DNA from: an uncultured delta proteobacterium
GTDB lineage: Bacteria > Myxococcota_A > Polyangia > Polyangiales > Polyangiaceae
Reading direction: 5' to 3'
DNA length: 64,000 nucleotides
Assembly: GCA_963716725.1 (NCBI GenBank)
Contig: CAVQUB010000004.1
Location: forward strand, 110,277-174,276
Shown: positions 1 through 64,000 of the stretch, piece by piece
How positions within the stretch are numbered: position 1 is the stretch's first letter
How the letters are laid out: each line of letters begins with the position of its first letter
Made by a program: the position numbers and the translations under genes
Notes under the pieces: generated by a model
Databases searched by the model: none
Seen by the model: the letters and a program-made list of their open reading frames with translations, nothing else
Told to the model about the DNA's origin: nothing

Positions 1-937
1 AAGCCAGAACAGCGCCTGAGCGGGAATCGCTGCGCTGGGCCAGAGGGATTTCCGCTGCAGAAGACGTCGTGGCCCAGCGAGCTGCCTTGATCCACGTGAT
101 GGACAGCGAGGCCGATGACTATGCGCTCTTGACGCAACTGATCGGGGATGACCGTCGGTTCGTGGTTCGCATGGCCCGTGATCGCGCAATCACGGATGCC
201 GAGGGGAAGGTCAGGGCAGCTGGAGCGTCAGCGGCGATGGTCGCTGCACGAAGTGTCGCGCTTTCACGCCGTAAACCTCCCATAGGCCCGAAGGACCGAC
301 GCAGGCTGGCGCGTGCAGAGCGGCTCGCCACTCTGACGGTCGGCGCACGACAGCTATCGATCACCCGCCCCTCGTAGGCGGGCAGCAAGTTTTCGAAGAG
401 CCTGCCAGGTCAACGTCATCTACGTGAACGAAGTCGACGTCCCAAAAGGCACCGAACCGGTCGAGTGGATCCTGTTCACCACGGAGCCCGTCAAAACGAA
501 GAAGCAGATCCTCCGCGTCGTTGACATCTACCGGTCGCGTTGGTTGATCGAGGAGTATTTCAAGGCGCTCAAGACCGGCTGCGACCTTGAGAAGCGCCAA
601 CTCGAGAGCTGCAGCACGCTCCTGGTGGCGCTCGGTGTTTTCGTGCCGATCGCGTGGGGTCTGCTCCGTTTGCGCGCGCTCTCCAGAACGGCGCCCGACA
701 CCCCGGCAACTCGAGTCCTCACTCCAACGCAACTCGACCTGCTCCGGCGGCACCCCAAGGCAAAGATGTCTTCGACAGCGACCGTGCGCGAAGCGCTGCT
801 CGCAGTCGCCCGCCTCGGTGGCCACCTGCGCAGCAACGGAGACCCTGGCTGGATCGTCCTCGGGCGCGGATACCATCACCTGTTGCTGCTGGAGATCGGC
901 TTCCGGCTGGGCCAGGAAAGATGCGATCAATCGTGAG
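1..937 (+). mobile_element. IS4-family (IS50/Tn5-like) element, right part; transposase disrupted by stop/frameshift at about 375-423
   Basis: Motifs PERESLRW, IHVMDSEAD, YRSRWLIEEYFKALKTGC (YREK), ARLGGHL..NGDPGW; right end AGATGCGATCAATCGTGAG (919-937) resembles the ends of the intact IS at 48526-49992. Confidence 0.9.
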
Positions 938-958
938 CTGGCGAGGGACGCCCCTTGG
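938..958 (+). repeat. Partial E1 27-bp repeat unit directly abutting the IS4 right end
   Basis: CTGGCGAGGGACGCCCCTTGG matches the array junction CTGGCGAGGGACGACCCTTGG at 20/21 positions. Confidence 0.75.
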
Positions 959-1224
959 TGGGCTTGGTGGGGGGCGTGCAAGCACCGTCCCCGCGCTCGG
1001 CGTCACGAGAGAAAGCGCACCGCATCCCCATTTTCTTCTTGACGCATTTCCAGGCGACTCGCGCTCGCACTTTGCCGGGCGTGTCACCGAAGGCGTCTCT
1101 GTTGCGCGACGAAGCTCGCCCATCGTGTTTCGCTCGAGCGACGACGCGCGACGCGTTTGGACGCGTGAAACGCGCTCACCGTGTCGGCCGCGAGGCCAAA
1201 AAACAGCGTGTTATGCCAGAAAGC

Positions 1225-2508
1225 ATGCACGCTCTCTCTTCGGTCTCCGATCGCGAGCTTCGCGAGCGCCTCTCCTCCGCCGTGAGCGCCGAGCAGCTGG
1301 CTTCTGCCGACGTCATCTTCCACCTGGCGGAGCTCGACCGCCGAAAGCTCTACCTCGAGGACGCCTGCTCCTCACTCTTCGCGTACTGCGTGGAGCGGCT
1401 CGGCTACTCCGAGGACGGCGCGAGCAAGCGAGTCCGTGTCGCCCGCTTGGTTCTGCGTTTTCCCCAGGCCCTCGACGAGCTCGCGAGCGGCGCCATCCAC
1501 CTGACCGGACTGTTCCTGCTCTCCGGGCACCTCACGGAAGACAACGCCGATCGACTCATCGCCGAGGCTCGCGGCAAGTCGAAGCGGCAGCTCGAGGAGC
1601 TGCTCGCTCGGTGGGCGCCCCGGTCCGACGTACCGGCGACCATCACCCCGAGCGGGCCCGAGCCAGCTCGAGCGGAGTTATCAACAATGTCCGGGACAGG
1701 TGGCTCCGAGCTGTCGGCGCCGCCGCCATCGGCGCACCGTCCTCGTGTCGAGCCGCTCTCGGCCACGAGCTTCCGCGTGGAATTCACCGCCAGTGCCACG
1801 CTCCGCGACAAGCTCGAACACGCCCGGAACCTCCTCAGCCACGCCGTGCCGAGCGGGGATCTCGCGACCCTGATCGAGCGAGCCATCGATCAGCTCATCG
1901 CCGTGGAGACGAAGCGCCGCGCGGGCGCGGGCCAGCCACGCAAGCGCCGTGAACCTCGCGCCGGCTCGCGCCACGTGCCGGTGGAGGTCCAGCGCGCGGT
2001 GCGGGAGCGGGATGGCAACCAGTGCACCTTCGTCGATGCCGAGGGACGCCGCTGCTCCGAGAATAGACCGTCCGGCCGGGCCGGAGGAGCGCCGTCCGCT
2101 GATGCGAACAGTCGCAAGGAGCCATCTCGAGTCAGGACGCTGAACACGAGTGGTTTCCTGACCATCGAGCACGTCGACCCGTACGCGATGGGAGGACCAA
2201 CGACAGTGGATAACTGCTGCTTGCTTTGTTCGGCTCACAACGCCCACCGGGCGCGACAGGTCTACGGCGAGCAGCACGTCCGGAAGAAGGTCTCGGAGGC
2301 TCGCGCGGGCCGGGAAGCGCGCGGTGTGTCTGCGGGGACTGCGGCCGAGCTGAAGAGCGAAGTGTTCGAGAAGGTGCTGGCGGCTCTGCTTCACTCGGGG
2401 TTCAAGCGGCACGAGGCGCGGCGAGCCCTCGAACAGGTGCGCTCGCTCGGAGTCGAGCCGCAGCTCGAGCCAGTGCTGCGCGGAGCGCTGGCGGTACTCA
2501 CTCCCTGA
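1225..2508 (+). CDS. HNH endonuclease with DUF222-like N-terminus, RHH-like middle and RuvA-C-terminal-like domain (copy 1)
   Basis: CTF..RRC, LTIEH..P...GG.T..DN...LCSAHN HNH motif; C-terminal VLAALLHSGFKRHEARRALEQV..LEPVLRGALAVL; start chosen by alignment to the paralog at 48122. Confidence 0.85.
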   Translation: MHALSSVSDRELRERLSSAVSAEQLASADVIFHLAELDRRKLYLEDACSSLFAYCVERLGYSEDGASKRVRVARLVLRFPQALDELASGAIHLTGLFLLSGHLTEDNADRLIAEARGKSKRQLEELLARWAPRSDVPATITPSGPEPARAELSTMSGTGGSELSAPPPSAHRPRVEPLSATSFRVEFTASATLRDKLEHARNLLSHAVPSGDLATLIERAIDQLIAVETKRRAGAGQPRKRREPRAGSRHVPVEVQRAVRERDGNQCTFVDAEGRRCSENRPSGRAGGAPSADANSRKEPSRVRTLNTSGFLTIEHVDPYAMGGPTTVDNCCLLCSAHNAHRARQVYGEQHVRKKVSEARAGREARGVSAGTAAELKSEVFEKVLAALLHSGFKRHEARRALEQVRSLGVEPQLEPVLRGALAVLTP

Positions 2509-2509
2509 G

Positions 2510-2586
2510 ACGGTTCGTGCACACCCCCGACAAAGGGGGGGTGCACGGGATGCCGCTTTTGGTCTTGGTAGCGGCAGCGCCGCGGG
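2510..2586 (+). repeat. ~78-bp hairpin-containing element, homologous in inverted orientation to 47803-47880
   Basis: About 80% identity by manual alignment; hairpin GTGCACACCCCC-GACAAA-GGGGGGGTGCAC. Confidence 0.7.
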
Positions 2587-2599
2587 CACGGGACGCGGC

Positions 2600-3832
2600 G
2601 CCCGACTTCGACAGGCCCATCGTGAGCAACTCGGCTGGGGGCGCATCGATCTGGAGGCGCAGGTACCTCACGACCACCCCGTGCGTGCCATCGCCGCGGT
2701 GATCGACCGCCTGGACCTCTCGAAGCTCTACGCTCGCATCGGCGCACACGACTCGAACCCCGGCGCGCCGGCCATCGACCCCAAGCTCTTGCTCGGCCTG
2801 TGGGTGTACGCCACCAGCGACGGCGAGAACAGCGCTCGGGAGATCCAGCGCCTGACCGAGTTGCACGCCGCCTGTCGGTGGCTGTGCGGCGGGGTGAGGC
2901 TCAACCACCACACGCTCAGCGACTTTCGCAGCCACAACGCCGAGGTGTTCGACGACCTGGTCACGCAGGTGCTGGCCTTGCCCATGAGCCACGACCTGGT
3001 GGACCTCATGCGTGTCGCGCAGGACGGCACGCGCGTACGGGCCAGTGCTGGGGCGAGTTCTTTCGCAAGGGCACCACGCTGGAGGCTCTGCGCCAGGAGG
3101 CTCTTCTCCCATCTGGCCGCGGTCACGGCAGACACCGAGAGCAGCTCACGCCGAGCCGCGGCGCAGAAGCGTGCAGCCCAGGATCGCCTCGACCGGCTCG
3201 ACGCGGCGCTCGCGCAGTTGCCCGGGGCCGCGAAGACCAAAAGCAAGAGCGGCGCCAAGGACCCGACCCCTCGAGTGTCGACGACCAATCCGCAGGCACG
3301 GGTGATGAAAATGGGCGACGGAGGATTCCGGCCCGCCCACAACGTGCAGCTCGCCACGACCGCCGACGACGCGCGGGTCATCGTCGGTGTCGCCGGCACC
3401 CACCGCGGCAGCGACATGGCCGAATCGACTCCGATGCTCGAGCAGATCGAGAAGCGGACTGGCGTCCGGCCACGAGAGCTCCTCGTCGATGGGGGATACG
3501 CGAAGCATGAAGCCATCGACGAAGCAGCCGCGCGCAACGTCACCGTCTACGCTCCGCTGCCCAAGCCCCGCAACGACGACGGCTCTGACCCTCATCGGCC
3601 GAGGGATACCGACAGCTCAGCCGTTGCCGCCTGGAGACACCGCATGGCCACCGACGAGGCCAAGCAGATCTACCGGCAACGGGCCGCGACCGCCGAGTCC
3701 GTCCACGCGGACGCCAAAACGCACCGCGGGCTCGACTCGCTGACCCTGCGGGGACGGGGCAAGGCTCTCGCCAGCGTGACGCTCTTCGCGCTCACGTACG
3801 ACATCCTGCGCGCCATCACGCTCGGCGTCTGA
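2600..3832 (+). mobile_element. IS1182-family transposase (start uncertain; two compensating indels near 3060 and 3105)
   Basis: DHPVR, G.PAIDPKLLLGLWVYA, SAREI, HHTLSDFR, VAQDGTRVRASAG, STTNPQARVMKMGDGGFRP, LLVDGGY, YRQRAATAE motifs. Confidence 0.85.
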
Positions 3833-3978
3833 CCCCTCCACCGCTCCGCCGCGGCCCCGTTTTCCGCGCTCGGCCCACCTGAATCGCGTCGCGCTCCACG
3901 CGCTCCCGCCCTGCGCCTGGGACTCGCCCTCGCTCGATCCCCCGGCGGCGCATGCTCAACCGATTTCTTCTCACCCGC

Positions 3979-5817
3979 TCAGGCCGGGACGGGTCGCCCG
4001 CGCGTCTCGTGATCGTCCAGGCGCTTCTCGATGCCCGCCAAGCCGTTGTTGAGCGACTCGGTGATCATCTGCACCAGCGTCGGCAGGCTGCTCTTGAGCG
4101 CCTCGTAGTAGCGCTGGCGCTCGGTTGAATGGATGATCGCGGGCGGGTGGCCGGCGCGCAGCAAGATGATGTTCATCAGCATGCGCGAGACCTTGCCGCT
4201 GTCGTTGGAGAAGGGGAAGACGCGCACCAGATCGTAGTGGACGCGGGCGGCGATCCGCAGCGGATGCTTGATCTTCTTGGGTTCGGGCCCGTTCAACCAA
4301 TCGACCACCTGACGGACCTTGTAGGCGATCTTGTCGGGCGAAGCGTACTCGTGGAAGTACAGGCGGTGCTGCGGGATGTCCTTCCGGTAACGCAGGTTCT
4401 TGATGTCACCCTCTTCTGGGTGCAGCGTCAGGTAGATCTTCTTCACCGTGTCGACGGTGATGGGCGCACGCTTCTTCTCGCCCAGGTCGCGCACGAGCGC
4501 GAGCGCCAGCCGGTGCCGCCGGATTTCGTCGACCACGGGCTGAAGGCTCGAGTCGGGCACCACGGTCTGTGAAGGATCGGTGGCCGTTCGGAGCTCTTGG
4601 TAGGTGTAGACCACGCCCTCGAGCGCGCTGTCGTGATAGACCCACGACATCTCGAGGCTCTCGGCGTACTCGTTGCGGAAGGCGTCGTCGCACTCCGCCA
4701 GGCGCTTCAGAACCAGAGCGTAGCGGTCCTCCATGGAGGCGGGCGGCGGCTCTTTCGGCGGCGGCGGCGGCGACACGACCGCTGCCGTGGGAGAGGTTCG
4801 AGCGAGCGCGGGTCGCGCCGACTGTGAGCCTTGGCGCGTCGTGCCTGCTTGGTTCGGGATCGCGTCTGGACGATAGACTCGGGTCGTCGACGCCCGCCCG
4901 GCGCCTGCTCGAAGCGCGCGCTTGGTGGCCCGTGCCACCCGTCCCTCGAGGGCGCGTCGGGCGGCTTCGCGGTCCGCCCGGAGGCGCTCCCGCTCGACCT
5001 CTTTGGCCTTGCGATAAACTTCGCGCTCCGCGTCGCGTCGCGCCCGCTCTTCATCTTTGGCGCGCCGCGCCTCTTCCCGGACGCGCTCGCGCTCGGCCTC
5101 GCGCTCCGCGCGCTCGGCCTCCTTCAGGTCGCGCGCGGCTTCCTTCACGCGCTCGCGCTCGGCCTCCCGCGCCTTGCGCTCGGCGTCGCGCTTGGCTGCC
5201 AGGGCCTTCTGCTCGCGAGCACGCTCTTTCTCGCGCTCTTTCCGCTCGCGTTCGCGCTCTTTCTGTTCGCGTTCGCGCTCTTTCTCGCGCTCACGCTTCT
5301 CGCGTTCGCGCTCCTTCTGCGCGAGCGCGCGCTCTTTCTCGCGCTCACGCTTCTCGCGTTCGCGCTCGCGGAGCGCGTTGGCCCGCTCGCGCTCTTTTTC
5401 GCGCAGCGCTCTCGCTCGGTCTTGCTCGCGCTGCCGCTTCGACGGCGGCGGGCGCTTCCCGGCCTTGGCCTTGGGCTTCAGCGTGGCCTTGGCCTTGGGC
5501 TTCAGCGTGGCCTTGGCCTTGGGCTTCGAAATAGCCTTGGGCTTGGGCTTGGGCTTCGAAATAGCCTTGGCTTTGGCTTTGGCTTTGGCCTTGGCCTTCG
5601 GCGTGGCTTTGGGCTTCGGCGTGGCTTTGGGCTTGGCCTTCGGGCGGGTCGTGGGCTTCACTTTGGATTTGGGCTTCGGCTTCGCCGTGGCCTTGGCCTT
5701 GGCCTTCGGCCGCGAGGCCGAAGGTCGCGCCTTGGCCGCCGCGCCCGCCTTCTTTTTTGTAGCGGGGCGGGGTTTCGCAGCGGACTTGTTTGGTTTTTTC
5801 GTTGTACGGGCCGGCAT
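3979..5817 (-). CDS. Fic/Doc-domain protein with histone-H1-like Lys/Ala/Pro N-terminus and E/R/K coiled coil; degenerate Fic motif
   Basis: C-terminal YHDSALEG and HYDLVRVFPFSNDSGKVSRMLMN; PKAKA repeats; (ERE/K)n region. Confidence 0.85.
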   Translation of the reverse strand: MPARTTKKPNKSAAKPRPATKKKAGAAAKARPSASRPKAKAKATAKPKPKSKVKPTTRPKAKPKATPKPKATPKAKAKAKAKAKAISKPKPKPKAISKPKAKATLKPKAKATLKPKAKAGKRPPPSKRQREQDRARALREKERERANALREREREKREREKERALAQKEREREKREREKEREREQKERERERKEREKERAREQKALAAKRDAERKAREAERERVKEAARDLKEAERAEREAERERVREEARRAKDEERARRDAEREVYRKAKEVERERLRADREAARRALEGRVARATKRALRAGAGRASTTRVYRPDAIPNQAGTTRQGSQSARPALARTSPTAAVVSPPPPPKEPPPASMEDRYALVLKRLAECDDAFRNEYAESLEMSWVYHDSALEGVVYTYQELRTATDPSQTVVPDSSLQPVVDEIRRHRLALALVRDLGEKKRAPITVDTVKKIYLTLHPEEGDIKNLRYRKDIPQHRLYFHEYASPDKIAYKVRQVVDWLNGPEPKKIKHPLRIAARVHYDLVRVFPFSNDSGKVSRMLMNIILLRAGHPPAIIHSTERQRYYEALKSSLPTLVQMITESLNNGLAGIEKRLDDHETRGRPVPA

Positions 5818-5938
5818 CGCCGAAGCCTCGGCCGCGGGCCGATCGCAGTCGCACACCGCGGAAAAAGTCGGGCTTCACGCTAGTCGCGGCGCACGCAATT
5901 CGTCAACAGCCTTCGTTTGGCCGAGGCACCGGAATCGA

Positions 5939-6763
5939 CTAGCGGGCGTCGAAGTACTCGGGGAAGAGCTCGCTCTGGGCCAGGACCTGAGAGCGGCCGG
6001 TCAGGACCTCCGCGCCCGTCTCGGTCACCAGCACCGTATGCTCGAATTGGGCCGAGAGGGAGCCATCGGTGGTCACGGCGGTCCAGTCGTCATCGAGGAC
6101 CCGGACTTCCCAGCCCCCGACGTTGATCATCGGTTCGATGGTGAAGATCATCCCGGGACGGAGGCGGATCCCCCGACCCCAGGTGCCGTAGTGGCTGACC
6201 TTCGGCTCTTCGTGGAACTGGCGTCCGATGCCGTGGCCGACGAAGTCTCGCACCACGGAGCAACCCTGGCCTTCGGCGAAGCCCTGAATGGCAGCGCCGA
6301 TGTCACCCAGTCGCGCGCCGGCGCGGACCTGCGCGATGCCGAGGGCCAACGAGCGTCGGGCCACCTCGGTGACCTTGATCGCCTCCGCGCTGGGCTTCCC
6401 GATGTAGAACGTCGCGGACGTGTCGCCGTAGAAGCCTTTGTACACGTGGGTCACGTCGACGTTGATGATGTCCCCGTCCCGGAGCACCTGCGCACCCGGG
6501 ATGCCGTGGCAGACGACGTCGTTGATGCTCGTGCAAACGCTCTTCGGAAAGCCTTTGTACTGGAGCGGCGCCGGCCGCGCGCCTCGGCGCAACGTGTCTT
6601 CGTGAACGAAGCTGTTGATGTCCTCGGTGGTGATGCCGGGGCGCAGCATTTCACCGACGAGCTCGAGGGTCTCTGCCGCCATGCGGCAGACCTCGCGCAT
6701 GCGGTCGATCTCTTTCGGTCCTTTGATTTCAACCGAGGTCCCGCGAAATCCCATGATGTCCAT
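5939..6763 (-). CDS. map: Methionine aminopeptidase type I
   Basis: YKGFPKSVCTSINDVVCHGIP, GDIINVDV, GHGIG..FHEEP, FTIEPMIN, SAQFEHT. Confidence 0.97.
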   Translation of the reverse strand: MDIMGFRGTSVEIKGPKEIDRMREVCRMAAETLELVGEMLRPGITTEDINSFVHEDTLRRGARPAPLQYKGFPKSVCTSINDVVCHGIPGAQVLRDGDIINVDVTHVYKGFYGDTSATFYIGKPSAEAIKVTEVARRSLALGIAQVRAGARLGDIGAAIQGFAEGQGCSVVRDFVGHGIGRQFHEEPKVSHYGTWGRGIRLRPGMIFTIEPMINVGGWEVRVLDDDWTAVTTDGSLSAQFEHTVLVTETGAEVLTGRSQVLAQSELFPEYFDAR

Positions 6764-7306
6764 CTAACGCCTCAGTTCTCCCATGATGCGGGCTTGGTCT
6801 ATGGCTCGGTTCACGCGAGGATTGTCGGCTTCGATGCGCCAACGCAGCGTCGACTCACCGTCTTCAGCGTAGCGCTTGTAGAGCAGGATCACTACTCTGC
6901 CCACCAGCTCCGCTTCGAAGCTCTTGACGAAGCCGAAGCTCGGGTTCGTCGGGGGGATGCTCAGGCTGAGGCTTTCGGACACGCTCGGTCCCTTGAGCGC
7001 AGGGGGCAGCGGCGCCAGGGTGATCACGAAGCTCTCGGCCTGGCCCGTGCTGTCGCGCGTGACCGTGACCACCTTGGCGCGCATGATTCCGTCCGCCAGC
7101 GCGGCCCGGCGCCCGACGGGGTCCGCAGCCTCCGCCTCGCCGCCGAACACCTCGGCGCTCAAGCGATCGTCGAGCAGCGCCGCGTCAGACGCGGTAAATG
7201 GTGGCAAATGGGCTAGGTCTGGGTCGGCTGCGGGTCGGGGGCCGCTGGGGCCACAGGCAGCGACGCAGGCCACCAGAGCGGCGACGATCGAACGAGTGGG
7301 GGGCAT
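6764..7306 (-). CDS. Hypothetical lipoprotein
   Basis: Hydrophobic N-terminus ending VAAC (lipobox-like); abuts map. Confidence 0.7.
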   Translation of the reverse strand: MPPTRSIVAALVACVAACGPSGPRPAADPDLAHLPPFTASDAALLDDRLSAEVFGGEAEAADPVGRRAALADGIMRAKVVTVTRDSTGQAESFVITLAPLPPALKGPSVSESLSLSIPPTNPSFGFVKSFEAELVGRVVILLYKRYAEDGESTLRWRIEADNPRVNRAIDQARIMGELRR

Positions 7307-7464
7307 GAGGGGTGGATCGATTTCCAGGCTGCCGGAGCTTGCTCCATCGTCTGCCGCCGTCCAACGTCTAAGCTGAGCGGCCGCTTGAGCGGCAGCGCGC
7401 TTCGGTGCTAGCGTCCCGCGGCCCGCAGTACAGTACCCACCAAGGATTTCGGGAGGATAGCCAA

Positions 7465-8319
7465 ATGTTGCTCCGCGTCTTCGGGATGCTCTCCATCACC
7501 AGCGTACTTGCCCTCGGCCTCGCCGCCGCGCCTGCCTCCGCCCAGGGGAAGGGCAAGGCGGCCGCCAAGAAGAAGGCAGAGGAGCCCGCTCCCACCGGAC
7601 CGGCGAAGATGAAGGGCAAGCTCGGGCTGAGCCCCAAAGGGCTGGGCTGGAACGCCTCGCTCGAGGCCGTCGCCAAGATCTACGACAAGGTCTTCGACCA
7701 AGAATTCATGCCCCTTTACAAGAAGGCGCAGCCTGGCCCGGGCATGGATGCCCTCGACGCCGAGTTGGCGGACAAGAAGGCGCTGCTTCGGCGGAACAAG
7801 ATCGCGTTTGCCGATCTGCCCACCGGCGTCGACTACAGCGCACTCAAGGGTGAGTACAGCTACGGCAACAAGGAGAGCATGACGAGGCTGACGCTGCGCA
7901 CCGGCGTGACTCGGAACTTCTTCTTCTTCGACGACAAGGCGTGGAAGGTCTACGACGAGCACAAACTGCGCAAGGGTGGGCCGTACGGTGAGAACTGGGA
8001 AGAGGCCAGCGAGATCCTGACCAAGAAGTTCGGAACCGCCGGATTCAAGGTCGAATCCGACTACGCCAAGGGGCGGAACTACGCGGAGCTGCAGTGGACC
8101 GACGGAACGACGGTGATCCGCGCCATCGATCGCGGCAACGTCATCGGGCTGGTCTACCAGGACGCCAACGTGTTCTTCAATTTGCCGAAGTACCGCCCGA
8201 ACAAGCCGAAGAACCCTCACGCGATCGACAAGGACGTCGCCGCCGCAACCGCCAAGCCGCCGCCGCCAGAAGAGAAGAAGCCGGCCGGCAAGGGCAAGGG
8301 CAAGGGCAAGGGCAAGTAG
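7465..8319 (+). CDS. Hypothetical secreted protein with Lys-rich termini
   Basis: GGAGGA RBS, signal peptide ending ASA, GKGKGK tail. Confidence 0.8.
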   Translation: MLLRVFGMLSITSVLALGLAAAPASAQGKGKAAAKKKAEEPAPTGPAKMKGKLGLSPKGLGWNASLEAVAKIYDKVFDQEFMPLYKKAQPGPGMDALDAELADKKALLRRNKIAFADLPTGVDYSALKGEYSYGNKESMTRLTLRTGVTRNFFFFDDKAWKVYDEHKLRKGGPYGENWEEASEILTKKFGTAGFKVESDYAKGRNYAELQWTDGTTVIRAIDRGNVIGLVYQDANVFFNLPKYRPNKPKNPHAIDKDVAAATAKPPPPEEKKPAGKGKGKGKGK

Positions 8320-8360
8320 CGGCGAACCTGCGCGGGTCGCCCAACAAGGCCCAGTCGAGC

Positions 8361-8627
8361 TCAGTCTGCGAGCTTCTGGGCGCCCTTGGGAACGATGACG
8401 CCGGACGAGACCGAGACTTGCGCGTTGGGCGCGACCGCGCGGATCGCGGGCTCGATGATCTGGCGCCGCGCCAGGGCATTGCCTGGGCAGCCGCCGAAGC
8501 GCCCGCTGAGGTGAAGGGTGACGGAGTCGTCTTCGACCCGAACCAAGTACAGGTCCCCGCCGTCGGCGCGGACCAGCGGTGCCAGTACTTCCCGCAGGAC
8601 TTGCAGGATTTCGTCTCGAGCGCCCAT
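8361..8627 (-). CDS. NifU C-terminal (Nfu) domain protein
   Basis: LAPLVRADGGDLYLV...LHLSGRFGGCPG. Confidence 0.8.
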   Translation of the reverse strand: MGARDEILQVLREVLAPLVRADGGDLYLVRVEDDSVTLHLSGRFGGCPGNALARRQIIEPAIRAVAPNAQVSVSSGVIVPKGAQKLAD

Positions 8628-8804
8628 CGAGGAGAGCGACGCTACCACGGCGCTTGACCTGACTCCTACCCTTACTCTACGTTCCGCCCCCCGCCGCTCG
8701 GCCGGCCTCTCCATCCGGGCGCGGCAGCTCACTGGCGCGACGAGCGCCAGGTGCTACCTTCCCAGGGTCCGGGCGACCCACGATTCGAAGTCTCAGAGGA
8801 AACC

Positions 8805-9053
8805 ATGGTCACCATTCGTCTTGCCCGACACGGCACCAAGAAAACGCCGTTCTACCGCATCGTCGTCACCGACCACCGCCACAAGCGGGACGGGCGCCAC
8901 ATCGAGAACATCGGCACGTTCGATCCGAACAAGACCCCGGTGCGCTTCGAGCTCGACCGCAGCCGCTTGGCGTTCTGGACGGAACGCGGTGCCCGCCCGT
9001 CGGAAACCGTGACGCGCCTCATCAAGCGCAACCCGGCTCCCACGGCGGCGTGA
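8805..9053 (+). CDS. rpsP: 30S ribosomal protein S16
   Basis: MVTIRLARHGTKKTPFYRIVV..RDGRHIE.IGTFDP. Confidence 0.97.
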   Translation: MVTIRLARHGTKKTPFYRIVVTDHRHKRDGRHIENIGTFDPNKTPVRFELDRSRLAFWTERGARPSETVTRLIKRNPAPTAA

Positions 9054-9155
9054 GTCTGACCCGGGTCGCAGCTCACCCGAACTCCTCCACACAACTTCCA
9101 GCACCCCCTCGGGCGCGTCTTTGAACCGCGCCAGCGACCCCGGAGTTCTTCAGTC

Positions 9156-9392
9156 ATGGCTCTCAAGGAATTGATCACCACCATTGCGCGCGCGCTGGTC
9201 GACGAACCGGACGCCGTCGAAGTCACCGAAATCGAAGGCGACCACAACTCGCTGATCGAGCTGAAGGTGGCCAAGGACGACATCGGCAAGGTCATCGGGA
9301 AAGATGGCCGAACCGCTCAGTCGATGCGCACCATCCTCACCGCCGCTTCGACCAAGATCGGACGCCGGGCTCACCTCGACATCGTCGATTGA
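9156..9392 (+). CDS. khpA: KH-domain RNA-binding protein
   Basis: DIGKVIGKDGRTA; canonical position after rpsP. Confidence 0.93.
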   Translation: MALKELITTIARALVDEPDAVEVTEIEGDHNSLIELKVAKDDIGKVIGKDGRTAQSMRTILTAASTKIGRRAHLDIVD

Positions 9393-9889
9393 AGACGGTC
9401 GAGATCGGGCGGGTGCTTCGCCCTCACGGGCTCCGCGGCGAGCTCAAGGTGCGTCTGCACTGGGACGGCAGCACGACGCTGTCCGACGTGGAGAGCGTGG
9501 TGATCGGCGAGGCGGATCAGACCCGAACCCTCGCGGTCGAGTCCGTGCGGCCTGGCCCCAAGGGCGCGCTGCTGAAGCTCGCGGGCATCGACGACTGCGA
9601 CGCGGCCCAGGCCCTGGCCGGCGCGCCGGTGTCCGTCCCGCGGTCCGCGCTGCCCGCGCTCGAAGCGGGGGAGTACTACCTCTCGGATCTGATCGGCGCC
9701 GAGGTTTGGGGCCCGGAGGGTCGGGTGGGCGAAGTGATCGAGGTGCGGCTGCATCCGAGCATCGACTCACTGGTGGTGCGCCGGTCCGACGGCAGCGTGC
9801 TCGAACAGGCGCTCACCGAGCCCTGGCTCGAGTCGGTCGACGTCGAAGCCGGACGCGTCACGCTCACCACCACCGAGGGCCTCGTCTGA
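9389..9889 (+). CDS. rimM: 16S rRNA processing protein RimM
   Basis: IGRVLRPHGLRGELKV, LPALEAGEYYLSDLIG. Confidence 0.95.
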   Translation: MKTVEIGRVLRPHGLRGELKVRLHWDGSTTLSDVESVVIGEADQTRTLAVESVRPGPKGALLKLAGIDDCDAAQALAGAPVSVPRSALPALEAGEYYLSDLIGAEVWGPEGRVGEVIEVRLHPSIDSLVVRRSDGSVLEQALTEPWLESVDVEAGRVTLTTTEGLV

Positions 9890-9891
9890 AC

Positions 9892-10593
9892 ATGCGCGTC
9901 GCTGTGGTGACCCTGTTCCCCGAGCTGTTTGCGCCCTTCCTGGCCACCAGCTTCGTGCGTCGTGCCATCGAGGGAGGCCAACTGGCCGTCTCGTTGGAAG
10001 ACCTGCGCCGCCACGGTCTCGGCAAGCACCTCTCGGTCGACGACACGCCCTACGGGGGCGGCTCCGGAATGGTCATGCGCGTGGACTGCGTGGTGGCGGC
10101 CGTGGAGGCCGCCGAGGCTGGGCTCGGAGCGCGGGCGCAGCGCGTGCTGCTCACTCCGGGCGGTGAGCGCCTCGGCCAGCGTCACCTCGAAGAGTTCTCC
10201 GAGCGCGAGTCGCTGCTGCTGATCGCAGGTCGCTACGAGGGCTTCGACGAACGCATCTCGGGCTTCGTCGACCAAGAGCTGTCGCTCGGCGATTTCGTGC
10301 TGACCGGCGGTGAGGTCGCGGCAATGGCCGTGATCGAAGGAAGCGCCCGACTGCTGCCCGGAGTGCTGGGCAACGCCGACTCTCCCCGGGAGGAGTCCTT
10401 CAGCGGGAACTGGGGCGGGCTGCTCGAGTACCCACAATTCACGCGGCCGGCGGAGTTCCGCGGCGCCGGCGTGCCCGAGATCCTCAAGAGCGGCGACCAC
10501 GCAAAGATCGCGGCCTGGCGCCAGGAGCAGGCGATCGAGCGCACCCGGGCGCGCCGGCCGGATCTGCTCCACGGCAACAAGGGCGAGACGTGA
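9892..10593 (+). CDS. trmD: tRNA (guanine-N1)-methyltransferase
   Basis: VTLFPE, VDDTPYGGGSGMVM, GRYEGFDER, SLGDFVLTGGE, LLEYPQFTRP. Confidence 0.97.
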   Translation: MRVAVVTLFPELFAPFLATSFVRRAIEGGQLAVSLEDLRRHGLGKHLSVDDTPYGGGSGMVMRVDCVVAAVEAAEAGLGARAQRVLLTPGGERLGQRHLEEFSERESLLLIAGRYEGFDERISGFVDQELSLGDFVLTGGEVAAMAVIEGSARLLPGVLGNADSPREESFSGNWGGLLEYPQFTRPAEFRGAGVPEILKSGDHAKIAAWRQEQAIERTRARRPDLLHGNKGET

Positions 10594-11141
10594 GGCGGGT
10601 AGCGGCGCTCCTGGCGCATCACCCGGTGCTCGACCGCCAGGGTCAGGTGATCACCACGGCCATCACCAATCTGGATCTGCACGACATTGGCCGAAGCGCG
10701 TACACGATGGGGCTCGGCGACTTCTTCGTCGCGCACCCGGTGGGGGCGCAGCGCGAGCTCGCACTGCGCGTTCGCGAGCACTGGACCTCCGGCAGCGGTG
10801 CGCGGCGCATCCCCGATCGCAAACCGCCGATGGAGTGCCTGAGAGTGGTCGAGTCCATCGACGACGCACTGGCCGCGCTCGGACCAGCGGAGATCTGGGT
10901 CACGAGTGCTCAGCGTGCCGCCTCCACCCTCGATTTTGCAGGTGCCCGCGCGCGTCTGTCGGAGCCCGGGCCGGCGGTGCTGCTCGTGTTCGGCACCGGC
11001 TGGGGGCTCGCCCCTGCCATCATCGAGCGCGCCGCGGTGCGGCTCTGCCCCATCGAGTCGCCGCGGCCCGACGGCTTCAATCACCTGAGCGTGCGGGCTG
11101 CCGCCGCCATCATTTTCGACCGATTGCTCGGCCGGCCCTGA
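10590..11141 (+). CDS. SPOUT-class RNA methyltransferase (trmD-associated family)
   Basis: TTAITNLDLHDIGR, LLVFGTGWGL, FNHLSVRAAAAII. Confidence 0.9.
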   Translation: MRRVAALLAHHPVLDRQGQVITTAITNLDLHDIGRSAYTMGLGDFFVAHPVGAQRELALRVREHWTSGSGARRIPDRKPPMECLRVVESIDDALAALGPAEIWVTSAQRAASTLDFAGARARLSEPGPAVLLVFGTGWGLAPAIIERAAVRLCPIESPRPDGFNHLSVRAAAAIIFDRLLGRP

Positions 11142-11838
11142 CGGCGGAGAGCTCCGGGCTCGGGCGGCCGCGGCCCTCCCACTCGACCAGCGGCGCTTCG
11201 ACCACGAGTCCGCCGGCCTTGGCCCGTCGCACCTCGACCAGCGCAATGCGCGCTGGCTCGGACGCGAAGGAGTGGACGAAACACAGGCGTTTGGGCGTGA
11301 GCCCGTGGGCCTCGCAGAGCGACAAGAGCCGCACCAGGTTGCCTGCCGGGTAGACGAAGGCGGCGCGGACCCGGCTCGAAGCGATGGCCAGGGCCGCCGT
11401 GCGGACGAAGGGCTCGAGGGCGCCACAGCGGCCCGGCTCGCGGTCGCTGCGTGCGGCGCGCCGCTCGTTCGGCTCGAAGAAGGGTGGATTGGAGACGATC
11501 AGATCGAAATCGCCATCGATGCGGGCGCGTGAAACGTCGGCGGTGATCACTTGCGCGTCGATCGAAGCGCGCGCGAGGTTCGCCGAGCAGAGCCCCGCCA
11601 GCATCGGATCTTTTTCGACCAGTGTCGCGCGCACGACGCCCGCGAAGTGGTGCGCGATGAGCGTCACCGCGCCGGCGCCGGCGCCCAGGTCCAGGAGGTG
11701 TCCCAGGCGGCGGTGGCCGGCGGCAAAGGCCCCGAGCCAGAGCGCGTCGACGTTGAATCGATAGCCGCTCGTCGGCTGTTCGACGACGAGCGCCCCGTCG
11801 AAGAGTGCGTCGGTTGTCGTCTTGCGGGCCGCGGTCAC
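11110..11838 (-). CDS. Class I SAM methyltransferase, TrmN6/YfiC-like
   Basis: QPTSGYRFNVDALWL, LDLGAGAG, DLIVSNPPFF; GTG start overlaps upstream stop. Confidence 0.85.
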   Translation of the reverse strand: MTAARKTTTDALFDGALVVEQPTSGYRFNVDALWLGAFAAGHRRLGHLLDLGAGAGAVTLIAHHFAGVVRATLVEKDPMLAGLCSANLARASIDAQVITADVSRARIDGDFDLIVSNPPFFEPNERRAARSDREPGRCGALEPFVRTAALAIASSRVRAAFVYPAGNLVRLLSLCEAHGLTPKRLCFVHSFASEPARIALVEVRRAKAGGLVVEAPLVEWEGRGRPSPELSAVRAGRAIGRK

Positions 11839-13076
11839 TTGAGCTGGAAAGGCCGGAGCCCGCGCAGCGTGACGCTGGTGACGCTGTTGGGGAAGACGCG
11901 TACGTCGAAGTAGCCGAGGCTCACCAGTTTGTCCTGGTCGCCGCCGGGCACGAGGCCGGTGCCGGCAACTCGGGTGAAGGTCCCCGCGCTGCCTCCGCCT
12001 TTGACGTCGAAGGCAGAGTAGAGCGCGGTCTTGCCGGTGCCGATCTCGCGACGGCTGCCCTCCGGGAGCGGATCGTCCTCGCTGTCGTTGAAGTACTCGA
12101 GAGCGACTCGGTTCTGCGACACGTCCACTCGGGCAAACTGCAGGCGTACGTTGCCGCAGTCGTGCACCTCGCCGCCGATGATGCCGTTGCCATCGGTGAC
12201 GGTCTTGCCAATGGCCGCCGTTGGGATGGTTCCGTAGTCGTCCTCGGCGAGCGCGCGGATCTTGTAGGTGTAGGTCCCGGCCGATGCGTCGTAGTCGGGA
12301 TCGCCCTCGTGCACGTAAACGTTGTAGGTGTAGAGGGGCGACCAGCCTGGGCCGTAGGTCTTGATCACGAGCTCCGTGTTCATGGGCACGTCCGCGTACT
12401 CGTACTCTCGATCGAATCGGATCTTGTCGACGCAAGAGTCCTTCACCGTCGTCTCCACCAACGTCATGCTGTCGGTGGCCTCGATCGTCGAGCCGATGAG
12501 CTGGCCCAGCGAGCCGTCGGTGGCGGGATCACCGGTGCGCTTCACGGAGTAGACCTCGATCTTCACGCCGCCGTGCGACGCGGCGCTCGGGCAGCTGCTC
12601 CCGGCGGCGCACCAGCCCGTGCCTTCGGTGTTGATCAGGTCGTACTTGCCGCAGCCACCATTGGAGAAGGGGCGCAGGACGCCGGTGAGCTTGACGGTCT
12701 TGCTGCTGGCCGCCGGCGGGGTCGGGTAGCCCTCGGGATCGAAGCACTTCAAGTCCGGCGGAGCGCCGTTCGGGTCGGCGTACTCGGTCGTGTCCGTGGT
12801 CCGCACCAGGTACTTACTCGACGCCGAATTGCCGGGCTCACCCACCATCACGCAGCAACTGTCGACGGGGCGGTTGGCACAGGTCGGCGTTCCAACGCAG
12901 CTGCCGGCGCAGAACTCGTCGTTGGCGGGTCGGGTCGAGCCCTTGCACTCGCCCGCGCCGTTGTTCGTGTAGTCCTTGCTCCCGGAGCCTCCCGAGCCGG
13001 CGGGGTTCTTTTCGTCCGAGCAGCCGAGGGGAAGGGAGGCAACCAGGCACAGGGCAGTCGTGATCAGGATACGCAT
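11835..13076 (-). CDS. Cys-rich hypothetical lipoprotein with beta-sandwich-like repeats
   Basis: Signal ending LPLGC, GSGGSG linker, many Cys. Confidence 0.8.
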   Translation of the reverse strand: MRILITTALCLVASLPLGCSDEKNPAGSGGSGSKDYTNNGAGECKGSTRPANDEFCAGSCVGTPTCANRPVDSCCVMVGEPGNSASSKYLVRTTDTTEYADPNGAPPDLKCFDPEGYPTPPAASSKTVKLTGVLRPFSNGGCGKYDLINTEGTGWCAAGSSCPSAASHGGVKIEVYSVKRTGDPATDGSLGQLIGSTIEATDSMTLVETTVKDSCVDKIRFDREYEYADVPMNTELVIKTYGPGWSPLYTYNVYVHEGDPDYDASAGTYTYKIRALAEDDYGTIPTAAIGKTVTDGNGIIGGEVHDCGNVRLQFARVDVSQNRVALEYFNDSEDDPLPEGSRREIGTGKTALYSAFDVKGGGSAGTFTRVAGTGLVPGGDQDKLVSLGYFDVRVFPNSVTSVTLRGLRPFQLK

Positions 13077-13295
13077 GGGGTGCACCTCTCCGGGCGGGTT
13101 TGCGGCCCGCCCGCTTGAAGAAAGCCGTGCGCCCCACGTCTTACGGGGCGACGGTCGCCTGAAACTTAGCGAAGAACGCCGGCCCTCGCATGCATTTTGG
13201 GCCGGCGGGACCGCTACGGCATTGAAGGGCGGGGCGTTTGGTGGCAGATCCCCGCGCCGCTCGGCGCCGAGCGGCTTTCAGGGGGCATGGCGATC

Positions 13296-14567
13296 ATGAA
13301 CGGATACCGACGGATGAACTCAGTGTGGGCGGGCCTGATCGCCCTTGCCGTGGCTACCCCCGCCGTCGGTGAGGACCTGGCTGCGGCCGCCAAGAAGCCG
13401 CCCAAGGATCCCGAGGCGGCCCTCGCGCTGGGGCGATCGCTGCGTCGCGCGGGCATGTTCGACGAGGGCGTCCGGGTCCTTCGCGGGGCCGCGCTGCGCG
13501 CGCAAGGGGAGCTGTCGGTGGCCGCTCGCTACGAAGCGGCGCGGACGCTGATCGCGGCGAATCGCCAGAAGGACGCGCTGCGGGAGTGCCAAGGCATCAA
13601 GGCAAGAAGCAAGGTCAGGTGGGAGACTTGCTTCGCGGAGGCTCAGCTGCTTTGGAAGCGGGCGTCGCTCGCGCTGCCCGCCGCCGAGCGCGCACTCGCG
13701 GAGTCCCCGGACAACTACGACGCGCTGGTGGCAAAGGGTCGCGCCCAACGCATGCTCGGGAAGAACGCCGAGTCCGAAGCCGCGTTCAAAGCCGCCATCG
13801 TCAAGGACGGGTCCCGCTTCGAGGCGCCGATGTTCTACTCGGAGTTGCTCTCGGGCTTGGGCAGGGGCACCGAGACCGTGGCGGCGTTGCGCAAAGCGCA
13901 CGCGGCAGCGCCCGAAGAACCCGAGCCCACTTTGGCCCTCGCCTCGGAGCTGCCTGCCGGAGCCGAGGCCACCAAGCTGCTGCTCGACGCGCTGTCGATT
14001 CGACCGAAATACGGTCCGGCCCAGGCGCGGCTCGGGGACGTTCACTTGGAGCTTGGCAAGGTGGCAGAGGCCGAGACGGCGTTCCGCGCGGCCATCGCCA
14101 TCAACGCCAAGGTCGCCGACTGGCAGGCTGGGCTCGCCCGGGCGCTGGTCGCCAAGAACGACTGGGACGAGGCGCTCAAAGCCAGCGCCGTCGCGCTCAA
14201 GCTCGTGGGAAACCATGGCCTGGCCATGCTCGCCGAGGCCGACGCCACCGCGGGCAAGGGCGAGATCGATCTGGCCATCGAGGCCTACGAGAAGGCTGCC
14301 AGTTTCACCCGCGACAGCCCAAATCCCCTCGTGCACGCGGCGCGGGCCTGCCTCCGCCAGAACCGCCCCACCACCGCCCGCGCCTTCGCCGATCGCGCGA
14401 CCCAGTCCTTCGAAGCGTTTGCGCCCGCCTGGCTGGTCCTGGGCGACGTTGCCGTCGCGACGAAGGACAAGGGCGCGGCAAAGCAGGCGTATCAGAAGGC
14501 GCTGTCGGCGCCCCGCGGAAGCATCGACAAGGCCGAAGTGAAGAAGAAGCTCGCGGCCATCAAGTGA
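13296..14567 (+). CDS. Secreted TPR-repeat protein (start uncertain)
   Basis: Signal peptide; repeated A..LG..Y..G...A...F..A TPR patterns. Confidence 0.85.
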   Translation: MNGYRRMNSVWAGLIALAVATPAVGEDLAAAAKKPPKDPEAALALGRSLRRAGMFDEGVRVLRGAALRAQGELSVAARYEAARTLIAANRQKDALRECQGIKARSKVRWETCFAEAQLLWKRASLALPAAERALAESPDNYDALVAKGRAQRMLGKNAESEAAFKAAIVKDGSRFEAPMFYSELLSGLGRGTETVAALRKAHAAAPEEPEPTLALASELPAGAEATKLLLDALSIRPKYGPAQARLGDVHLELGKVAEAETAFRAAIAINAKVADWQAGLARALVAKNDWDEALKASAVALKLVGNHGLAMLAEADATAGKGEIDLAIEAYEKAASFTRDSPNPLVHAARACLRQNRPTTARAFADRATQSFEAFAPAWLVLGDVAVATKDKGAAKQAYQKALSAPRGSIDKAEVKKKLAAIK

Positions 14568-15448
14568 GCAACGACGGGACTCGGCGCCCTGGGGTGTTCG
14601 CGCCGACCAGCGCGTTCTGGCGGCGCCTGGCCTACCTCGGCGCGCGCTACGGACCCCGGCCCTGGCTTCGCTTCAGTCCGCCGGTCATCGGTCTGGCGTT
14701 TGCGCTGGCGCTGCCCACGTTGCGCCGACGCGTCCAGAGCAATCTGCGTCGTGCGCTGGGGCGGCGGGGCATCATCGCAGAGCAACTGGACATCGCGCGC
14801 ACCTTCATCAGCTACGCCGGGTGCCTGGCCGAAGCCCTGGGTGGCGAACGAGCCGAGGCCGCGAGCGCCGTCAGGCGCCTCGACGAGGAAGAGACGCGCT
14901 CCCTGCTCGAGTCCGGCAGCGGAATGATCGTCGGGACCGCGCACTTCGGCGCTTGGGACGCCGCGGCCCCACTTCTGGCTCGGGACTTCGGTCGACCCGT
15001 CGTGGTCGCGATGCAGGCGGAGGCCGACCCCGCCGCGCGGGCCATCCACGATGCGGTCCGGGCGCGGGCCGGCGTTCGGGTCGTCCACGTCGGGACCCAC
15101 CCCCTGGACGCGCTCGCCCTGCTGCACCACCTGCGAGACGGAGGCATCGTGGCCGTGCAACTGGACCGCGTCGCGCCGGGGGGGCGTAGCCTGAGCGTGC
15201 CATTCTTGGGCCGGAGCCTCGAGATGCCCGAGGGGCCCTTTTTGCTGGCCTCGATGGCTCAGGTGCCGCTGGTCGCCCTCTTCGTCCGGCGAGCGGGCTT
15301 TCTGGACTACGAAATGAGCGCCGGCGGCGTGGTGTCGCTGCCCAGGGGCGCTCGCGGGGCCGATCTGCTGGCGGCGGCAGGCCGCGTCGCCGAGGCGATC
15401 GAGCGATCGGTCCGGTCGTGCCCGACCCAGTGGTTCGACTTCGGCTGA
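14564..15448 (+). CDS. Lipid A lauroyl / PIM acyltransferase family protein
   Basis: TAHFGAWD, VAVQLDR, VPFLG..EGPF, PTQWFDF. Confidence 0.88.
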   Translation: MSNDGTRRPGVFAPTSAFWRRLAYLGARYGPRPWLRFSPPVIGLAFALALPTLRRRVQSNLRRALGRRGIIAEQLDIARTFISYAGCLAEALGGERAEAASAVRRLDEEETRSLLESGSGMIVGTAHFGAWDAAAPLLARDFGRPVVVAMQAEADPAARAIHDAVRARAGVRVVHVGTHPLDALALLHHLRDGGIVAVQLDRVAPGGRSLSVPFLGRSLEMPEGPFLLASMAQVPLVALFVRRAGFLDYEMSAGGVVSLPRGARGADLLAAAGRVAEAIERSVRSCPTQWFDFG

Positions 15449-15492
15449 AAGCGATGGCGCTCCGCGCCTGGGTTTGGCAATAAGGTCCCCCC

Positions 15493-16304
<812 letters not shown>

Positions 16305-16308
<4 letters not shown>

Positions 16309-17276
16309 AGCGCCGCTCAGCAGCGATTTCCAATGATCCGATCGCCGCCGAGGCAGCACGCGAATACCTCGCGGCGGGAGCCTCGGCCGTGGGCGCGGTG
16401 CTCGCCGGGTTTTTCGCAGCTGCCGGTGCCCACGCCGGAGTGTTGCTCGGGCCCGCTACGTTGCTGATGGGTGGGGTGGGCGTTGGCGCGCGGGTGTTCG
16501 ACGGGCGACTGCGCCAACCCGGCGTGGGAGCGAAGCGCCCGCGCGGCGTGGTGGCCTCCGCTGCGGTGCCGGATGCCGCGAAGGTCGCAGTGCCAACGGC
16601 GATCACCGCCCTCGCGGTGGCGCACGCCTACGATGGCGGCAAGAGCCTCGGTGGCGTGATCAAGCCGGGGATCGCGCGGGCGGAGCGCGGTGGGGCCGAC
16701 GAGCGGGCGGGCGTGCTCCAGCTCGTGCGCGGCGCGGGGGCCGGAGCGTTTCGAGATGCGGGCTTCATTCGCGCGATGTTGCGCGTCGCCGGTCCCAGTC
16801 AGGGCGGCCTGCTCTCGCCCGCGGACTTTGCCGCCGTGCCCAAGGTGGACGCCGAGGCGGTGACGCGCGGTCGAGGGTCGGACCGGATTCTGGAGGCACC
16901 CTGGGCTGCGGCGGCCGCGGGCATGGACGTCGAGCCGATCGGGCTCGGGTTTGCCGTGTGCGCGGTGGACGTCCGCCGGGTGCTCGCGGCGCTGTGCTAC
17001 CGACGGGTGACGTCAGGCTTCACCGTGGATGAACTCGAACTCGAAGCCCCCCTCGCGGCCGTTCCCGTCATGCGGGGCGTGCCCCGCGTTTCGCCGGGGG
17101 AGCCGTTGCTGGCTCCGGCTCCGATGGTCATCATCGCGGACGCGTCGAATACGACCATGGAAGTCGCGGCGTTGCCCGGCGCAACGGCGCTCAGCGACGC
17201 CGATCTCGACTCGCTCTCATTGCGGCTGCGCTGTCATCTCGCCACCGGCGAGGTGGACGTGCTCGCCGGCGCCTGA
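16305..17276 (+). CDS. Compact gamma-glutamyltransferase-like protein
   Basis: N-terminus PIAAEAAREYLAAGASAVGAV, FDGR, VAVP and GGLLSPADF resemble the GGT large subunit. Confidence 0.6.
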
Positions 17277-17286
17277 GAAGCCTCGC

Positions 17287-17511
17287 TCAGTTCGAGGCGT
17301 TGAGCTTCTTGGCGTACGCCAGGAGGCCGATCTTGTCGATCGTGCGCAGGTCACCCGCGGTGAGCTTGAGCGTCACGTAGCGGCCGAGCTCCGGCACGAA
17401 GAGGCGCCGCTTCTGAACATTCACGTTCTGCCAGCGCGGCGTCTTGATGTTCGAGTGGGATACGTTCCTGGCACGCATCCGGCGCTTTCCGGTCAGTTCG
17501 CTTCGGGCCAT
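17287..17511 (-). CDS. rpmB: 50S ribosomal protein L28
   Basis: ELTGK..ARNVSHSNIKTPRWQNVNVQ..LRTIDK. Confidence 0.93.
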   Translation of the reverse strand: MARSELTGKRRMRARNVSHSNIKTPRWQNVNVQKRRLFVPELGRYVTLKLTAGDLRTIDKIGLLAYAKKLNASN

Positions 17512-17547
17512 AGGGGGCGCGTATTTCAGCTCAGCCGTACCCCTCAT

Positions 17548-18447
17548 TCAAGCGCTTCCGCTGATCTTGTTCGGCGAGCTGACCAGCGACAAACGCCGAG
17601 CCTCGGGGGCGAAGGCCGCAGCCAGGAGCTGAAAGAGGCCCAGACTGGCCACGATTCCGGCGCAAACCAGGCCCACGGCCGTGGCCGGGTAGGTGAGATA
17701 GCCGGTGGCAGCATCGGCCAAGGTGAAATGCCGGAGCCCCACGGGGATAGGGAGTCCGCCCAGGACTAGCGTGGCCCAGAGCGCTGCCCAGCCCGTCGTG
17801 CCCTGGCCCATGAATCCGAACAGCGAGAGGGCGACCAGGGCGACGCTCAGCGCCGCGCCGGCCCGGGCGATCACGGGCGCGGATCCGTCCGCCACCAGGA
17901 TCGCTTCGAGGATGACGAAGGGAAGGGCGAGCGCCAGCGCTACCGCCAGGATCACCCGCGCCCGCCGGAACGCCGTGTAGCGCGCGCGGAACATCAACGC
18001 CGCTGGCAGTGCGGTGAGCGTCAACATGCGAGCCACGCCCCGCTCCAGGCTGCCGTCCACCGTGAGCCCGCCCAGCGGTCCTCCGCTCTGCAGGCCCAGT
18101 CCCATCAGCACCACGCCCACCAGGAGGGCGACGCCGGCACGGAGCGCGTAGGGGAAGGGCAAGACCGCGACCGCGGTGAGGGCGCCGGCCGCGGAAAACG
18201 CGACGGTTGCGGCCCCGAATCGCTCGGCAGGGACACCGACGCCGAAGCGCAGGGCGAGCCCCAGGGCGGTCAGGGCGGCCGCCACCAGCGCCAGCCACAG
18301 GCGGCAGGAGTCCCGAGAAGGCTGAAGCGGCGCGAGCTCCTCCCGGAGGACCTCGGAGGCCAACAGAGGCGGCTTGGGTTCGCTGACCGACCGGTGAATT
18401 CCCGACGTCGGTCCGCGCGGTACCGGCGCGGTGGAGGGCTCAGCCAT
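17548..18447 (-). CDS. Multi-pass membrane protein
   Basis: About 8-9 hydrophobic segments; co-oriented in operon. Confidence 0.8.
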   Translation of the reverse strand: MAEPSTAPVPRGPTSGIHRSVSEPKPPLLASEVLREELAPLQPSRDSCRLWLALVAAALTALGLALRFGVGVPAERFGAATVAFSAAGALTAVAVLPFPYALRAGVALLVGVVLMGLGLQSGGPLGGLTVDGSLERGVARMLTLTALPAALMFRARYTAFRRARVILAVALALALPFVILEAILVADGSAPVIARAGAALSVALVALSLFGFMGQGTTGWAALWATLVLGGLPIPVGLRHFTLADAATGYLTYPATAVGLVCAGIVASLGLFQLLAAAFAPEARRLSLVSSPNKISGSA

Positions 18448-18462
18448 CAGGTCAGTCAGCGG

Positions 18463-19314
18463 TCATGCTAGCGCCAGAGACCCGAGGCGCGCCACCACCG
18501 CCCGACAATAATCGCGAGTCGCCTCGAAATCATTGGGTTTTTTTGAGAGAGTTCGCTCGCTCATGTAGAGCCGCCGGCTGAGCTCGATCTGGAGGGAGTG
18601 GGTGCCGGCGCGGGGTCGCCCATAGCGACCGGTGCTGTAGCCGCCCTTGTAGGGGTCGTCGTGGGCCACCTTCCACCCGCGCTCCCGCGCCAAATCGTCC
18701 GGGACCGCGATCACGCTCGGCGCGGCGGTCGTCCCGCCGCGGCTGCCGGGGACCACGTCCGCTCGGGCGCGGCCAGGGTCGGCGTGGCCGGCTCGACCGC
18801 GGGAGGGCATGGAGTGCCCGCACAGGAGGACCGCGTGTCCGAAGCGAGCGACTTTGCTGTCGAGCAACTCCCGAAGGGTCGCGTGGTACGGCTCCCAAAT
18901 GCAACGCAGCCGGCGGTCGAGCTCGCGCCGGGGCAACGGCTCCTTGAGCGCTGGGAGGTTCTCGGTCGTGGCGCGCCAGACCAAGCCGTGGGGCGACGGA
19001 CGGCCCTTGGCTCCCTCGACCGTCGAGGCGTCCACGTCATCCGGCGCGCGGTTCAGGTCGCAGACGTATCGGCTCACGTGCGCGACGAGCAAGGTCGCAC
19101 CCTCGGCCGGAGCGTCGGCGAAGAGCTCGTCCACGAACAGATCGGCGTCCTGGCCAATGGCCCGCGCCGGCGCAATGAGGGTCGCGAGGGCCTCGGGCTC
19201 GATGGACAACCCCGCGTGGGGCACCTCGACCACGACGGGGGTCTCGGGGGAGGTCGGCGCGTGAACCGAGAAGTACACCCGTGGGAATTTAGAGCCCCCG
19301 GAGCCGGAAGTCAT
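18463..19314 (-). CDS. N-formylglutamate amidohydrolase family protein
   Basis: VVEVPHAG, DADLFVD, SRYVCDLNR, WEPYH, HSMPS, PYKGG, LQIELSRRLY. Confidence 0.92.
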   Translation of the reverse strand: MTSGSGGSKFPRVYFSVHAPTSPETPVVVEVPHAGLSIEPEALATLIAPARAIGQDADLFVDELFADAPAEGATLLVAHVSRYVCDLNRAPDDVDASTVEGAKGRPSPHGLVWRATTENLPALKEPLPRRELDRRLRCIWEPYHATLRELLDSKVARFGHAVLLCGHSMPSRGRAGHADPGRARADVVPGSRGGTTAAPSVIAVPDDLARERGWKVAHDDPYKGGYSTGRYGRPRAGTHSLQIELSRRLYMSERTLSKKPNDFEATRDYCRAVVARLGSLALA

Positions 19315-20198
19315 CCCCGCGGGTGGGCCTTCTGGTGGGCCTTCTTCACGTGGTCCCGGGTGACGTGGGTGTAGATCTCGGTCGTGGACACGTCGCTGTG
19401 GCCGAGCAGGGTCTGAACGGCTCGAAGATCCGCGCCGCCGCGCAAGAGGTGGGTTGCGAACGAGTGACGGAGCTGGTGAGGGTGGGCCTCGAAGCTGATG
19501 CCTGCGATCCGGGCGTAGCGGCGCACGATCTTCCAGAAGGCCTGCCGTGTCAGGGGCGCGCCGCGCGGGCCGGCGAACAATACCTTGCTGACCAGGCCGC
19601 TCTCGGCTTGCCGCGCTTCGAGGTACGCCGCCACGTGGTCGAGGGCGACCTCGCCGAGGGGCACCAGCCGGCGTTTGCCGCCCTTGCCCAGCGCGCCGAC
19701 GATGCCGCGGGCGAGATCGACGTCGCCGAAGGTCAGGTTCACGAGCTCGCTGACTCGGAGCCCCGAGGCATAGCCCACACTGAGCATCGCGCGGTCCCGC
19801 AGACCTCGGAGCCGACTGACGTCGGGGGTGTCGATCAGGCGGACCATCTCTTGTTCCCCCAAGGTGTGCGGCAGCTTGCGCCCGAAGCGGGGGCGGGCCG
19901 CGAGCGCGGTGGGGTCCGAGGCGATGGCGCCCTCCTTGACCAAGAAGCGAACGAGGCCGCGCACCGACGAGAGGTGGCGGGCGGCGCTCCGGGGCCCGAG
20001 GCCGGCCTTGGCCAGCGACGATTGCCAGGCGCTGAGCCGCCCGAGATCCAGCTCGCGTGGATCCTGTGCGCCTTGGTCTTCGAGGAAAGCCGCGAGCTTT
20101 GCCAGATCGCGCCCGTAGCCGGCGATGGTGTTGGCCGAGAGTGCCCGCTCGACCCGAAGGTACGACAAATACAGATCGATGGCCGTGTCGATGCGCAC
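19311..20198 (-). CDS. xerD: Tyrosine recombinase XerD
   Basis: VERALSANTI, RDRAML..YASGLRVSEL, GKGGKRR, HQLRHSFATHLL, LLGHSDVSTTEIYTHV. Confidence 0.93.
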   Translation of the reverse strand: MRIDTAIDLYLSYLRVERALSANTIAGYGRDLAKLAAFLEDQGAQDPRELDLGRLSAWQSSLAKAGLGPRSAARHLSSVRGLVRFLVKEGAIASDPTALAARPRFGRKLPHTLGEQEMVRLIDTPDVSRLRGLRDRAMLSVGYASGLRVSELVNLTFGDVDLARGIVGALGKGGKRRLVPLGEVALDHVAAYLEARQAESGLVSKVLFAGPRGAPLTRQAFWKIVRRYARIAGISFEAHPHQLRHSFATHLLRGGADLRAVQTLLGHSDVSTTEIYTHVTRDHVKKAHQKAHPRG

Positions 20199-20238
20199 TC
20201 CCCGGAGCTTAGCGAAACTCGAGGTTGCGGCGAAAATC

Positions 20239-20997
20239 TCAGCCGGCCGCGGCCCGCAGCTGATCGAGCAGCTCCGAGGGGTCGTCGCGCCGCATCAGCG
20301 CTTCACCGATCAGGGCCGCGTCGAGACCGGCCGCGGCCAGTACACGCACGTCGTCGGCGCTCTTCACCCCCGAGAGGTGCACCCGGGTGACCTCCGGCGA
20401 GAGTCCCGCGACGATGCGTCGGGCGCGGTCCTGATCCATCCGTAGGCTGTCGAGGTCCCGAGCGTTCACGCCGATCAGGTCGGCCCCCAGGGCGCAGGCC
20501 TGCTCGGCCTCGGCTTCGGTCGCGACTTCGACGAGCGGCGTCAGCCCACGAGTCCGAGCGGCGCCGAGCAACCTCGCCAGCTGTTCTTGATCGAGGCAGC
20601 GCGCGATCAACAGCACGGCGTCGGCGCCCAGGGCTCGCGCCCAGTCGAGCTGAACCTCGTCGATCACGAAGTCTTTGCACAGGATGGGGATCGAAGTAGC
20701 GGCCCGCGCTTCGCTCAGGTGCGCGAAGGCGCCATCGAAGTACTTGGCGTCGGTCAGCACGCTGATCATGCTCGCGCCGCCGTGTTCGTAGAGCCGTGCG
20801 CGCTGGCCCACTCCCAGCGCGGTCGAGAGTTGCCCCGCCGAGGGCGAGCGGCGCTTGATCTCGCAGATCAGGTGCAGCGGTCCGGGCGCCGAACGTCGAA
20901 GCGCGAGCGGTCGGGGCACGAAGCTCGATGCGGGAGCCGGCCCGAGTCGGTCGACCTCGAAGCGCTTGTGCGCGAGGATCTCCTGCAACCGGCTCAC
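20239..20997 (-). CDS. trpC: Indole-3-glycerol phosphate synthase
   Basis: EIKRRSPS, ISVLTD, PILCKDF, IGVNARDL. Confidence 0.95.
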   Translation of the reverse strand: MSRLQEILAHKRFEVDRLGPAPASSFVPRPLALRRSAPGPLHLICEIKRRSPSAGQLSTALGVGQRARLYEHGGASMISVLTDAKYFDGAFAHLSEARAATSIPILCKDFVIDEVQLDWARALGADAVLLIARCLDQEQLARLLGAARTRGLTPLVEVATEAEAEQACALGADLIGVNARDLDSLRMDQDRARRIVAGLSPEVTRVHLSGVKSADDVRVLAAAGLDAALIGEALMRRDDPSELLDQLRAAAG

Positions 20998-22003
20998 GCC
21001 CGCGCTTCCCGACGCCAGCGCTCGAGCAGCGCCAACGCGCGCCCGCTCACCAGCGCTTCCCGAGCGCGCTCCGCGGCACGCAGAGGTTCGATGCCCTCGA
21101 AGACCACCAACGCGGCGGCAGCGTTGAGCACGAACGCGTCGCGAGCCGGGTGCCCCGCGCCGGCCAAGACGCTTTGGATCGCGTGGGCGTTGTCGACCGC
21201 GCTTCCTCCCGCGATGGCGCTCGGTGGGCTCTCGCTCAGGCCGAAATCGGCCGGGCTCAACCGGAGCTCGCTGACGCGCCCCTGATCGAGGCAGCTCACC
21301 CGGGTCGGCCCGCAGGGGCTCACCTCGTCGAGTCCGTCTTCCCCTCGCACCACCCAGGCTCGCTCGACGCCGAGGCAGCCCAGCGTCCGAGCGAGCACCG
21401 GTCGGAGGGCGTCGTCGTAGGCGCCGAGCAGCTGATGGGTGGCGCGGGCGGGGTTCGCCAGGGGGCCGAGGCAGTTGAAGATGGTGCGGATCCCCAGCTC
21501 GCGCCGGGCCACGCCCCCATGCCGCATTGCTGGGTGATGGACCGGCGCCATCAAGAACGCGATGCCGACCTCACGGAGCAGTCGGGCGGCGGCGCTCGCC
21601 GGCAGATCCGTGGGGATGCCCAGGGCCTCGAGCACGTCCGCGCTGCCGGCCTGGCTCGAGACGGCGCGGTTGCCGTGTTTGGCCACGACGACGCCACAGG
21701 CGGCAGCGATGATCGCGGCGCCCGTCGACAGGTTGAGCGTGCCGCTGCCGTCGCCCCCGGTCCCACAGGTGTCGAGGACCGCTCCGAGGCCGTGCTGCAC
21801 CGGCACCATCGCGTCGCGGAGGGAGCGCGCGGCGGCCTCGATGACCTCGGCGCTCTCCCCGGTCAAGCGCAGCGCTACCGCGAAGCCGGCGACCTGCACC
21901 GGGGTCCATTCACCGCGCAAGATGGCGTCGAAGACCTCCCGCACGCGAGCGGGACCGATGCCTGCCGGCGCCGTCAGCTCGGCGAAGACTTGGGCGAAGC
22001 TGG

Positions 22004-22007
<4 letters not shown>
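20994..22007 (-). CDS. trpD: Anthranilate phosphoribosyltransferase
   Basis: DTCGTGGDG..NLST, AKHGNRAVSS..GSADVLE, RTIFN.LGPLANP. Confidence 0.96.
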
Positions 22008-22579
<572 letters not shown>

Positions 22580-22670
22580 GTCGCCGAAGGTGTCACCGCC
22601 GGCGGCCACGGTCAAACCTGCATCGCATGGAACTTAGAAGGCGCGGCAGCGACTCGCTACGATTGCGGTC

Positions 22671-22985
22671 ATGGACGAACGCCGTCGCTCCGCTCGCAAG
22701 GCCGTCGATGTGTTCTTGAACAAATTCATCGGCGGTTACCCCCACCTGTGCCGCGCCGTCGACATCTCGACGGAGGGCATCCAGCTCGTGGGATATCACG
22801 AGCCCGCCACGCGCATGGAGTCGTTCCAGCTCGAACTGCGCCTGCCGGGCGACGGCCACACGCTGTGGCTCTGGGCGCGTCGGATCTCGACCCGCGGGCG
22901 CAACCAGGTGCTCGAATTCGTGAGTCGGAGCGCCGAAGACGCCCACCGAATCGAGCGCTTCATGGCGTCGTACCAGCCCGCCTGA
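22671..22985 (+). CDS. PilZ-domain protein
   Basis: RRSAR (RxxxR) and DISTEG (DxSxxG). Confidence 0.85.
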   Translation: MDERRRSARKAVDVFLNKFIGGYPHLCRAVDISTEGIQLVGYHEPATRMESFQLELRLPGDGHTLWLWARRISTRGRNQVLEFVSRSAEDAHRIERFMASYQPA

Positions 22986-22986
22986 G

Positions 22987-23842
22987 TCAGTAGCCGTGCT
23001 CCCTCAGGAACTTCTCGATCCTGAGGTTCACCAGCTCCGGGTACTCGAGCGCGGCGTAGTGCGTCGCGCCGCGCACGACCAAGAATCTCTCCGCCCCGAA
23101 TGCGCCGCGCCATCTGCTGGGCGAGTTGTCGCGGAGTGAACGCGTCGCGGTCGCCCGTGATCACCAGGGTGGGGACCGCGATGGCATCGAGCACGTGCGC
23201 GGCGTCGTGGTCGCCGAGCTCTCGCAAGATCGAGAGGTAGCGGTCCAGGTTGACGCCGCCGAAGTCCGCGGCAATCTCCCGGAACAGGTCCTCGTCCATG
23301 GTGCCGCCGACGATGCCGAGCCGCTTGAGCCACATTACGGTCTCCGGCCACTGGGTTGCGCGGCGCAGCACCGACGAAGCGGTCTCGTGCACGCGCCGGA
23401 CCTGGTCCACGAGGCCAGGCACGATCCTCGAAGACAGGGGCACGCTCGTCGAGTGCAGCGGCCGGCCGAAGGTCCCGTTCACCAGCAGCAGGTGCGACAC
23501 CAGCTCGGGCCGGCGCTCGTACAGCTCCAAGATGACCTGGACCCCCATGCTCCAACCGACGAACGCCGCGCGCTCGATGCCCAGCGACTCGAGGACCGCC
23601 TCCAGGTCTTCGACGTGCCGCCCGACGTCGAGACGTGGCGAGTCGCCGGCCGGCACCGTGGATCCGTACAGGCCGCGGTAGTCCCAGCTGACGATCCGGT
23701 AGCGGTCGGAGAGGTAGTCGACCTGGTGCCGCCAGGACGCGAAGGGGCCGCCCAGGCCGTTGGCCAGCACGAGCGGTCGGCCCGAGCCGCCGGTGTCGTG
23801 GATGGCGATGCTGGCGCCGTCGCTGACGGAAAGGTTCGGCAT
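22987..23842 (-). CDS. Alpha/beta hydrolase; +1 frameshift near 23080 (probable sequencing error)
   Basis: WDYRG, GWSMG nucleophile, GDRD; catalytic His segment VVRGATHYAALEYPE continues in another frame to a stop at 22987. Confidence 0.88.
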
Positions 23843-24026
23843 GCGGCTCGAGGGCGCCTATATCGCCCGGGGGGAGCGCGGGCGACAACCCCAAAGCACC
23901 TGGGCGGGCGGCGCCGCGCAGCGCTCGCCAAGTTCAATCTTGCCCGGGGGATTTTTGCCAGATAGTGTGCCGGCGACCTTCCGCGCGGGCGATTCGAACG
24001 AACCGGAAGGCTCCTGAGCACCTGCA

Positions 24027-25145
24027 ATGGCCGAAGAAAAGAAGCCCAAGATCGATCTCAAGTCCCGCCTCGGGAAGAAGACCGTCAGCGCGCCTGGTGG
24101 CCCGACTATCCCGCCGCCCGTCGGCATGTTGGGAGGGTCCGTTCCCGTACCGCCCTTCGGATCGTCGCCGTCGCAACCCCAGCGACCCGCGGTGGACGCG
24201 TCCAACCCCTATTCATCCATCTCCGCTGATCAGTCGTCCGCGAGATCGGAACCTCAGGCGATCAAGATCGAGATGACCGAAGAGGTCGTCGCCGCCCAAA
24301 AGAAAGGGCGCGCCAAGGTGGTGGTGCTGGCTGCCATCACCGCCATGGTGGGTGGTCTCATCGGCTACGCCTTTGGCGGCGGAGTCGAGCGCGGCAAGTC
24401 GGCTGAGGCGGCGGTCACCGGCGCCGAAGAGCTCGCCAAAGAGGTCGAGGACGCTGCGAGCAAGATCGACGAGCTGGCGGAGGTGCTGAAGTCCGCCCAG
24501 AGCAAGCTCAAAGACAGCAAGTTCCCCGACGAAGAGGTGCAGAAGCTCGGCGCCATCGACATCCCCTTCAAGGGTGCGAACCTCACCGGCAAGGGCATCG
24601 GCCGGTTCAAGGCCGATATCGTGACCATGCTGATCAGCTTTGCCAGCGGCGCTCACGAGGCCAACGACGGCAAGGACAAGATCCGAAGCCTGCTCACCGG
24701 CGCCAAGCCCGCCATCGAAGATCTGCTCGCCCAGCAGACGACCCCCAAGGTTCGCTGGGGCACCTTCCTCGAGAACGGTCCGGGCGGCCCGTGGATGAGC
24801 ATGCAGCCGCTCCCGACTGCCTTCTTGGTTTCGAAAGAAAAAGAGAAGACCTACAAGTGGCCGGACGACTTCAAGATCGCCCAGGGCGGCAAGACCTTCA
24901 CGCTCAAGCGCTACTCGAGCGGTGATCCGACCAAGGCCAAGGCGGGTGAGCCCTACATCATCCCGGTCAATCCCCAGACGCAGAACGCCGTCTGCCCGTC
25001 GGATCTGGCCGTGCGTCTCCAGCGCGAGCTCCGGACTCTCGAAGAGGTGCTGCGTGGTGACAAGACGCCAGGCGCCGAGCGGGACGGACTGATCGACATG
25101 GGCACCGTCCTGGCTGACAAGCTCAAGGGCGTCGGGCGCCCCTGA
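24027..25145 (+). CDS. Hypothetical bitopic membrane protein
   Basis: Pro-rich N-terminus, one TM (VVVLAAITAMVGGLIGYAFG), coiled coil. Confidence 0.8.
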   Translation: MAEEKKPKIDLKSRLGKKTVSAPGGPTIPPPVGMLGGSVPVPPFGSSPSQPQRPAVDASNPYSSISADQSSARSEPQAIKIEMTEEVVAAQKKGRAKVVVLAAITAMVGGLIGYAFGGGVERGKSAEAAVTGAEELAKEVEDAASKIDELAEVLKSAQSKLKDSKFPDEEVQKLGAIDIPFKGANLTGKGIGRFKADIVTMLISFASGAHEANDGKDKIRSLLTGAKPAIEDLLAQQTTPKVRWGTFLENGPGGPWMSMQPLPTAFLVSKEKEKTYKWPDDFKIAQGGKTFTLKRYSSGDPTKAKAGEPYIIPVNPQTQNAVCPSDLAVRLQRELRTLEEVLRGDKTPGAERDGLIDMGTVLADKLKGVGRP

Positions 25146-25170
25146 GGCAGGGCAGCGCTTCGAGGGTGGG

Positions 25171-26490
25171 TCAGGCTGCGGAGACGCGGGTCGGCTTCGT
25201 GGACTCCGTGCCCTTCTGAACCGGTAGCTTCTCGATCTCGACCTGAATCACGCGCCGATCGTCCGCAGCCCGGACGTGGAACGAGAAGCCCTTGTCGGAG
25301 ATGCTCTCGCCGACGGCGGGCACACGACCGAGGCGCTCCAGGAGCAAGCCTCCGACGGTGTTGTAGTCGCCGTCCTCCGCGAACTCGGCGTCCAGACGGC
25401 GATTGACGTCGCCGATCGACACCGAGGCGTCGACCAGCAGGCGCCCCTCGGCGAGCTCCACGATGCTCTCCTCCTCGGAGTCGTGCTCGTCTTGGATGTC
25501 GCCGACGATCTCCTCGATCAGATCTTCCAGCGTGACGATGCCGCTCATGCCGCCGAACTCGTCGATCACGATGGCGAGGTGGTGGCGCCCGGCGCGCATG
25601 TCCTTCAAGACCTTGCTGGCCTCGTGCGTCTCCGGCACGAACGCCACTGGGCGCCTCAAGATAGTCTCCAAGCGCAGCGACTCGAGCCGCTCGCTCTGCG
25701 CGGCGAAGGTGAGGAGATCCTTGGCGTGCAGTACGCCCACCACGTTGTCGATGCGCTCTCGATATACGGGAAAGCGCGAGTGTCCGCTCTCGCGGACCTT
25801 GAGCAGGAGCTCCTCGGGCGGCACGTCGATGTCGAAGGCCATGACCCGGGTGCGAGGGACCATGGCCTCGCCCGCGGTCAGCTCGCCGAACTCGAGTACG
25901 TTTCGGACCATCTCGGCCTGGTCGTGGTCGATGGAGCCCGCGCGCTCGCCTTCGTCGACCAGGATTTCCATCTCGGTCTCGGTGACTCGCGGGGGCGGGA
26001 TGGTGTGCGCGGCCGTCACGACCCTGCGTCCCACCAGGCGACCCAGCAGCGCCAGCGGTGCGGCGAAGGGAGCCGCGAGCAGCTCGAAGGGCCGGAACAG
26101 GCGCAGCGCAATCACGGTCGCCCGCTCGGGCGCTCGCAGGGCGACGCCCTTGAGCACCTCGGCCGGCAGACCGTAGCCAATCACCGCTGCCAGCGCCGCG
26201 GCGAGCGGCGACCACGCTCCGAGCACGTGCCCGACCTGCTGGATGAGCAACGCAGCGCTGGTCGCGATTCCGACCACCCGAAGCACCAGCCACCGGGACT
26301 CCACTCGGCGTCCGTCCTCGATGTATCGCTCCAGCGCCGCGCGGCTGGCGCCCTCGAGGGTCTCTCGGAGCGCGGCCTTTCGCGGGCCCGAGAGCGCACC
26401 CAAGGCGGCGCTCGCCGCACCGAAGACAGAAACGAAGGCTGCAGGGACGGCGGCCAGTAGCAGGCCGAAGACGGTAGGTGGGGTGCTCAA
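25171..26490 (-). CDS. Hemolysin/CNNM family protein (DUF21-CBS-CorC); start uncertain
   Basis: MVPRT, HSRFPVY, LAIVIDEFGG..GIVTLEDLIEEIVGDIQDEHD, YNTVGG. Confidence 0.93.
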   Translation of the reverse strand: MSTPPTVFGLLLAAVPAAFVSVFGAASAALGALSGPRKAALRETLEGASRAALERYIEDGRRVESRWLVLRVVGIATSAALLIQQVGHVLGAWSPLAAALAAVIGYGLPAEVLKGVALRAPERATVIALRLFRPFELLAAPFAAPLALLGRLVGRRVVTAAHTIPPPRVTETEMEILVDEGERAGSIDHDQAEMVRNVLEFGELTAGEAMVPRTRVMAFDIDVPPEELLLKVRESGHSRFPVYRERIDNVVGVLHAKDLLTFAAQSERLESLRLETILRRPVAFVPETHEASKVLKDMRAGRHHLAIVIDEFGGMSGIVTLEDLIEEIVGDIQDEHDSEEESIVELAEGRLLVDASVSIGDVNRRLDAEFAEDGDYNTVGGLLLERLGRVPAVGESISDKGFSFHVRAADDRRVIQVEIEKLPVQKGTESTKPTRVSAA

Positions 26491-26597
26491 TGCCGGGGGC
26501 GTGTGGGGCGCCAATCCGGCACCCCCTCCAGGCACCAACCTTAGCGTCGGGGTGAGCAAACGCGCAACCCAGCCCGCGTGCGCACCGAGGGGGGAGG

Positions 26598-27197
26598 GTG
26601 ATTCTCCCTGGCCCGCTCCGCCGCGTCTCTCCGCCACCACCGGCAAATACCCAAAAGCACAAGGGAAAACCCCTGACGTTCCGGCTGGTTCTAGAAAAAC
26701 AGGTGGAGCAAAAGCTCCGCCCCGACCCGCGGGCGCTGCCCGAGACGGATGCGCCCCGCCGCGTCGACGCGACCAGGCACCCGGTGGACGAGCCGCTGCC
26801 GCGCGCCGTCGTCGAGACCGAACCGGCAGCGCTCGCGCCGGCCCAGCCCCTCGACCCGATGCTGGCAGCCCTGGCCGCTCCGATGAGCCGCGTCGCCGAG
26901 GCCCCGGTCCCCGTGCCCGGCCCCGGCCCCGGCGCGAATCCCTTGCCCGACGACTTGGCGCTCGAGCGCATCGTCAAGCGGCTGTCTTGGGGCGGCAACG
27001 GCAAGCGGGGTAGCGCACGCATCGAGCTCGGGGCCGGCAGCCTGGCCGGTGCCACGCTGCTCGTTCACGCTGAAGGTCGCGAGGTCACCATCGAAGTCGA
27101 AGGGGCCGACCCGTCGGCAGTCGAGGCGCTCGCACGACGCATCAGTCATCGCCTCGACCAGAAGGGGCTCAGCTTGCGCGAAGTTCGTCAGGGCTGA
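26598..27197 (+). CDS. Hypothetical protein with FliK/SctP C-terminal-like domain
   Basis: Pro-rich linker, then ARIELGAGSLAGATLLVH..GREVTIEV..LARRI..RL..KGL. Confidence 0.5.
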   Translation: MILPGPLRRVSPPPPANTQKHKGKPLTFRLVLEKQVEQKLRPDPRALPETDAPRRVDATRHPVDEPLPRAVVETEPAALAPAQPLDPMLAALAAPMSRVAEAPVPVPGPGPGANPLPDDLALERIVKRLSWGGNGKRGSARIELGAGSLAGATLLVHAEGREVTIEVEGADPSAVEALARRISHRLDQKGLSLREVRQG

Positions 27198-28064
27198 AAG
27201 CCGCGCACGACCCGCTGCTCGCCGGACGCTTCGGGCTGGCCGAGCGCGACGAGCGATCCTTGTTCCGAGAGCCAGGCGCTCACGCCCGAGTCGCTTGGCG
27301 AGCTCATGAAGTGCTCGGGCCCCAGCTTCTTGCCGCAGCGGGCGCGCGTCACGCCTTCCTGATTCAGGGTTGCAGTGGGCAGCGCACGGCTCGCGGCGAT
27401 CACCGTGGGCATCACCGGCCGAGCGGCGTCGAGGGGCCAGGTCGCGGCGTCGTCGAGGGTGAAGGTGCCGCTGGCAACGCGACGCAGCTCCGCGAGGTGG
27501 GCTGGCACGCCGAGGGCCGCGCCGAGATCCCGCGCCAGCGCCCGCACGTAGTAGCCCTTGGAGACTCGGAGATCGAGGGACACTCCGTGGTCGTTTGCCG
27601 AGAGCAGCCTCAGATTCCTGCAACGAAACCCCACGCGCTGGCAGTTCGAGGGGCTGGCCGCGACGTGCGGCCCGGTACGCGCGCTCACCGTCGACCTGGA
27701 TCGCGCTCACCGCCGGAGGAACTTGCGACTCGCGCTGGCTCTCGAGGCTCAAGGCTGCCGCCAGAGCCGCCTGATCGAGCCAGCCAGCGGGCAAGACCCG
27801 CTCCTCGGTCGTCTGTCCCAGGGCGTCCAGAGTGTCGGTGCTGCGCCCGAAGCCGACCGTGGCCAGGTAGCGCTTGGAAGCTGCGGTCAGGTACTGGCTC
27901 AGCTTGCAGGCTTCGCCGATCATCAAGACCAACACGCCGCTCGCCATCGGGTCGAGGGTGCCTGCGTGGCCGATCTCCCGCGTGCCGTAGACGCGTCGCG
28001 CGCGCGCCACCACGTCGTGGCTGGTGGGCCCCGAAGGCTTATCGACGACGAGCACTCCGTGCAC
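27188..28064 (-). CDS. truB: tRNA pseudouridine-55 synthase; frameshift near 27615 (probable error)
   Basis: VDKPSGPTSHDVV, GHAGTLDPMASGVL; VSKGYYVRALARDLG in a second frame. Confidence 0.93.
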
Positions 28065-28070
28065 GATCGT

Positions 28071-29324
28071 TCAACCGAGCCACACGCTCTGGCGCCGCGC
28101 GAGGCCGGCATCTACGAGCCGCTGAATCGTCGCCCGGACGCGCTCGGACAATCGCCCCACCAGGACGTGGTCGTCCGCGGCTTCGGGGCCGTAGCCCTCG
28201 AAGTGCATCGGTTCGCCGAACACGATCTGCCACTTGGTCGGCGCCGGCAGCAGGCCCAAGGGACCCAGCGCGGGGAAGGTGGGCGTGACGGGCAGGTAGG
28301 GCAGGCCGAGCAGCTTCGATACGCCCTCGACTCGGTAGAGCAGCGGCGCGGCTTCTTCGGCGCCGACGATGGCGCAGGGCACGACCGGCGTTTGGGTGCG
28401 CAAGGCCAGCCGAATGAAGCCGCCGCGACCGAAGCGCTGGAGCTGGTAGCGATGGCGATAGAGCTTGCCGATGCCCTTCACTCCTTCGGGAAAGACCGCC
28501 ACCAGGGCGTTCTGCCGGAGTAAGCGCTCGGCGTTCTCTTGGCACGCGCGCACGGCGCCGATGCGGTTCAGGAACGCGCCCGCGAAGGGCAGGTAGAAGA
28601 CGAAATCTTCGGCGAGCCAGCGCAGCTCCCGCGCGGAGGCGTGATCGAGGCGAAGTGCCGCGCGCAACATCACCCCGTCGAGCGGCAGGGTGCCCGAGTG
28701 GTTCGCGACGACCAGGCAGCGGCCGTCCGATGGGATTTGGTCGGCGCCTTGGGTCTCGACGCGAAAGTAGCGGCGATACAGAAAATCGATCACGGGCAAG
28801 AGCCGCGCCTCGTATTTTGGATCCAGCCCAAAGTCGTCGACGTCTTCGGAGCGATTGCGCATGCCGAGCCGACCCCACTGCCGCAGGTAGTAGTCACTCG
28901 AGATGAGCTCCCGCACGGCTTCGCCCGCGCCGGCGCCGCTTCCAGGTCGCTCGACGGGCACGCTGAGGCGCGCCGCCATCTTCTGCGCCGCAGACCCGAC
29001 TTGCTCACGCAAGCTGGGAGGCGGCGGCTCTTCGGTCGCGCCGCGGATCAGGCCGTCGAGACGCGCTTCCAGCGCTCGGATCTGCGCCTCGACGTCTTCG
29101 TCCGGGGCCGCCGCACGGGGCTTCTTCGCGCGCTCGGGGCTCGGTTTTCCCCAGTCGGTGTTGGGCGGCACCATGCGCGAGCCGATCCCGAGCTCGTCCT
29201 CGTCGATGGACTCTGGTGCCGGCTCCGAGGCAGGAGCCCGCTTCTTGGCGCTCGGCGCGCGTCGACGAGTCGCGGCGGGACGCGCGGCAGGCTTCGGCTT
29301 CGGAGCTTTTCGGCGCATGCTCAC
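28071..29324 (-). CDS. PlsC-family acyltransferase
   Basis: VDDFGLDP, VANHSGTLPLD, VFPEG, RFGRGGF. Confidence 0.9.
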   Translation of the reverse strand: MSMRRKAPKPKPAARPAATRRRAPSAKKRAPASEPAPESIDEDELGIGSRMVPPNTDWGKPSPERAKKPRAAAPDEDVEAQIRALEARLDGLIRGATEEPPPPSLREQVGSAAQKMAARLSVPVERPGSGAGAGEAVRELISSDYYLRQWGRLGMRNRSEDVDDFGLDPKYEARLLPVIDFLYRRYFRVETQGADQIPSDGRCLVVANHSGTLPLDGVMLRAALRLDHASARELRWLAEDFVFYLPFAGAFLNRIGAVRACQENAERLLRQNALVAVFPEGVKGIGKLYRHRYQLQRFGRGGFIRLALRTQTPVVPCAIVGAEEAAPLLYRVEGVSKLLGLPYLPVTPTFPALGPLGLLPAPTKWQIVFGEPMHFEGYGPEAADDHVLVGRLSERVRATIQRLVDAGLARRQSVWLG

Positions 29325-30404
29325 GCGGGGGTCTCCGGCAAGAGTCTCACGTCACGGAGGTGTTGTGCGCTCGCGTAGTCGATGACCGCTTCGCGTGTGG
29401 TGTAAACGGGCGAAAATCCCATCGCGCGCCCGGCTTGCTCTCCATCGGCAACACATACGTACTGAAGGTAGTCGAGCAGGGCCGGCGGCGCCTCGGACAG
29501 ATGCGCGAACCAGAGGGCGCTGACCACGGGCCCCGCAAGCGGGCGGGGCAGTGGAAGCGCCACCCGACCGGCGAGCTTCACCACCGTCGACAGCGGCAAG
29601 ACGCCGTCGGCGACGATGTTGAAGACGCCCGGCACGTCGTGGTCCACGGCCAGCTTGATGGCTGCGACGGCGTCCGCCTCGTGCACGAACTGCATCAGCG
29701 GATCGAAGCCGAGGATGGTGGGCACCAGTCGACGACTCAAGTACTGGGAGACGTAGTTGTTCACCGTGGGCCCGAGGATGGGCGCCGTTCGGAGGACGGT
29801 GACCACCCGCCCCTTGCCCGGCTTGCCGAAGCGCATCGCCTCGCTCTCGGCTTCGATTCTTGTCTGCGAAGAACGGGTCTTCGCGACGCGCACGCAGCGG
29901 ATGGCGCTCGGACAGAAAGTTGGGGTTCGTCGGGTGCGCGCCGTAGAGCACGGTCTGGCTCCACATCACGAGCTTCTGCACCTTGCTGCGCCGGCAGGCG
30001 TTGAGCACGTGCAGGGTCCCCACGCTCTCGAGCTCGTGGGCCCATGCGGTGGCGTGGGTGGGGGACGCCAAGAACGCCAGGTGCACCACCACGTCGACCC
30101 GCTCCGCCGTGAAGATCTCCGCCACGCGTTCTTCGGCGGTCGGCTGGGTCAGATCGACGTCGTACACCCGGGTCTTCTGACCTGCCGTCTCGGGTCGCTC
30201 GATGTCCAGGCTCACGATGCGGCCGATGCGGTCGTCTTCCTCGAGCAGCCCGATCAAGTTCTTGCCGAGGAACGAGCGGGCGCCCGTGACAGCGACGGAA
30301 CGCGTCGCTGCTGCCGGACGGGTCACGGCGCCTGTGGGGGGCAGGGCGGCGACGGTTCCGCCGGGGATCGCCTTCTTCGCCTCTTTCTGTCGGCCTCGAG
30401 CCAT
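29321..30404 (-). CDS. NAD-dependent epimerase/dehydratase; frameshift near 29859
   Basis: VAVTGARSFLG, VVHLAF, LYGA; MQFVHEAD in a second frame. Confidence 0.88.
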
Positions 30405-30500
30405 CGGACCGACACGGTAATCGAACCTGCGCGAAAGTGGGACCCCCGGAAAATGGGTTCGGGCCCTGCGCGTTGCCGCGGCCTCTGGTAGCTTTGAACC

Positions 30501-32615
30501 ATGTCGGAGCTGTCCGCGCCGAGAGGACCGCGCCTGGGTCCCTATGTTCTCGGCGAGCGTCTGGGCAGCGGCGGCATGGCGGAGGTCTTCATCGCCAGCC
30601 GCGCCGGCCCCCGTGGCTTCAGTAAGCGCTTTGCCATCAAGCGCATCCTGCCGCAGCTCGCGCGCGACGCGCACTTCGTCGCGATGTTCAGCGACGAGGC
30701 GCGCATCTGCGCGGCGCTCTCCCATCCCAACATCGTGCAGGTCGTCGACTTCGGTGAGCAAGACGGCGAGCTGTTCATGGCCATGGAGTACGTCGAAGGC
30801 GTCTCCTGCGCCAAGCTGCTCCGGGCCGTCGCGTCGCAGCATACGCGAGTGCCCCTGGGCGCGGCGCTCTACATTGCGCACGAGGTGCTGCGCGCGCTCG
30901 CCTACGCTCACTCGGCGCGGGACGAGCAGGGTCGGCCCTTTGGCATCGTGCACCGCGACGTATCTCCGGGCAACGTCCTGCTCGGGCGCGCGGGCGAGGT
31001 CAAGCTGACGGACTTCGGCATCGTGCGAAGTGAGTTCATCGACCGGCGCACCAACCCCGGCGAGCTGAAGGGCAAGATCGGCTACATGTCCCCCGAGCAA
31101 GCGCTCGGCAGCGAGGTCGACGCGCGCAGCGATCTGTTCACCCTTGCCATCATCTTGGCCGAGCTGGTCATGGCGCGACCGCTCTTCCCGGGGCGGAGCG
31201 AGATCGAGATCCTGTCGCGAATCCACGACGCCGATCTGAGCGTGCTCGACCGACACGCGGCTGAACTGCCGATCGAGCTGGTCCGGATGTTGCGCCGTGC
31301 CCTGGCGCGGGCGCCCGCCGATCGCTTCGAGTCGGCGGAGGAATTCGCCGAAACTCTGCGGGCGGTGGCCCGCGGCGCGCACCTGCCGCTGTCGGACTCC
31401 GAGCTCTGCGTCTTTCTCTTCGACCTGGGGCTCATGCCCAAGGGCAGCGGGTTGCGCCCGGCGGTGGGCGCGGCCCGGTCCATTGTCGAGGCGCCGCGAC
31501 TCCGATCCGTTCCGAGCGATCGTCCCACCGAGCGTGCCGCGCCGAGTCGACGCGGGCGTTCGGCGCCAAGCGCTCGCCCACCGGCACCGGAGCCCAGGGC
31601 AGTCCTCCTACGTTCCGTGCTCAGCGATCGTCCCACCGAGCCGGGCATCATTCCGGACAGCTCCGCCAGGTTTCGGCTGGAGGTGCCCGAGGGACGCGCG
31701 GTCGGGCTGCTCGGCACCACGGATCTGATCGAGCTGGTCGTGACGGGGCGCGTGCCCCGCGACGCGCGCGTGGTCGAGCCCGGCCGAGCGCCGCGCCCGA
31801 TTGGTGAGGTGGCGCAGCTGGGTCGCCTCACGCGGCAAGAGACCTACGCGTTCGGCCTGCCCCCGTCCGAACACGCAGAGACCATGCCGCTGAAGGCGAG
31901 CGCGCTGCCCTCGCTGCTCTACTCTCTGGCCGCGCGGCGCGCGACCGGTCTGCTGGTGGCTCGGGATCGACGGCGCGAGAAGCGCATCTACTTGCGTGGT
32001 GGCGCTCCCGTCTTCGTGGCCAGCACCAGTCGCGAAGAATTGCTCGGTCGGCGCTTGGTGGCCCAGGCCCTGATCCGCACGGAGCAGCTGGGCGTCGCGC
32101 TGACGGACGTGGCCGAATCCGGCGGACACTTGGGCGTGACCTTGGTCGATCGCGGCTACCTCCGGCCGGCTGTGCTGGTGCGCGCGCTGCATTCGCAGAT
32201 CGAAGCGCGGGCCATTGAGCTGGGCACTTGGACCCGGGGCGAGCTCGCCTTCGACGCGGGCCAGCGCACGGCCCACGAAGCCGTGCCGCCGGCGCGGAGT
32301 CCGGCGGTCTGGGTCACGCGTTTGGTGCGGACGCAGCTGCCTGTTCGCGCCATCGACGAGGCTCTCGCGTCCCTGGGCCCCGTACCGCTGGCGGCGAACC
32401 CGTCGGCGCCCTTCGACTTGGACGCGCTGGGTCTGGATGCCGAGGAGACGTTGGTCCTCGCCGCCGCCATCGGAACCCGGTCCATCGCACATCTGATCGA
32501 TCGACTCACGCTCACGGGCACGGCGGCCGAGACCGCGCGACGCGCGGTCTACGTGGGCCTGTGCTCCGGGATCTTGGTGGCCCCCGGTTGGTCGTCGCAG
32601 TCGCCGAGGCGCTGA
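30501..32615 (+). CDS. Ser/Thr protein kinase with C-terminal DUF4388-like region
   Basis: GSGGMAEV, AIK, HRDVSPGN, DFG, GKIGYMSPE; TGLL..EKRIYLRGG. Confidence 0.93.
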   Translation: MSELSAPRGPRLGPYVLGERLGSGGMAEVFIASRAGPRGFSKRFAIKRILPQLARDAHFVAMFSDEARICAALSHPNIVQVVDFGEQDGELFMAMEYVEGVSCAKLLRAVASQHTRVPLGAALYIAHEVLRALAYAHSARDEQGRPFGIVHRDVSPGNVLLGRAGEVKLTDFGIVRSEFIDRRTNPGELKGKIGYMSPEQALGSEVDARSDLFTLAIILAELVMARPLFPGRSEIEILSRIHDADLSVLDRHAAELPIELVRMLRRALARAPADRFESAEEFAETLRAVARGAHLPLSDSELCVFLFDLGLMPKGSGLRPAVGAARSIVEAPRLRSVPSDRPTERAAPSRRGRSAPSARPPAPEPRAVLLRSVLSDRPTEPGIIPDSSARFRLEVPEGRAVGLLGTTDLIELVVTGRVPRDARVVEPGRAPRPIGEVAQLGRLTRQETYAFGLPPSEHAETMPLKASALPSLLYSLAARRATGLLVARDRRREKRIYLRGGAPVFVASTSREELLGRRLVAQALIRTEQLGVALTDVAESGGHLGVTLVDRGYLRPAVLVRALHSQIEARAIELGTWTRGELAFDAGQRTAHEAVPPARSPAVWVTRLVRTQLPVRAIDEALASLGPVPLAANPSAPFDLDALGLDAEETLVLAAAIGTRSIAHLIDRLTLTGTAAETARRAVYVGLCSGILVAPGWSSQSPRR

Positions 32616-32619
32616 GCGA

Positions 32620-33867
32620 TCAGCTGCCGAGGCAGCCGAGCAAGAGATCGACCTTCGCCGAGGCGTCGTTGGTCACGGTGGTGCACGAGTTCGGGCACAG
32701 GGTGACCTTGGTCGGGTTCGCCGGGTTGTCGTAGTAGTAGCCGTTGCCGGTGCAGGCGGCGGCGTTGGGGACTTGCGGGAAGGTGGTCGGCGTTCCGGTG
32801 CCGCCGGGCGTGTACTGCACTTGGACCTTGGTCCAATCGATGACACCTGCGTCGCTCTGTGCCGGCGTCAAGAGTTCGCAGGCCACGGCCTTCACGATGC
32901 TGTTGGCGATGTTGTTGAAAACTGCCGAGTAGTTCGTGTCGCACACGGGGTGGCGCAGGCCGCCGGTCAAGATGCTGAGGTCCTGGTACTGCGGTCCGGT
33001 GTTCACCGCCGAGGAACACTTGGTGTTGGTCTTGGGCTGAGTCGGCAGGAGCGGGGCGTTCACGCCGACGATCGAGTGGAAGACGTAGCCACGCTTGGCG
33101 GCCGTTCCGAAGTAGCCGGCGCCGGCGCCGCTGAGCAGGAATGCGTCGAACTGAGCCGCGGTCGTCGGGTTGGACTGATCATCAGTGACCTCGATGAAGG
33201 CCTTGAACGCGCCCGGTCGCAGGTTGGCTTTGATTTGGTTGTAGTAGGTGGTGTTCATGAACAGCGAGAGGGAGTCCGAGCTCTCGATGCTGCGGTTCAC
33301 CTGGAAGAAGGTCGGCGGTTTGTTCTGCCCGCAGGTGGCGGCGCCCAGCGGCGGCAGCACGCAGACTTGGCGTGCGGCGGTGGAGTAGGCCGAGTTCGCG
33401 AACATGATCACGCGGTAGTCGAGCTTGCTCGCCTGGATGATGTTGGCGAAGTTGCCGTTGACGTTGGCCTTGACCTGCGCGATCTCGGTGGCCATCGAGC
33501 AGGACTGATCGATGATCCAGATGATGTCCACCGGCGTCGACGTCGCCGACGCAGTCACCGCAGCGCAAGCGTCGTCTTCAGCTGCGTCCGGCGGGTCGTA
33601 GGGGAACGAGACGTCGGGGATGCCAGCGTCGCCTGGGCTGCCCGCGCTGCCCGCGCTGCCTGCTGCGTTGCCCGAGCCGCCAGAGCCTGCGTTGCCCGCT
33701 GCGCCCCCGCTCGACGAAGCTCCGGTACCGCCGGCGCCCGCGCCGCCCGACGCGACGGCGCCGGAACCTCCGGTGCCCGCGATGCCGCTGCTATCGCTGC
33801 CGCCGCAGGCGACGAAGAACAAGCCCGTGATCGAGAGACTGGTCAGGCCAGAGACAATCCAACGCAT
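32620..33867 (-). CDS. vWA-domain lipoprotein with Gly-rich linker and Cys-rich C-terminal domain
   Basis: FVAC lipobox, MIDAS DQSCS, VTDD, NGYYYD..LCP.SC..LLGC. Confidence 0.88.
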   Translation of the reverse strand: MRWIVSGLTSLSITGLFFVACGGSDSSGIAGTGGSGAVASGGAGAGGTGASSSGGAAGNAGSGGSGNAAGSAGSAGSPGDAGIPDVSFPYDPPDAAEDDACAAVTASATSTPVDIIWIIDQSCSMATEIAQVKANVNGNFANIIQASKLDYRVIMFANSAYSTAARQVCVLPPLGAATCGQNKPPTFFQVNRSIESSDSLSLFMNTTYYNQIKANLRPGAFKAFIEVTDDQSNPTTAAQFDAFLLSGAGAGYFGTAAKRGYVFHSIVGVNAPLLPTQPKTNTKCSSAVNTGPQYQDLSILTGGLRHPVCDTNYSAVFNNIANSIVKAVACELLTPAQSDAGVIDWTKVQVQYTPGGTGTPTTFPQVPNAAACTGNGYYYDNPANPTKVTLCPNSCTTVTNDASAKVDLLLGCLGS

Positions 33868-33931
33868 GTGCCCAGTTTATACGGCTTCGGAACAAAGTCC
33901 TTGAGCGCTCTCCGTCCCACACCTGCCCACA

Positions 33932-35203
33932 TCAGTTGACGTCTTGCAGGCAGCCGAGATCGAGCTGGATGTCCGCCCCGGGCTTCTTGGCGTCGTCACA
34001 CGCCGTCCCGCACAGGAAGATCTTGCTCTTATCGGCGCTGAACTGCCAGCCGTTGGCCTGATCGCAGGTCGTCGAGGCGTCCTGGGTGATCGGGTTGCCC
34101 CCGACGCTGACCTTCACGTCGTTGGGGTTGATCTTCTTGCCAGTGGGCGGCTTGGGCACATTGATCTCGCAGGAGAGCACCGTACCGCTGATGTCCTGGA
34201 GCGCCTTCTGGAGGTCGGCGGCGAAATTCGCGCTGGTGGTCATGTCGAAGTGGCAGTCCCCGACGTTGCCCGGGCTCGGGTTGTGGGTGCAGCTGGTGCT
34301 CTTCGCGGTGCCTCCCTCCCAGGCCACCTGCGACAGCAATGCGCGCGCGTCTTCGCTGCCCGGCACGCCGATCACGAAGGTGCGAATGTTGACCGAGTTC
34401 GCGGTCTGCACGCAGGGCTTCGAGTTTGGATCGTTGGGATCGCAGGGGCTGTTGAGCAGCTTTGGAAGCTCCCCGAGGGCGCAGGTCTCGAAGCCGTCGG
34501 TCAAGAGCACGACGAACAGATTGCCCTTCAAGGTGCCGGTCTTGAGCTGCTCGTAGAGGTGCGCGTAGGAGAGGATGGCCGCACCCGTGAGCGGCGTCTT
34601 GCCCTTCGGAGAGACCGTGCCCAAGAAGCCCTTGAGCGCTGTGACCTGCGTCGCGTCGAGGTTCCCGATGGGAACGTCGGGCGTCTGCGTCACGGCGCAG
34701 TCGCTCGCGGGCCGAGGGAACACCACCAGACCGGCGTTCGTGTTGCCACCGAGCGCGAGGCCGTCGATGGCCTGATCCAGCGCGGTCTTCGTCAAGTTCC
34801 ACTTGATGGGCTTGCTGGCGTCGGCGGGTGCGGGAAAGCTCTCGCACTGGGTCGACGACTGAATCGGCGGAAGGTTGCAGTTCATGCTTCCGCTGCGATC
34901 GATCACCAGCAGGAGGTTCGCTGGGACCAAGGTTCCCTTCTCGATCACGGAGGCGCAGGCGTCGCCTTGCGCGCCACCGCTGCCGCCGCTGGAGCCGCCG
35001 CCTCCGAAGTTCAGCCCGCCGACGCCCGAGCCGCCGGAGCCGCCCCCGCCGCCGGATCCCCCGCCGGCGCTGCTGCCGCCGGTGGCCGATCCGCCGCCGC
35101 CGGCCGTGCCGCCGCCGCCGTCGTCGGAGCCGCAGCCCCCAAACGCGAGACCCAGTGCGAGCGGAGCGATGAGCGTGAGGAAGGGGAGGCGACGCAAGTT
35201 CAC
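33932..35203 (-). CDS. vWA-domain lipoprotein (paralog)
   Basis: FGGC lipobox, MIDAS DRSGS, TP, LLTDG, NGWQF..LCG.AC..LGC. Confidence 0.9.
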   Translation of the reverse strand: MNLRRLPFLTLIAPLALGLAFGGCGSDDGGGGTAGGGGSATGGSSAGGGSGGGGGSGGSGVGGLNFGGGGSSGGSGGAQGDACASVIEKGTLVPANLLLVIDRSGSMNCNLPPIQSSTQCESFPAPADASKPIKWNLTKTALDQAIDGLALGGNTNAGLVVFPRPASDCAVTQTPDVPIGNLDATQVTALKGFLGTVSPKGKTPLTGAAILSYAHLYEQLKTGTLKGNLFVVLLTDGFETCALGELPKLLNSPCDPNDPNSKPCVQTANSVNIRTFVIGVPGSEDARALLSQVAWEGGTAKSTSCTHNPSPGNVGDCHFDMTTSANFAADLQKALQDISGTVLSCEINVPKPPTGKKINPNDVKVSVGGNPITQDASTTCDQANGWQFSADKSKIFLCGTACDDAKKPGADIQLDLGCLQDVN

Positions 35204-35240
35204 GGGTGGGCTCCTTGGTGGAACGGTTGGCAGGAGGATA

Positions 35241-36419
35241 TCACGAGCAGCGCGCGCGCACCCACGAGAGCGACTGACCCGAGATCAACCACAGCGAGAG
35301 GTCGTCCCCGCGGGTGGCGAGGGCGAACCCGGTGGCATCCGCGACGGCCATGGGGCTGGAGGCCGGCACTCCCGACGGGCCGAGCAGAGTGGCATACACC
35401 ACCCTACGATCGAGGTGCTGACAGCTCACCGGGGCGACCCAAGCGACGATGGCACCCTTCGAGAGGGGGCGTACGATCACGCTCTCGGGCGGGGCGGGGG
35501 TCCGGAGCTCGTGGCGTCTTCCGTCCGCGGACAGCACGAAGATGGGGAACTCCTCGCTGCCGCAGGGACGATCCGTGCGTTCGCCCGGGACGACGATGAT
35601 CGGATCGACGGCGATCGTTGCGTCGTAGGCGCCATGGGGCGAATCGAAGACGTGCTGCTTTTCGGCGCGCTCGGGGCCGACCGCGAAGAGCGCGACGTGA
35701 CGGTCACTCGCGAGCGCCCCGAGCCCGGTGCCGTCCGGCCGGACCCCGGCGATGGCGAGGGGGCGCCACGCTTCGTCGCCGCCGAGCTCGAGGTCGATGC
35801 GCTTCCAGGCGCTCGCTCCAGCTTCGGCTTTGCCGACGTGCCAGCTGCCCCCGGGTGCGGCCGCCCCGCGCACCAGGCTGCTCAGGACGACACACGTGTC
35901 GCCCTCGCAGGCGAGATCCGCGAGCTCGAGTTCGTCGCCCTCTGCCAGGGACTCGGCGCGCCCGCCGCCGCGCCAGAGCAGCGCGCGTCGGAGCCCGGCC
36001 GCAGTGGAATCGACCCAGGCGAGCACCCAGCCTCGGCTCGAGCGGTCCATGAGGGGCGGCGCATCGAGCTGGCCCCAGGGCGCTTCGCCGACGGTCGCCG
36101 TGGCGAACTCGACGAAGCCGGCGCGATTGTCGTGGGAAAGCGCCAGCGACTCGAGGGCGGAGCGCGGCGCGACGAAGCGGGCGCCGGGGTTGGGCAGCGT
36201 TGCGCGCTTGATGTCGCCCTCGAAACGGCAGCCCGCCGGCAGTCCGTAGCCCTGTGGCGAAGGCAAGGGGGCCAGGGACGGGTAGGGCACCTTGGCCGGC
36301 ATTCCGACGTCGAAGCTGGCGGGAGTGTGCCCCGCGTCGGTGGGCGCCGCCTTCGAAGAGCAGCGTTGGCAGCCCGGCGATGCCGAGGCCAGCAGCGCGA
36401 GCGCCCAGTGCCACCTCAA
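35241..36419 (-). CDS. Hypothetical secreted/lipoprotein
   Basis: TTG start overlapping the upstream stop; LRWHWALALLASASPGC. Confidence 0.65.
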   Translation of the reverse strand: MRWHWALALLASASPGCQRCSSKAAPTDAGHTPASFDVGMPAKVPYPSLAPLPSPQGYGLPAGCRFEGDIKRATLPNPGARFVAPRSALESLALSHDNRAGFVEFATATVGEAPWGQLDAPPLMDRSSRGWVLAWVDSTAAGLRRALLWRGGGRAESLAEGDELELADLACEGDTCVVLSSLVRGAAAPGGSWHVGKAEAGASAWKRIDLELGGDEAWRPLAIAGVRPDGTGLGALASDRHVALFAVGPERAEKQHVFDSPHGAYDATIAVDPIIVVPGERTDRPCGSEEFPIFVLSADGRRHELRTPAPPESVIVRPLSKGAIVAWVAPVSCQHLDRRVVYATLLGPSGVPASSPMAVADATGFALATRGDDLSLWLISGQSLSWVRARCS

Positions 36420-37010
36420 GCGTTCGATCCCAGGGCGAGGCGCATCACCGGATACTGAGCGAGATCGCTCGCGATGGCGAAACCACGTGATCGATACAGC
36501 TCGAAGGGCCCTGTCCAGAACTGCTCGGCGGCCACGTCCTGGGCGCGTCGCGGGAAGGCCTCGATGCTGGTGGCTCTGCAGAACGCGCGCTGACGATCCC
36601 GCGGTCGAGCAACGCGCCCGCCACGCCACGCCGGCGCCAGCTCTCGTCAATCAAGAAGCAGCCGATGACCCACACCCCGCTGCGCTCACCCTTCAGGGAA
36701 GGCAGCCCCTTGTAGAGTCGCTGCTCGAAGAGCTTGGGCAGGGCCATCGCGGGCGCGAGCTTCATCCATCCGACGACGACGCCTTCGGCATCCAGGGCCA
36801 CGATGCCGTGGGCCTCGGCGCTGCCTTCGGCGAGCGCGCCCTCGAATTCGGCGCGGCTGTCCTGCGGCCGATTCGCGCAGCGATCGAGCCAGGCGTCTTC
36901 GTCCCTGCGAAGTGCCACCAGCGACAGAAGCACGGCGACCCCGTGCGTTCGAAGAGCGCGACGAGGCCGGCAGCGTGGCTGCCATCCGCGGGCGCGGTGA
37001 CGACGCTCAT
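36416..37010 (-). CDS. GNAT acetyltransferase; two frameshifts (about 36902 and 36575)
   Basis: CFCRWWHF, VVGW, IGCFLI..RRRGVAGALL, IEAFPR..WTGP spread over three frames. Confidence 0.8.
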
Positions 37011-38467
37011 GCCGGCGGCCTCGCGCCACGAAAGGGGCTGGAGCGCTCGCAGGCCGCCGCCACGGACAGCAGGCGCTCTTCGCCGAAGGCCGGCGCGATC
37101 AACTGCAGGCCGATGGGCAGCCGCGACGACGTGAGTCCCACCGGCAGCGACAGCGCAGCGACGCCCGCCAGGCTCGCGGGCAGCGTGTACACGTCGGCGA
37201 GGTACATGGAGAGTGGATCTTCGACCCGCTCGCCGAGGGCGAATGCAGGCGTCGGGGTGGTCGGCGTCGCGATCACGTCGACCTGAGCGAAGGCCTGATC
37301 GAAGTCGCGCCGGATCAGCGCGCGCACGCGCTGGGCCTGCCCGTAGTAGGCGTCGTGGTAGCCGGCCGACAGCACGTAGGTGCCCAGCAGGATGCGCCGC
37401 TTGACCTCGGGGCCGAAGCCGGCCGATCGGCTCGCCTCGATCATCTCGTCCAAGGCGCTTCCGGGCGGCTCCTCCCGCAGCCCAAAGCGCACGCCGTCGA
37501 AGCGCGCCAGGTTGCTCGAAGCCTCGGCAGTAGCGAGCACGTAATAGGTGGCGACGCCGTGGTGCGTGTGCGGCATGCGGATCGGCACGACCTCGAGCCC
37601 GTCGCCTTCGAGGCGCGCGATGGCCGCCCGGACCGCGGCGGCGATTTCGGGCTCGAGCCCGTCGCCGAAATAGTCCTCGGGCAGACCCACCCTCAGACCG
37701 CGGGGATCGCGCTCGCAGGCGGCCTCGTAGTCCGGCACGGCGTCGGTCGCGGAGGTCGAGTCTCGGGGATCGTGGCCGGCGATCACCGACAAGAGCCGCG
37801 CAGCACCCCGCACGTCCCGTGCGAAGGGCCCCACCTGGTCCAAGCTCGAGGCGAAGGCGACCAGGCCCCAGCGCGATACACGCCCGTAGCTGGGCTTGAT
37901 GCCGACAATGCCCGTCAGCGCCGCGGGTTGACGGATGGAGCCGCCGGTGTCGCTGCCGAGCGCAGCGCTGACCATGCCGGCCGCCACCGCGACCGCGCTG
38001 CCCCCGCTCGAACCGCCCGGGATCGTGCGCTGGTCCCAGGGGTTCTTCACGGGACCGAAGGCGCTGTTTTCGTTGGATGAGCCCATGGCGAACTCGTCCA
38101 TGTTGGTCTTGCCGACGAGCAGGGCGTCCGCTGCCGCGAGGCGACTCACCACCGTCGCCGCGTAGGGCGAACGCCAGCCAGACAAGATCTTGGACGCGCA
38201 GGTGGTGGGCGAGTCCAGGGTGCAGAGCGCGTCCTTGATGGCGACGGGGACCCCGGCGAGGGGACCGAGCGCCTCACCGCGGCGTCGGCGCTCATCGATG
38301 GCGCGAGCTCGCTCGAGGGTGGGTTCTTCAGCGACATGGAGAAATGCATTCAGCGCGCGACTCGCCGCGATCTGGACGAAGCTCTCTTGCGCGACGGCCT
38401 CCGCGGTGACCGCGCCGTCTTGTACCTCGCGAGCGAGCTCTGCGATGGACATCGACAGCAGGCTCAT
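37007..38467 (-). CDS. gatA: Asp/Glu-tRNA amidotransferase subunit A
   Basis: GKTNMDEFAMGSSNE, PGGSSGGSA, GSDTGGSIRQPA, SSNLARFDG. Confidence 0.97.
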   Translation of the reverse strand: MSLLSMSIAELAREVQDGAVTAEAVAQESFVQIAASRALNAFLHVAEEPTLERARAIDERRRRGEALGPLAGVPVAIKDALCTLDSPTTCASKILSGWRSPYAATVVSRLAAADALLVGKTNMDEFAMGSSNENSAFGPVKNPWDQRTIPGGSSGGSAVAVAAGMVSAALGSDTGGSIRQPAALTGIVGIKPSYGRVSRWGLVAFASSLDQVGPFARDVRGAARLLSVIAGHDPRDSTSATDAVPDYEAACERDPRGLRVGLPEDYFGDGLEPEIAAAVRAAIARLEGDGLEVVPIRMPHTHHGVATYYVLATAEASSNLARFDGVRFGLREEPPGSALDEMIEASRSAGFGPEVKRRILLGTYVLSAGYHDAYYGQAQRVRALIRRDFDQAFAQVDVIATPTTPTPAFALGERVEDPLSMYLADVYTLPASLAGVAALSLPVGLTSSRLPIGLQLIAPAFGEERLLSVAAACERSSPFRGARPPA

Positions 38468-38757
38468 GACTCGTCCACGAAGGCCGGTACGGCGAAGGCT
38501 CCGTCCACCGAGCGGGGAGCGGCAGCGAGCGCTGCCTCCCTCGACAGACCGGGAGTCACGCGGTCGTCGCGCAGCGGCGCCGCATTGGGCCCGATGCTGG
38601 GCACCTCCGTGACCGCGCTCGTGTCGACCTTCCCGAGCTCGGCGACGTAGTCCACGATCCGGCTGAGCTCCGCCGCGAGCTTCGGCAGCTCGTCGTCGGC
38701 GAGGCGCAGCCGAGCCAATCGAGCCAGGCTTTGGAGCTCTTCTCGCGACACGGCCAT
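38464..38757 (-). CDS. gatC: Asp/Glu-tRNA amidotransferase subunit C
   Basis: LARLARL, LRDD, AP..DGAFAVP; overlaps gatA start. Confidence 0.93.
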   Translation of the reverse strand: MAVSREELQSLARLARLRLADDELPKLAAELSRIVDYVAELGKVDTSAVTEVPSIGPNAAPLRDDRVTPGLSREAALAAAPRSVDGAFAVPAFVDES

Positions 38758-38844
38758 GGGGCGCGGACCGTAAATCAAGCCGTTGAAGCAGGCCAGCGGG
38801 CGGTGCGACTCGCCACGGTCCCGACGGCTGAGGTAGAAGGGCCC

Positions 38845-39366
38845 ATGAGCGTCGAGCTCGCAATTCGTGAGTCGCAGGGCGGCGGCTGGGGGCCGCCCGG
38901 GGGCTACGGGCCACCCGGCTCGCCCCCAGGAGGCTATGGACCACCGGGGCCAGGTGGGTTCGGTCCGCCCGGCGCGCCACCTGGAGCACCGCCTGGGGCA
39001 CCCCCTGGAGCACCCGGGGGCTTCAGCCCGCCCGGACCCAAGCCCATCACGGGCGGCAAACAGACCATGGCCCTGCATGCCATGAGCATCGACCCGACCA
39101 CGGGCATGCCCAAGGGGGAGAAAGCCCCGGCGAGCACCGCCGCGGTAGTGGCCCTGGTGTGCGGGCTCCTGCTTTGCTTGGGGCCGCTCACGGGCATCCC
39201 TGCGATCATCGCGGGGTTCATCGCGCGCGGAGCCGCCAAGAAGGACCCAGCGAACGTTGGCGGCGGCGGCCTGGCCATGGCGGGCATCATCCTCGGAGTC
39301 TTGAATTTGCTCGGGTGGGTCGCGTACTTCGTCATCGCCGTGCTGGCCATGCTGCTCGGCGGCTGA
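38845..39366 (+). CDS. DUF4190-like membrane protein with Pro/Gly-rich N-terminus
   Basis: AVVALVCG..IPAIIAG.IA..GGGLAMAGIILG. Confidence 0.8.
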   Translation: MSVELAIRESQGGGWGPPGGYGPPGSPPGGYGPPGPGGFGPPGAPPGAPPGAPPGAPGGFSPPGPKPITGGKQTMALHAMSIDPTTGMPKGEKAPASTAAVVALVCGLLLCLGPLTGIPAIIAGFIARGAAKKDPANVGGGGLAMAGIILGVLNLLGWVAYFVIAVLAMLLGG

Positions 39367-39505
39367 GCAAAATTCGCACAACTCGCGCCACTGCCTCGCC
39401 GATGAGCGAAGCGTGCGCGCGCAGAACCCCCGCTCTCGACGCTCCGCGAGCGGTGGCGTAGGCTCGACTCTGGTGTCCGGCCGCCCCGCGCGGCTGGCTC
39501 GACGC

Positions 39506-41512
39506 ATGAGTCGCGAGTTCACTGACGGTCAAATCGTCCCCGGCACTCGCTATCGAGTGCGCGGCCACCTGGGCTCCGGGGGCATGGGTTCGGTGTACCT
39601 CGTGGAGCACACCGAGCTGGGCAAAGAGTTCGTGCTCAAGGCCCTGTTTCGCGAGCTCGCCGGACGCAAAGATCTGGTCGCGCGGCTCCGCCAAGAGTGG
39701 CGGTCCCTCGCGCGCCTGAACCACCCGAACATCGTCAACGTCACCGACGCCGGGACCAGCGACAACGGTGCTCCTTTCTACGTGATGGAGCGCGTCGCGG
39801 GCGAGACGCTGGGGCAACTGCTCGAGCGCGAGCACGCGCTCAGCGTGCCGCGGGCCATCGGTATCGCCGCTGCAGTGCTCGACGGGCTCAGCGCCGCCCA
39901 CGAGATCGGCATCGTGCACCGCGACGTCAAACCTCCGAACATCTTCGTGGTGGCCGGCGGCGGGGTGCGCCTGCTCGACTTCGGCGTGGCCAAGCTCGCC
40001 GACCAGAGCGCCGAGGTGATCACCGCGCGGGGAGTCGCCATCGGTACGCCCCGCTACATGTCGCCAGAGCAGGCCCGGGGCCAAGCCGTCGACGCGCGGA
40101 CCGATTTGTACGCCGTCGGCCTGGTGCTCTTCGAGTCCATCGCGGGCGAAGGCCCCTTCGACGCCGCCCGGGACGCCAACGAGCTCCTGATCGCTCACCT
40201 GTCCAAGCCAGTGCCACGACTCTCCAGCTTTCACCGCGGAGTGTCCGCGGAGCTCGACGACATCGTGATGAGCCTGCTCGCGAAAGATCCAAACGCCCGG
40301 CCCAAGACCGCGCGCGACGTCGCGGCGACGCTACGCGGCCTGATCAGGCGCAGCGCGCACCTGCCGTCGATCAGCGGCTCGACTCCCCACGCCGGGTACC
40401 AGGCGCCCACCGTCAACGCGATCACCGCGCTTCCGCCCACGCGACCCGAGGGCGCCGCGCGCAATTCCGAGCCGCCCACGATCAACGCGCCGCTCGGGCT
40501 CGACGGCGTCGCGCGTCGCAATTCCGAGCCGCCCACGATCAACGCGCCGCTCGGGCTCGACGGCGTCGCGGGCCGCAAGTCCGAGTCCCCCACGATCAAC
40601 GCGCCGCTCGGGCTCGACGGCGTCGCGCGTCGCTCGAACCCGCCTCCAGGCGCGACCACGACCGTGATCGGCACCCCAGTGCTCGCCGGCGGCACCACGC
40701 TGTCTGCATCGGCGCCGACGCGACCCGGGATGGACTGGGCGAAGGACGGGTTCCAGACGGTCGCCGCGTCCAGTGACGGCCTGCTCGGAGTCGAAGACAC
40801 CCTGGTCGCATCGGCTCCGCCGTCGGCCATTCAGGCGTTGCCGCTGGGCGCCGATCACACGTTGCCCATCGACAGCCCCGTCGCGCCCGCGCCAAACGAA
40901 GCGCTGACCCGCACCTCCATTCCCGTAGCCGCCCTCGTCCGCCCGCCGTCCGCAGGCTGGTCCACGCCGGACCCGTCGCCGCTGCCCTACGGATTCGTCG
41001 AGACTCCGCCGCCGTTCATGTCGGCGACGCCCGAGCCTCCGGCGCGCGCCGCGGCGGCGAGCCGCCTCCCCTTTGTGCTGGCTGGGCTCGCCATGCTGAT
41101 TTTGGTCGCGGGCGTCGGCGCGTTCTTGTCGCTGCGACCCGCGCCAATCGTTCCCGGCGTCGCGGCGGCTTCGGACGTCGAGGGCATGCCCGCGGCTTCC
41201 ATCCCAGTCGGTCCCGCCGCCGAGCCCGCGCCCACGGCCGCCGAGTCCGCGCCCACGGCCGCCGAGTCCGCGCCCACGGCCGCCGAGTCCGCGCCAAAGG
41301 CCGCTGGGTCCGCGCCCACGGCCGCCGAGTCCGCGCCAAAGGCCGCCGGACCCGCGCCAAAGGCCGCTGGGCCCGTGGCCCCGATCCCGGTCGCACCCGC
41401 TGCCAAGGCCCAGCCGTCGACCCAGAAAATCCAGAAAACCCCGCAAAAACCCCAGGGAAAGCCCGTGGCCAGCAAGCCCACTCCGGCTCAACTCCCCGGT
41501 TCGGGCCTGTGA
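39506..41512 (+). CDS. Membrane Ser/Thr protein kinase
   Basis: GSGGMGSV, HRDVKPPN, DFG, GTPRYMSPE; TM; ends LPGSGL. Confidence 0.95.
   Translation: MSREFTDGQIVPGTRYRVRGHLGSGGMGSVYLVEHTELGKEFVLKALFRELAGRKDLVARLRQEWRSLARLNHPNIVNVTDAGTSDNGAPFYVMERVAGETLGQLLEREHALSVPRAIGIAAAVLDGLSAAHEIGIVHRDVKPPNIFVVAGGGVRLLDFGVAKLADQSAEVITARGVAIGTPRYMSPEQARGQAVDARTDLYAVGLVLFESIAGEGPFDAARDANELLIAHLSKPVPRLSSFHRGVSAELDDIVMSLLAKDPNARPKTARDVAATLRGLIRRSAHLPSISGSTPHAGYQAPTVNAITALPPTRPEGAARNSEPPTINAPLGLDGVARRNSEPPTINAPLGLDGVAGRKSESPTINAPLGLDGVARRSNPPPGATTTVIGTPVLAGGTTLSASAPTRPGMDWAKDGFQTVAASSDGLLGVEDTLVASAPPSAIQALPLGADHTLPIDSPVAPAPNEALTRTSIPVAALVRPPSAGWSTPDPSPLPYGFVETPPPFMSATPEPPARAAAASRLPFVLAGLAMLILVAGVGAFLSLRPAPIVPGVAAASDVEGMPAASIPVGPAAEPAPTAAESAPTAAESAPTAAESAPKAAGSAPTAAESAPKAAGPAPKAAGPVAPIPVAPAAKAQPSTQKIQKTPQKPQGKPVASKPTPAQLPGSGL
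40463..40633 (+). repeat. 3 x 57-bp coding tandem repeat (NSEPPTINAPLGLDGVARR)
   Basis: Directly visible. Confidence 0.9.
41228..41372 (+). repeat. About 7 x 21-bp coding tandem repeat (AP[T/K]AA[E/G][S/P])
   Basis: Directly visible. Confidence 0.85.
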
Positions 41513-41588
41513 CGCCGCGGACGCTGGACGAAGCCGCGAGCTTGCCGTAAGTTCCGCGCCCCTCACCGGGACCCCTCGGCGAGGAGAA

Positions 41589-41680
41589 CCCACGTCTCGA
41601 AGCGCGAACGACCGGATCCGGTGTTCGATGAGCACGACGCTCATCGGGCTCCCCGGCGCGGGACGGAGGCTCAACCGGAA
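41589..41680 (+). promoter_or_regulatory. Putative rpsB (S2) leader regulatory RNA
   Basis: GGAGGCTCAACC at 41665-41676 resembles the GGAGGCATAACC element of proteobacterial rpsB leaders; correct position. Confidence 0.45.
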
Positions 41681-41693
41681 AGGAATGCGCATC

Positions 41694-42584
<891 letters not shown>

Positions 42585-42612
42585 ACCGACGCTGATTTCA
42601 GGAGACAGACAG

Positions 42613-43539
42613 ATGAGCCAAATCAGCATGCAGCAGGTCAAGGAGCTTCGTGATCGCACCGCGGCGGGTCTCAACGACTGCCGGAGCGCGCTCATGGAAG
42701 CGTCCGGTGACATGGAGAAGGCTGTGGAGATCATCCTCAAGAAGGGCCTCGCCAAGAGCGCGAAGCGCGCCGGCGCTGTGGCCAGCGAGGGTGAAGTCGC
42801 AGCGTGGGTCGCGGCCGACGGGCTGTCGGGCGTGATGGTCGAGGTCAACATCCAGACCGACTTCGCGGCGCGCAACGACGACTTCAAGGCCTTCGTGCAG
42901 AAAATCGTCGACGTCGCGAGCCGGGCCAAGGGCGGCGCAGATCTGAGCGCGGAGCCCTTCCCCGGCGGCGGCAGCGTCGAAGAGGCGCGGCAGGCTCTGG
43001 TCGGCAAACTCGGTGAGAACATCATCGTGCGCCGCTGGGATCGCCTGGTGGTCGACGGCGGCAAGGTCCACGCCTACGTGCACATGGGCGGTAAGGTCGG
43101 CGTGTTGGTAGCGGTGCAGGCCGCTGCCGCCGGCGCGAGTGCCAAGCCCGAGTTTGCCAAATTCGTCGACGACCTGGCGATGCAAGCCGCAGCGATGAGC
43201 CCGTTTTGGCTCGCGAAGAGCGACGTGCCGGAGGCAGACAAGCAGAAGCAGATCCGGGTCTTCGACGCGCAGCTCGCCGATGAGGGTAAGCCCGAGGCCG
43301 CGCGCCCCAAGATCATCGAGGGCAAGCTGGGCAAGTGGATGAAGGAAGTGTGCTTGCTCGAGCAAGAGAGCGTGATCGAATCGGGCAAGACCATCGATCA
43401 GCTGCGCGCGGAGCTCGGCAAGGCCGTCGGCGGCGACGTCGCGGTCAAGCAGTTCGCTCGCTTCCAGCTCGGCGAAGGCATCGAGAAGCCCACCGGCGAC
43501 GAGTTCGCGGCCGAGGTCGCGAAGATGGCCGGCAACTGA
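42613..43539 (+). CDS. tsf: Elongation factor Ts
   Basis: VKELRDRTAAG, EVNIQTDFAARN, KLGENI, YVH..GKVGVLV, RFQLGEGIEK. Confidence 0.97.
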   Translation: MSQISMQQVKELRDRTAAGLNDCRSALMEASGDMEKAVEIILKKGLAKSAKRAGAVASEGEVAAWVAADGLSGVMVEVNIQTDFAARNDDFKAFVQKIVDVASRAKGGADLSAEPFPGGGSVEEARQALVGKLGENIIVRRWDRLVVDGGKVHAYVHMGGKVGVLVAVQAAAAGASAKPEFAKFVDDLAMQAAAMSPFWLAKSDVPEADKQKQIRVFDAQLADEGKPEAARPKIIEGKLGKWMKEVCLLEQESVIESGKTIDQLRAELGKAVGGDVAVKQFARFQLGEGIEKPTGDEFAAEVAKMAGN

Positions 43540-43585
43540 TCTGATCGGTCCGCTTTGGAGCGGACGCTGACCGGCTGACTGAAGG

Positions 43586-43617
43586 AGCGCGTCGGGCGAG
43601 AGCTCGGCGCGCTTTTT
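43586..43617 (+). terminator. Rho-independent terminator after tsf
   Basis: AGCGCGTCGGGC-GAGA-GCTCGGCGCGCT stem with GNRA loop, followed by a T run. Confidence 0.85.
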
Positions 43618-43709
43618 CGTGCGCGGTCGCCCGCGCGGTGCGGGTGCAGCAGGTTGCGACGAGGTGAATGTCGCCGTGGGCGCCAAGCGGGTGCGCACGC
43701 TCACCCGCG

Positions 43710-44705
43710 TCAACGCTTCTGCCGCACGGCAGCCACCCAATTTGCGTGCTCCGCGTACCACGTCACGGTGTCGGCGATCCCCTGCTCGAACGAGCGCTCG
43801 GGGCGCCAGCCGAGCTCGGTCTGGATCTTGGTCGCGTCGATGGCGTAGCGCCGATCGTGTCCCGGCCGGTCGGGCACGAATCGGATGAGCTCACGGCTCT
43901 GACCCACGCGCCGCCCGAGGTGCGCGTCCACGGCGTCGGCGATCCGTTCGACGAGGTGCAGGTTCACCCACTCGTTGTTAGCGCCGACGTTGTAGGTCTC
44001 ACCGACGCGGCCTCGCGTGAGCACGCACCAGAGGGCCCGACAGTGGTCCTGGACGTGCAGCCAGTCGCGTACGTGCAGGCCGTCGCCGTAGACGGGGATC
44101 GGATCGTCGCGGAGCGCGGCTGCGATGACGACGGGGATCAGCTTCTCCGGGTGCTGATAGGGGCCGTAGTTGTTGGAGCAGTTGGTCACGACGGTGGGCA
44201 GCCCGTAGGTGTGATGATAGGCGCGAGTCAGCATGTCCCCAGCGGCCTTGCTCGCCGAGTACGGTGATCGCGGAGCGTAGGGCGTGTGCTCGCTGAACCT
44301 GCCGTCGGGGCCGAGGCTGCCGTAGACCTCGTCGGTGGACACGTGCACGAGCCGTTCGAGGCCGTTGGCCCGCGCGGCCTCGAGCAGGTGAAAGCTGCCG
44401 ACCACGTTGGTGTGGATGAAGTCGGCGGGCGCCGCGATGGAACGATCCACGTGGGACTCGGCGGCGAGGTGCAACACGTGAGTCGGATTGTGGCGACGGA
44501 ACACCTCGACCACGCGGTCGCGATGGCGGAGGTCGACCTGCTCGAAGCCGTGACGCGGATCGTCGATGTCGGCCAGGCTCTCGCGGTGTCCCGCGTAGGT
44601 CAGCGCATCGAGGTTCACCACGCGCTCGACCTCCGGCTGGGCGATCAGGAGCCGAACCAAGTTCGAGCCGATGAAGCCCGCGCCGCCGGTGACGAGAACG
44701 CGCAC
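43710..44705 (-). CDS. rfbB: dTDP-glucose 4,6-dehydratase
   Basis: TGGAGFIGS, DALTYAG, AAESHVDRS, STDEVYG, YSASK, DRPGHDRRY. Confidence 0.97.
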   Translation of the reverse strand: MRVLVTGGAGFIGSNLVRLLIAQPEVERVVNLDALTYAGHRESLADIDDPRHGFEQVDLRHRDRVVEVFRRHNPTHVLHLAAESHVDRSIAAPADFIHTNVVGSFHLLEAARANGLERLVHVSTDEVYGSLGPDGRFSEHTPYAPRSPYSASKAAGDMLTRAYHHTYGLPTVVTNCSNNYGPYQHPEKLIPVVIAAALRDDPIPVYGDGLHVRDWLHVQDHCRALWCVLTRGRVGETYNVGANNEWVNLHLVERIADAVDAHLGRRVGQSRELIRFVPDRPGHDRRYAIDATKIQTELGWRPERSFEQGIADTVTWYAEHANWVAAVRQKR

Positions 44706-44706
44706 C

Positions 44707-46125
44707 TCAGTACTTGCGCTTCCCCCGGCGCGGAGCCGGAAAATCGGGGAGACTGCGGTCCAGTTCGGTCCACTCCCTCAGCAGCGCTTCCGCCAGCTTC
44801 TGCTTGCCGAGGTCGTCTTGTTCTCCCGGATCGCTCACGAGGTCGAAGATCTGCGGCACCTGCTCGGTCTCGGTCACCACGATCTTCTTGTGGTTGCGGA
44901 TGAGGGCACGTCGCCGAGGGGCCTGATCGGTGTAGGGCATGTCGATCACGATGTCTCGCGCTGGGGGCCGCGCGCCTCCGATCTCGGGGACGAGGCTGGT
45001 GCCGCGAAACGATTTCGGCGCGTCCACCCCCGCCAGCTCACAGATCGTGCGTGCGAGATCGATGTGGCTCCGCCGCGCGTCGACCCGCCCTGGCTTCACC
45101 CCAGGCACGCGGATGAGGAGCGGCACGCGGGTGAGTACCTCCCACAGGGTGTAGCCGTGCTCGAAGGTGCTCTTGTGTTCGCCGAAGGCTTCGCCGTGGT
45201 CTGCGCTCACGATCACGGCCGTTCGGTGGGCCCAGGGCTGTTTGTCGATGAAGTCGAGGACTCGGCCGACTTGCGCGTCAGTGAACAGGACCTCGCCATC
45301 GTAGAGGTTCTTCAGCGATTGCCCCACGCTGCCCAGCGCCACCCCCGGCGCGACCACATCGCCGCCGCCCTTCGCAGCGCTCGGCGAGCCGCCGTCCTCG
45401 TAGGCGGAGCCCGTGAAGCGCGGCTGCCCCTCGTGCCGCGCGTAGGCAAAGTGAGGATCCATGAAGTGGGCCCAAGCGAAGAAGCGTGCGCCGGAGGCCT
45501 GCGCGCCGAGGGCTTCGATGAACATGTCCGCGAGCTTGTCGTCGACGATGTGCCCCTCGCGTGCGGGCAGGGTGGTGATCTTGGGCACGACGCGCCAGTC
45601 GTCGAAGCCCTGGCGCATGCCCGTGTCGCCCTGAAAGTACACGTGGCCGTGCGCCGCCAGCGTCTTCACGGCCGCGCCCTTCAAGACCTCGGCGAGCATC
45701 AGCGCTTCTTCGCCGAAGGCGCTGGTCGCCAGCCCGCTGCGCGGCAACTCCGAGGGGTAGCGCGCGCTCATCAGGCCGCCCAGCGACATGGACGTGTAGC
45801 TCGAGAGCGCGTAGGCGTGGGTGTAGACCACGCTCTTGTCCGCGAGGCGCGTGAGGTTTGGCGCGATGGGACGCGGGTAGCCGAGCCAGGGCATGTCTGC
45901 CCGCAGCGCGTCGACGGTGATGAGCACCACGTTCAGATCGCGCGGGAACTGGGGGACCGGCGCGGGCGGGGTGGGGAATACGGTTGGCGGCGCGGTGGGG
46001 GACGGACCCGCTGAGGGGAAGGGCCCGGCGGGCTTCGGGCGATCGTTGCAGCCGACCAGAGCGGTGGCGGCGATCAGTAAGGTCGAAGCAACGGAGGAGT
46101 TCAGCGACAACGGCGGCGATCCCAC
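44707..46125 (-). CDS. Sulfatase/alkaline-phosphatase superfamily lipoprotein
   Basis: LVGC lipobox, LITVDALRAD, SYTSMS, HFMDPH, YDGEV, SADHGE, RVPLLI. Confidence 0.9.
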   Translation of the reverse strand: MGSPPLSLNSSVASTLLIAATALVGCNDRPKPAGPFPSAGPSPTAPPTVFPTPPAPVPQFPRDLNVVLITVDALRADMPWLGYPRPIAPNLTRLADKSVVYTHAYALSSYTSMSLGGLMSARYPSELPRSGLATSAFGEEALMLAEVLKGAAVKTLAAHGHVYFQGDTGMRQGFDDWRVVPKITTLPAREGHIVDDKLADMFIEALGAQASGARFFAWAHFMDPHFAYARHEGQPRFTGSAYEDGGSPSAAKGGGDVVAPGVALGSVGQSLKNLYDGEVLFTDAQVGRVLDFIDKQPWAHRTAVIVSADHGEAFGEHKSTFEHGYTLWEVLTRVPLLIRVPGVKPGRVDARRSHIDLARTICELAGVDAPKSFRGTSLVPEIGGARPPARDIVIDMPYTDQAPRRRALIRNHKKIVVTETEQVPQIFDLVSDPGEQDDLGKQKLAEALLREWTELDRSLPDFPAPRRGKRKY

Positions 46126-46256
46126 TCGCCCAGTTTAGCCGAGGTGATCGCCGGAAGGCTGCTTCCATGAGCACGCGGAGCGCTGTTCGGGCGTTGCCGG
46201 GGAGGGTTGCAGCGGGACGGTGCGGGATGCAGGGTCTGGGCGCGGCCGTCGTCGTG

Positions 46257-46479
46257 ACCACGAGCTTGCCGCCGATCCACCACGAGCTTGCCGCCGATCC
46301 ACCACGAGCTTGCCGCCGATCCACCACGAGCTTGCCGCCGATCCACCACGAGCCTGCCGCCGATCCACCACGAGCTTGCCGCCGATCCACCATGAGCTTG
46401 CCCGCCGATCCACCACGAGCTTGCCCGCCGATCCACCACGAGCTTGCCCGCCGATCCACCATGAGCTTGCCGCCGATCC
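46257..46479 (+). repeat. 10 x 22/23-bp tandem array (ACCAYGAGCTTGCC(C)GCCGATCC)
   Basis: Counted directly: seven 22-bp and three 23-bp units, no spacers. Confidence 0.95.
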
Positions 46480-47009
46480 TCTCAGTCGTCTTCGTCCTCA
46501 CCCTCGTCTCGGGCTCCACCACGGGATGTGGCGCCAAGCCGAACCGGACGCGCGACGCTGCGGTCGTGACGGGGGCGGCCCTCGTCACGGCCGGCGTCTA
46601 CCGCGCGACGACTGGCGGGTGCTGGGCTCAGTGTTCCCCCGGCCGCTACTGCAACCGAAGGACCGGCACCTGCGAGGAGCTACCCCGCTCCGGGCCGAGG
46701 GGCGCAGCGCCTTCCGCGAGCGCAACGCCTTCCGCGAGCGCAGCGCCGCCAGGGGGCGACTGGTGGGAAACCGGCGACGGCGCGTGCCCCGCGGGCGCGA
46801 CCATCGACAGGAACCCGTCCGAGGAGGGTGACCGAGTGATCTTGTGCAGCCGCGCGGACGGCACTCCGCACGGATCTGCGACCTTCTTCTACCCGAACGG
46901 CCGGCGCGAGATGCACGGCGAGTATCGCGACGGCAAACCCATTGGCACCTGGCGGCATTGGGACGAAGACGGGACGCCCGGCAAGTCGGAGCAGCTCGGC
47001 GAGAAGTGA
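46461..47009 (+). CDS. Lipoprotein with Cys-rich segment and MORN-variant/YwqK-like repeats
   Basis: Signal ending TTGC; C..C..C..C; HGSATFFYPNG..GEYRDGKPIGTWRHWDEDG. Confidence 0.75.
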   Translation: MSLPPILSVVFVLTLVSGSTTGCGAKPNRTRDAAVVTGAALVTAGVYRATTGGCWAQCSPGRYCNRRTGTCEELPRSGPRGAAPSASATPSASAAPPGGDWWETGDGACPAGATIDRNPSEEGDRVILCSRADGTPHGSATFFYPNGRREMHGEYRDGKPIGTWRHWDEDGTPGKSEQLGEK

Positions 47010-47016
47010 GGCGCGC

Positions 47017-47100
47017 CGCCGAGCGGGCAACCGCCGAACGGGCAACCGCCGAGCGGGCAACGGCCGAGCGGGCAACCCCCGAGCGGGCAACCCCCGAGCG
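47017..47100 (+). repeat. About 5.6 x 15-bp tandem repeat (CGCCGAGCGGGCAAC)
   Basis: Directly visible. Confidence 0.9.
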
Positions 47101-47349
47101 TAGTCTTGCTCGGTAGTCGGGCCGGACGCGCGCAAGAAGCGACGCGTTCACGATCACTTACGACTGCGGCGACGGCGCTCGTCCCGCACGCACAATTTCG
47201 CAGGCCTACTTCCGGAATGCCCCCCCGCCGGCGCCGCAGCCCTGAGGGGCCTCGAGCGGAGCCCTTCCCAAGCGTTCGGCGTCGGTTCGGTGCGGCAGGC
47301 GGAAATGGAGCACGGTCGGTGGCACCCGCGCACCGAGGACGCGCTTCGT

Positions 47350-47646
47350 GACGACCCTTGGAAGTCCCTGGCGAGGGACGACCCTTGGAAGTCCCTGGCG
47401 AGGGACGACCCTTGGAAGTCCCTGGCGAGGGACGACCCTTGGAAGTCCCTGGCGAGGGACGACCCTTGGAAGTCCCTGGCGAGGGGCGACCCTTGGAAGT
47501 CCCTGGCGAGGGACGACCCTTGGAAGTCCCTGGCGAGGGGCGACCCTTGGAAGTCCCTGGCGAGGGACGACCCTTGGAAGTCCCTGGCGAGGGGCGACCC
47601 TTGGACGACCCCGGGAAGTACCCGGAGGGGCAAGTCCCCGACGGGG
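47350..47646 (+). repeat. E1 array: 9 x 27-bp units plus a 54-bp structured tail
   Basis: G[A/G]CGACCCTTGGAAGTCCCTGGCGAGG x9; total 297 bp = 11 x 27. Confidence 0.95.
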
Positions 47647-47802
47647 GACACTCGAAGGGGTGAAACGAGCGCTCTCTACTTCGAGGTCCGGCCCTGCGCG
47701 CCCGCGGCCCGGCGCGGAGCATCGCGGAAGCCGCGCCTGCGCGTGATGTCGACGAGCGCAGGCAGGAACCGGAAACCTTCGCTTCACGTGCGCGCTGCCA
47801 CA

Positions 47803-47880
47803 CCCGCGACGCTGCCGCTGCCAAGCCCACCAACGGCAATCCGTGCACGACCCGTTTGTCAGGGGGTGTGCAAGCACCGT
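47803..47880 (-). repeat. ~78-bp element homologous to 2510-2586
   Basis: Manual alignment; ends in GGGGGTGTGCAAGCACCGT, also seen at 970-988. Confidence 0.7.
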
Positions 47881-48525
47881 GGTTCTGGCGCACGCTTCAG
47901 CCGGCTGCGAATCGAAAAGAACGCATCTCGTACGATTTCGACACGTTTCTCGACGCACGACGCACGCGAGTGACGCGTCGTTCGAAACTTGCCGCGTGCG
48001 AGCGCGAGGACGATCCACGACGGCGCTCTGGCTCCCGGATGACTTTCGACGCGTCGAGCTGCGCGTTCGTTGCTCTCGGTGGCAGCTGCGAGGCCGAAAA
48101 TCCTCGTGGTATGCCGGAGACATGTTCGCGCTCGACGCTCTCGAGAACCAGGCTCTCCTCGCGCGTTTGCCCAGCCTTCGGGCTCTCGAACGCGAAGCCA
48201 CCGCCGAGCTCATCGCGTACCTCTGCGAGCTCGACCGCCGCCGCTTGTACACAGCGGTGGCTTGCTCGTCGCTCTCCTCGTATTGCACCGAGCGGCTCGG
48301 CTACTCCGAGAACGAGGCCCAGGTGCGGGTCGGGGTCGCTCGACTTTGCCAGCGTCTGCCCCAGGCCCTCGACGAGCTCCGGAGCGGGCGAATCCACCTG
48401 ACCGGCCTGTTCCTCCTGTCGGGGCGGCTGACCTCGGAGAACGCCGATGCCCTGCTCGCCGAAGCTCGGGGCAAGTCTCGGCGTGACCTCGAGTGTTTGC
48501 TGGCCCGCTGGTTCCACCCCTTCGG

Positions 48526-49992
48526 CTCATGATCAAACACATCTCATTGCGAGCGGACGGCGCGTGTGATCTACGGGAGAAATGCCGGCAACAGAATGGT
48601 TAGGGCGGTCGATTTCGGACGAGTTCGAGGGCTCTCAGCTCGGCGATAAGCGGCGCAGTGACAGGCTCGGTTGGCTCGCTGAGAAACTGATGGCGGCGCC
48701 CGGTGTTGGGTTTCCGCAGGCTGTCGACACTCCGTCCGAGCTTGAGGGAGTCTACCGATTCCTGCGCAACGAGCAGTTCGACGCGGAGCAGATCCTCGAC
48801 CCGCACCTGTCGGCGACGGTGGAGCGTGTGAGTTCCGCTGGCCTGTGTATCGTCGCGCACGATACGACCGAAGTATCGCTCGGCGGCGCCAGTCGGCGAG
48901 CTGGGTTGGGCGTCACGTCCGGCGGCAGCCAGGGGTTTCTCGCACACGTGGCGCTGGCCGTGCTTCCCGGCGAGGAGCGAGTGCCACTCGGAGTTCTGGG
49001 TCTACAGCGACACGTCCGCCTCGTACACAAGGGTGGACGCGGGCGCCGCCGGTCTGTCAGTCGGAGAGACCCCGAGCGCGAATCACTGCGCTGGCCGGCC
49101 ATGCTCGAGGCCGTCCATGCACGCTGCCCCGGCAGCGCGCTCATTCACGTGATGGACCGCGAAGCGGACATTTTCGAGGTCCTGGCGAAGGCGCAGGAAC
49201 TCGGTGCGCGCTACGTCATCCGTTCGGCTCACGACCGAGTAACTGAGGAAATAGGCATCTGCTTGCGCAGTGCAATCTCAACGCTCGAACCGCAGTTTTT
49301 TCGCACGATCTCGGTGTCATCGAGGAAACCGAGCAGTCGCGCGCATGCTGCAAAAGAGCACCCGTCTCGCAACGCCCGGAGCGCGGAGGTCGCCGTGGCA
49401 GGCAAACGTTTGACTGTGCTGCGCCCCCGCAACACTCGACATGAGACGCGCAGCATCGAACTCAACGTGGTTCGAGTCTGGGAACTCCAACCACCAGAAG
49501 GCGAGCCGTCGGTCGAGTGGGTGCTGCTCACTACCGAACCCATTGACACCGTCGCCGAACTCGCGACCGTCGTGGACTGTTACCGCAGTCGGTGGGTGAT
49601 CGAAGAGTTCTTCAAGGCACTCAAGCAAGGGTGTTCTCTCGAGAAACGACAGCTCGAGTCGTATCAGGCACTGAGCAACGCGCTCGCCGTGTTCCTGCCC
49701 ATCGCCTGGCGCCTGTTGCTCATGCGCTCGTTAGCCCGCGTCGCACCCGAGCAACCGGCAACAACGATCCTGAGTGAGCCCCAGTTGCTCCTCATAAAGT
49801 TCAAGCTCCGCCTCCCGGCCGTCCCGCAGACCATTGAGCAAGCGCTATTCGCTGTCGCGCGACTCGGCGGGCATCTGAAGAACAACGGCGCACCCGGGTG
49901 GCAAACGTTAGGACGGGGCTACCAGAAGCTCCTCGACTACGAGATCGGCTTCCGAGCTGCCCGGTCCCAGATGGGATCCGATCAATCATGAG
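48526..49992 (+). mobile_element. Complete IS4-family element, 1467 bp, 8-bp TSD CCCTTCGG
   Basis: Ends CTCATGAT...ATCATGAG; CCCTTCGG at 48518-48525 and 49993-50000. Confidence 0.95.
48582..49991 (+). CDS. IS4-family transposase (IS50/Tn5-like)
   Basis: LGDKRR, YRFLRN, HDTT, MDREAD, YRSRWVIEEFFKALK. Confidence 0.95.
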   Translation: MPATEWLGRSISDEFEGSQLGDKRRSDRLGWLAEKLMAAPGVGFPQAVDTPSELEGVYRFLRNEQFDAEQILDPHLSATVERVSSAGLCIVAHDTTEVSLGGASRRAGLGVTSGGSQGFLAHVALAVLPGEERVPLGVLGLQRHVRLVHKGGRGRRRSVSRRDPERESLRWPAMLEAVHARCPGSALIHVMDREADIFEVLAKAQELGARYVIRSAHDRVTEEIGICLRSAISTLEPQFFRTISVSSRKPSSRAHAAKEHPSRNARSAEVAVAGKRLTVLRPRNTRHETRSIELNVVRVWELQPPEGEPSVEWVLLTTEPIDTVAELATVVDCYRSRWVIEEFFKALKQGCSLEKRQLESYQALSNALAVFLPIAWRLLLMRSLARVAPEQPATTILSEPQLLLIKFKLRLPAVPQTIEQALFAVARLGGHLKNNGAPGWQTLGRGYQKLLDYEIGFRAARSQMGSDQS

Positions 49993-51017
49993 CCCTTCGG
50001 GTGTCACGAAGCGCGTCCAAGGTCGGACGTGCTGCCGAGCGTGACGCCCTTGCCCGGCTGCCCGGCGACCATGCTCGAGCATGGTCCTTCCGCCGCGGCG
50101 CCCGCCGCGTGCACGGAGCCCGAGCCCGCGCCGGCTCCGAAGCCCCGCGTGCAGCCGCTCTCCGCCTCCAGCTACCGGGTCGAATTCACCGCGAGCGCCG
50201 CGCTCCACGACAAGCTCGTGAAGGCCCAGAACCTCCTGGGCCACGCCATCCCCAGCGGGGATCTCGCCGCGCTGTTCGAGCGCGCCATCGAGGCGCTGCT
50301 CGAGGCCGAGACGAAGCGCCGCTTCGGCGCGGGCAAGCCGCGTAAGCGGCGCGCGCTCGAGCCAGGCTCACGGCACATCCCCGTGGAGGTCGCTCGCGTC
50401 GTCTGGGAGCGGGACGGCGGGCAGTGCACTTACCTCGACGACGAGGGGCGGCGCTGCTCGGAGCAGCGCTTCGTCACCCTCGAGCACATCGAGCCGCACG
50501 CGCTCGGCGGTCCGGCCACCGTGGAGAACCTCTGTCTCCTTTGTTCATCGCACAATGCCCTGCGCGCACGACAGGTCTTCGGCGAAGATCAGATCCGGAA
50601 GAAGATCGCTGAAGCGACCGAGAAGAAGCAAGGTCCGGACACGCCGAGGGACGACCCTTGGAAGTCCCTGGCGAGGGGCGACCCTTGGACGACCCTGGGA
50701 AGTGCCCGGAGGGGCAAGTCCCAGAAGTGGGACGAGAGCTCAGAGAAGATCCAGGCCGCGCTGGTACGACTCGGCTTTCGCACGGCGAAGGCTCGCCGCG
50801 CGGTCGAGCAAGCGCGCGCTCGAGGCGTCGAGCCCGGGCTCGAGCCGCTCCTCAGGGCGGCGCTCGCCGAGCTCACCCCCACCGTGTCGCCTGCGCGCTG
50901 CTGAGGGAGCGCGGGTGTCCCCGGAGCCCCTGGTGCAGGCGAAGACCCGACTCGCCGGCGCGGCCTCCCCGACATCGGGCCGTAACAGAAAGGTGCCGGC
51001 GCCAAGAGCGTTACCCG

Positions 51018-51480
51018 CAGACCGTGGTGCGCGTCAAGACGGTGGTCACCGACGAGGCGGGGCGTGTCCTCAGGGCTGAAGACCGCTACCTGATCTCGAG
51101 CCTGCGCAAAGATGCCCTCACCGCGACGCAATGGCAGACGCTCGTGCGCTTGCGCTGGGGCGTGGAAACCAACCACCAGATCCTCGACCACGCCTTAGAT
51201 CATCGACCACGCCTTCGAAGAGGACGACCCTTGGGAGTCCCTGGCGAGGGGCGATCACCCCTGGATCGAGCAGAACCCACGCGGCATGCTCGTCGTCGCG
51301 ATCCTGCGCCGCATCGTCTACACGCTGCTCGCGCTCTTCCGCGGCGTTGCGCAGCGCTCCGACGAGCGGCGCGGCGTCCCTTGGAAGCGCCTGCTCGAAG
51401 AGGTGTACCTCGCGCTGCTCCGCGTCACGGACGAGCTGCTCCGCAGTTTGCGCTTCCGCTCGTTGCCACTCCTGTCGTGA
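51018..51480 (+). pseudogene. ISAs1-family transposase C-terminal remnant
   Basis: RYLISSL, R.RWGVE..HQILD..FEED; broken by a 19-bp tandem duplication (51178-51215); carries an E1 insert. Confidence 0.75.
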
Positions 51481-51850
51481 GCGGAAGGCCCTGATCCAAC
51501 GAGGGCTGACGCCCGCGACCTTCCTCACCCACCGGCGCCGACGCCGAACGCAGCAAAGACCGTGCGCCAGCGCGGTCGGCGCTGCGCTTGGGTCGAACGC
51601 CGGCCGCTCCCCCGGCGGCAGCGCACGGACCTCGCAGGCCCGCAGCATGCCGCTGGTCGTCGGGATCACCGATCAAGAGTGCGGCCGAGCGGGCAGCTCG
51701 ACCCGTCCGCGCCGCTCGCGCTACGCTGGAACCCCGAACATGAGCGATCCGGTCCCAGTCGACGAGCGCCGAGACGCGTTGGGCGTTGGTCCGCATGGCC
51801 CCGGCCTAGGTTCGAAGCGGTACCGCCGCTTGCACTCCGCTGAGTAACTC

Positions 51851-53242
51851 ATGAGCGATCTCGATCCATTTCGCGGCACTCCTTATCGCGTCACGCGGCA
51901 ACTCGGGGCCGGCGGGATGGGGGAGGTGTACGAGGTGGAACACGAGATCGTGGGTCGCATCATGGTCGCCAAGGTGCTGCGCCTCGAGCTCGCCCAAGAC
52001 GCGGGCACGGCTGATCGCATGCGCGTCGAGGCGCAGGCGCTGGCGGCGCTCTCCCACCCCAACATCGTGAACGTGACGGATCTCTCGCGCACCGCCGACG
52101 GGCGTCCGTTCTATGTGATGGAGCGACTCGAGGGCTGCACCCTGGGCGAGGATTTTCGGCGACGGCGGCAGTATTCGGTCGAAGAGGCCATCGACGTGAC
52201 GCGTCAGATCCTCGCCGGCCTCGAGGCTGCGCACCAGCTTGGCTTGGTCCATCGCGACATCAAGATGGACAACGTCTTTCTGCAACGAGCGACCACGGGC
52301 GAGCGCGTGGTCAAGTTGCTCGACTTCGGTGTTGCGAAGGTGCTCGCGGATCGCAGCGCGCGTGCACCCGCGCCGCCTTCGCTGCCCACCGCCGACGGTG
52401 CGGTCGTCGGCACCCCGCGCTATCTGAGCCCCGAGCAGGTGCTGGGCCGGGGAGTCGATCATCGCGCTGACATCTACGCGACGGGCCTGGTGCTCTACGC
52501 GCTGGTGTGTGGGCGCGGCCCCTTCGAACACGTCGAGGGCCAAGCGGGCTTCTTGCGGGCGCACCTCGAGGACGAGCCGGCCGCTCCGTCGGACGTTGCC
52601 GGGCAGCCGCTGCCGCATGAGCTCGACGCCGCGATCTTGCGGGCCATTCGCAAGAGTCCGGCGGATCGTTTCCAGTCCGCAGCGGACTTCGCCGCGGCCC
52701 TCGCGTCCATCGCGAGCCGACGCGCGCGGCCCATCGGTTGGCTCGAGACCACGCCCAGCGAGCCGCCGCGCCCGATCGATTCGTCTTCGATTCGGGAGTC
52801 TGCGAACGCCGCGATGGGCGTCGAGCGGGTCGGTCACGAGCGGGTCGGTCACGAGCGGGTCGGTCACGAGGTGCACGTCGCGCGGGTCGGTCACGAGGTG
52901 GCCCGCAACCGCAATCCGGCTTCGGCGCTCACGGGCGCTGCCTCGAGCGATTCGGTCCCGACGCGGACCGCATTGGTTCCCGCGTCGGTTGCCGCGTCGG
53001 TTGCCGCATTGGTTCCCGCGCCGGTTCCCGCGCCGGCGGTCCGGACGCCGAGCCGGGATGGCGCGTCGCCTGCGGGCGCGGCCCGGGCCTACGTGGCGGC
53101 GGCGGTGACGGCGGTCGCGGTGGCCCTCGGTGGATTGGTGCTGAGCGGGGGCCGGTCTTGGCTTTGGCTGGGAGTCGTGTTCGTGGCGGCCATCGCTGTA
53201 TCCACCCTGCTGGCGAGAATCGTGGCGTCCCGACAGCGGTGA
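51851..53242 (+). CDS. Ser/Thr protein kinase with two C-terminal TM segments
   Basis: GAGGMGEV, HRDIKMDN, DFG, GTPRYLSPE. Confidence 0.93.
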   Translation: MSDLDPFRGTPYRVTRQLGAGGMGEVYEVEHEIVGRIMVAKVLRLELAQDAGTADRMRVEAQALAALSHPNIVNVTDLSRTADGRPFYVMERLEGCTLGEDFRRRRQYSVEEAIDVTRQILAGLEAAHQLGLVHRDIKMDNVFLQRATTGERVVKLLDFGVAKVLADRSARAPAPPSLPTADGAVVGTPRYLSPEQVLGRGVDHRADIYATGLVLYALVCGRGPFEHVEGQAGFLRAHLEDEPAAPSDVAGQPLPHELDAAILRAIRKSPADRFQSAADFAAALASIASRRARPIGWLETTPSEPPRPIDSSSIRESANAAMGVERVGHERVGHERVGHEVHVARVGHEVARNRNPASALTGAASSDSVPTRTALVPASVAASVAALVPAPVPAPAVRTPSRDGASPAGAARAYVAAAVTAVAVALGGLVLSGGRSWLWLGVVFVAAIAVSTLLARIVASRQR

Positions 53243-53288
53243 TTGTCCCGGGTCGCGTCGCGAGTATTCTCCTCACCGGAAGCATCGA

Positions 53289-55775
53289 GTGATGGGGAGT
53301 GTGCGGCAGGCTGAAGGCGAGGGACCTCGCGATCCCTTTGCGGTCGGGCAGATCGTCGACGGCCGCTATCGCATCAGCCGCAGGCTGGCCGCGGGCGGCG
53401 TCGGCGTCGTGTACGAAGCCGAGCACTCTTTCACGCGGATGAGGGTCGCGCTCAAGGCCCTGCACAACCGAGCCGGCGATCACCCGGAGCGCATGCAGGC
53501 CGAGGCGCGGACGCTCGCGGAGATGCGTCACCCGAACATCGTGCAGGTGACGGACGGTGGCGTCAGCGACGGCGTGGTCTGGTTCACCATGGAGCTGCTG
53601 CAGGGATCTGCGCTGCGGGAGCTGCTGCACCGCGAGCGAGCGCTCGACCTGCAGCGCGCGCTCTGGTTTGCGCGACAGATCGCCGAGGGCGTGGCGTCAG
53701 CCCATGACCAGGACGTGGTGCACCGCGACCTCAAGCCCGAGAACGTATTCGTCCTGCGCGACGACAGCATCAAGGTCTTGGATTTCGGAACCAGCAAGAT
53801 CACCAACAAGCTCGGTCGATCCGCCGCGCTGAAGACCACGGATCGCTTCCGCCTGATCGGCACCCAAGCGTACATGCCCCCAGAGCGGCTCAAGGCCGAG
53901 CGAGCCGACGCTCGCGCCGACGTGTATGCGCTCGGTCACATCATGTACGAGATGATCGCGGGCCGTCACTGCTGGAGCGACGGTCCAGGTCCGCTCGACC
54001 TGCCCGAGGCCATCGAGCTTGGCATGCGGCAAATCTACGCGCCGCCCGCGCCGCTCGTGGACCAGGTGCCCGGCCTGCCCATCGAGATCGATCGCATGGT
54101 GCAGCGCGCCCTGGCCAAGGATCCGCGGCAGCGCCAGCAGACCATGCGCGAGCTCAGCGTCGAGATCGAGGGCGCCCTCGCGCGCTGTCGTGCGGCACCT
54201 CCGATCGCTCGCCCGGCCTTCGGCCCCAGGGGCGCAGCCTCGGTGGCCACTGACACCGAAGAGACGATGGTGCCGTTCAGCTCGCCGGTCTCGGCGCTGC
54301 AACCGGTCTCGGCGCTGCAACCGGTCTCGGCGCTGCAACCGGTCTCGGCGCTGCAACCGGTCTCGGCGCTGCAACCGGTCTCGGCGCTGCAACCGGTCTC
54401 GGCGCTGCAACCGGTCTCGGCGCTGCAACCGGTCTCGGCGCTGCAGCCGGTCTCATCGAAGCCCGTCGCAGGCATCGACGCGGCGCTGCTGTGTGGCGCC
54501 CTACGATTCGTGAGCGCATCGCCCGAGGCGACGGCGGTCGAACTGGGGTTCATCGCGGTGGCCCAGGCGGACAGTGATCCGACGCTCTGCAGGGAGATCA
54601 CGCGGGCCTGCGCCCAGGGCGATGACCGATCGCGAGGGCCGCTGCGCACCGCGCTCGCGCGCATCGGAGCCGAGCCGCCGGAGGCGCGAGCCCGTCTGAT
54701 CGATCGGCTGCGCGCGTCGGTGTCGAGGGCTGCGCCCTCGGCGAGCCGGGCGAACCAGCCCCGCAGGTCCCGGGCGGAGCTCGCGCTCGGGGCGGCGCTG
54801 CTGCTCGATCCGAGCGCCCGATCGGACGCCGCCGAGTCGGCGCTCAACCGGCTGGGCATTGCGGATCCCGACGTCCAGGCCTTGGCGCTCTCGATCATGA
54901 TCGCGTTCGCGCGCACGCCGCTACCGATGCACCCGGCTCCGCGCGGCGCGCTGCTCGCGCTGTTGCTCGGGGGCGCTGAGGACTCCGAGCTCGCGCGGGC
55001 CGAGCTCGCGACCTTCGTGCTCGACGCGGCGTCGCTCCAAGATCACCTGCCCGCGTCTGCCGCGCCTGCCGCGCCTGCCGCGCCTGCGCAATGGTCGGGT
55101 GAGCAAGCGCGATCCTCGGCCGCACCCGCGCGATCCTCATTTCTGCCGGGCCTGGTCGCGCCTGTCGTGCCCGTCACGGTCGAGCGTGCCCCGGCGCGAC
55201 GGGCCGCGCTGCCGGTGCCCGCGCATGCTGTCGCGGCAGCCTCCACACCCTCGGGTGTTGCGAGTCCGCGACCGTCGAGTTCGCAAGCGCCCGCCACAGC
55301 ACCCGCGGCACTTGCTGCTGCTCCTGCTCCTGCTCCTGCTCCTGCCCCGGTGCGGCTCGGTTGGGTGGTGGCCATCGCCGCGATTTCGGCGGGGGCGGTG
55401 TTGGCCACGGGCGCTCTCGTGCGATCGCGAAGTGGGAGCGGTGACGCGAACGCGCCCGAGATCGGGCCGACGGCGCCGCCTGAGAACAAGGCCGCGCCCA
55501 CGAACGCGACCACGACCCCAGCCACGAACGCGAACACGACCCCGACCGCGACCCCGACCCCGACCCCAGCCGCGACCACGACCTCAACCGGGACCGGGAT
55601 TGCGACGGCGACCCCGATCCGGGCCACGGGCCAACCCCCGTCCACAGCGGCCGGCCCGCCGTCCGCGACCGCGAAGCCCGCAGGTGGTCCGCCGTCGACC
55701 GCGAAGCCCGGGCCCGCGACACCGCCGCACCCCACGCCTCCAGCTCCCCACAAACTCCCTGGATCTGGTCTCTGA
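53289..55775 (+). CDS. Membrane Ser/Thr protein kinase with helical insert; ends LPGSGL
   Basis: VALK, HRDLKPEN, DFG, GTQAYMPPE; TM; Thr/Pro-rich tail. Confidence 0.93.
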   Translation: MMGSVRQAEGEGPRDPFAVGQIVDGRYRISRRLAAGGVGVVYEAEHSFTRMRVALKALHNRAGDHPERMQAEARTLAEMRHPNIVQVTDGGVSDGVVWFTMELLQGSALRELLHRERALDLQRALWFARQIAEGVASAHDQDVVHRDLKPENVFVLRDDSIKVLDFGTSKITNKLGRSAALKTTDRFRLIGTQAYMPPERLKAERADARADVYALGHIMYEMIAGRHCWSDGPGPLDLPEAIELGMRQIYAPPAPLVDQVPGLPIEIDRMVQRALAKDPRQRQQTMRELSVEIEGALARCRAAPPIARPAFGPRGAASVATDTEETMVPFSSPVSALQPVSALQPVSALQPVSALQPVSALQPVSALQPVSALQPVSALQPVSALQPVSSKPVAGIDAALLCGALRFVSASPEATAVELGFIAVAQADSDPTLCREITRACAQGDDRSRGPLRTALARIGAEPPEARARLIDRLRASVSRAAPSASRANQPRRSRAELALGAALLLDPSARSDAAESALNRLGIADPDVQALALSIMIAFARTPLPMHPAPRGALLALLLGGAEDSELARAELATFVLDAASLQDHLPASAAPAAPAAPAQWSGEQARSSAAPARSSFLPGLVAPVVPVTVERAPARRAALPVPAHAVAAASTPSGVASPRPSSSQAPATAPAALAAAPAPAPAPAPVRLGWVVAIAAISAGAVLATGALVRSRSGSGDANAPEIGPTAPPENKAAPTNATTTPATNANTTPTATPTPTPAATTTSTGTGIATATPIRATGQPPSTAAGPPSATAKPAGGPPSTAKPGPATPPHPTPPAPHKLPGSGL
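54285..54446 (+). repeat. 9 x 18-bp coding repeat (PVSALQ)
   Basis: CCGGTCTCGGCGCTGCAA counted directly. Confidence 0.95.
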
Positions 55776-55942
55776 GCCATGGCGCCGAGAGATTTCCAGC
55801 AACTCGCCGCGCGGTCGGCCGATGGGGAGGCCCGATGCCGCACATCGGAGGCGATTGGGCGTTCGCCCCAGGACTTGGCCGAATGCTCCATGGACGGTAC
55901 GGATCGCCGGCCGTGCGGGTCATGGTGCGTTCCGGAGCGATC

Positions 55943-56749
55943 ATGAGCGCGGACTCGAGAGAGCCCGGGCCGTCCGCCGACGCGTGCCTCGATCCGCTGC
56001 CAGCGTCCGAGCGGAGGAACACGCTGCGCGGAGTCGGGGAGGGGGCCAGCGAGCCCGCGAGCCAGCCGCCAAGCGAGCCGGCGGACGGATCGCCGATCGA
56101 GCCGACGGATGGATCGCCAAGCGATCCGCCGGACGGATCGCCAATTGAGCCGACGGACGGATCGCCAGGCGAACCCGCGAGCGCATCGAGGAACGAAGCC
56201 GCGCCGTCCGAACCGCCCGAGCCGCCCGATTCATCCGGGGACAAGGCCAACCTCCCGCAAGAAGAGTTCACCGTTCCGCCCGAGCTCTGGCGACGCCCGC
56301 CCTCAGGCTGGTTCCGACAGTTCGCGCGCCCCACGCCGCCGATCAGCGAAGCGCCGGCTTCGGAAGTGACCGATGCCGATCGTGATCAGCCGCCGGAGGG
56401 CTCGAATCGCAGGTGGCTCATCGCGATGGTGGCCTTGAGTGTGATCGCAATCGTCGCGGGCTGGCGCTGGTACTCCTCGTCGCCATCGGAAGCGACGGTG
56501 GGCACGTTGCCCGAACTCGTCGAGCCGACCGCGCCGACACCCGCGACCTTGTCCCCGGCCGCGACCTTGTCCCCGGCCGCGACCGCGCCGACACCCGCGA
56601 CCTTGTCCCCGACCGCGACTGCGACGCCGACCGCAACTGCAACGACCACCGCCGCCACGGCGCCGAAGCCGACCTCTATCTCGCCGAGCGCGAGCGCTCT
56701 CCCTCCACCCTCACCTTCCGCGAGTCCCCCGCATGGTCCGATCTACTAG
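55943..56749 (+). CDS. Low-complexity bitopic membrane protein (start uncertain)
   Basis: Acidic/Pro N-terminus, TM WLIAMVALSVIAIVAGW, Thr/Pro tail. Confidence 0.65.
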   Translation: MSADSREPGPSADACLDPLPASERRNTLRGVGEGASEPASQPPSEPADGSPIEPTDGSPSDPPDGSPIEPTDGSPGEPASASRNEAAPSEPPEPPDSSGDKANLPQEEFTVPPELWRRPPSGWFRQFARPTPPISEAPASEVTDADRDQPPEGSNRRWLIAMVALSVIAIVAGWRWYSSSPSEATVGTLPELVEPTAPTPATLSPAATLSPAATAPTPATLSPTATATPTATATTTAATAPKPTSISPSASALPPPSPSASPPHGPIY

Positions 56750-56762
56750 GAGCCCCGTCGCG

Positions 56763-57800
56763 ATGATCGCGACGATGGCGATGGCCGTCGCCACGGCGCA
56801 GCTGCACTCGTCGCCGGCCTGGGCCCAGGGCGACACGCCCGCGCCCTCGAAGGTCGATCGCGCGGCGGACTTGTTCAAGAAGGCCAAGGGCCTGCACACG
56901 GCGGGCAAGCTCGCTGACGCGCTCCCGCTCTACCTCGAGGCGTGGAGCCTGCATCGCAGCCCGGATATCGCCGCGAACCTCGCCGCGTGCGAGATCGCCA
57001 TCGGCAACCACCGCGACGCCGCCGAGCACTTCGAGTTTGCGCTTCGAAATCTGCTCGCGGGCACGACCGCCGATCAGAAGACGCGCCTGACGCAGGGGCT
57101 CGAGAAGGCCAAGCGCGAGGTCGCCACGCTCCGGCTTCAGATCGCCCCGGAAGGCGCCGAGGTCAGCGTCGACGGTCGGGTGGTCGGCAAGGCTCCGATC
57201 GAAGCCGACGTGTTCGTCGAATCTGGACCGCGCGAGCTCCGCGTTGCGCTCGCGGGCCACGAGACTCACACGCAGAGGGTGACCACCACCCGCGGGGGGA
57301 CGCACGCGCTCGCGGTCACGCTCGAGGCGACGGCGACGGCGGTGACGCCTCCCGCGGCGGGCGCGGGGGTCGGGGCAGCCGCCGGTGGTCCCGTGGTGCC
57401 GCCGGTGGGGGACGGCGGCAAGGACGAGAAGCGGGCGAGCCCCATCCCCGCCTACGTGGCGATCGGGGTCGGCGTCGCGGGCCTGGGCGCGGGCATCGGG
57501 CTGTTGGTGATGGCGTCGGGCAAAGAGAGCGACAAGGACGATCGCCTCGCCGCGATCCCAGGCAAGAACAAGTGCGGGCCCGGGACCACCGCGCCCGATG
57601 CGTGCGCCGAGGTGACGTCCCTCGCGGACGACGCCAAGCAGCTTCGGACCTTCGGCTATGTTGGCTTCGGCGTCGCCGCGGCCGGCGGGGTGCTCGCTTA
57701 TTTGCTATGGCCTCGTTCGAGCAGCGCATCGAGCGGGGCCGTGGTCGTTCCCTCCGTCGGTCGGAGCGGTGCTTCACTCAATCTTCACGGACACTTCTGA
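56763..57800 (+). CDS. TPR + PEGA domain protein with aromatic C-terminus
   Basis: Signal ending AWA, TPR helices, PEGAEVSVDG..VGKAP, ends LNLHGHF. Confidence 0.9.
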   Translation: MIATMAMAVATAQLHSSPAWAQGDTPAPSKVDRAADLFKKAKGLHTAGKLADALPLYLEAWSLHRSPDIAANLAACEIAIGNHRDAAEHFEFALRNLLAGTTADQKTRLTQGLEKAKREVATLRLQIAPEGAEVSVDGRVVGKAPIEADVFVESGPRELRVALAGHETHTQRVTTTRGGTHALAVTLEATATAVTPPAAGAGVGAAAGGPVVPPVGDGGKDEKRASPIPAYVAIGVGVAGLGAGIGLLVMASGKESDKDDRLAAIPGKNKCGPGTTAPDACAEVTSLADDAKQLRTFGYVGFGVAAAGGVLAYLLWPRSSSASSGAVVVPSVGRSGASLNLHGHF

Positions 57801-57813
57801 AGGGGAATCAAAT

Positions 57814-59368
57814 ATGCGGAGCTTGATCGTCACTGCGTTGGGCGGAGCTGTGGTCGTGGCCGCCGTGGTCACCGGTTGTGGATCGAGCTCGTGCGAGGAC
57901 ACGGACTCCTGCGGGGCGTACACCGGTGGCACGGGCAACACCGGCGGCAGCGGCGGCAGCGGCGGCGTGAGCGGCAGCGGCGGCGCATCGGGCAGCGGCG
58001 GCACGGGCGGCGCATCGGGCAGCGGCGGCGCATCGGGCAGCGGCGGAGCGGGCGGCACGGGCGGGGACGCGGCGAGCTGCGATCCAACGAAGAGCCCGAG
58101 CGAGGAGGCGTGTCTGGTGAGCGACTCGTACGCGGTGTTCGTTGACGGGACCGCGGCCACGACGGGCACGGGCAGCAAGGCGTCGCCGTACAAGACGATC
58201 GGGGAGGCGCTGCTGCAGAAGAGCGGCAAGCTGATCTTGGTGTGCAACGCGACCTACGACGAGCAGGTCAAGATCACCGCGGGCGTGAAGGTGCACGGCG
58301 GGCTGTCGTGCGCGGACTGGTCGTACGAGGCGGGCAAGCGGGCGGTGGTGAAGCGCACGGCGAAGGGCAGCGCGCTCGAGGTGGAGTCGGTCACCGCGGC
58401 GGTGCTGATCGAGGACATCGAGTTTGCGTCAGCGGACGGCGCGGCGGCGGGTGAGAGCAGCGTGGCAGCGATCGTGAACGCTTCCAGCGACGTGAAGCTG
58501 CGGCGGGTGAAGCTCGCGGCGGGCAAGGGCGTGGCGGGAGCGAACGGCGCGCTGGCGCCGTACACGTATCCCACGCAGGTGGCGTTGAACGGCAATGGAG
58601 CGAGTGGGGGCAGCGGGGGTGCGCCCAAGGCGTGCGCGTGCCCGAGCGGTGCGGGCAGCACGGGTGGGATCGGGGGAGGCGCGCCTGGCCCGCAGGGCGG
58701 CGGCCCCGGGCAGCCCGCGCTCGGCGGGGGCGCAGGGGGAACCCCGGGGAGTCTGCAGCGTCGGCCTCGGCAAGGACGGCGCATCCGCCTCCTCCCCCAC
58801 CGACGGCCTAGGCGCCGCGTCGACGGGCACCCTCACCGCCACCACGTGGCAGCCCGCCTCCGGCAAGGCCGGCGCCGCGGGCGGCCCGGGACAAGGTGGC
58901 GGCGGAGGAGCGTCGACGACGACGGCGGGCGGCGGCGGCGGCGGCTGCGGCGGCTGCGGCGGAGCGGCGGGTCCCGCGGGCGGCGGCGGGGGCGCGAGCC
59001 TCGCGCTCGTCGCGGTGGGCTCGACGGTGAGCATCGAAGGCAAGAGCGAGCTGACGACGAGCGACGCGGGCAACGGAGGCAGCGGCGTCGCGGGACAGGC
59101 GGGGCAGAGCGAGGTGGGGTTCGGGGGGCCATGGCGCTGGGCGCGTGCTCCGGGTGGCAATGGCGGTAACGGCAGCGCTGGCAGCGCTGGTGGCGGCGGC
59201 GCGGGCGGGGTGAGCGTTGCGGTGTTGTGGAAGGGCGCGGCGGCGCCAGTCGTCGACAGCGCGGCGACCGTCAAGCTGGGCAAGCTGGGCACCAAGGGCG
59301 TGGGCGGCAAGGCCGGCAGCAACGACGGCGTGGACGGCGCGTCCGACAAGACCCTCGAGGTGAAGTAG
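57814..59368 (+). CDS. Glycine-rich PGRS-like lipoprotein, copy 1 (frameshift near 58750)
   Basis: VTGC lipobox; GSKASPYKTIGEAL (DUF1565-like); GGGGGCGGCGG. Confidence 0.85.
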
Positions 59369-59370
59369 CG

Positions 59371-61061
59371 ATGCGAGGGCGTGGTGAAGTGACGGTGCAG
59401 GCCCCTCCCGTGGCCGCCGCGAGCGCGACGCGCGTCGCGATGCACGCAGGGGCAGAGCGCGAGCGCGACGCGCTTCGCGATGCCCGAAGGGGCGGACACC
59501 GGGGAGGGGCAGCGCGCAGAGCCGCCTGCAAGGCGGCGAGCACGCTGGGGGTGGGCATCATCGCCTGCTGCTTCGTTGCGTGCTCGGGCGATGACTTCGA
59601 GCCCTCGGGCACCGGTGGCACGGGCAACACCGGCGGCAGCGGCGGCAGCGGTGGCGTGAGCGGCAGCGGCGGCGCATCGGGCAGCGGTGGCACGTCGGGC
59701 AGCGGCGGCGCGTCGGGCAGCGGTGGCGCGTCGGGCGGCGGCGGCACGGGCGGAGACGCGGCGAGCTGCGATCCGACGAAGAGCCCGAGCGAGGAGGCGT
59801 GTCTGGTGAGCGACTCGTACGCGGTGTTCGTTGACGGGACCGCGGCCACGACGGGCACGGGCAGCAAGGCGTCGCCGTACAAGACGATCGGGGAGGCGCT
59901 GCTGCAGAAGAGCGGCAAGCTGATCTTGGTGTGCAACGCGACCTACGACGAGCAGGTCAAGATCACCGCGGGCGTGAAGGTGCACGGCGGGCTGTCGTGC
60001 GCGGACTGGTCGTACGAGGCGGGCAAGCGGGCGGTGGTGAAGCGCACGGCGAAGGGCAGCGCGCTCGAGGTGGAGTCGGTCACCGCGGCGGTGCTGATCG
60101 AGGACATCGAGTTTGCGTCAGCGGACGGCGCGGCGGCGGGTGAGAGCAGCGTGGCAGCGATCGTGAACGCTTCCAGCGACGTGAAGCTGCGGCGGGTGAA
60201 GCTCGCGGCGGGCAAGGGCGTGGCGGGAGCGAACGGCGCGCTGGCGCCGTACACGTATCCCACGCAGGTGGCGTTGAACGGCAATGGAGCGAGTGGGGGC
60301 AGCGGGGGTGCGCCCAAGGCGTGCGCGTGCCCGAGCGGTGCGGGCAGCACGGGTGGGATCGGGGGAGGCGCGCCTGGCCCGCAGGGCGGCGGCCCCGGGC
60401 AGCCCGCGCTCGGCGGGGGCGCAGGGGGCATTGCAGGGCAGGTGTGCGCGGGCGTGGGCTCGGGAGCAAACGGCGCATCGGCCTCCTCCCCCACCGACGG
60501 CCTCGGCGCCGCGTCGACGGGCACCCTCACCGCCACCACGTGGCAGCCCGCCTCCGGCAAGGCCGGAGCCGCGGGCGGACCGGGACAAGGTGGCGGCGGA
60601 GGAGCGTCGACGACGACGGCGGGCGGCGGCGGCGGGGGCTGCGGCGGCTGCGGCGGAGCGGCGGGTCCCGCGGGCGGCGGCGGGGGCGCGAGCCTCGCGC
60701 TCGTCGCGGTGGGCTCGACGGTGAGCATCGAAGGCAAGAGCGAGCTGACGACGAGCGACGCGGGCAACGGAGGCAGCGGCGTCGCGGGACAGGCGGGGCA
60801 GAGCGAGGTGGGGTTCGGGGGAAACCCGCGCCGGGCGCGTGCCCGGGCGGCAGTGGCGGTAACGGCAGCGCTGGCAGCGCTGGTGGCGGCGGCGCGGGCG
60901 GGGTGAGCGTTGCGGTGTTGTGGAAGGGCGCGGCGGCGCCAGTCGTCGACAGCGCGGCGACCGTCAAGCTGGGCAAGCTGGGCACCAAGGGCGTGGGCGG
61001 CAAGGCCGGCAGCAACGACGGCGTGGACGGCGCGTCCGACAAGACCCTCGAGGTGAAGTAG
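59371..61061 (+). CDS. PGRS-like lipoprotein, copy 2 (frameshift near 60830)
   Basis: Near-identical to copy 1 downstream of a different leader ending FVAC. Confidence 0.85.
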
Positions 61062-61063
61062 CG

Positions 61064-62757
61064 ATGCGAGGGCGTGGTGAAGTGACGGTGCAGGCCCCTC
61101 CCGTGGCCGCCGCGAGCGCGACGCGCGTCGCGATGCACGCAGGGGCAGAGCGCGAGCGCGACGCGCTTCGCGATGCCCGAAGGGGCGGACACCGGGGAGG
61201 GGCAGCGCGCAGAGCCGCCTGCAAGGCGGCGAGCACGCTGGGGGTGGGCATCATCGCCTGCTGCTTCGTTGCGTGCTCGGGCGATGACTTCGAGCCCTCG
61301 TACACCGGTGGCACGGGCAACACCGGCGGCAGCGGCGGCAGCGGTGGCGTGAGCGGCAGCGGCGGCGCATCGGGCAGCGGTGGCACGTCGGGCAGCGGCG
61401 GCGCGTCGGGCAGCGGTGGCGCGTCGGGCGGCGGCGGCACGGGCGGAGACGCGGCGAGCTGCAATCCAACGAAGAGCCCGAGCGAGGAGGCGTGTCTGGT
61501 GAGCGACTCGTACGCGGTGTTCGTTGACGGGACCGCGGCCACGACGGGCACGGGCAGCAAGGCGTCGCCGTACAAGACGATCGGGGAGGCGCTGCTGCAG
61601 AAGAGCGGCAAGCTGATCTTGGTGTGCAACGCGACCTACGACGAGCAGGTCAAGATCACCGCGGGCGTGAAGGTGCACGGCGGGCGGTCGTGCGCGGACT
61701 GGTCGTACGAGGCGGGCAAGCGGGCGGTGGTGAAGCGCACGGCGAAGGGCAGCGCGCTCGAGGTGGAGTCGGTCACCGCGGCGGTGCTGATCGAGGACAT
61801 CGAGTTTGCGTCAGCGGACGGCGCGGCGGCGGGTGAGAGCAGCGTGGCAGCGATCGTGAACGCTTCCAGCGACGTGAAGCTGCGGCGGGTGAAGCTCGCG
61901 GCGGGCAAGGGCGTGGCGGGAGCGAACGGCGCGCTGGCGCCGTACACGTATCCCACGCAGGTGGCGTTGAACGGCAATGGAGCGAGTGGGGGCAGCGGGG
62001 GTGCGCACCAAGGCGTGCGCGTGCCCGAGCGGGGCGGGCAGCACGGGTGGCGTGGGAGGAAGCGCGGCCGAACCAAGGGCGGCGGCTCCGGCCTGCCCGC
62101 GCTCGGCGGAGGCGCGGGGGGCCTGGCAGGGCAGGACTGCGGCTCGGGCGGCACGGGAGCGAACGGCGCCTCCGCCTCCTCCCTCGCCGACGGCCTCGGC
62201 GCGGCGTCGACCGGCACCCTCGCCGCGACCACGTGGCAGCCCGCCTCCGGCAAGGCCGGCGCCGCGGGCGGCCCGGGACAAGGTGGCGGCGGAGGAGCGT
62301 CGACGACGACGGCGGGCGGCGGCGGCGGGGGCTGCGGCGGCTGCGGCGGAGCGGCGGGTCCCGCGGGCGGCGGCGGGGGCGCGAGCCTCGCGCTCGTCGC
62401 GGTGGGCTCGACGGTGAGCATCGAAGGCAAGAGCGAGCTGACGACGAGCGACGCGGGCAACGGAGGCAGCGGCGTCGCGGGACAGGCGGGGCAGAGCGAG
62501 GTGGGGTTCGGGGGGCTTCAAGCGCGCCGGGCGCGTGCTCCGGTGGCAATGGCGGTAACGGCAGCGCTGGCAGCGCTGGTGGCGGGGGCGCGGGCGGGGT
62601 GAGCGTCGCGGTGGTGTGGAAGGGCGCGGCGGCGCCAGTCGTCGACAGCGCGGCGACCGTCACGCTCGGCAAGCTGGGCACCAAGGGCGTGGGCGGCAAG
62701 GCCGGCAGCAACGACGGCGTGGGCGGCGCGTCCGACAAGACGCTCGAGGTGAAGTAG
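61064..62757 (+). CDS. PGRS-like lipoprotein, copy 3 (indels near 62008, 62070 and 62525)
   Basis: Tandem copy; period 1693-1696 bp. Confidence 0.85.
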
Positions 62758-62759
62758 CG

Positions 62760-64000
62760 ATGCGAGGGCGTGGTGAAGTGACGGTGCAGGCCCCTCCCGT
62801 GGCCGCCGCGAGCGCGACGCGCGTCGCGATGCACGCAGGGGCAGAGCGCGAGCGCGACGCGCTTCGCGATGCCCGAAGGGGCGGACACCGGGGAGGGGCA
62901 GCGCGCAGAGCCGCCTGCAAGGCGGCGAGCACGCTGGGGGTGGGCATCATCGCCTGCTGCTTCGTTGCGTGCTCGGGCGATGGCTCGAGCCCTCGGGCAC
63001 CGGTGGCACGGGCAACACCGGCGGCAGCGGCGGCAGCGGTGGCGTGAGCGGCAGCGGCGGCGCATCGGGCAGCGGTGGCACGTCGGGCAGCGGCGGCGCG
63101 TCGGGCAGCGGTGGCGCGTCGGGCGGCGGCGGCACGGGCGGAGACGCGGCGAGCTGCAATCCGACGAAGAGCCCGAGCGAGGAGGCGTGTCTGGTGAGCG
63201 ACTCGTACGCGGTGTTCGTTGACGGGACCGCGGCCACGACGGGCACGGGCAGCAAGGCGTCGCCGTACAAGACGATCGGGGAGGCGCTGCTGCAGAAGAG
63301 CGGCAAGCTGATCTTGGTGTGCAACGCGACCTACGACGAGCAGGTCAGATCACCGCGGGCGTGAAGGTGCACGGCGGGCGGTCGTGCGCGGACTGGTCGT
63401 ACGAGGCGGGCAAGCGGGCGGTGGTGAAGCGCACGGCGAAGGGCAGCGCGCTCGAGGTGGAGTCGGTCACCGCGGCGGTGCTGATCGAGGACATCGAGTT
63501 TGCGTCAGCGGACGGCGCGGCGGCGGGTGAGAGCAGCGTGGCAGCGATCGTGGACGCCCCAGCGACGTGAAGCTGCGGCGGGTGAGGCTCGCGGCGGGCA
63601 AGGGCGTGGCGGGAGCGAACGGCGCGCTGGCGCCGTACACGTATCCCACGCAGGTGGCGTTGAACGGCAATGGAGCGAGTGGGGGCAGCGGGGGTGCGCC
63701 CAAGGCGTGCGCGTGCCCGAGCGGTGCGGGCAGCACGGGTGGGGAATAGGGGGAGGCGCGCCTGGCCCGCAGGGCGGCGGCCCCGGGCAGCCCGCGCTCG
63801 GCGGGGGCGCAGGGGGCATTGCAGGGCAGGTGTGCGCGGGCGTGGGCTCGCGGAGCAAACGGCGCATCGGCCTCCTCCCCCACCGACGGCCTCGGCGCCG
63901 CGTCGACGGGCACCCTCACCGCCACCACGTGGCAGCCCGCCCTCCGGCAAGGCCGGAGCCGCGGGCGGACCGGGACAAGGTGGCGGCGGAGGAGCGTCGA
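62760..64000 (+). CDS. PGRS-like lipoprotein, copy 4 (partial, several indels)
   Basis: Tandem copy running off the window end. Confidence 0.8.

Follow-up and report, generated by a model that had tools for sequence, protein, structure and literature searches.

Organization of the locus

The window, the whole 64,000-nucleotide stretch of DNA that was analysed, contains two copies of a gene for a predicted HNH nuclease. Copy 1 occupies 1225..2508 on the forward strand (427 aa, with another in-frame ATG at 1213). Copy 2, of a second lineage (family B), had been taken as a single gene at 48122-50904 in a reading made before any database search (the sequence-only reading); it is not one ORF, as an IS4-family element at 48526..49992 (+) splits it into an N-terminal part at 48122..48525 (+) and a C-terminal part, containing the HNH and RuvA_C domains, at 49993..50904 (+). 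The IS4-family element was recognised with NF033590 (295.5 bits, cut-off 160) and is flanked by an 8-bp duplication, CCCTTCGG, at 48518-48525 and 49993-50000. The C-terminal part also carries a 78-nt, E1-derived in-frame insertion (50648-50725), which is a gap in the homology to the C15 copies.

A 19-nt motif, GGGGGYGTGCAAGCACCGT, is located at 970-988 (+) and 47862-47880 (+) and recurs in inverted orientation, with mismatches at 2 of 19 positions, at 2510-2528. Three matches were observed versus 0.08 expected, and none of 100 shuffled sequences reached three. The motif ends 237 nt before the ATG in copy 1 and 242 nt before it in copy 2, and each ATG is preceded by the box GAGGCC.AAAA....CGTG.TATGCC (1192-1217 in copy 1, 48090-48115 in copy 2). 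Two paralogs, a motif about 240 nt upstream of the ATG, an inverted motif after the copy 1 stop and a pre-ATG box are what the sequence-only reading had described, and all four were reproduced. The upstream motif is present in other copies as well, and the conserved leader and inverted ends constitute a real, recurring module.

The inverted ends are longer than that reading stated, spanning approximately 65-85 nt and each bearing a hairpin. The right end of copy 1 (2509..2590 (+)) consists of the inverted motif at 2510-2528, a 12-bp hairpin at 2516-2547 and an outer arm that includes another small hairpin; folded as DNA, it scored z = -3.68, and 1 of 200 shuffles folded equally well. Its inverted counterpart is the left end of copy 2 (47809..47880 (+)), which contains an outer arm, a hairpin and the motif at 47862-47880. 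On the left side of copy 1, a remnant is found at 938..988 (+), made up of an E1-derived loop remnant (938-969) and the inner 19-nt motif (970-988). In the other six copies, an outer arm, 2-7 E1 units and the motif follow one another contiguously; the left end of copy 1 was disrupted first by the E1 array and later by an IS4 insertion. The inserted element is IS4/Tn5-like, and its right part, clipped by the window edge, lies at 1..937 (+), with Pfam DDE_Tnp_1 and Dimer_Tnp_Tn5 matches on an ORF at 424-936. It entered the E1 array of the copy 1 left hairpin and lies outside the cassette. Its terminal sequence, GATCAATCGTGAG (925-937), is similar to that of the IS4 element at 48526-49992, and the left arm of the copy 1 carrier is found beyond it, at C4:109433-109730. 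Upstream of copy 2, nine E1 units of 27 bp each form an array at 47351..47593 (+) (C4:157627-157869). E1 units are upstream of both HNH copies, as had been noted, though E1 is a genome-wide repeat with 31 arrays, 20 of which are distant from HNH genes.

The copy 1 leader extends from 989 to 1224 (+) and contains a TTGACG box at 1039-1044 and a TGTTATGCC box at 1209-1217; the copy 2 leader (47881..48121 (+)) contains a TGGTATGCC box at 48107-48115. Of 65 loci from several phyla, 42 have both leader boxes, separated by 157-170 nt. The suggestion that the leader specifies a structured RNA was not borne out. An Rfam search of window positions 1-4200 at E ≤ 1 returned a sole, unrelated match below threshold (17-nt ALIL), RNAalifold gave no consensus structure for leader alignments of 19 and 37 sequences, with subgroup folds that disagreed, and no covariation was seen when pairing between the two conserved boxes was inspected by eye. 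Within 900-2750, a sigma-70 promoter scan yielded no promoters, while a terminator scan yielded one terminator-like site, which falls inside the ORF and does not exceed shuffled sequences. RNA-library contigs (4 runs from 3 studies) span the leader, ORF and transposase; transcript ends are not visible in them and carry-over of DNA is possible.

Carrier insertion sequences

Copy 1 lies within a 3.45-kb IS1182-family element, between its left terminal repeat and its transposase gene. The element is present in eight copies in the genome, with different flanks in every copy, and the repeated unit (window positions 963-3981 plus the left arm) is the whole 3.45-kb element and not the 1.56-kb cassette. 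Its ends, GAGCCTGTGAAAGAATC and GATTTCTTCTCACCCTC, are imperfect inverted repeats (12/17 complementary), and a 3-bp TCA duplication is present on both sides in 6/6 copies for which both junctions were read. In the window, the right terminal inverted repeat is at 3962..3981 (+), comprising the repeat itself (3962-3978) and the duplicated target TCA (3979-3981). This TCA is also the stop codon of the adjoining Fic-domain gene.

The DDE transposase gene (2593..3832 (+); Pfam DUF772 and DDE_Tnp_1_6) is directly downstream of the copy 1 cassette and is truncated at its 5′ end by a 53-bp deletion at 2590/2593, so that the start codon of the window copy is lost; in intact element copies, the transposase starts approximately 100 nt past the HNH stop. 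An intact transposase of 424 aa (L007:2920-4191) matched the family model NF033551 with 326.5 bits (cut-off 270). In sister genomes the flanks of the C2 copy adjoin, separated by 16-162 nt in five of six and by 560 nt in the sixth, and the insertion site in these genomes is a single TCA. On the basis of the family transposase, terminal repeats, target duplication and insertion polymorphism, the copy 1 carrier is assigned to the IS1182 family.

Counting copies and aligning their flanks, as the sequence-only reading had proposed, gave eight copies with differing flanks and an empty site, with boundaries that are those of the 3.45-kb element. The HNH genes are insertions, not syntenic, vertically inherited genes. 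The description of a transposase-free mobile unit fails for both window copies, each of which lies within an element of an IS1182 lineage, and the eight copies in the genome are accounted for by the DDE transposase of the carrier.

Copy 2 shows the same arrangement within a second, decayed IS1182 lineage, split by the IS4-family element; family B lacks the right inverted end. Among the family A copies of G000, the HNH gene is intact in 7/8 and the transposase in 3/8. A third carrier lineage was found in G002, where the unit has its own ISAs1 ends, duplications of ~10 bp and a match to NF033564 (91.2 bits). The HNH gene is present at 11/11 IS1182-type transposase loci of G000 and at least 15 of the 18 ISAs1-type loci of G002, frequencies that simple descent explains too. 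In three carrier lineages from two IS families it keeps one position and orientation, directly before the transposase gene.

Domain composition of the HNH proteins

The copy 1 protein contains a ParB/KorB-like helical N-domain, a small beta+helix domain, an HNH domain and RuvA domain III. PF01844 (HNH) matched copy 1 with 21.4 bits, which equals the Pfam cut-off, and copy 2 with 21.7 bits, and it matched 33 of 41 relatives. The HNH residues EH, N and CxxHN are all present in copy 1; H316, C267 and C277 are invariant, and N330, C335, H338 and N339 are found in at least 90% of the 41 relatives. Since Foldseek returned no match for the whole copy 1 model against the PDB at E ≤ 0.001, structural matches were sought with VIA-align, which placed McrA, Cap5, IscB and ZRANB3 against the HNH domain (Z 5.4-6.1). 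Judged by sequence, copies 1 and 2 are members of the HNH endonuclease superfamily. An in-frame insertion of 29 aa (2068..2154 (+), aa 282-310) lies within the HNH domain of copy 1. It is sublineage-specific, being missing in the other 40 rows of alignment A2 and found in G002 locus L012, and it is disordered in the predicted structure (pLDDT < 50).

The domain calls of the sequence-only reading fared unevenly. Profile and structure matches bear out the HNH domain with its intact-looking EH, N and CxxHN residues, and the RuvA-C-like tail also stands; the DUF222-like call is weak and the RHH-like call goes back to one structural match of Z 5.1. PF02720 (DUF222) had no match in copy 1 and gave 18.1 bits (E = 0.0017, cut-off 24.4) for the N-terminal part of copy 2. 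Matches in relatives were all sub-threshold, with 1 of 41 at E = 0.0034 and 2 of 100 representatives (best 23.5 bits), the latter covering only positions 2-89 of the 306-position model. Membership in DUF222/REP13E12 was rejected, as the gathering score was reached by no protein tested. PADLOC gave only a weak match of copy 1 to mREase_IV (E = 0.0029) and none for the family B protein. Half of the relatives have no Pfam match of any kind.

RuvA domain III contacts RuvB in the RuvAB branch-migration motor. PF07499 (RuvA_C) matched copy 1 with 20.7 bits and copy 2 with 23.2 bits, both under the cut-off of 24, and matched 28 of 41 relatives (best E = 1.7e-10). When a family profile was searched against the PDB, the 10 best matches were all RuvA (top E = 7.7e-4), and the top four structural matches by VIA-align were RuvA-III (Z 8.4-7.3, rmsd 1.5-1.9 Å over 48-50 residues). 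Alignment of the C-terminus with the host RuvA gave 41% identity over 51 aa (E = 4e-6). These matches identify the C-terminus as a genuine homolog of RuvA domain III. The tail was co-folded with residues 1-230 of the host RuvB and passed the controls, with a score of 0.77 against 0.51 for the best control; as the RuvA-RuvB complex has already been solved, this pass may reflect likeness and does not show binding. Of solved complexes, 58 of 80 attained the mark used, as did 2 of 110 mismatched pairs. Runs had at least 98% of contacts in common, partner pLDDT was ≥ 85, and the predicted interface places residues 383-393 and 414-426 against the RuvB N-domain. Acidobacterial relatives are without the RuvA tail, so recruitment of RuvB cannot be the core mechanism.

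Distribution, carrier change and selection

The HNH unit is a discrete module of leader, ORF and hairpin-bearing inverted ends. When IS1182-borne and ISAs1-borne (G002) units were compared, homology was confined to inverted end, leader, ORF and inverted end, and left out the left arms and the transposases. Of 7 G003 copies tested, 6 have inverted ends around the gene; such ends were found at 0/11 loci in the G006 and G008 sublineages, and none were seen in acidobacterial flanks. In the RNA-library contigs this core recurs between another pair of sequences, inverted relative to each other, that border it at 969 and 2536. In a quick tree with SH-aLRT support only, genes borne by IS1182-A are sister to the ISAs1-borne clade (support 99) and the IS1182-B-borne gene falls outside. 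Genomic context and this tree together show that the cassette predates its carriers, is more widely distributed than they are, and has undergone at least one carrier change, from IS1182-type to ISAs1-type or the reverse.

Outside these carriers, 21 loci were examined in other Myxococcota, Acidobacteriota, Gemmatimonadota, Eisenbacteria and Oligoflexales. In nearly all, the gene and leader are located between housekeeping genes with no transposase nearby, and only L063 has one within ~1 kb. Acidobacteriota contain multicopy, transposase-free arrays of the gene, two Oligoflexales genomes contain syntenic single-copy homologs (L077, L078), and all six sister genomes contain tens of copies each. 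The family comprises 8,337 clusters at 50% identity (E ≤ 1e-30).

Values of dN/dS were 0.20-0.52 in 14/14 pairs, within-genome paralogs included, and 35 of 37 sampled copies from relatives are open over at least 360 aa; 4 of 9 acidobacterial copies are broken. The HNH gene is kept in many copies after loss or deletion of the transposase. The HNH gene remains under purifying selection as the adjoining transposases decay.

Evidence for movement of the cassette by itself was sought in several ways. No cassette copies outside carrier elements and no cassette-free allele of the same IS were found in the G000 genome, and neither target duplications nor clean empty sites turned up for the cassette alone. 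Among relatives, L126 has a 70% identical ISAs1 transposase and no cassette sequence, L127 has lost the ORF and retains the leader, and L129 has an IS end fused to half of the right cassette end; L127 and L129 are ambiguous. These and L128 are either forms shortened by deletion or truncation or too divergent for an insertion point to be defined. No empty site was found for a carrier-free acidobacterial copy when compared with a sister genome, in which synteny stops 170 nt after recA, before the cassette, leaving no clean comparison. Cassette-specific gene-conversion tracts were not found, since the borders of the identity mosaic among element copies do not match the cassette ends; the mosaic corresponds to general recombination between copies.

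Interpretation

We give an even chance to the explanation that 970-2528 is a functional selfish cassette of a predicted HNH nuclease, carried as hitchhiking cargo in insertion sequences and spread in a homing-like manner. Its parts are the ~240-nt leader, one ORF (helix-turn-helix-like N-domain, HNH, RuvA domain III) and the hairpin-bearing inverted ends. The nuclease would bind and cut at or near its own hairpin ends or a cassette-free target, and the break would be repaired by homologous recombination from a cassette-bearing copy, a homing-like form of gene conversion. For members of the Myxococcota branch, the tail derived from RuvA-III may recruit host RuvB for branch migration through the heterology. 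Multicopy insertion sequences would provide many homologous, harmless landing sites and a free ride. Several points count against this explanation: no cleavage site, target or cassette-free allele of the same IS was found, simple descent also accounts for the presence of the gene at the IS1182-type loci of G000 and the ISAs1-type loci of G002, the borders of the identity mosaic do not match the cassette ends, acidobacterial relatives are without the RuvA tail, the tree has SH-aLRT support only, the HNH domain of copy 1, for which nuclease activity is predicted from sequence, is interrupted by the 29-aa insertion, and we know of no inverted ends or 240-nt conserved leader in classical free-standing homing endonuclease genes.

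The constant place and orientation of the gene upstream of the transposase in three carrier lineages, its presence at all 11 transposase loci of these types in G000 and the purifying selection on it would also fit a working accessory subunit of the carrier IS, i.e., a two-gene element in which the cassette form reflects only the mode of acquisition. Such a subunit could be responsible for cutting the second strand at the ends, for donor-site processing or for loading RuvB so that the sister copy serves to repair the donor gap, in which case cut-and-paste would behave as copy-and-paste; the RuvA-III tail and the modelled RuvB co-fold (0.77 versus 0.51) are compatible with a role in repair. We consider this rather unlikely, given IS1182 and ISAs1 relatives that lack the gene (L126, L035), the gene standing alone and far from transposases at most loci in other phyla, and the many copies in which it outlasts the transposase; to our knowledge, DDE enzymes of the IS1182 and ISAs1 families have no requirement for a second nuclease. 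That the gene is ordinary host-useful cargo, a McrA-like restriction nuclease or a regulator picked up by the IS by chance and without a role in mobility, is very unlikely indeed. McrA is the nearest of the solved structures to the HNH domain, PADLOC gave its weak match to type IV restriction enzymes (E = 0.0029) and the Oligoflexales homologs are syntenic and single-copy, but tens of copies per genome in 6/6 sister genomes, many pseudogene copies (4/9 in Acidobacteriota), a leader and inverted ends that move together with the gene, and the lack of defence-system neighbours at the loci examined all argue otherwise.

In a version of the sequence-only reading, the HNH protein would serve as the recombinase of a DDE-free transposon bounded by inverted repeats, recognising and nicking the hairpin ends and moving the 1.56-kb cassette, with insertion sequences as frequent landing sites. 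Hairpins placed exactly at the borders of the conserved core, the same core with different outer repeats in the RNA-library contigs, the multicopy transposase-free arrays in Acidobacteriota, at least one carrier change and the very large family favour this view. It is nevertheless decidedly improbable in our estimation, because neither a target duplication nor a clean empty site of the cassette alone was found, no G000 cassette copy lies outside a carrier element, inverted ends were found at 0/11 loci in the G006 and G008 sublineages and not seen in acidobacterial flanks, and family B has no right inverted end; we know of no HNH-only transposase. A bolder form appears quite unlikely: the HTH-HNH(-RuvA-III) protein would be the recombinase of a new class of DDE-free mobile cassettes, recognising and nicking the hairpin-bearing inverted ends and moving or copying itself by means of host RuvB recruited through the captured RuvA domain III, a hyperparasite nesting in the 5′ regions of unrelated insertion sequences, with the conserved leader (two invariant boxes 164-170 nt apart) acting as a structured nucleic-acid cofactor or switch.

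Considered as a hitchhiking, homing-like nuclease gene, the cassette can be compared with several known systems. REP13E12/DUF222-HNH genes (PF02720 + PF01844) are dispersed, multicopy actinobacterial genes with a helical N-domain and a C-terminal HNH. Like them, the cassette family is multicopy, encodes proteins of ~400-450 aa with a helical N-domain and a C-terminal HNH, and occurs near insertion sequences, and its first ~90 residues give the sub-threshold PF02720 matches. It differs in that PF02720 never reached the cut-off and only the first third of the model was matched, in having the RuvA-III tail, a two-box leader at fixed spacing and hairpin-bearing inverted ends, and in its hosts (Myxococcota, Acidobacteriota and others). 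One article (PMC10589994) counts REP13E12 among repeats near insertion sequences. The free-standing HNH homing endonuclease genes of phages and introns are likewise single selfish HNH genes that spread among homologous sequences and are under selection while active, decaying later. In contrast, the proposed homes of the cassette are insertion sequences and intergenic chromosomal sites, it is equipped with inverted ends, a long leader and a domain from a recombination protein, and both cleavage and homing are proposals.

Like IS1182 and ISAs1 elements with passenger genes, the carriers encode transposases typical of their families and show terminal inverted repeats and target duplications; here, however, a single module is found at the same point within two unrelated IS families and is kept even when the transposase is deleted. 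The protein tail matches RuvA-III in fold and sequence, whereas RuvA domains I and II (junction binding, tetramer) are absent and RuvA-III is fused to a nuclease. IscB with its omega (HEARO) RNA also has an HNH gene after a conserved non-coding region inside a mobile element, and the HNH domain resembles that of IscB (Z 5.4-5.9; NF040563 E = 5.7e-6, HNH part only). An IscB/HEARO identity was rejected, with no RuvC in Pfam, NCBIfam or the model, no Rfam family and no supported RNA fold. A literature search of openly accessible papers found none on this cassette architecture.

REP13E12 and other dispersed HNH repeat genes have been on record for decades with no mechanism attached, and the cassette is part of a very large and unstudied family whose members appear to be selfish nuclease genes. 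The anatomy of this locus is unusually clean, with a module of defined ends that occurs both in carriers and alone and is under purifying selection, and the RuvA-III domain points to a specific host partner, RuvB. Should the nuclease be responsible for its own spread, it would parasitize transposons and give insertion sequences a new way to acquire and swap cargo; if it helps its carrier, it would define a new kind of two-component IS that couples DDE transposition to host branch migration. Relatives are at present annotated only as 'HNH endonuclease' or 'hypothetical'.

Sequence features and repeats in the window

All sequence features listed in the sequence-only reading were found in the window. 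A 19-nt motif is present at 970–988 and 47862–47880 and, inverted and with two mismatches, at 2510–2528 (three matches in the window versus 0.08 expected by chance). The motif ends 237 nt before the ATG of HNH gene copy 1 and 242 nt before that of copy 2, and a second box lies immediately 5′ of the ATG in both. Copy 1 (1225–2508) is an intact ORF of 427 amino acids. The ORF of copy 2 (48122–50904) is disrupted, containing an IS4-family element at 48526–49992 (NF033590, 295.5 bits; 8-bp duplication CCCTTCGG) and an in-frame 78-nt piece of the E1 repeat at 50648–50725.

The E1 unit measures 27 bp, and the source genome has 62 copies of it, grouped into 31 arrays, of which 20 are remote from HNH genes; several arrays form facing inverted pairs, 100–250 bp apart, that resemble a small MITE. 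In the window, E1 occurs at 47351–47593, 50648–50725 and 51224–51250, and tandem E1 arrays occupy the left-hairpin loop of the cassette. The two IS4/Tn5-like elements (NF033590) at 1–937 and 48526–49992 both sit in HNH cassettes, the former within the left-hairpin E1 array and the latter, with its 8-bp duplication, in the ORF. Further tandem-repeat arrays at 46100–47160, upstream of copy 2, are visible as recurring peptide motifs in every frame of the ORF listing.

Carrier element of copy 1

Across the genome, the motif is paired with an inverted copy of itself seven times, at a spacing of 1,539–1,540 bp (contigs C2, C3, C21, C33, C4, C5 and C6), with an eighth, disrupted copy on C13. Homology between copies extends well beyond the inverted ends of the cassette: the repeated unit, ~3.45 kb long with its end at window position 3978, consists of a left arm of ~228 nt followed by the cassette and then a gene for a DDE transposase. 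The intact transposase (424 amino acids) belongs to the IS1182 family (326.5 bits; cut-off 270). The terminal repeats of this unit, IS1182-A, are imperfect (GAGCCTGTGAAAGAATC and GATTTCTTCTCACCCTC, with 12 of 17 positions complementary), TCA flanks it on both sides in all six copies whose two junctions were read, and the sequences outside it differ among all copies. In sister species, the sequences that flank the C2 copy lie next to each other (gap of 16–162 nt in five of six, 560 nt in the sixth), and the site has just one TCA. In the window, the transposase start codon was lost through a 53-bp deletion at 2590/2593, and the left arm, just beyond the window edge, is cut off by the IS4-family element at 1–937. 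The right end borders a Fic-domain gene at its stop codon.

Carrier elements with their ends and duplications are established, and it was these that multiplied the window copies, not a transposon without DDE as had been proposed; for the HNH family at large, a DDE-free transposon is possible. The Fic-domain ORF (3979–5856, minus strand, 625 amino acids), with the IS1182-family element inserted exactly at its stop codon, has a long Lys/Ala/Pro-rich N-terminal half with Arg/Glu repeats and carries its Fic domain (PF02661, E = 6.3e-11) at the C terminus.

A second IS1182-type lineage

Copy 2, whose HNH protein shares 54% identity with the copy 1 protein, belongs with members on C15 (two), C6 and C11 to a second lineage, family B. 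In the C15 and C6 copies a truncated transposase of IS1182 type, 41–44% identical to that of the copy 1 carrier, follows the HNH gene. Clear terminal repeats, which contain GATCTGTCGAA, bound the unit. Copy 2 lacks both element ends and transposase remnant; the expected continuation is replaced by a fragment (50974–51500) resembling the C terminus of an ISAs1-type transposase, with no Pfam match at E ≤ 1e-5.

The cassette as a separate module

The cassette is modular; it is carried by three lineages from two IS families and also stands alone. In the sister genome G002, the same HNH gene (66% identity) lies in a 2.9–3.4-kb unit with an ISAs1-family transposase (91.2 bits; cut-off 70), ISAs1-type ends CAGTCCCGCTCGGT / CAGTCTCGATCGGT and duplications of ~10 bp. 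Nucleotide homology between IS1182-borne and ISAs1-borne units is confined to the stretch from the left through the right inverted end, with left arms and transposases outside it. Contigs from four RNA libraries (three studies) contain the same cassette core at 90–99% identity and other sequence beyond 969 and beyond 2536, the two outer sequences being mutual reverse complements. In a quick tree search (support values SH-aLRT only), the IS1182-A-borne genes and the ISAs1-borne clade grouped as sisters (support 99), leaving the IS1182-B-borne gene outside; the module has therefore changed carrier at least once.

Each inverted end is 65–85 nt long and contains a hairpin, of which the 19-nt motif is the inner arm (fold z = −3.68 for the right end of copy 1); in the copy 1 lineage, the left-hairpin loop is expanded by 2–7 E1 units. 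The outer part of the ends was found at −345 to −302 and +46 to +74 in six of seven tested copies from the relative G003. A search of 11 loci from G006 and G008, two more distant sublineages, did not recover it. Among the papers and excerpts retrieved in a literature search that included PMC10589994, none was found to describe this architecture.

Two ISAs1-type elements of sister genomes (L127 and L129, in G002 and G004) have no HNH ORF: one retains the left cassette end and leader fused to the transposase start, and in the other, half of the right cassette end is fused directly to an IS end. Either cassette loss or a pre-insertion state may account for these two elements.

Leader

The ~240 nt before the ATG (989–1224 in copy 1, 47881–48121 in copy 2) belong to the unit from Myxococcota to Acidobacteriota. 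Two boxes, T(T/C)GAC(A/G) with a T-rich stretch ahead and TGnTA(T/C)(A/G), are present together in 42 of 65 loci, 157–170 nt apart (169–170 nt in 32 of the 42), and are separated by variable sequence with many local hairpins. Across phyla, the spacing between the invariant TTGAC.. and TGnTAT.. boxes is 164–170 nt. They resemble −35 and extended −10 elements and are far too distant to be one promoter. A promoter scan of the leader region found none, no Rfam family matched and no consensus fold was obtained; the leader is a strongly conserved feature.

Protein domains and co-folding with RuvB

Domains of the copy 1 protein were matched with VIA-align on an AlphaFold model (mean pLDDT 82.6). Residues 9–130 form a helical domain resembling ParB/KorB/Spo0J DNA-binding domains (Z 6–7), followed by a disordered linker (146–169), a small beta + helix domain (174–233; MazE6 N-domain, Z 5.1), the HNH domain (253–347; McrA, Cap5 and IscB, Z 5.4–6.1) and a three-helix C-terminal domain (373–425), whose four best matches are RuvA domain III (Z 8.4, 7.7, 7.5 and 7.3). 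The HNH domain is interrupted by an in-frame 29-amino-acid insertion (residues 282–310; window 2068–2154), disordered in the model, which is shared with G002 and G003 copies and is conserved in a sublineage spanning three genomes.

The C-terminal domain is homologous to RuvA domain III. RuvA accounts for all of the ten best PDB matches of the family profile (best E = 7.7e-4), the tail shares 41% identity with the host RuvA C terminus (E = 4e-6), and PF07499 matches 28 of 41 relatives. Co-folding of residues 368–427 with host RuvB 1–230 scored 0.77 (best control 0.51), with contacts agreeing at ≥98% and partner pLDDT ≥85; of 80 solved complexes, 58 attain the mark, as do 2 of 110 mismatched pairs. 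Because RuvA–RuvB complexes are already solved, passing it shows likeness to RuvB-contacting RuvA, and the interaction is a predicted one.

Selection, spread and proposed function

The HNH gene is under purifying selection, with dN/dS of 0.20–0.52 in 14 of 14 pairs, paralogs of one genome included, and 35 of 37 sampled copies open over at least 360 amino acids. We infer that the nuclease furthers its own propagation: it would make a break, recombination-dependent copying would then spread its own cassette, and in the Myxococcota branch RuvB would be recruited to the copying. The main rival is that the HNH protein works for transposition of the carrier. The gene lies directly upstream at 11 of 11 IS1182-type transposase loci in the source genome, and of the 18 ISAs1-type loci in G002 at least 15 have it upstream. 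Family A in the source genome retains an intact HNH gene in seven of eight copies versus an intact transposase in three of eight, and only 4 of 39 further loci sampled in relatives have a recognisable downstream transposase. Several transposase-less loci retain the ISAs1 right end 270–440 bp past the HNH stop and are therefore internal-deletion derivatives in which the HNH gene was kept.

All six sister genomes yielded tens of tblastn pieces of the HNH gene each; beyond them it is patchy, with a match in 17 of the 41 genomes searched. A profile search gave 32,004 clusters (50% identity) at E ≤ 0.001; tightening the limit to E ≤ 1e-10 left 19,032, and to E ≤ 1e-30, 8,337. In a Pfam scan of 100 representatives (E ≤ 0.001), 51 had no match, 33 matched HNH, 19 RuvA_C and two DUF222, the last below the DUF222 cut-off.

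In other phyla, the HNH gene and leader lie amid housekeeping genes (recA, tRNA synthetases, kinases and others) with no transposase nearby, except a Mutator-family gene ~1 kb away at locus L063. Two Oligoflexales homologs are syntenic. Acidobacterial copies, which lack the RuvA tail, are 70–80% identical to each other, and four of nine are broken. Six directly adjoin paralogous Ser/Thr kinase-PD40 genes, which lie downstream of the HNH gene at L061, L069 and L075 and upstream at L064, L065 and L067; a target preference may underlie this adjacency, or it may be coincidental in a genome rich in kinases.

Follow-up and report, generated by a model that had tools for sequence, protein, structure and literature searches.

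Transposition of hairpin DNA in single-stranded form is an established chemistry in the REP/RAYT and IS200/IS605 systems. Rickettsia palindromic elements (RPEs), reportedly described by Ogata et al. in 2000, are said to lie in frame in protein-coding genes; they measure ~100–150 bp, and their host is an obligate intracellular bacterium with AT-rich DNA. Insertion sequences (ISs) that target REPs include elements of the IS3 and IS110 families. Targeting of REPs by ISs has been described by Tobes and Pareja 2006 (PMC1525189) and for ISPpu9 (PMC8450116). For the GTAG REPs, movement is modelled as the action of a hairpin-recognising Y1 enzyme that leaves no target duplication (PMC3116915, PMC3333891). 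The CGTC-tagged REPs of Di Nocera, De Gregorio and Rocco 2013, a paper that also mentions RPEs, are described there as having stems of 8–9 bp that start with two A-T pairs, a tag beside the stem and a CCA tail, and as forming mostly head-to-head dimers (PMC3733652). The CGTC-type REPs exemplify an open problem, that of small hairpin repeats for which no transposase is known, and the family described here, E2, offers unusually clean material for work on it.

E2 was recognised in a window of 64,000 nt, the whole stretch of DNA that was analysed (G000:C4:110277–174276), which belongs to a Polyangiaceae-like, myxobacterial draft genome of 7.89 Mb and 67.8% G+C in 35 contigs. The E2 consensus, GACGCGCTTCGYGAYACCCGAAGGGGT, is exactly 27 nt long, and its natural register, GACG...GGGT, lies one base to the left of the one used in the original prediction, in which a hairpin element was proposed to be split by an array of a second element, E1. 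E1 has the same length of 27 nt, a GACG start and, at its other end, a hairpin of C-arm and G-arm, GTCCCT-GGCG-AGGGAC; 71 matches with at most 4 mismatches are found in G000. The two elements are laid out alike, with 12 nt of GACG head before 15 nt of hairpin module, and nesting takes place at the 12|15 junction; this shared architecture would fit one common mobilisation mechanism. We are confident that E2 is a real mobile element of 27 nt. The explanation that accounts for most of the data, and which we consider probable on balance, is that E2 is a non-autonomous micro-transposon that has E1 as its sister, hosts nested copies at its junction and serves as a landing site for an IS. E2 consists of the 12-nt head GACGCGCTTCGY and the 15-nt module, which folds into a short G+C hairpin, and it inserts as an exact 27-nt piece next to a G, in intergenic and coding DNA alike. 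Copies within genes would survive as loops of 9 aa, because the unit is nine codons long and its C-variant is free of stops in every frame.

As portrayed in PMC3733652, the CGTC-tagged REPs share with E2 a dispersed short hairpin, an unpaired tag, a 4-nt loop, intragenic as well as intergenic locations and no dedicated transposase found beside the repeat. In our alignment of E2 the start, (G)ACGCGC, is invariant (ACG in columns 6–8 without exception, G5 in at least 90% of rows), so that the reverse complement of E2 ends in CGTC, as does that of E1 with its GACG start; the tag that defines the class is thus present in E2 (PMC3733652). However, the E2 stem consists of 4–5 G+C-rich bp, there is no CCA tail, and the GNNG loop fits the published description in length alone (PMC3733652). 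The E2 tag moreover lies 11 nt from the stem instead of beside it, the intervening bases can fold into a second small hairpin in the C-variant, and inverted pairs are lacking. None of the three myxobacterial names that were tried occurs in the main text of the CGTC-REP paper (PMC3733652). The GTAG REPs and REPINs that depend on RAYTs are, like E2, small non-autonomous hairpin DNAs with lineage-specific expansions (PMC3116915, PMC3333891). E2 differs from them in having no GTAG tag on either strand, neither REPIN-type inverted doublets nor an E2-flanked RAYT, and ~55 copies instead of hundreds (PMC3116915, PMC3333891). Unlike MITEs, E2 is not associated with target duplications of more than 1 nt, its two termini, GACG... 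and ...GGGT, do not form an inverted repeat, and the ends of the IS4 and IS91-like elements in the genome differ from it. The likeness to RPEs lies in copies that sit in frame in coding genes, add extra loops and are absent from orthologs (four genes and the HNH paralogs), but E2 is set apart by description, being 27 nt long, G+C-rich and nested with a sister element at a fixed junction. The original prediction of a nested family of REP-like micro-elements stands as far as E1 and E2 are dispersed, nested and REP-like, and a shared mechanism fits though it is still inferred, whereas membership in the REPs proper does not stand: E2 behaves like REP/RPE selfish DNA yet fails membership of the GTAG-REP/RAYT, CGTC-REP, MITE and RPE classes. 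No title or abstract among those listed by a literature search reports an element of this kind in myxobacteria, and as far as such searches show, neither the E2 family nor its 12+15 plan nor its targeting of the junction has been described before. The assets of E2 are its exact unit length, filled and empty pairs in single-copy genes, a fixed self-targeting junction, close species with 0 to 25 copies and an IS that reads the same hairpin; together this material defines substrates and targets for a transposition assay and permits a phyletic search for the missing enzyme.

The exact length of the insertion is best seen at orthologous loci, which were taken from six species of the same genus. At four coding loci E2 forms a clean 27-nt insertion with no other repeat nearby, and the 27 nt are absent from all aligned orthologs: 6/6 for a CBM9-like protein (C9:158870), 2/2 for an RCC1-like protein (C13:133771), 5/5 for a DinG-like helicase (C34:47108) and 3/3 for an ACT-domain region (C5:94757), for which two of the five loci gave no match. 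An intergenic copy (C2:326272) is missing in the four aligned orthologs, with gaps there of 28 or 16 nt, and the comparison at C8:20267 involves a low-complexity acidic repeat, for which three of five loci had no match and two aligned poorly. No target duplication of more than 1 nt is visible at the filled/empty pairs. The base before E2 is always G, so the ends of the element can slide by one, and no target motif emerged beyond this flanking G. Among 14 E2 copies on loci of three sister species (G003, G005 and G006), 10 had no match in G000. The predicted 9-aa inserts are borne out, with empty sites in orthologs as well as paralogs. Selfish DNA of this kind can decorate proteins with 9-aa loops, including the DinG-like helicase, the RCC1-like and CBM9-like proteins and transposases, and such units give annotators an explanation for many of the odd in-frame indels and tandem 'protein repeats' of myxobacterial genomes with high G+C.

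Genome-wide, the hairpin pattern of the original prediction has 18 matches, which is above the chance expectation; three of them lie in the window (59470, 61163 and 62859), where 0.00 are expected and none of 100 shuffles contained a match. Searching G000 with the 27-mer at up to 5 mismatches yielded 55 copies, compared with 0 for the reversed consensus. A head-only search with 1 mismatch proved too noisy (160 matches vs 103 for the reversed control), and the 63 exact heads were used instead. When grouped by their 20-nt flanks, the 55 copies fall into 36 clusters, 27 of which are singletons; the others have 8, 4, 3, 3, 2, 2, 2, 2 and 2 members. Larger repeats, among them the end of an 8-member repeat, the HNH elements and a tandem gene unit, carry 19 of the 55 copies, so there have been fewer transposition events than there are copies. 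The tandem gene unit lies in the window: E2 variants with a GCCC/GGGC stem occur on the plus strand in the PGRS leaders at 59467–59493, 61160–61186 and 62856–62882, each with a degenerate partner 40 nt upstream (59427–59453, 61120–61146 and 62816–62842). The three copies announced there are exact matches, but they represent a single insertion carried in a tandemly duplicated 1.69-kb unit and count as one locus. Carriage of this kind raises the alternative that E2 is passive throughout and owes its spread to gene conversion or to the movement of its carriers (HNH elements, IS91-like elements, tandem gene duplications and a repeat end of ~130 bp). The 19 copies on repeats, the multi-member flank clusters, the duplicated PGRS leaders and the split window copy, which sits in a segment common to a paralog on contig C6, all agree with it; the 27 singleton clusters do not, and neither do the four single-copy, housekeeping-type genes with their clean inserts. 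We regard passive spread as quite unlikely, and for singleton copies in coding sequences it is largely refuted.

The split copy itself occupies 47338–47661 of the plus strand. Its 12-nt head, GACGCGCTTCGT (47338–47349), is followed by nine tandem E1 units of 27 nt, GACGACCCTTGGAAGTCCCTGGCGAGG, with GAC/GGC variants (47350–47592, identified by TRF). By reading of the sequence, a tenth unit (47593–47603 and 47631–47646) is in turn split by a nested E1-type unit 11 (47604–47630), all on the plus strand, and this layout of 47593–47646 recurs at 50677–50730. The 15-nt hairpin module, GACACTCGAAGGGGT (47647–47661), is supported by covariation and has a T·G pair in its stem. Hence the insert between head and module measures 297 nt, or 11 × 27 nt of E1 (47350–47646), within which TRF reports a period of 27, 9.5 copies and 97% matches (47350–47605). 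Removal of the E1 block does restore E2, as had been stated, from 47339–47352 and 47650–47662 in the earlier register, around 297 nt. The composite is borne by a 529-bp accessory segment (47193–47721, plus strand) in the leader of an HNH element, present in the window copy and on C6, reduced to a remnant on C11 and missing from two paralogs on C15. No coding signal was found in this segment by GC3. An ORF at 47290–47973, in which the array reads as DDPWKSLAR repeats, was rejected as spurious because its flanks lack coding GC3 and Pfam returned nothing above cut-off. The surroundings of the HNH element and the DNA downstream contain other perfect tandem arrays, at 46257–46479 (22 nt × 10), 47016–47100 (15 nt × 5.7) and 54285–54454 (18 nt × 9.4); their sequences are unrelated to E1 and E2.

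The interruption of E2 after its head is not peculiar to the window, since an E2 head directly followed by an E1-type unit occurs at 16 loci genome-wide. The junction inserts measure 27 nt at 10 loci, 35 nt at one, 108 nt (4 × 27) in the C6 paralog and 297 nt in the window, and three of the 16 nested loci have a variant tail. Several E1 subtypes are involved and most flanks differ, so that either the junction after position 12 is a repeated target or 54-nt composites move as units. This 12|15 junction is also the one used where an E1-type unit lies within another E1 unit (47593–47646 and 50677–50730). In the preferred explanation, E1-type units would insert by preference between the head and the hairpin of resident E2 (and E1) copies, an insertion of this kind would have produced the split E2 copy of the window, and the nine-unit run would then most likely have grown by slippage or unequal exchange. 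Seven copies from a second group of HNH elements have 1 to 7 E1 units at one homologous spot of the leader, and long E1 runs in HNH leaders look like a VNTR that changes by slippage. The array of E1 that precedes the HNH gene is also a trait of these multicopy elements and not solely the outcome of a chance landing on E2. The C-terminal part of HNH copy 2 contains three further E1-type units in frame (50650–50730, plus strand), one unit preceding another that is split by a nested unit (50688–50714); the paralog on C11 has a single unit at the same place. Another single unit is found at 51223–51249 on the plus strand.

Forward E1 units in ORFs are all read in one frame, GAC GAC CCT TGG AAG, or DDPWK; examples are the window units at 50650 and 51223 and, elsewhere in G000, those at C5:21048, C12:55491/55605 and C34:85537, among others. 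No stops occur in the other two frames either; the shared frame may stem from a preference for targets with a G in the first position of a codon, and the independent events are few, ~6–7.

Which part of E2 forms the hairpin was decided by covariation, in an alignment with one copy per flank cluster (n=35, the IS-truncated cluster having been dropped). In the 3' hairpin YNCCC-GNNG-GGGNR (columns 19–23 with 28–32), 92.6% of cells are paired (shuffled mean 85.7%, reached by 0/500 shuffles), 13 cells have changed on both sides (0/500) and the covariation score is 0.344 vs 0.215 in shuffles (0/500), figures that have to be read with the caveat that the aligned copies are interrelated and were chosen by similarity to the consensus, both of which inflate such tests. 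One position has the pair types AU/GC/CG and another has CG/UA, and sliding the register lowered the score in every case. T·G intermediates of the stem, ACTC...GGGT, are seen in four aligned copies as well as in the E2 copy of the window. The stem originally proposed, CTTCG-N7-CGAAG, behaves differently: 87.4% of its cells are paired, a single cell is compensatory (reached by 356/500 shuffles), and its score of 0.068 equals what shuffling gives (0.069). It had been called invariant, which is true of the window copies only, and genome-wide CGACG, CGGAG and CTGCG break it without compensation; lacking covariation, it was dropped in favour of the 3' hairpin. DNA folding returned the 3' hairpin in every copy tried and added a small CGCG-CTT-CGCG hairpin in the C-variant, with unremarkable energies (z about −0.9).

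A hairpin that is kept with compensatory changes could also be a functional cis element under selection, acting as a small terminator, as a site to which a protein binds or as an RNA hairpin with a regulatory role, which the IS merely prefers. By a crude GC3 test most copies are intergenic (7/53 flagged as coding, 46/53 not), which suits such a role, but the coding count is a lower bound, since C5:94757 was missed in spite of being coding according to its orthologs. E1 junctions also mimic the core of the guanidine-II riboswitch: units join to form GGGACGACCC hairpins (window 47397–47439, also 47451–47601 and 50643–50685), and two neighbouring junctions (GGGACGACCC twice) make up the match to RF01068, whose best score on the array, 30.4 bits, lies below the gathering score of 32, other pairs reaching 20.9–24. 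The gene downstream of the array belongs to the HNH element and no guanidine-related gene was found there, and the similarity is probably mimicry of a very small model. A cis-acting function is at odds with E2 copies that lie in coding sequences in both orientations and several frames, with the empty orthologous sites in sister species, with copy numbers from 0 to 25 among congeners, and with E2 neighbours that have no gene class in common. We therefore consider it very unlikely.

The second E2 copy of the window lies on the minus strand inside HNH copy 2 (47843–50904; copy 1 is the ORF at 955–2508). Its 3' part (48516–48525) is found to the left of an IS and its 5' part, the head side (50001–50017), to the right of the IS and its duplication, with one mismatch relative to the first copy, which agrees with the reverse-complement E2 that had been reported there. 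The predicted insert of 9 aa is likewise real: across the IS, HNH copy 2 reads LLARWF-HPFG / PFGCHEAR-PRSDV where copy 1 has LLARWAPRSDV, a net gain of 9 aa. This coding-sequence site is filled in the window copy and on C6 and empty in both C15 paralogs; the C6 paralog alone has a further 27-nt E2 variant in its HNH leader. A metagenome contig that differs from 47647–50120 at 1 position in 226 nt on one side and at 2 in 100 nt on the other joins 48514 to 50021 via four other letters, and thus represents an HNH copy in which neither E2 nor the IS is present.

The IS is an IS4-family element of 1467 bp (48526–49992, plus strand) with a transposase ORF at 48582–49991 (NF033590, E 6e-88), and its 8-bp target duplication, CCCTTCGG (48518–48525 and 49993–50000), covers the stem and loop of the hairpin. 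BLAST with the IS gave 10 matches, 7 of full length and 3 partial, all 10 of which adjoin a motif of C-arm, TTCG-like loop and G-arm; six of these sit within recognisable E2 copies and a seventh within a variant that resembles E2. Among the full copies, five are bordered by perfect direct duplications of 8 bp and a sixth by one with a single mismatch, whereas the flanks of a copy on C10 are inverted, as if two copies had recombined. Loose ends of the IS in contigs from other metagenome studies again have E2-like flanks. The E2 hairpin would accordingly be read as the specific landing site of this element. Landing of an IS in a repeat hairpin, 10/10 here, resembles what is described for REP-targeting ISs (PMC1525189, PMC8450116). 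The IS of the window is of the IS4/Tn5-like family and its 8-bp duplication spans stem and loop, both of which set it apart from the IS3- and IS110-family examples. Through its hairpins, E2 makes landing pads for ISs, and genes are disrupted as a result, HNH copy 2 being an example.

Some E2 copies outside the window have the 8 nt duplicated by the IS present twice with no IS between them, as CCGAAGGG CCGAAGGG or CCGACGGG CCGACGGG (C6:144360–144400, C6:95110, C13:329258, C13:26591 and C21:258059 of G000). These doubled sites look like footprints of IS excision; in the C6 HNH paralog the doubled 8 nt shift the frame.

Across genomes, E2 is restricted to one genus and, by recent lineage-specific spread, expanded in some of its species only. 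The exact pattern occurs 15 times in G000, 25 in G006, 3 in G005 and once in G003; no match was found in G001, G002 and G004 or in 34 genomes of other genera of the family and order, and the backward control had 0 matches in all 41 genomes searched. G002 has more diverged E2 look-alikes. Heads of E1 number 56 in G000, 11 in G002, 7 in G006, 4 in G001, 2 each in G005 and G003 and 0 in G004.

This distribution was compared with that of candidate enzymes. The sole clear Y1_Tnp gene (C5:165574–165909, 74 bits) is flanked by different hairpins of its own, which are found nowhere else, and no Y1 match was found in G006, the genome richest in E2, which is 73% complete. A RAYT link was rejected, as no RAYT is flanked by the element. 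IS91-like Y2 genes and the HNH family, the latter in many copies, are found in each of the seven congeners regardless of how many E2 copies it has, and their distribution is therefore uninformative on the enzyme; IS91-like ends were rejected as a source of E2, being unlike it. A gene between inverted E2 copies in G006 (L114) was also discarded, its ORFs containing nothing recognisable by eye. By analogy with REP/RAYT and IS200/IS605 chemistry the likeliest agent is in our view a tyrosine transposase of the HUH type that handles single-stranded hairpin DNA and acts in trans, with the Y1 gene and the multicopy IS91-like Y2 as candidates, a proposal that we put forward only tentatively. E2 shows no strand bias relative to GC skew (13/36; 67/135), a bias that is reported for some ssDNA transposons. 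None of the 55 copies in G000 has an inverted E2 neighbour within 300 bp, and just 3 close pairs were found, all direct and from one duplicated locus.

Myxobacteria are rich in retrons, and E2 could alternatively be copied and patched in, either by reverse transcription of a small structured RNA or by templated break-repair synthesis from resident copies. The lack of a target duplication and of a link to a transposase would follow, T·G stem intermediates would be tolerated in RNA, and the unit length is fixed across several subfamilies; the strict 12|15 insertion point, on the other hand, suits site recognition by a protein more than random break repair, and we hold this route to be unlikely. 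A further reading, which we find rather doubtful, takes E1, E2 and their relatives for an undescribed class of micro-transposons, stop-poor modules of 27 nt, or nine codons, that move with neither a RAYT nor a target duplication, build nested stacks by targeting the junction of resident copies, and have a length and composition tuned to be harmless in a mostly coding genome. The machinery would then be one so far not connected with such repeats, possibly the multicopy DUF222-like/HNH elements, whose leaders always have E1 arrays, or an E-decorated IS91-like Y2.

One such IS91-like Y2 ORF of 569 aa (L137, G000 C12:54402–56111) contains at least 5 in-frame 27-nt E units in both orientations, with peptides that include DPWKSPTG, DPWKSQKW and TPSGVTQRV, and is still open. 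It has paralogs on C5 and C13, and most of its IS91-like relatives measure 517–527 aa.

The DUF222-like/HNH gene is a multicopy element that resembles the REP13E12-type repeats of mycobacteria. Its loci number at least 14 (955–2508 and 47843–50904 in the window and 12 others in G000) and form two groups. The closest named relatives of the HNH protein come from Polyangiaceae MAGs. Every copy of the element has a conserved leader. Group-B copies have an inverted terminal similarity of ~78 bp, in which 47803–47880 matches, inverted, the DNA just past the stop codon. HNH copy 1 and other group-B genes have ~29 extra residues in the HNH motif region (RCSE…FLTIEH; window 2240–2330) compared with copy 2, and at this insert tblastn splits the matches and reads through one TGA.

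Follow-up and report, generated by a model that had tools for sequence, protein, structure and literature searches.

Within the window, by which we mean the whole 64,000-nucleotide stretch of DNA that was analysed, a 27-nt unit designated E27 occurs in a head-to-tail array and at three further sites, and a second 27-nt element, designated LR27 (GACGCGCTTCGYGAC), accompanies it (Table 1). The array comprises nine units, of which seven are exact and two have an A>G change at unit position 2, and it is extended by a composite tail, designated E54, as the original prediction had described for 47350–47646. TRF scored the array at 9.5 copies with a 97% match, and none of 100 dinucleotide shuffles produced a match. 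E54 is composed of two leaders, one of them truncated, and a pair of small hairpins, namely T[A/G]CCC-GGAG-GGG[T/C]A and GTCCCC-GACG-GGGGAC, the second of which ends at 47649. The G variants recur in every second unit towards the 3' end of the array and give it a 54-nt periodicity; together with the tail, which starts with GGC, the G-variant units form three 54-nt GAC/GGC double units. This periodicity suggests that the array may have grown by duplication of 54-nt double-unit blocks. The segment of ~520 bp that carries the array is missing from two paralogues on contig 15 and is present on contig 6, where the paralogous locus (C6:145321–145401) contains three units with another loop variant.

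Table 1. E27, E54 and LR27 sequences and the associated insertion sequence (IS) in the window
Feature	Position	Strand	Description
Right part of an E27 unit	938..958	+	An IS4-family IS, ending at 937, splits the unit; 938–945 is the duplicated target CTGGCGAG
LR27 left arm	47338..47352	+	GACGCGCTTCGTGAC; the array is nested directly 3' of its terminal GAC
E27 array	47350..47592	+	Nine units; units 6 and 8 with G at unit position 2
E54 composite tail	47593..47646	+	Brings array and tail to 297 nt
LR27 right-arm hairpin	47650..47661	+	ACTC-GAAG-GGGT
LR27 piece, reverse orientation	48516..48525	-	In frame in HNH copy 2, split by the IS
IS4-family IS	48526..49992	+	Tnp_DNA_bind and DDE_Tnp_1; inside the LR27 hairpin, interrupts HNH copy 2
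Other piece of the same LR27	50001..50017	-	Beyond the IS at 48526–49992
E27 and E54	50650..50730	+	81 nt in the C-terminal region of the IS-interrupted HNH copy 2, frame kept
Single E27	51223..51249	+	One mismatch; in a remnant resembling an "ISAs1" transposase

The three further sites were also found as predicted. The 81-nt insert in HNH copy 2 contains an exact copy of the unit with the same kind of tail; the region is 94% identical to the end of the array over 89 nt and has GGGACGA at both bounds. The single unit at 51223–51249 could equally be placed at 51228–51254 because CGA repeats, and the surrounding ISAs1-like remnant has no Pfam match. A paralogue without the unit (C32:149061) reads F-A-E-D-D-H-P-W, from which the filled site differs by a gap of exactly 27 nt. 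The partial unit near the start of the window is the right half of a unit into which an IS4-family IS has inserted, duplicating an 8-bp target, and the left half lies just upstream of the window (C4:109705–109731). The original prediction had also attached meaning to the absence of stop codons from all six frames of the array, but this argument does not stand, because 49% of random genomic 27-mers are equally stop-free and 9 of 26 distinct unit variants carry a stop in some frame.

The array lies ~480 bp upstream of HNH copy 2, which is divided into 47843–48532 and 50029–50904. The reverse LR27 in this gene adds nine residues relative to HNH copy 1 and contains the 8-bp target CCCTTCGG at 48518–48525, which is repeated at 49993–50000 beyond the IS, and the IS is a member of the family that targets these hairpins. 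The 81-nt insert of HNH copy 2 is not a clean addition. As compared with the paralogues at C15:432.9k, C15:530.3k and C6:143.7k, it replaces 6 nt (net +75), and in a fourth paralogue (C11:22415) 27 nt replace 6 nt (net +21). HNH copy 1 (955–2508) is part of a 3.45-kb IS-like repeat with a DUF772/DDE_Tnp_1 transposase, which is present in eight copies of 83–99.7% identity and has an E27 array ~275 bp from the left end of each. The unit numbers at near-identical loci of this repeat are 2, 2, 4, 5, 6 and 7, and the copy at the start of the window has the single unit that was split by the IS. The arrays "upstream of HNH" lie inside this IS-like repeat, so that most of them have spread by hitch-hiking, and many E27 copies in this genome have been multiplied passively inside IS elements.

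The assembly (7.9 Mb, 35 contigs, 84% complete) was scanned for a 16-nt core of E27 with up to two mismatches, which gave 104 matches grouped in 68 clusters. This dispersal and the copy number of 2–7 at near-identical loci bear out the view of E27 as a discrete, array-forming hairpin unit, and the units are not confined to the region of the window. For 45 of the 68 clusters the surrounding DNA has a collinear paralogue elsewhere, mostly IS91-family, rve, ISAs1-like or HNH-IS sequence, and filled and insert-free paralogues were compared by pairwise global alignment. The gap was exactly 27 nt at all 12 single-unit sites (split by the aligner into 18 + 9 in one case) and exactly 54 nt at all three sites with an E54 composite; an extra 12-nt gap at site s4, caused by a neighbouring unit at the flank edge, and a further 27-nt gap at site s7, where the flank is poorly homologous, were left uncounted. 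One lineage of an IS91-family transposase, the most heavily invaded target in this genome, accounts for eight or nine of the single-unit sites. One copy of this transposase (Zn_Tnp_IS91 and Y2_Tnp) keeps an open frame of 599 residues despite five inserts, of which three face one way and two the other and which are read in differing frames, in agreement with the prediction that the inserts leave frames open. Across the genome, units fall in every reading frame and on either strand, and they encode unrelated peptides.

Comparison with sister species, which had been proposed as a check, also separates filled from empty sites. An rve-type gene contains an insert of exactly 54 nt, comprising LR27 with E27 nested after an internal GAC, that is missing from three homologues in two sister species; a PMT_2 glycosyltransferase gene has gained 81 nt right after its ATGAC start, missing in two sister species; and an element-bearing stretch at the end of a pseudouridine-synthase gene is also missing in two sister species. 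The units are thus not ancestral coding sequence conserved in homologues, as both paralogues and orthologues lack them. At one IS91 site that is occupied in two species, the loops are of different variants and the stems are compensated. Nesting is seen again in LR27, of which there are 18 plain copies and 11 with a nested unit in this genome; C8:201507 and C8:408623 differ by a 27-nt gap. The aligned filled and empty sites show that E27 is added as whole units and in either orientation. Departures from multiples of 27 were seen at C1:147992 and C11:21578, where the 8 nt of CTGGCGAG are duplicated; these are probably footprints of IS excision or the result of slippage, since the IS4-family element duplicates the same 8 nt. 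Contigs from four independent metagenome runs contained an empty form, a variant of the C11 type and forms abutting an IS. All of these may represent the genome's own paralogues and were not counted as population polymorphism, and the empty form of 50650–50730 in a contig of run X1 is probably one of the paralogues.

The empty sites set the natural phase of E27 as GACCCTKGGAA + GTCCCN-GNNG-N'GGGAC. Its first 11 nt are the leader and the remaining 16 nt a terminal hairpin with a 6-bp stem and a 4-nt loop, mostly GNNG. The 5' half is nearly invariant, and the base of the stem is conserved as well. All 12 single units with a known empty site lie 3' of TAC, GAC or CAC, and the 3' end of the element is GAC or, rarely, GAT, GAG, GGC or GCC, so that only AC recurs at both junctions. 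The three 54-nt composites are not all preceded by AC. There are no terminal inverted repeats, the two ends being GAC...GAC in direct orientation. Some targets resemble the junction between tandem units over 5–12 nt: ACGACC at C12:54828, GGACGACC at the ISAs1-like site and GACGCCCCTTGGA at the HNH-IS site.

The hairpin was assessed in two sets of copies. (i) In 70 flank-distinct instances, taken from this genome and from congeneric ones, the pair that closes the loop was C:G in 39, T:A in 23, A:T in 6, G:C in 1 and unpaired in 1, and the second variable pair was C:G in 54, G:C in 8, A:T in 6 and unpaired in 2. Neither pairing rate was reached in any of 5000 shuffles, with a search pattern that fixed the CC/GG core of the stem and left the tested pairs free. 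(ii) In 49 distinct 30-mers from at least 19 genomes, drawn from the window, the congeners and the other carriers and including all non-canonical and IS-interrupted rows, 81% of cells were paired as compared with 72% after shuffling and 32–62% in slid registers, and the covariation score was 0.280 as against 0.126, a value reached in none of 500 shuffles, in a type of test that is inflated by the relatedness of the copies. The 21 G-T cells fit a fold of the given strand and not of its complement. Four types of pair at one position across several genomes would be hard to explain without a real hairpin. Single-strand folding of pieces of the window gave z-scores mostly from -1 to -1.6, and only 50638–50740 stood out (z = -4.3); the hairpin is accordingly supported by covariation and not by folding energy.

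The IS4-family insertions provide a separate line of evidence. Of 23 ends identified by the terminal-repeat pattern, 15 adjoin such a hairpin as judged by a regular expression and 22 as judged by eye, the ends that were not flagged being those on the opposite arm. Insertion is in the 3' arm of the hairpin, with 8-bp duplications of the form CYGNNGRG, and the same IS-hairpin junctions are present in the sister species, with loose ends in other metagenome runs. The IS inserts specifically into E27 and LR27 hairpins, which are hot spots for it.

Outside this genome the E27 core was found in five of the six other genomes of the genus, with 3–13 copies in each, and in none of 24 sampled genomes that represent other genera of its family and order. 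When the phylum was sampled evenly, 6 of 401 genomes had it, namely this genome (56 copies), a member of another family of the same class (29 copies), two congeners (11 and 4 copies) and two genomes with a single copy each. A search of a species collection for an exact 19-mer gave at least 105 stretches. The labels among the matches listed were Kofleriaceae, Myxococcales, Deltaproteobacteria and Polyangiaceae and also Gammaproteobacteria (four MAGs), Natronospirales, Bacillota (two), Fibrobacteres, Chitinivibrionales and Phycisphaerales; all carrier genomes are MAGs, and the assignments are those of the records. At least one record, that labelled Phycisphaerales, has the same IS91 arrangement as a Polyangiaceae MAG and may have been binned wrongly. 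Several carriers have flanks of 55–62% G+C. The apparent invariance of the 19-mer is partly an effect of ascertainment, since exact matches were searched, and when one mismatch is allowed a GGAAATCCC subfamily appears. At this stringency, five E27-rich genomes of this set, from the MAGs with Kofleriaceae, Deltaproteobacteria, Natronospirales and Gammaproteobacteria labels, have 108, 28, 73, 96 and 11 copies, and the reversed pattern has none. Each lineage has its own dominant loop variant, and the stem is always compensated. The best reading of this distribution is that E27 would have spread horizontally and been amplified in a few genomes. Among 2.9 million viral contigs and the PLSDB plasmids there was no match and hence no candidate vector. 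Many E27 copies lie at contig ends.

Twelve arrays of at least two exact units were found outside this genome, and their flanks encode ordinary proteins. In an inositol monophosphatase the units fall near position 150 of the profile and share the frame of both halves of the protein, and the other host genes encode MurB, a type II secretion system (T2SS) F protein, an ABC-2 permease, a GST, an RF-1 domain protein and others. Units of several other genomes use a DDPWKS frame. A search of main-text literature for the motif, the peptide, myxobacterial REP-like elements and small intragenic hairpin elements gave no description of E27, and the matches to motif or peptide were unrelated primer lists.

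The neighbouring HNH protein had been suggested as the mobilising enzyme. This suggestion is not supported, because a search with HNH copy 1 as the query (E ≤ 1e-5) found a relative in none of the five other E27-rich genomes (11–108 copies) and the outside arrays lie in ordinary chromosomal genes; the scan of the flanks of those 12 arrays had a limit of 1e-6, above which weak HNH matches such as that of the window itself (E about 2e-4) would not be listed. A RAYT or IS200-type enzyme is likewise not supported. This genome has two Y1_Tnp genes, both flanked by other repeats, and a motif scan found no E27 at either locus; the one examined in full has on its flanks a 66-nt inverted repeat, the hairpins of which are different. 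Y1_Tnp genes were found in two and IS91-like genes in three of the five other E27-rich genomes. One or the other is present in all six genomes examined, but such genes are common, with Y1_Tnp also in 6 of 14 control genomes, and neither of them, nor the HNH protein, follows the occurrence of E27. No E27-like hairpin was found at the ends of the IS91 element, and no physical or sequence link between an HUH gene (at the Y1_Tnp loci or the IS91 ends) and E27 was found. Copies show no replication-strand bias (15 versus 14 for LR27 and 32 versus 22 for E27, the copies being non-independent). The earlier interpretation was largely right except on two points, the HNH link and the six-frame argument, and the phenomenon is broader than had been noted.

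The explanation that we regard as probable is that E27 is a discrete, non-autonomous 27-nt insertion element, one folded strand of which would be recognised by a sequence-specific enzyme acting in trans. The invariant leader, the covarying top of the hairpin, the lack of inverted ends, the repeat of no more than 2 nt at the junctions and the patchy distribution across lineages argue for such an enzyme. Insertion 3' of a short sequence that is regenerated at the 3' end of the element, together with multimers and nesting, further suggests that it would work like the HUH single-strand or rolling-circle transposases of IS200/IS605, IS91 and Helitrons. Arrays would arise by re-initiation or by later slippage. 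As the unit ends in the sequence after which it inserts, head-to-tail arrays and nested insertions follow, and as 27 nt correspond to nine codons, a copy within a gene does not close the reading frame and can be retained. Preservation of the frame explains survival in genes, and adaptation need not be invoked. A more far-reaching version, which we put forward tentatively as possible, is that E27 and LR27 would be the smallest transposable units so far seen outside cyanobacteria, moved as single strands by a nicking enzyme of HUH or unrecognised type through a tiny circular or hairpin intermediate. They would be placed after 5'-NAC, singly or as rolling-circle-like tandem arrays, would have passed from one bacterial phylum to another and, being nine codons long, would decorate working proteins, including housekeeping enzymes, with peptide modules of variable sequence.

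The main rival dispenses with a dedicated enzyme. By template switching, a nascent 3' end in ...GAC would pair with the GAC of another E27, copy it until stalled by the hairpin at ...GGGAC and return, and arrays would grow by slippage. The identity of 2–3 nt between target and unit end at every single-unit site is what this process would leave, as are the targets that share 5–12 nt with the unit junction; the 54-nt double-unit periodicity of the window array is typical of slippage, and none of the Y1_Tnp, IS91-like and HNH candidates proved to be the enzyme. However, template switching does not predict that phase and length are fixed at all 12 of 12 sites, that distant lineages have a leader in common below a compensated but variable hairpin top, or that there are 11–108 copies in a few scattered genomes as against none in 395 of 401 sampled relatives, and we consider it unlikely. 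A different proposal sees in the units cis-acting signals at the RNA or DNA level that are under selection, for example riboswitch- or terminator-like structures or protein-binding hairpins, and are conserved for their function instead of being spread as selfish DNA. The compensated stem and the G-T wobbles that favour one strand would suit such a signal, as would arrays upstream of HNH genes, and the junctions of tandem units form AGGG-ACGA-CCCT hairpins that resemble the Guanidine-II riboswitch (RF01068; 30.4 bits, E = 0.0033 in an Rfam search of 6 kb that matched no other family). That score is below the 32-bit gathering cut-off, however, and the ACGA hairpin arises only at tandem-unit junctions and is missing from single units, so that the riboswitch assignment was rejected. 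Units occur in both orientations in coding sequence, in transposase genes and at gene starts and ends with no common neighbour, and the host genes exist without them in empty paralogues and orthologues, which makes conserved cis-signals very improbable.

The remaining proposals are that the DDPWKS... repeat is selected at the protein level as a peptide module, or that the units are artefacts of assembly. Their appeal lies in the DDPWKS frame shared by several other genomes and in the copies at contig ends. As the units of this genome use all frames and both strands and give unrelated peptides, and as the same forms appear again in contigs from four independent metagenome runs and in a large number of independent assemblies, these proposals are scarcely credible. 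A plain VNTR or minisatellite was rejected because single units occur at 12 or more unrelated sites with empty counterparts, beyond the variation of 2–7 copies at the HNH-IS locus.

If E27 does move by a dedicated mechanism, the movement of a 27-nt sequence sets a lower size limit for mobile DNA, and E27 would offer a clean system in which to find the enzyme, since dozens of filled sites can be paired with empty ones, the phase being fixed and the target defined. The mobilising mechanism of such repeats has been an open question since the description of the cyanobacterial SDRs and the Rickettsia palindromic elements (RPEs). E27 also shows how genes, among them genes for conserved enzymes of other genomes, gain in-frame modules of nine residues and repeat tracts that vary. 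It also serves readily as a marker of horizontal exchange, both among uncultured Myxococcota and with unrelated bacteria, and its copies break short-read assemblies.

Among known systems, E27 is filed with the miniature non-autonomous hairpin repeats, of which the cyanobacterial SDRs, the RPEs and the REPs are nearest. The mode of insertion can be compared with that of IS200/IS605, IS91 and Helitrons, which have no terminal inverted repeats, make no real target duplication and insert 3' of a short specific sequence; single-strand and rolling-circle transposons have a hairpin at or near the 3' end and form tandem multimers as a by-product. In contrast to these, E27 encodes nothing and is 20–100 times smaller, and the comparison is one of working and not of membership. 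MITEs have terminal inverted repeats of ~15–30 bp and a fixed-length target duplication (PMC3733652), whereas the ends of E27 are direct and only AC recurs at its junctions, and this class was rejected.

The original prediction had drawn analogies to REP/BIME elements and RPEs. The REP, BIME and REPIN families, including the GTAG/CGTC REPs, are described in PMC3733652 as short hairpin repeats, some of which are intragenic and which serve as IS targets, and E27 shares all of these features. No dedicated transposase is known for CGTC REPs either (PMC3733652). Section 6 describes the tagged REP as a terminal GTAG/CGTC followed directly by a stem of 8–9 bp with a loop of 4–5 nt and a CCA tail, with A/T at the first stem positions of CGTC REPs (PMC3733652). 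E27 differs in that it has no GTAG tag; its 5' end, GACG, reads CGTC on the other strand, but 11 conserved bases part this GACG from a G/C stem of 6 bp, and membership of the tagged REPs was rejected. Membership of the REP/RAYT system was rejected because no RAYT is flanked by E27. Membership of the REP/BIME class, which is mostly extragenic and arranged in inverted pairs, was rejected because many E27 copies lie in open frames with Pfam domains and the arrays are head-to-tail.

The RPE analogy holds in part. RPEs are ~100–150 bp in length, comprise families RPE-1 to RPE-8 and are known only from Rickettsiales. They lie in frame in ORFs that probably still encode proteins (PMC3733652). E27 resembles them in its in-frame residence in the IS91 frame, the PMT_2 start, the HNH C terminus and the rve gene, and this part of the analogy stands. 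Its length of 27 nt, its tandem arrays and its occurrence in several lineages (Myxococcota and other MAGs) set it apart, so that the likeness does not extend to length or hosts.

A resemblance in size class leads to the cyanobacterial repeats SDR1–8 of Elhai et al. (2008), which reportedly are 21–27 nt in length, have a common hairpin with compensatory changes and nested insertions, and are moved by a mechanism said to be unknown. The E27 sequence is not known to be related to those of the SDRs. E27 shares with them its size class, the compensated hairpin and the nesting in related elements and in transposons. It differs from them in its strict 27-nt quantum, in its head-to-tail arrays and frequent in-frame residence in genes, and in its hosts, which are uncultured Myxococcota and scattered other MAGs.

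The IS4-family IS present in the window inserts almost only into small CCC-GNNG-GGG hairpins, as seen from a genome-wide list for the window's own assembly (G000). These hairpins belong to E27, the 27-nt hairpin insertion unit, and to LR27, a second 27-nt hairpin element with the sequence GACGCGCTTCGYGAY followed by ACCC-GAAG-GGGT. Such targeting was found for 22 of 23 IS ends, as judged by eye, and 8 bp are duplicated at the target upon insertion. Junctions of the identical type between the IS and a hairpin are also found in sister species. Genome-wide, 18 copies of LR27 are plain and 11 contain a nested E27, and some LR27 copies are included in a repeat of approximately 100 bp that has CCCACCCC/GGGGTGGG arms. 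At two sites in G000, units contain additional copies of the 8-mer CTGGCGAG, one at C1:147992 and two at C11:21578, which shift the reading frame; these surplus 8-mers are possibly footprints of IS excision. A 25-nt piece at C1:162267–162291 consists merely of both tips of the IS, fused, and is located within a hairpin target.

Features of the window, with further copies in G000 where noted
Feature	Position	Description
LR27, copy 1	47338–47352 + 47650–47661	
LR27, copy 2	48516–48525 + 50001–50017	
IS4-family IS	48526–49992	Tnp_DNA_bind + DDE_Tnp_1; terminal repeat CTCAYGAT...
IS4-family IS, second copy	ends at 937	
IS-like repeat, 3.45 kb	1–3981 (including IS ending at 937); C2:193514–196965	six further copies
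Tandem repeat, 57 nt x3.1	40456–40633	near-perfect
Tandem repeat, 21 nt x7.2	41216–41375	near-perfect
Tandem repeat, 22 nt x10	46257–46479	near-perfect
Tandem repeat, 15 nt x5.7	47016–47100	near-perfect
Tandem repeat, 18 nt x9.4	54285–54454	near-perfect

Imperfect terminal inverted repeats (TCAGAGCCTGTGAAAGAATC...) bound the 3.45-kb IS-like repeat, whose genes include one with an HNH motif and one for a DUF772/DDE_Tnp_1 transposase. As compared with HNH copy 2, HNH copy 1 has 29 added residues within the HNH motif region (window about 2056–2155); this insertion is of a different type from E27. The five tandem repeats in the table lie within 10 kb, and their sequences are unrelated to E27. At about 58400–63200, one set of tandem-repeat rows occurs three times, approximately 1.69 kb apart, suggesting a glycine-rich gene in three tandem copies.

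In other genomes, E27 arrays are hosted by conserved genes (stretches L200 and L209, from the same MAG, and L203, L205, L208, and L210). In an inositol-monophosphatase-family gene, for example, an array separates two halves near profile position 150, and the halves are both in frame; in MurB, ABC-2, and GST frames, the arrays are in the N-terminal regions, and an SpvB/TcdB-like frame also contains one. In sister species, the E27 unit is enclosed in larger multi-copy repeats (L074–L082 in G006 and L044–L055 in G002), in which GGAAGT is followed by small hairpin modules whose mix differs from copy to copy; one copy in G006, L080, has no hairpin modules at this position. In stretch L041, inverted repeats of 66 nt (1378–1443 and 2102–2167), containing two hairpins, lie on either side of a Y1_Tnp (RAYT/IS200-type transposase domain) gene. 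The gene and its flanks make up a unit of the RAYT-like or IS200-like kind, whose repeats are its own and distinct from E27.
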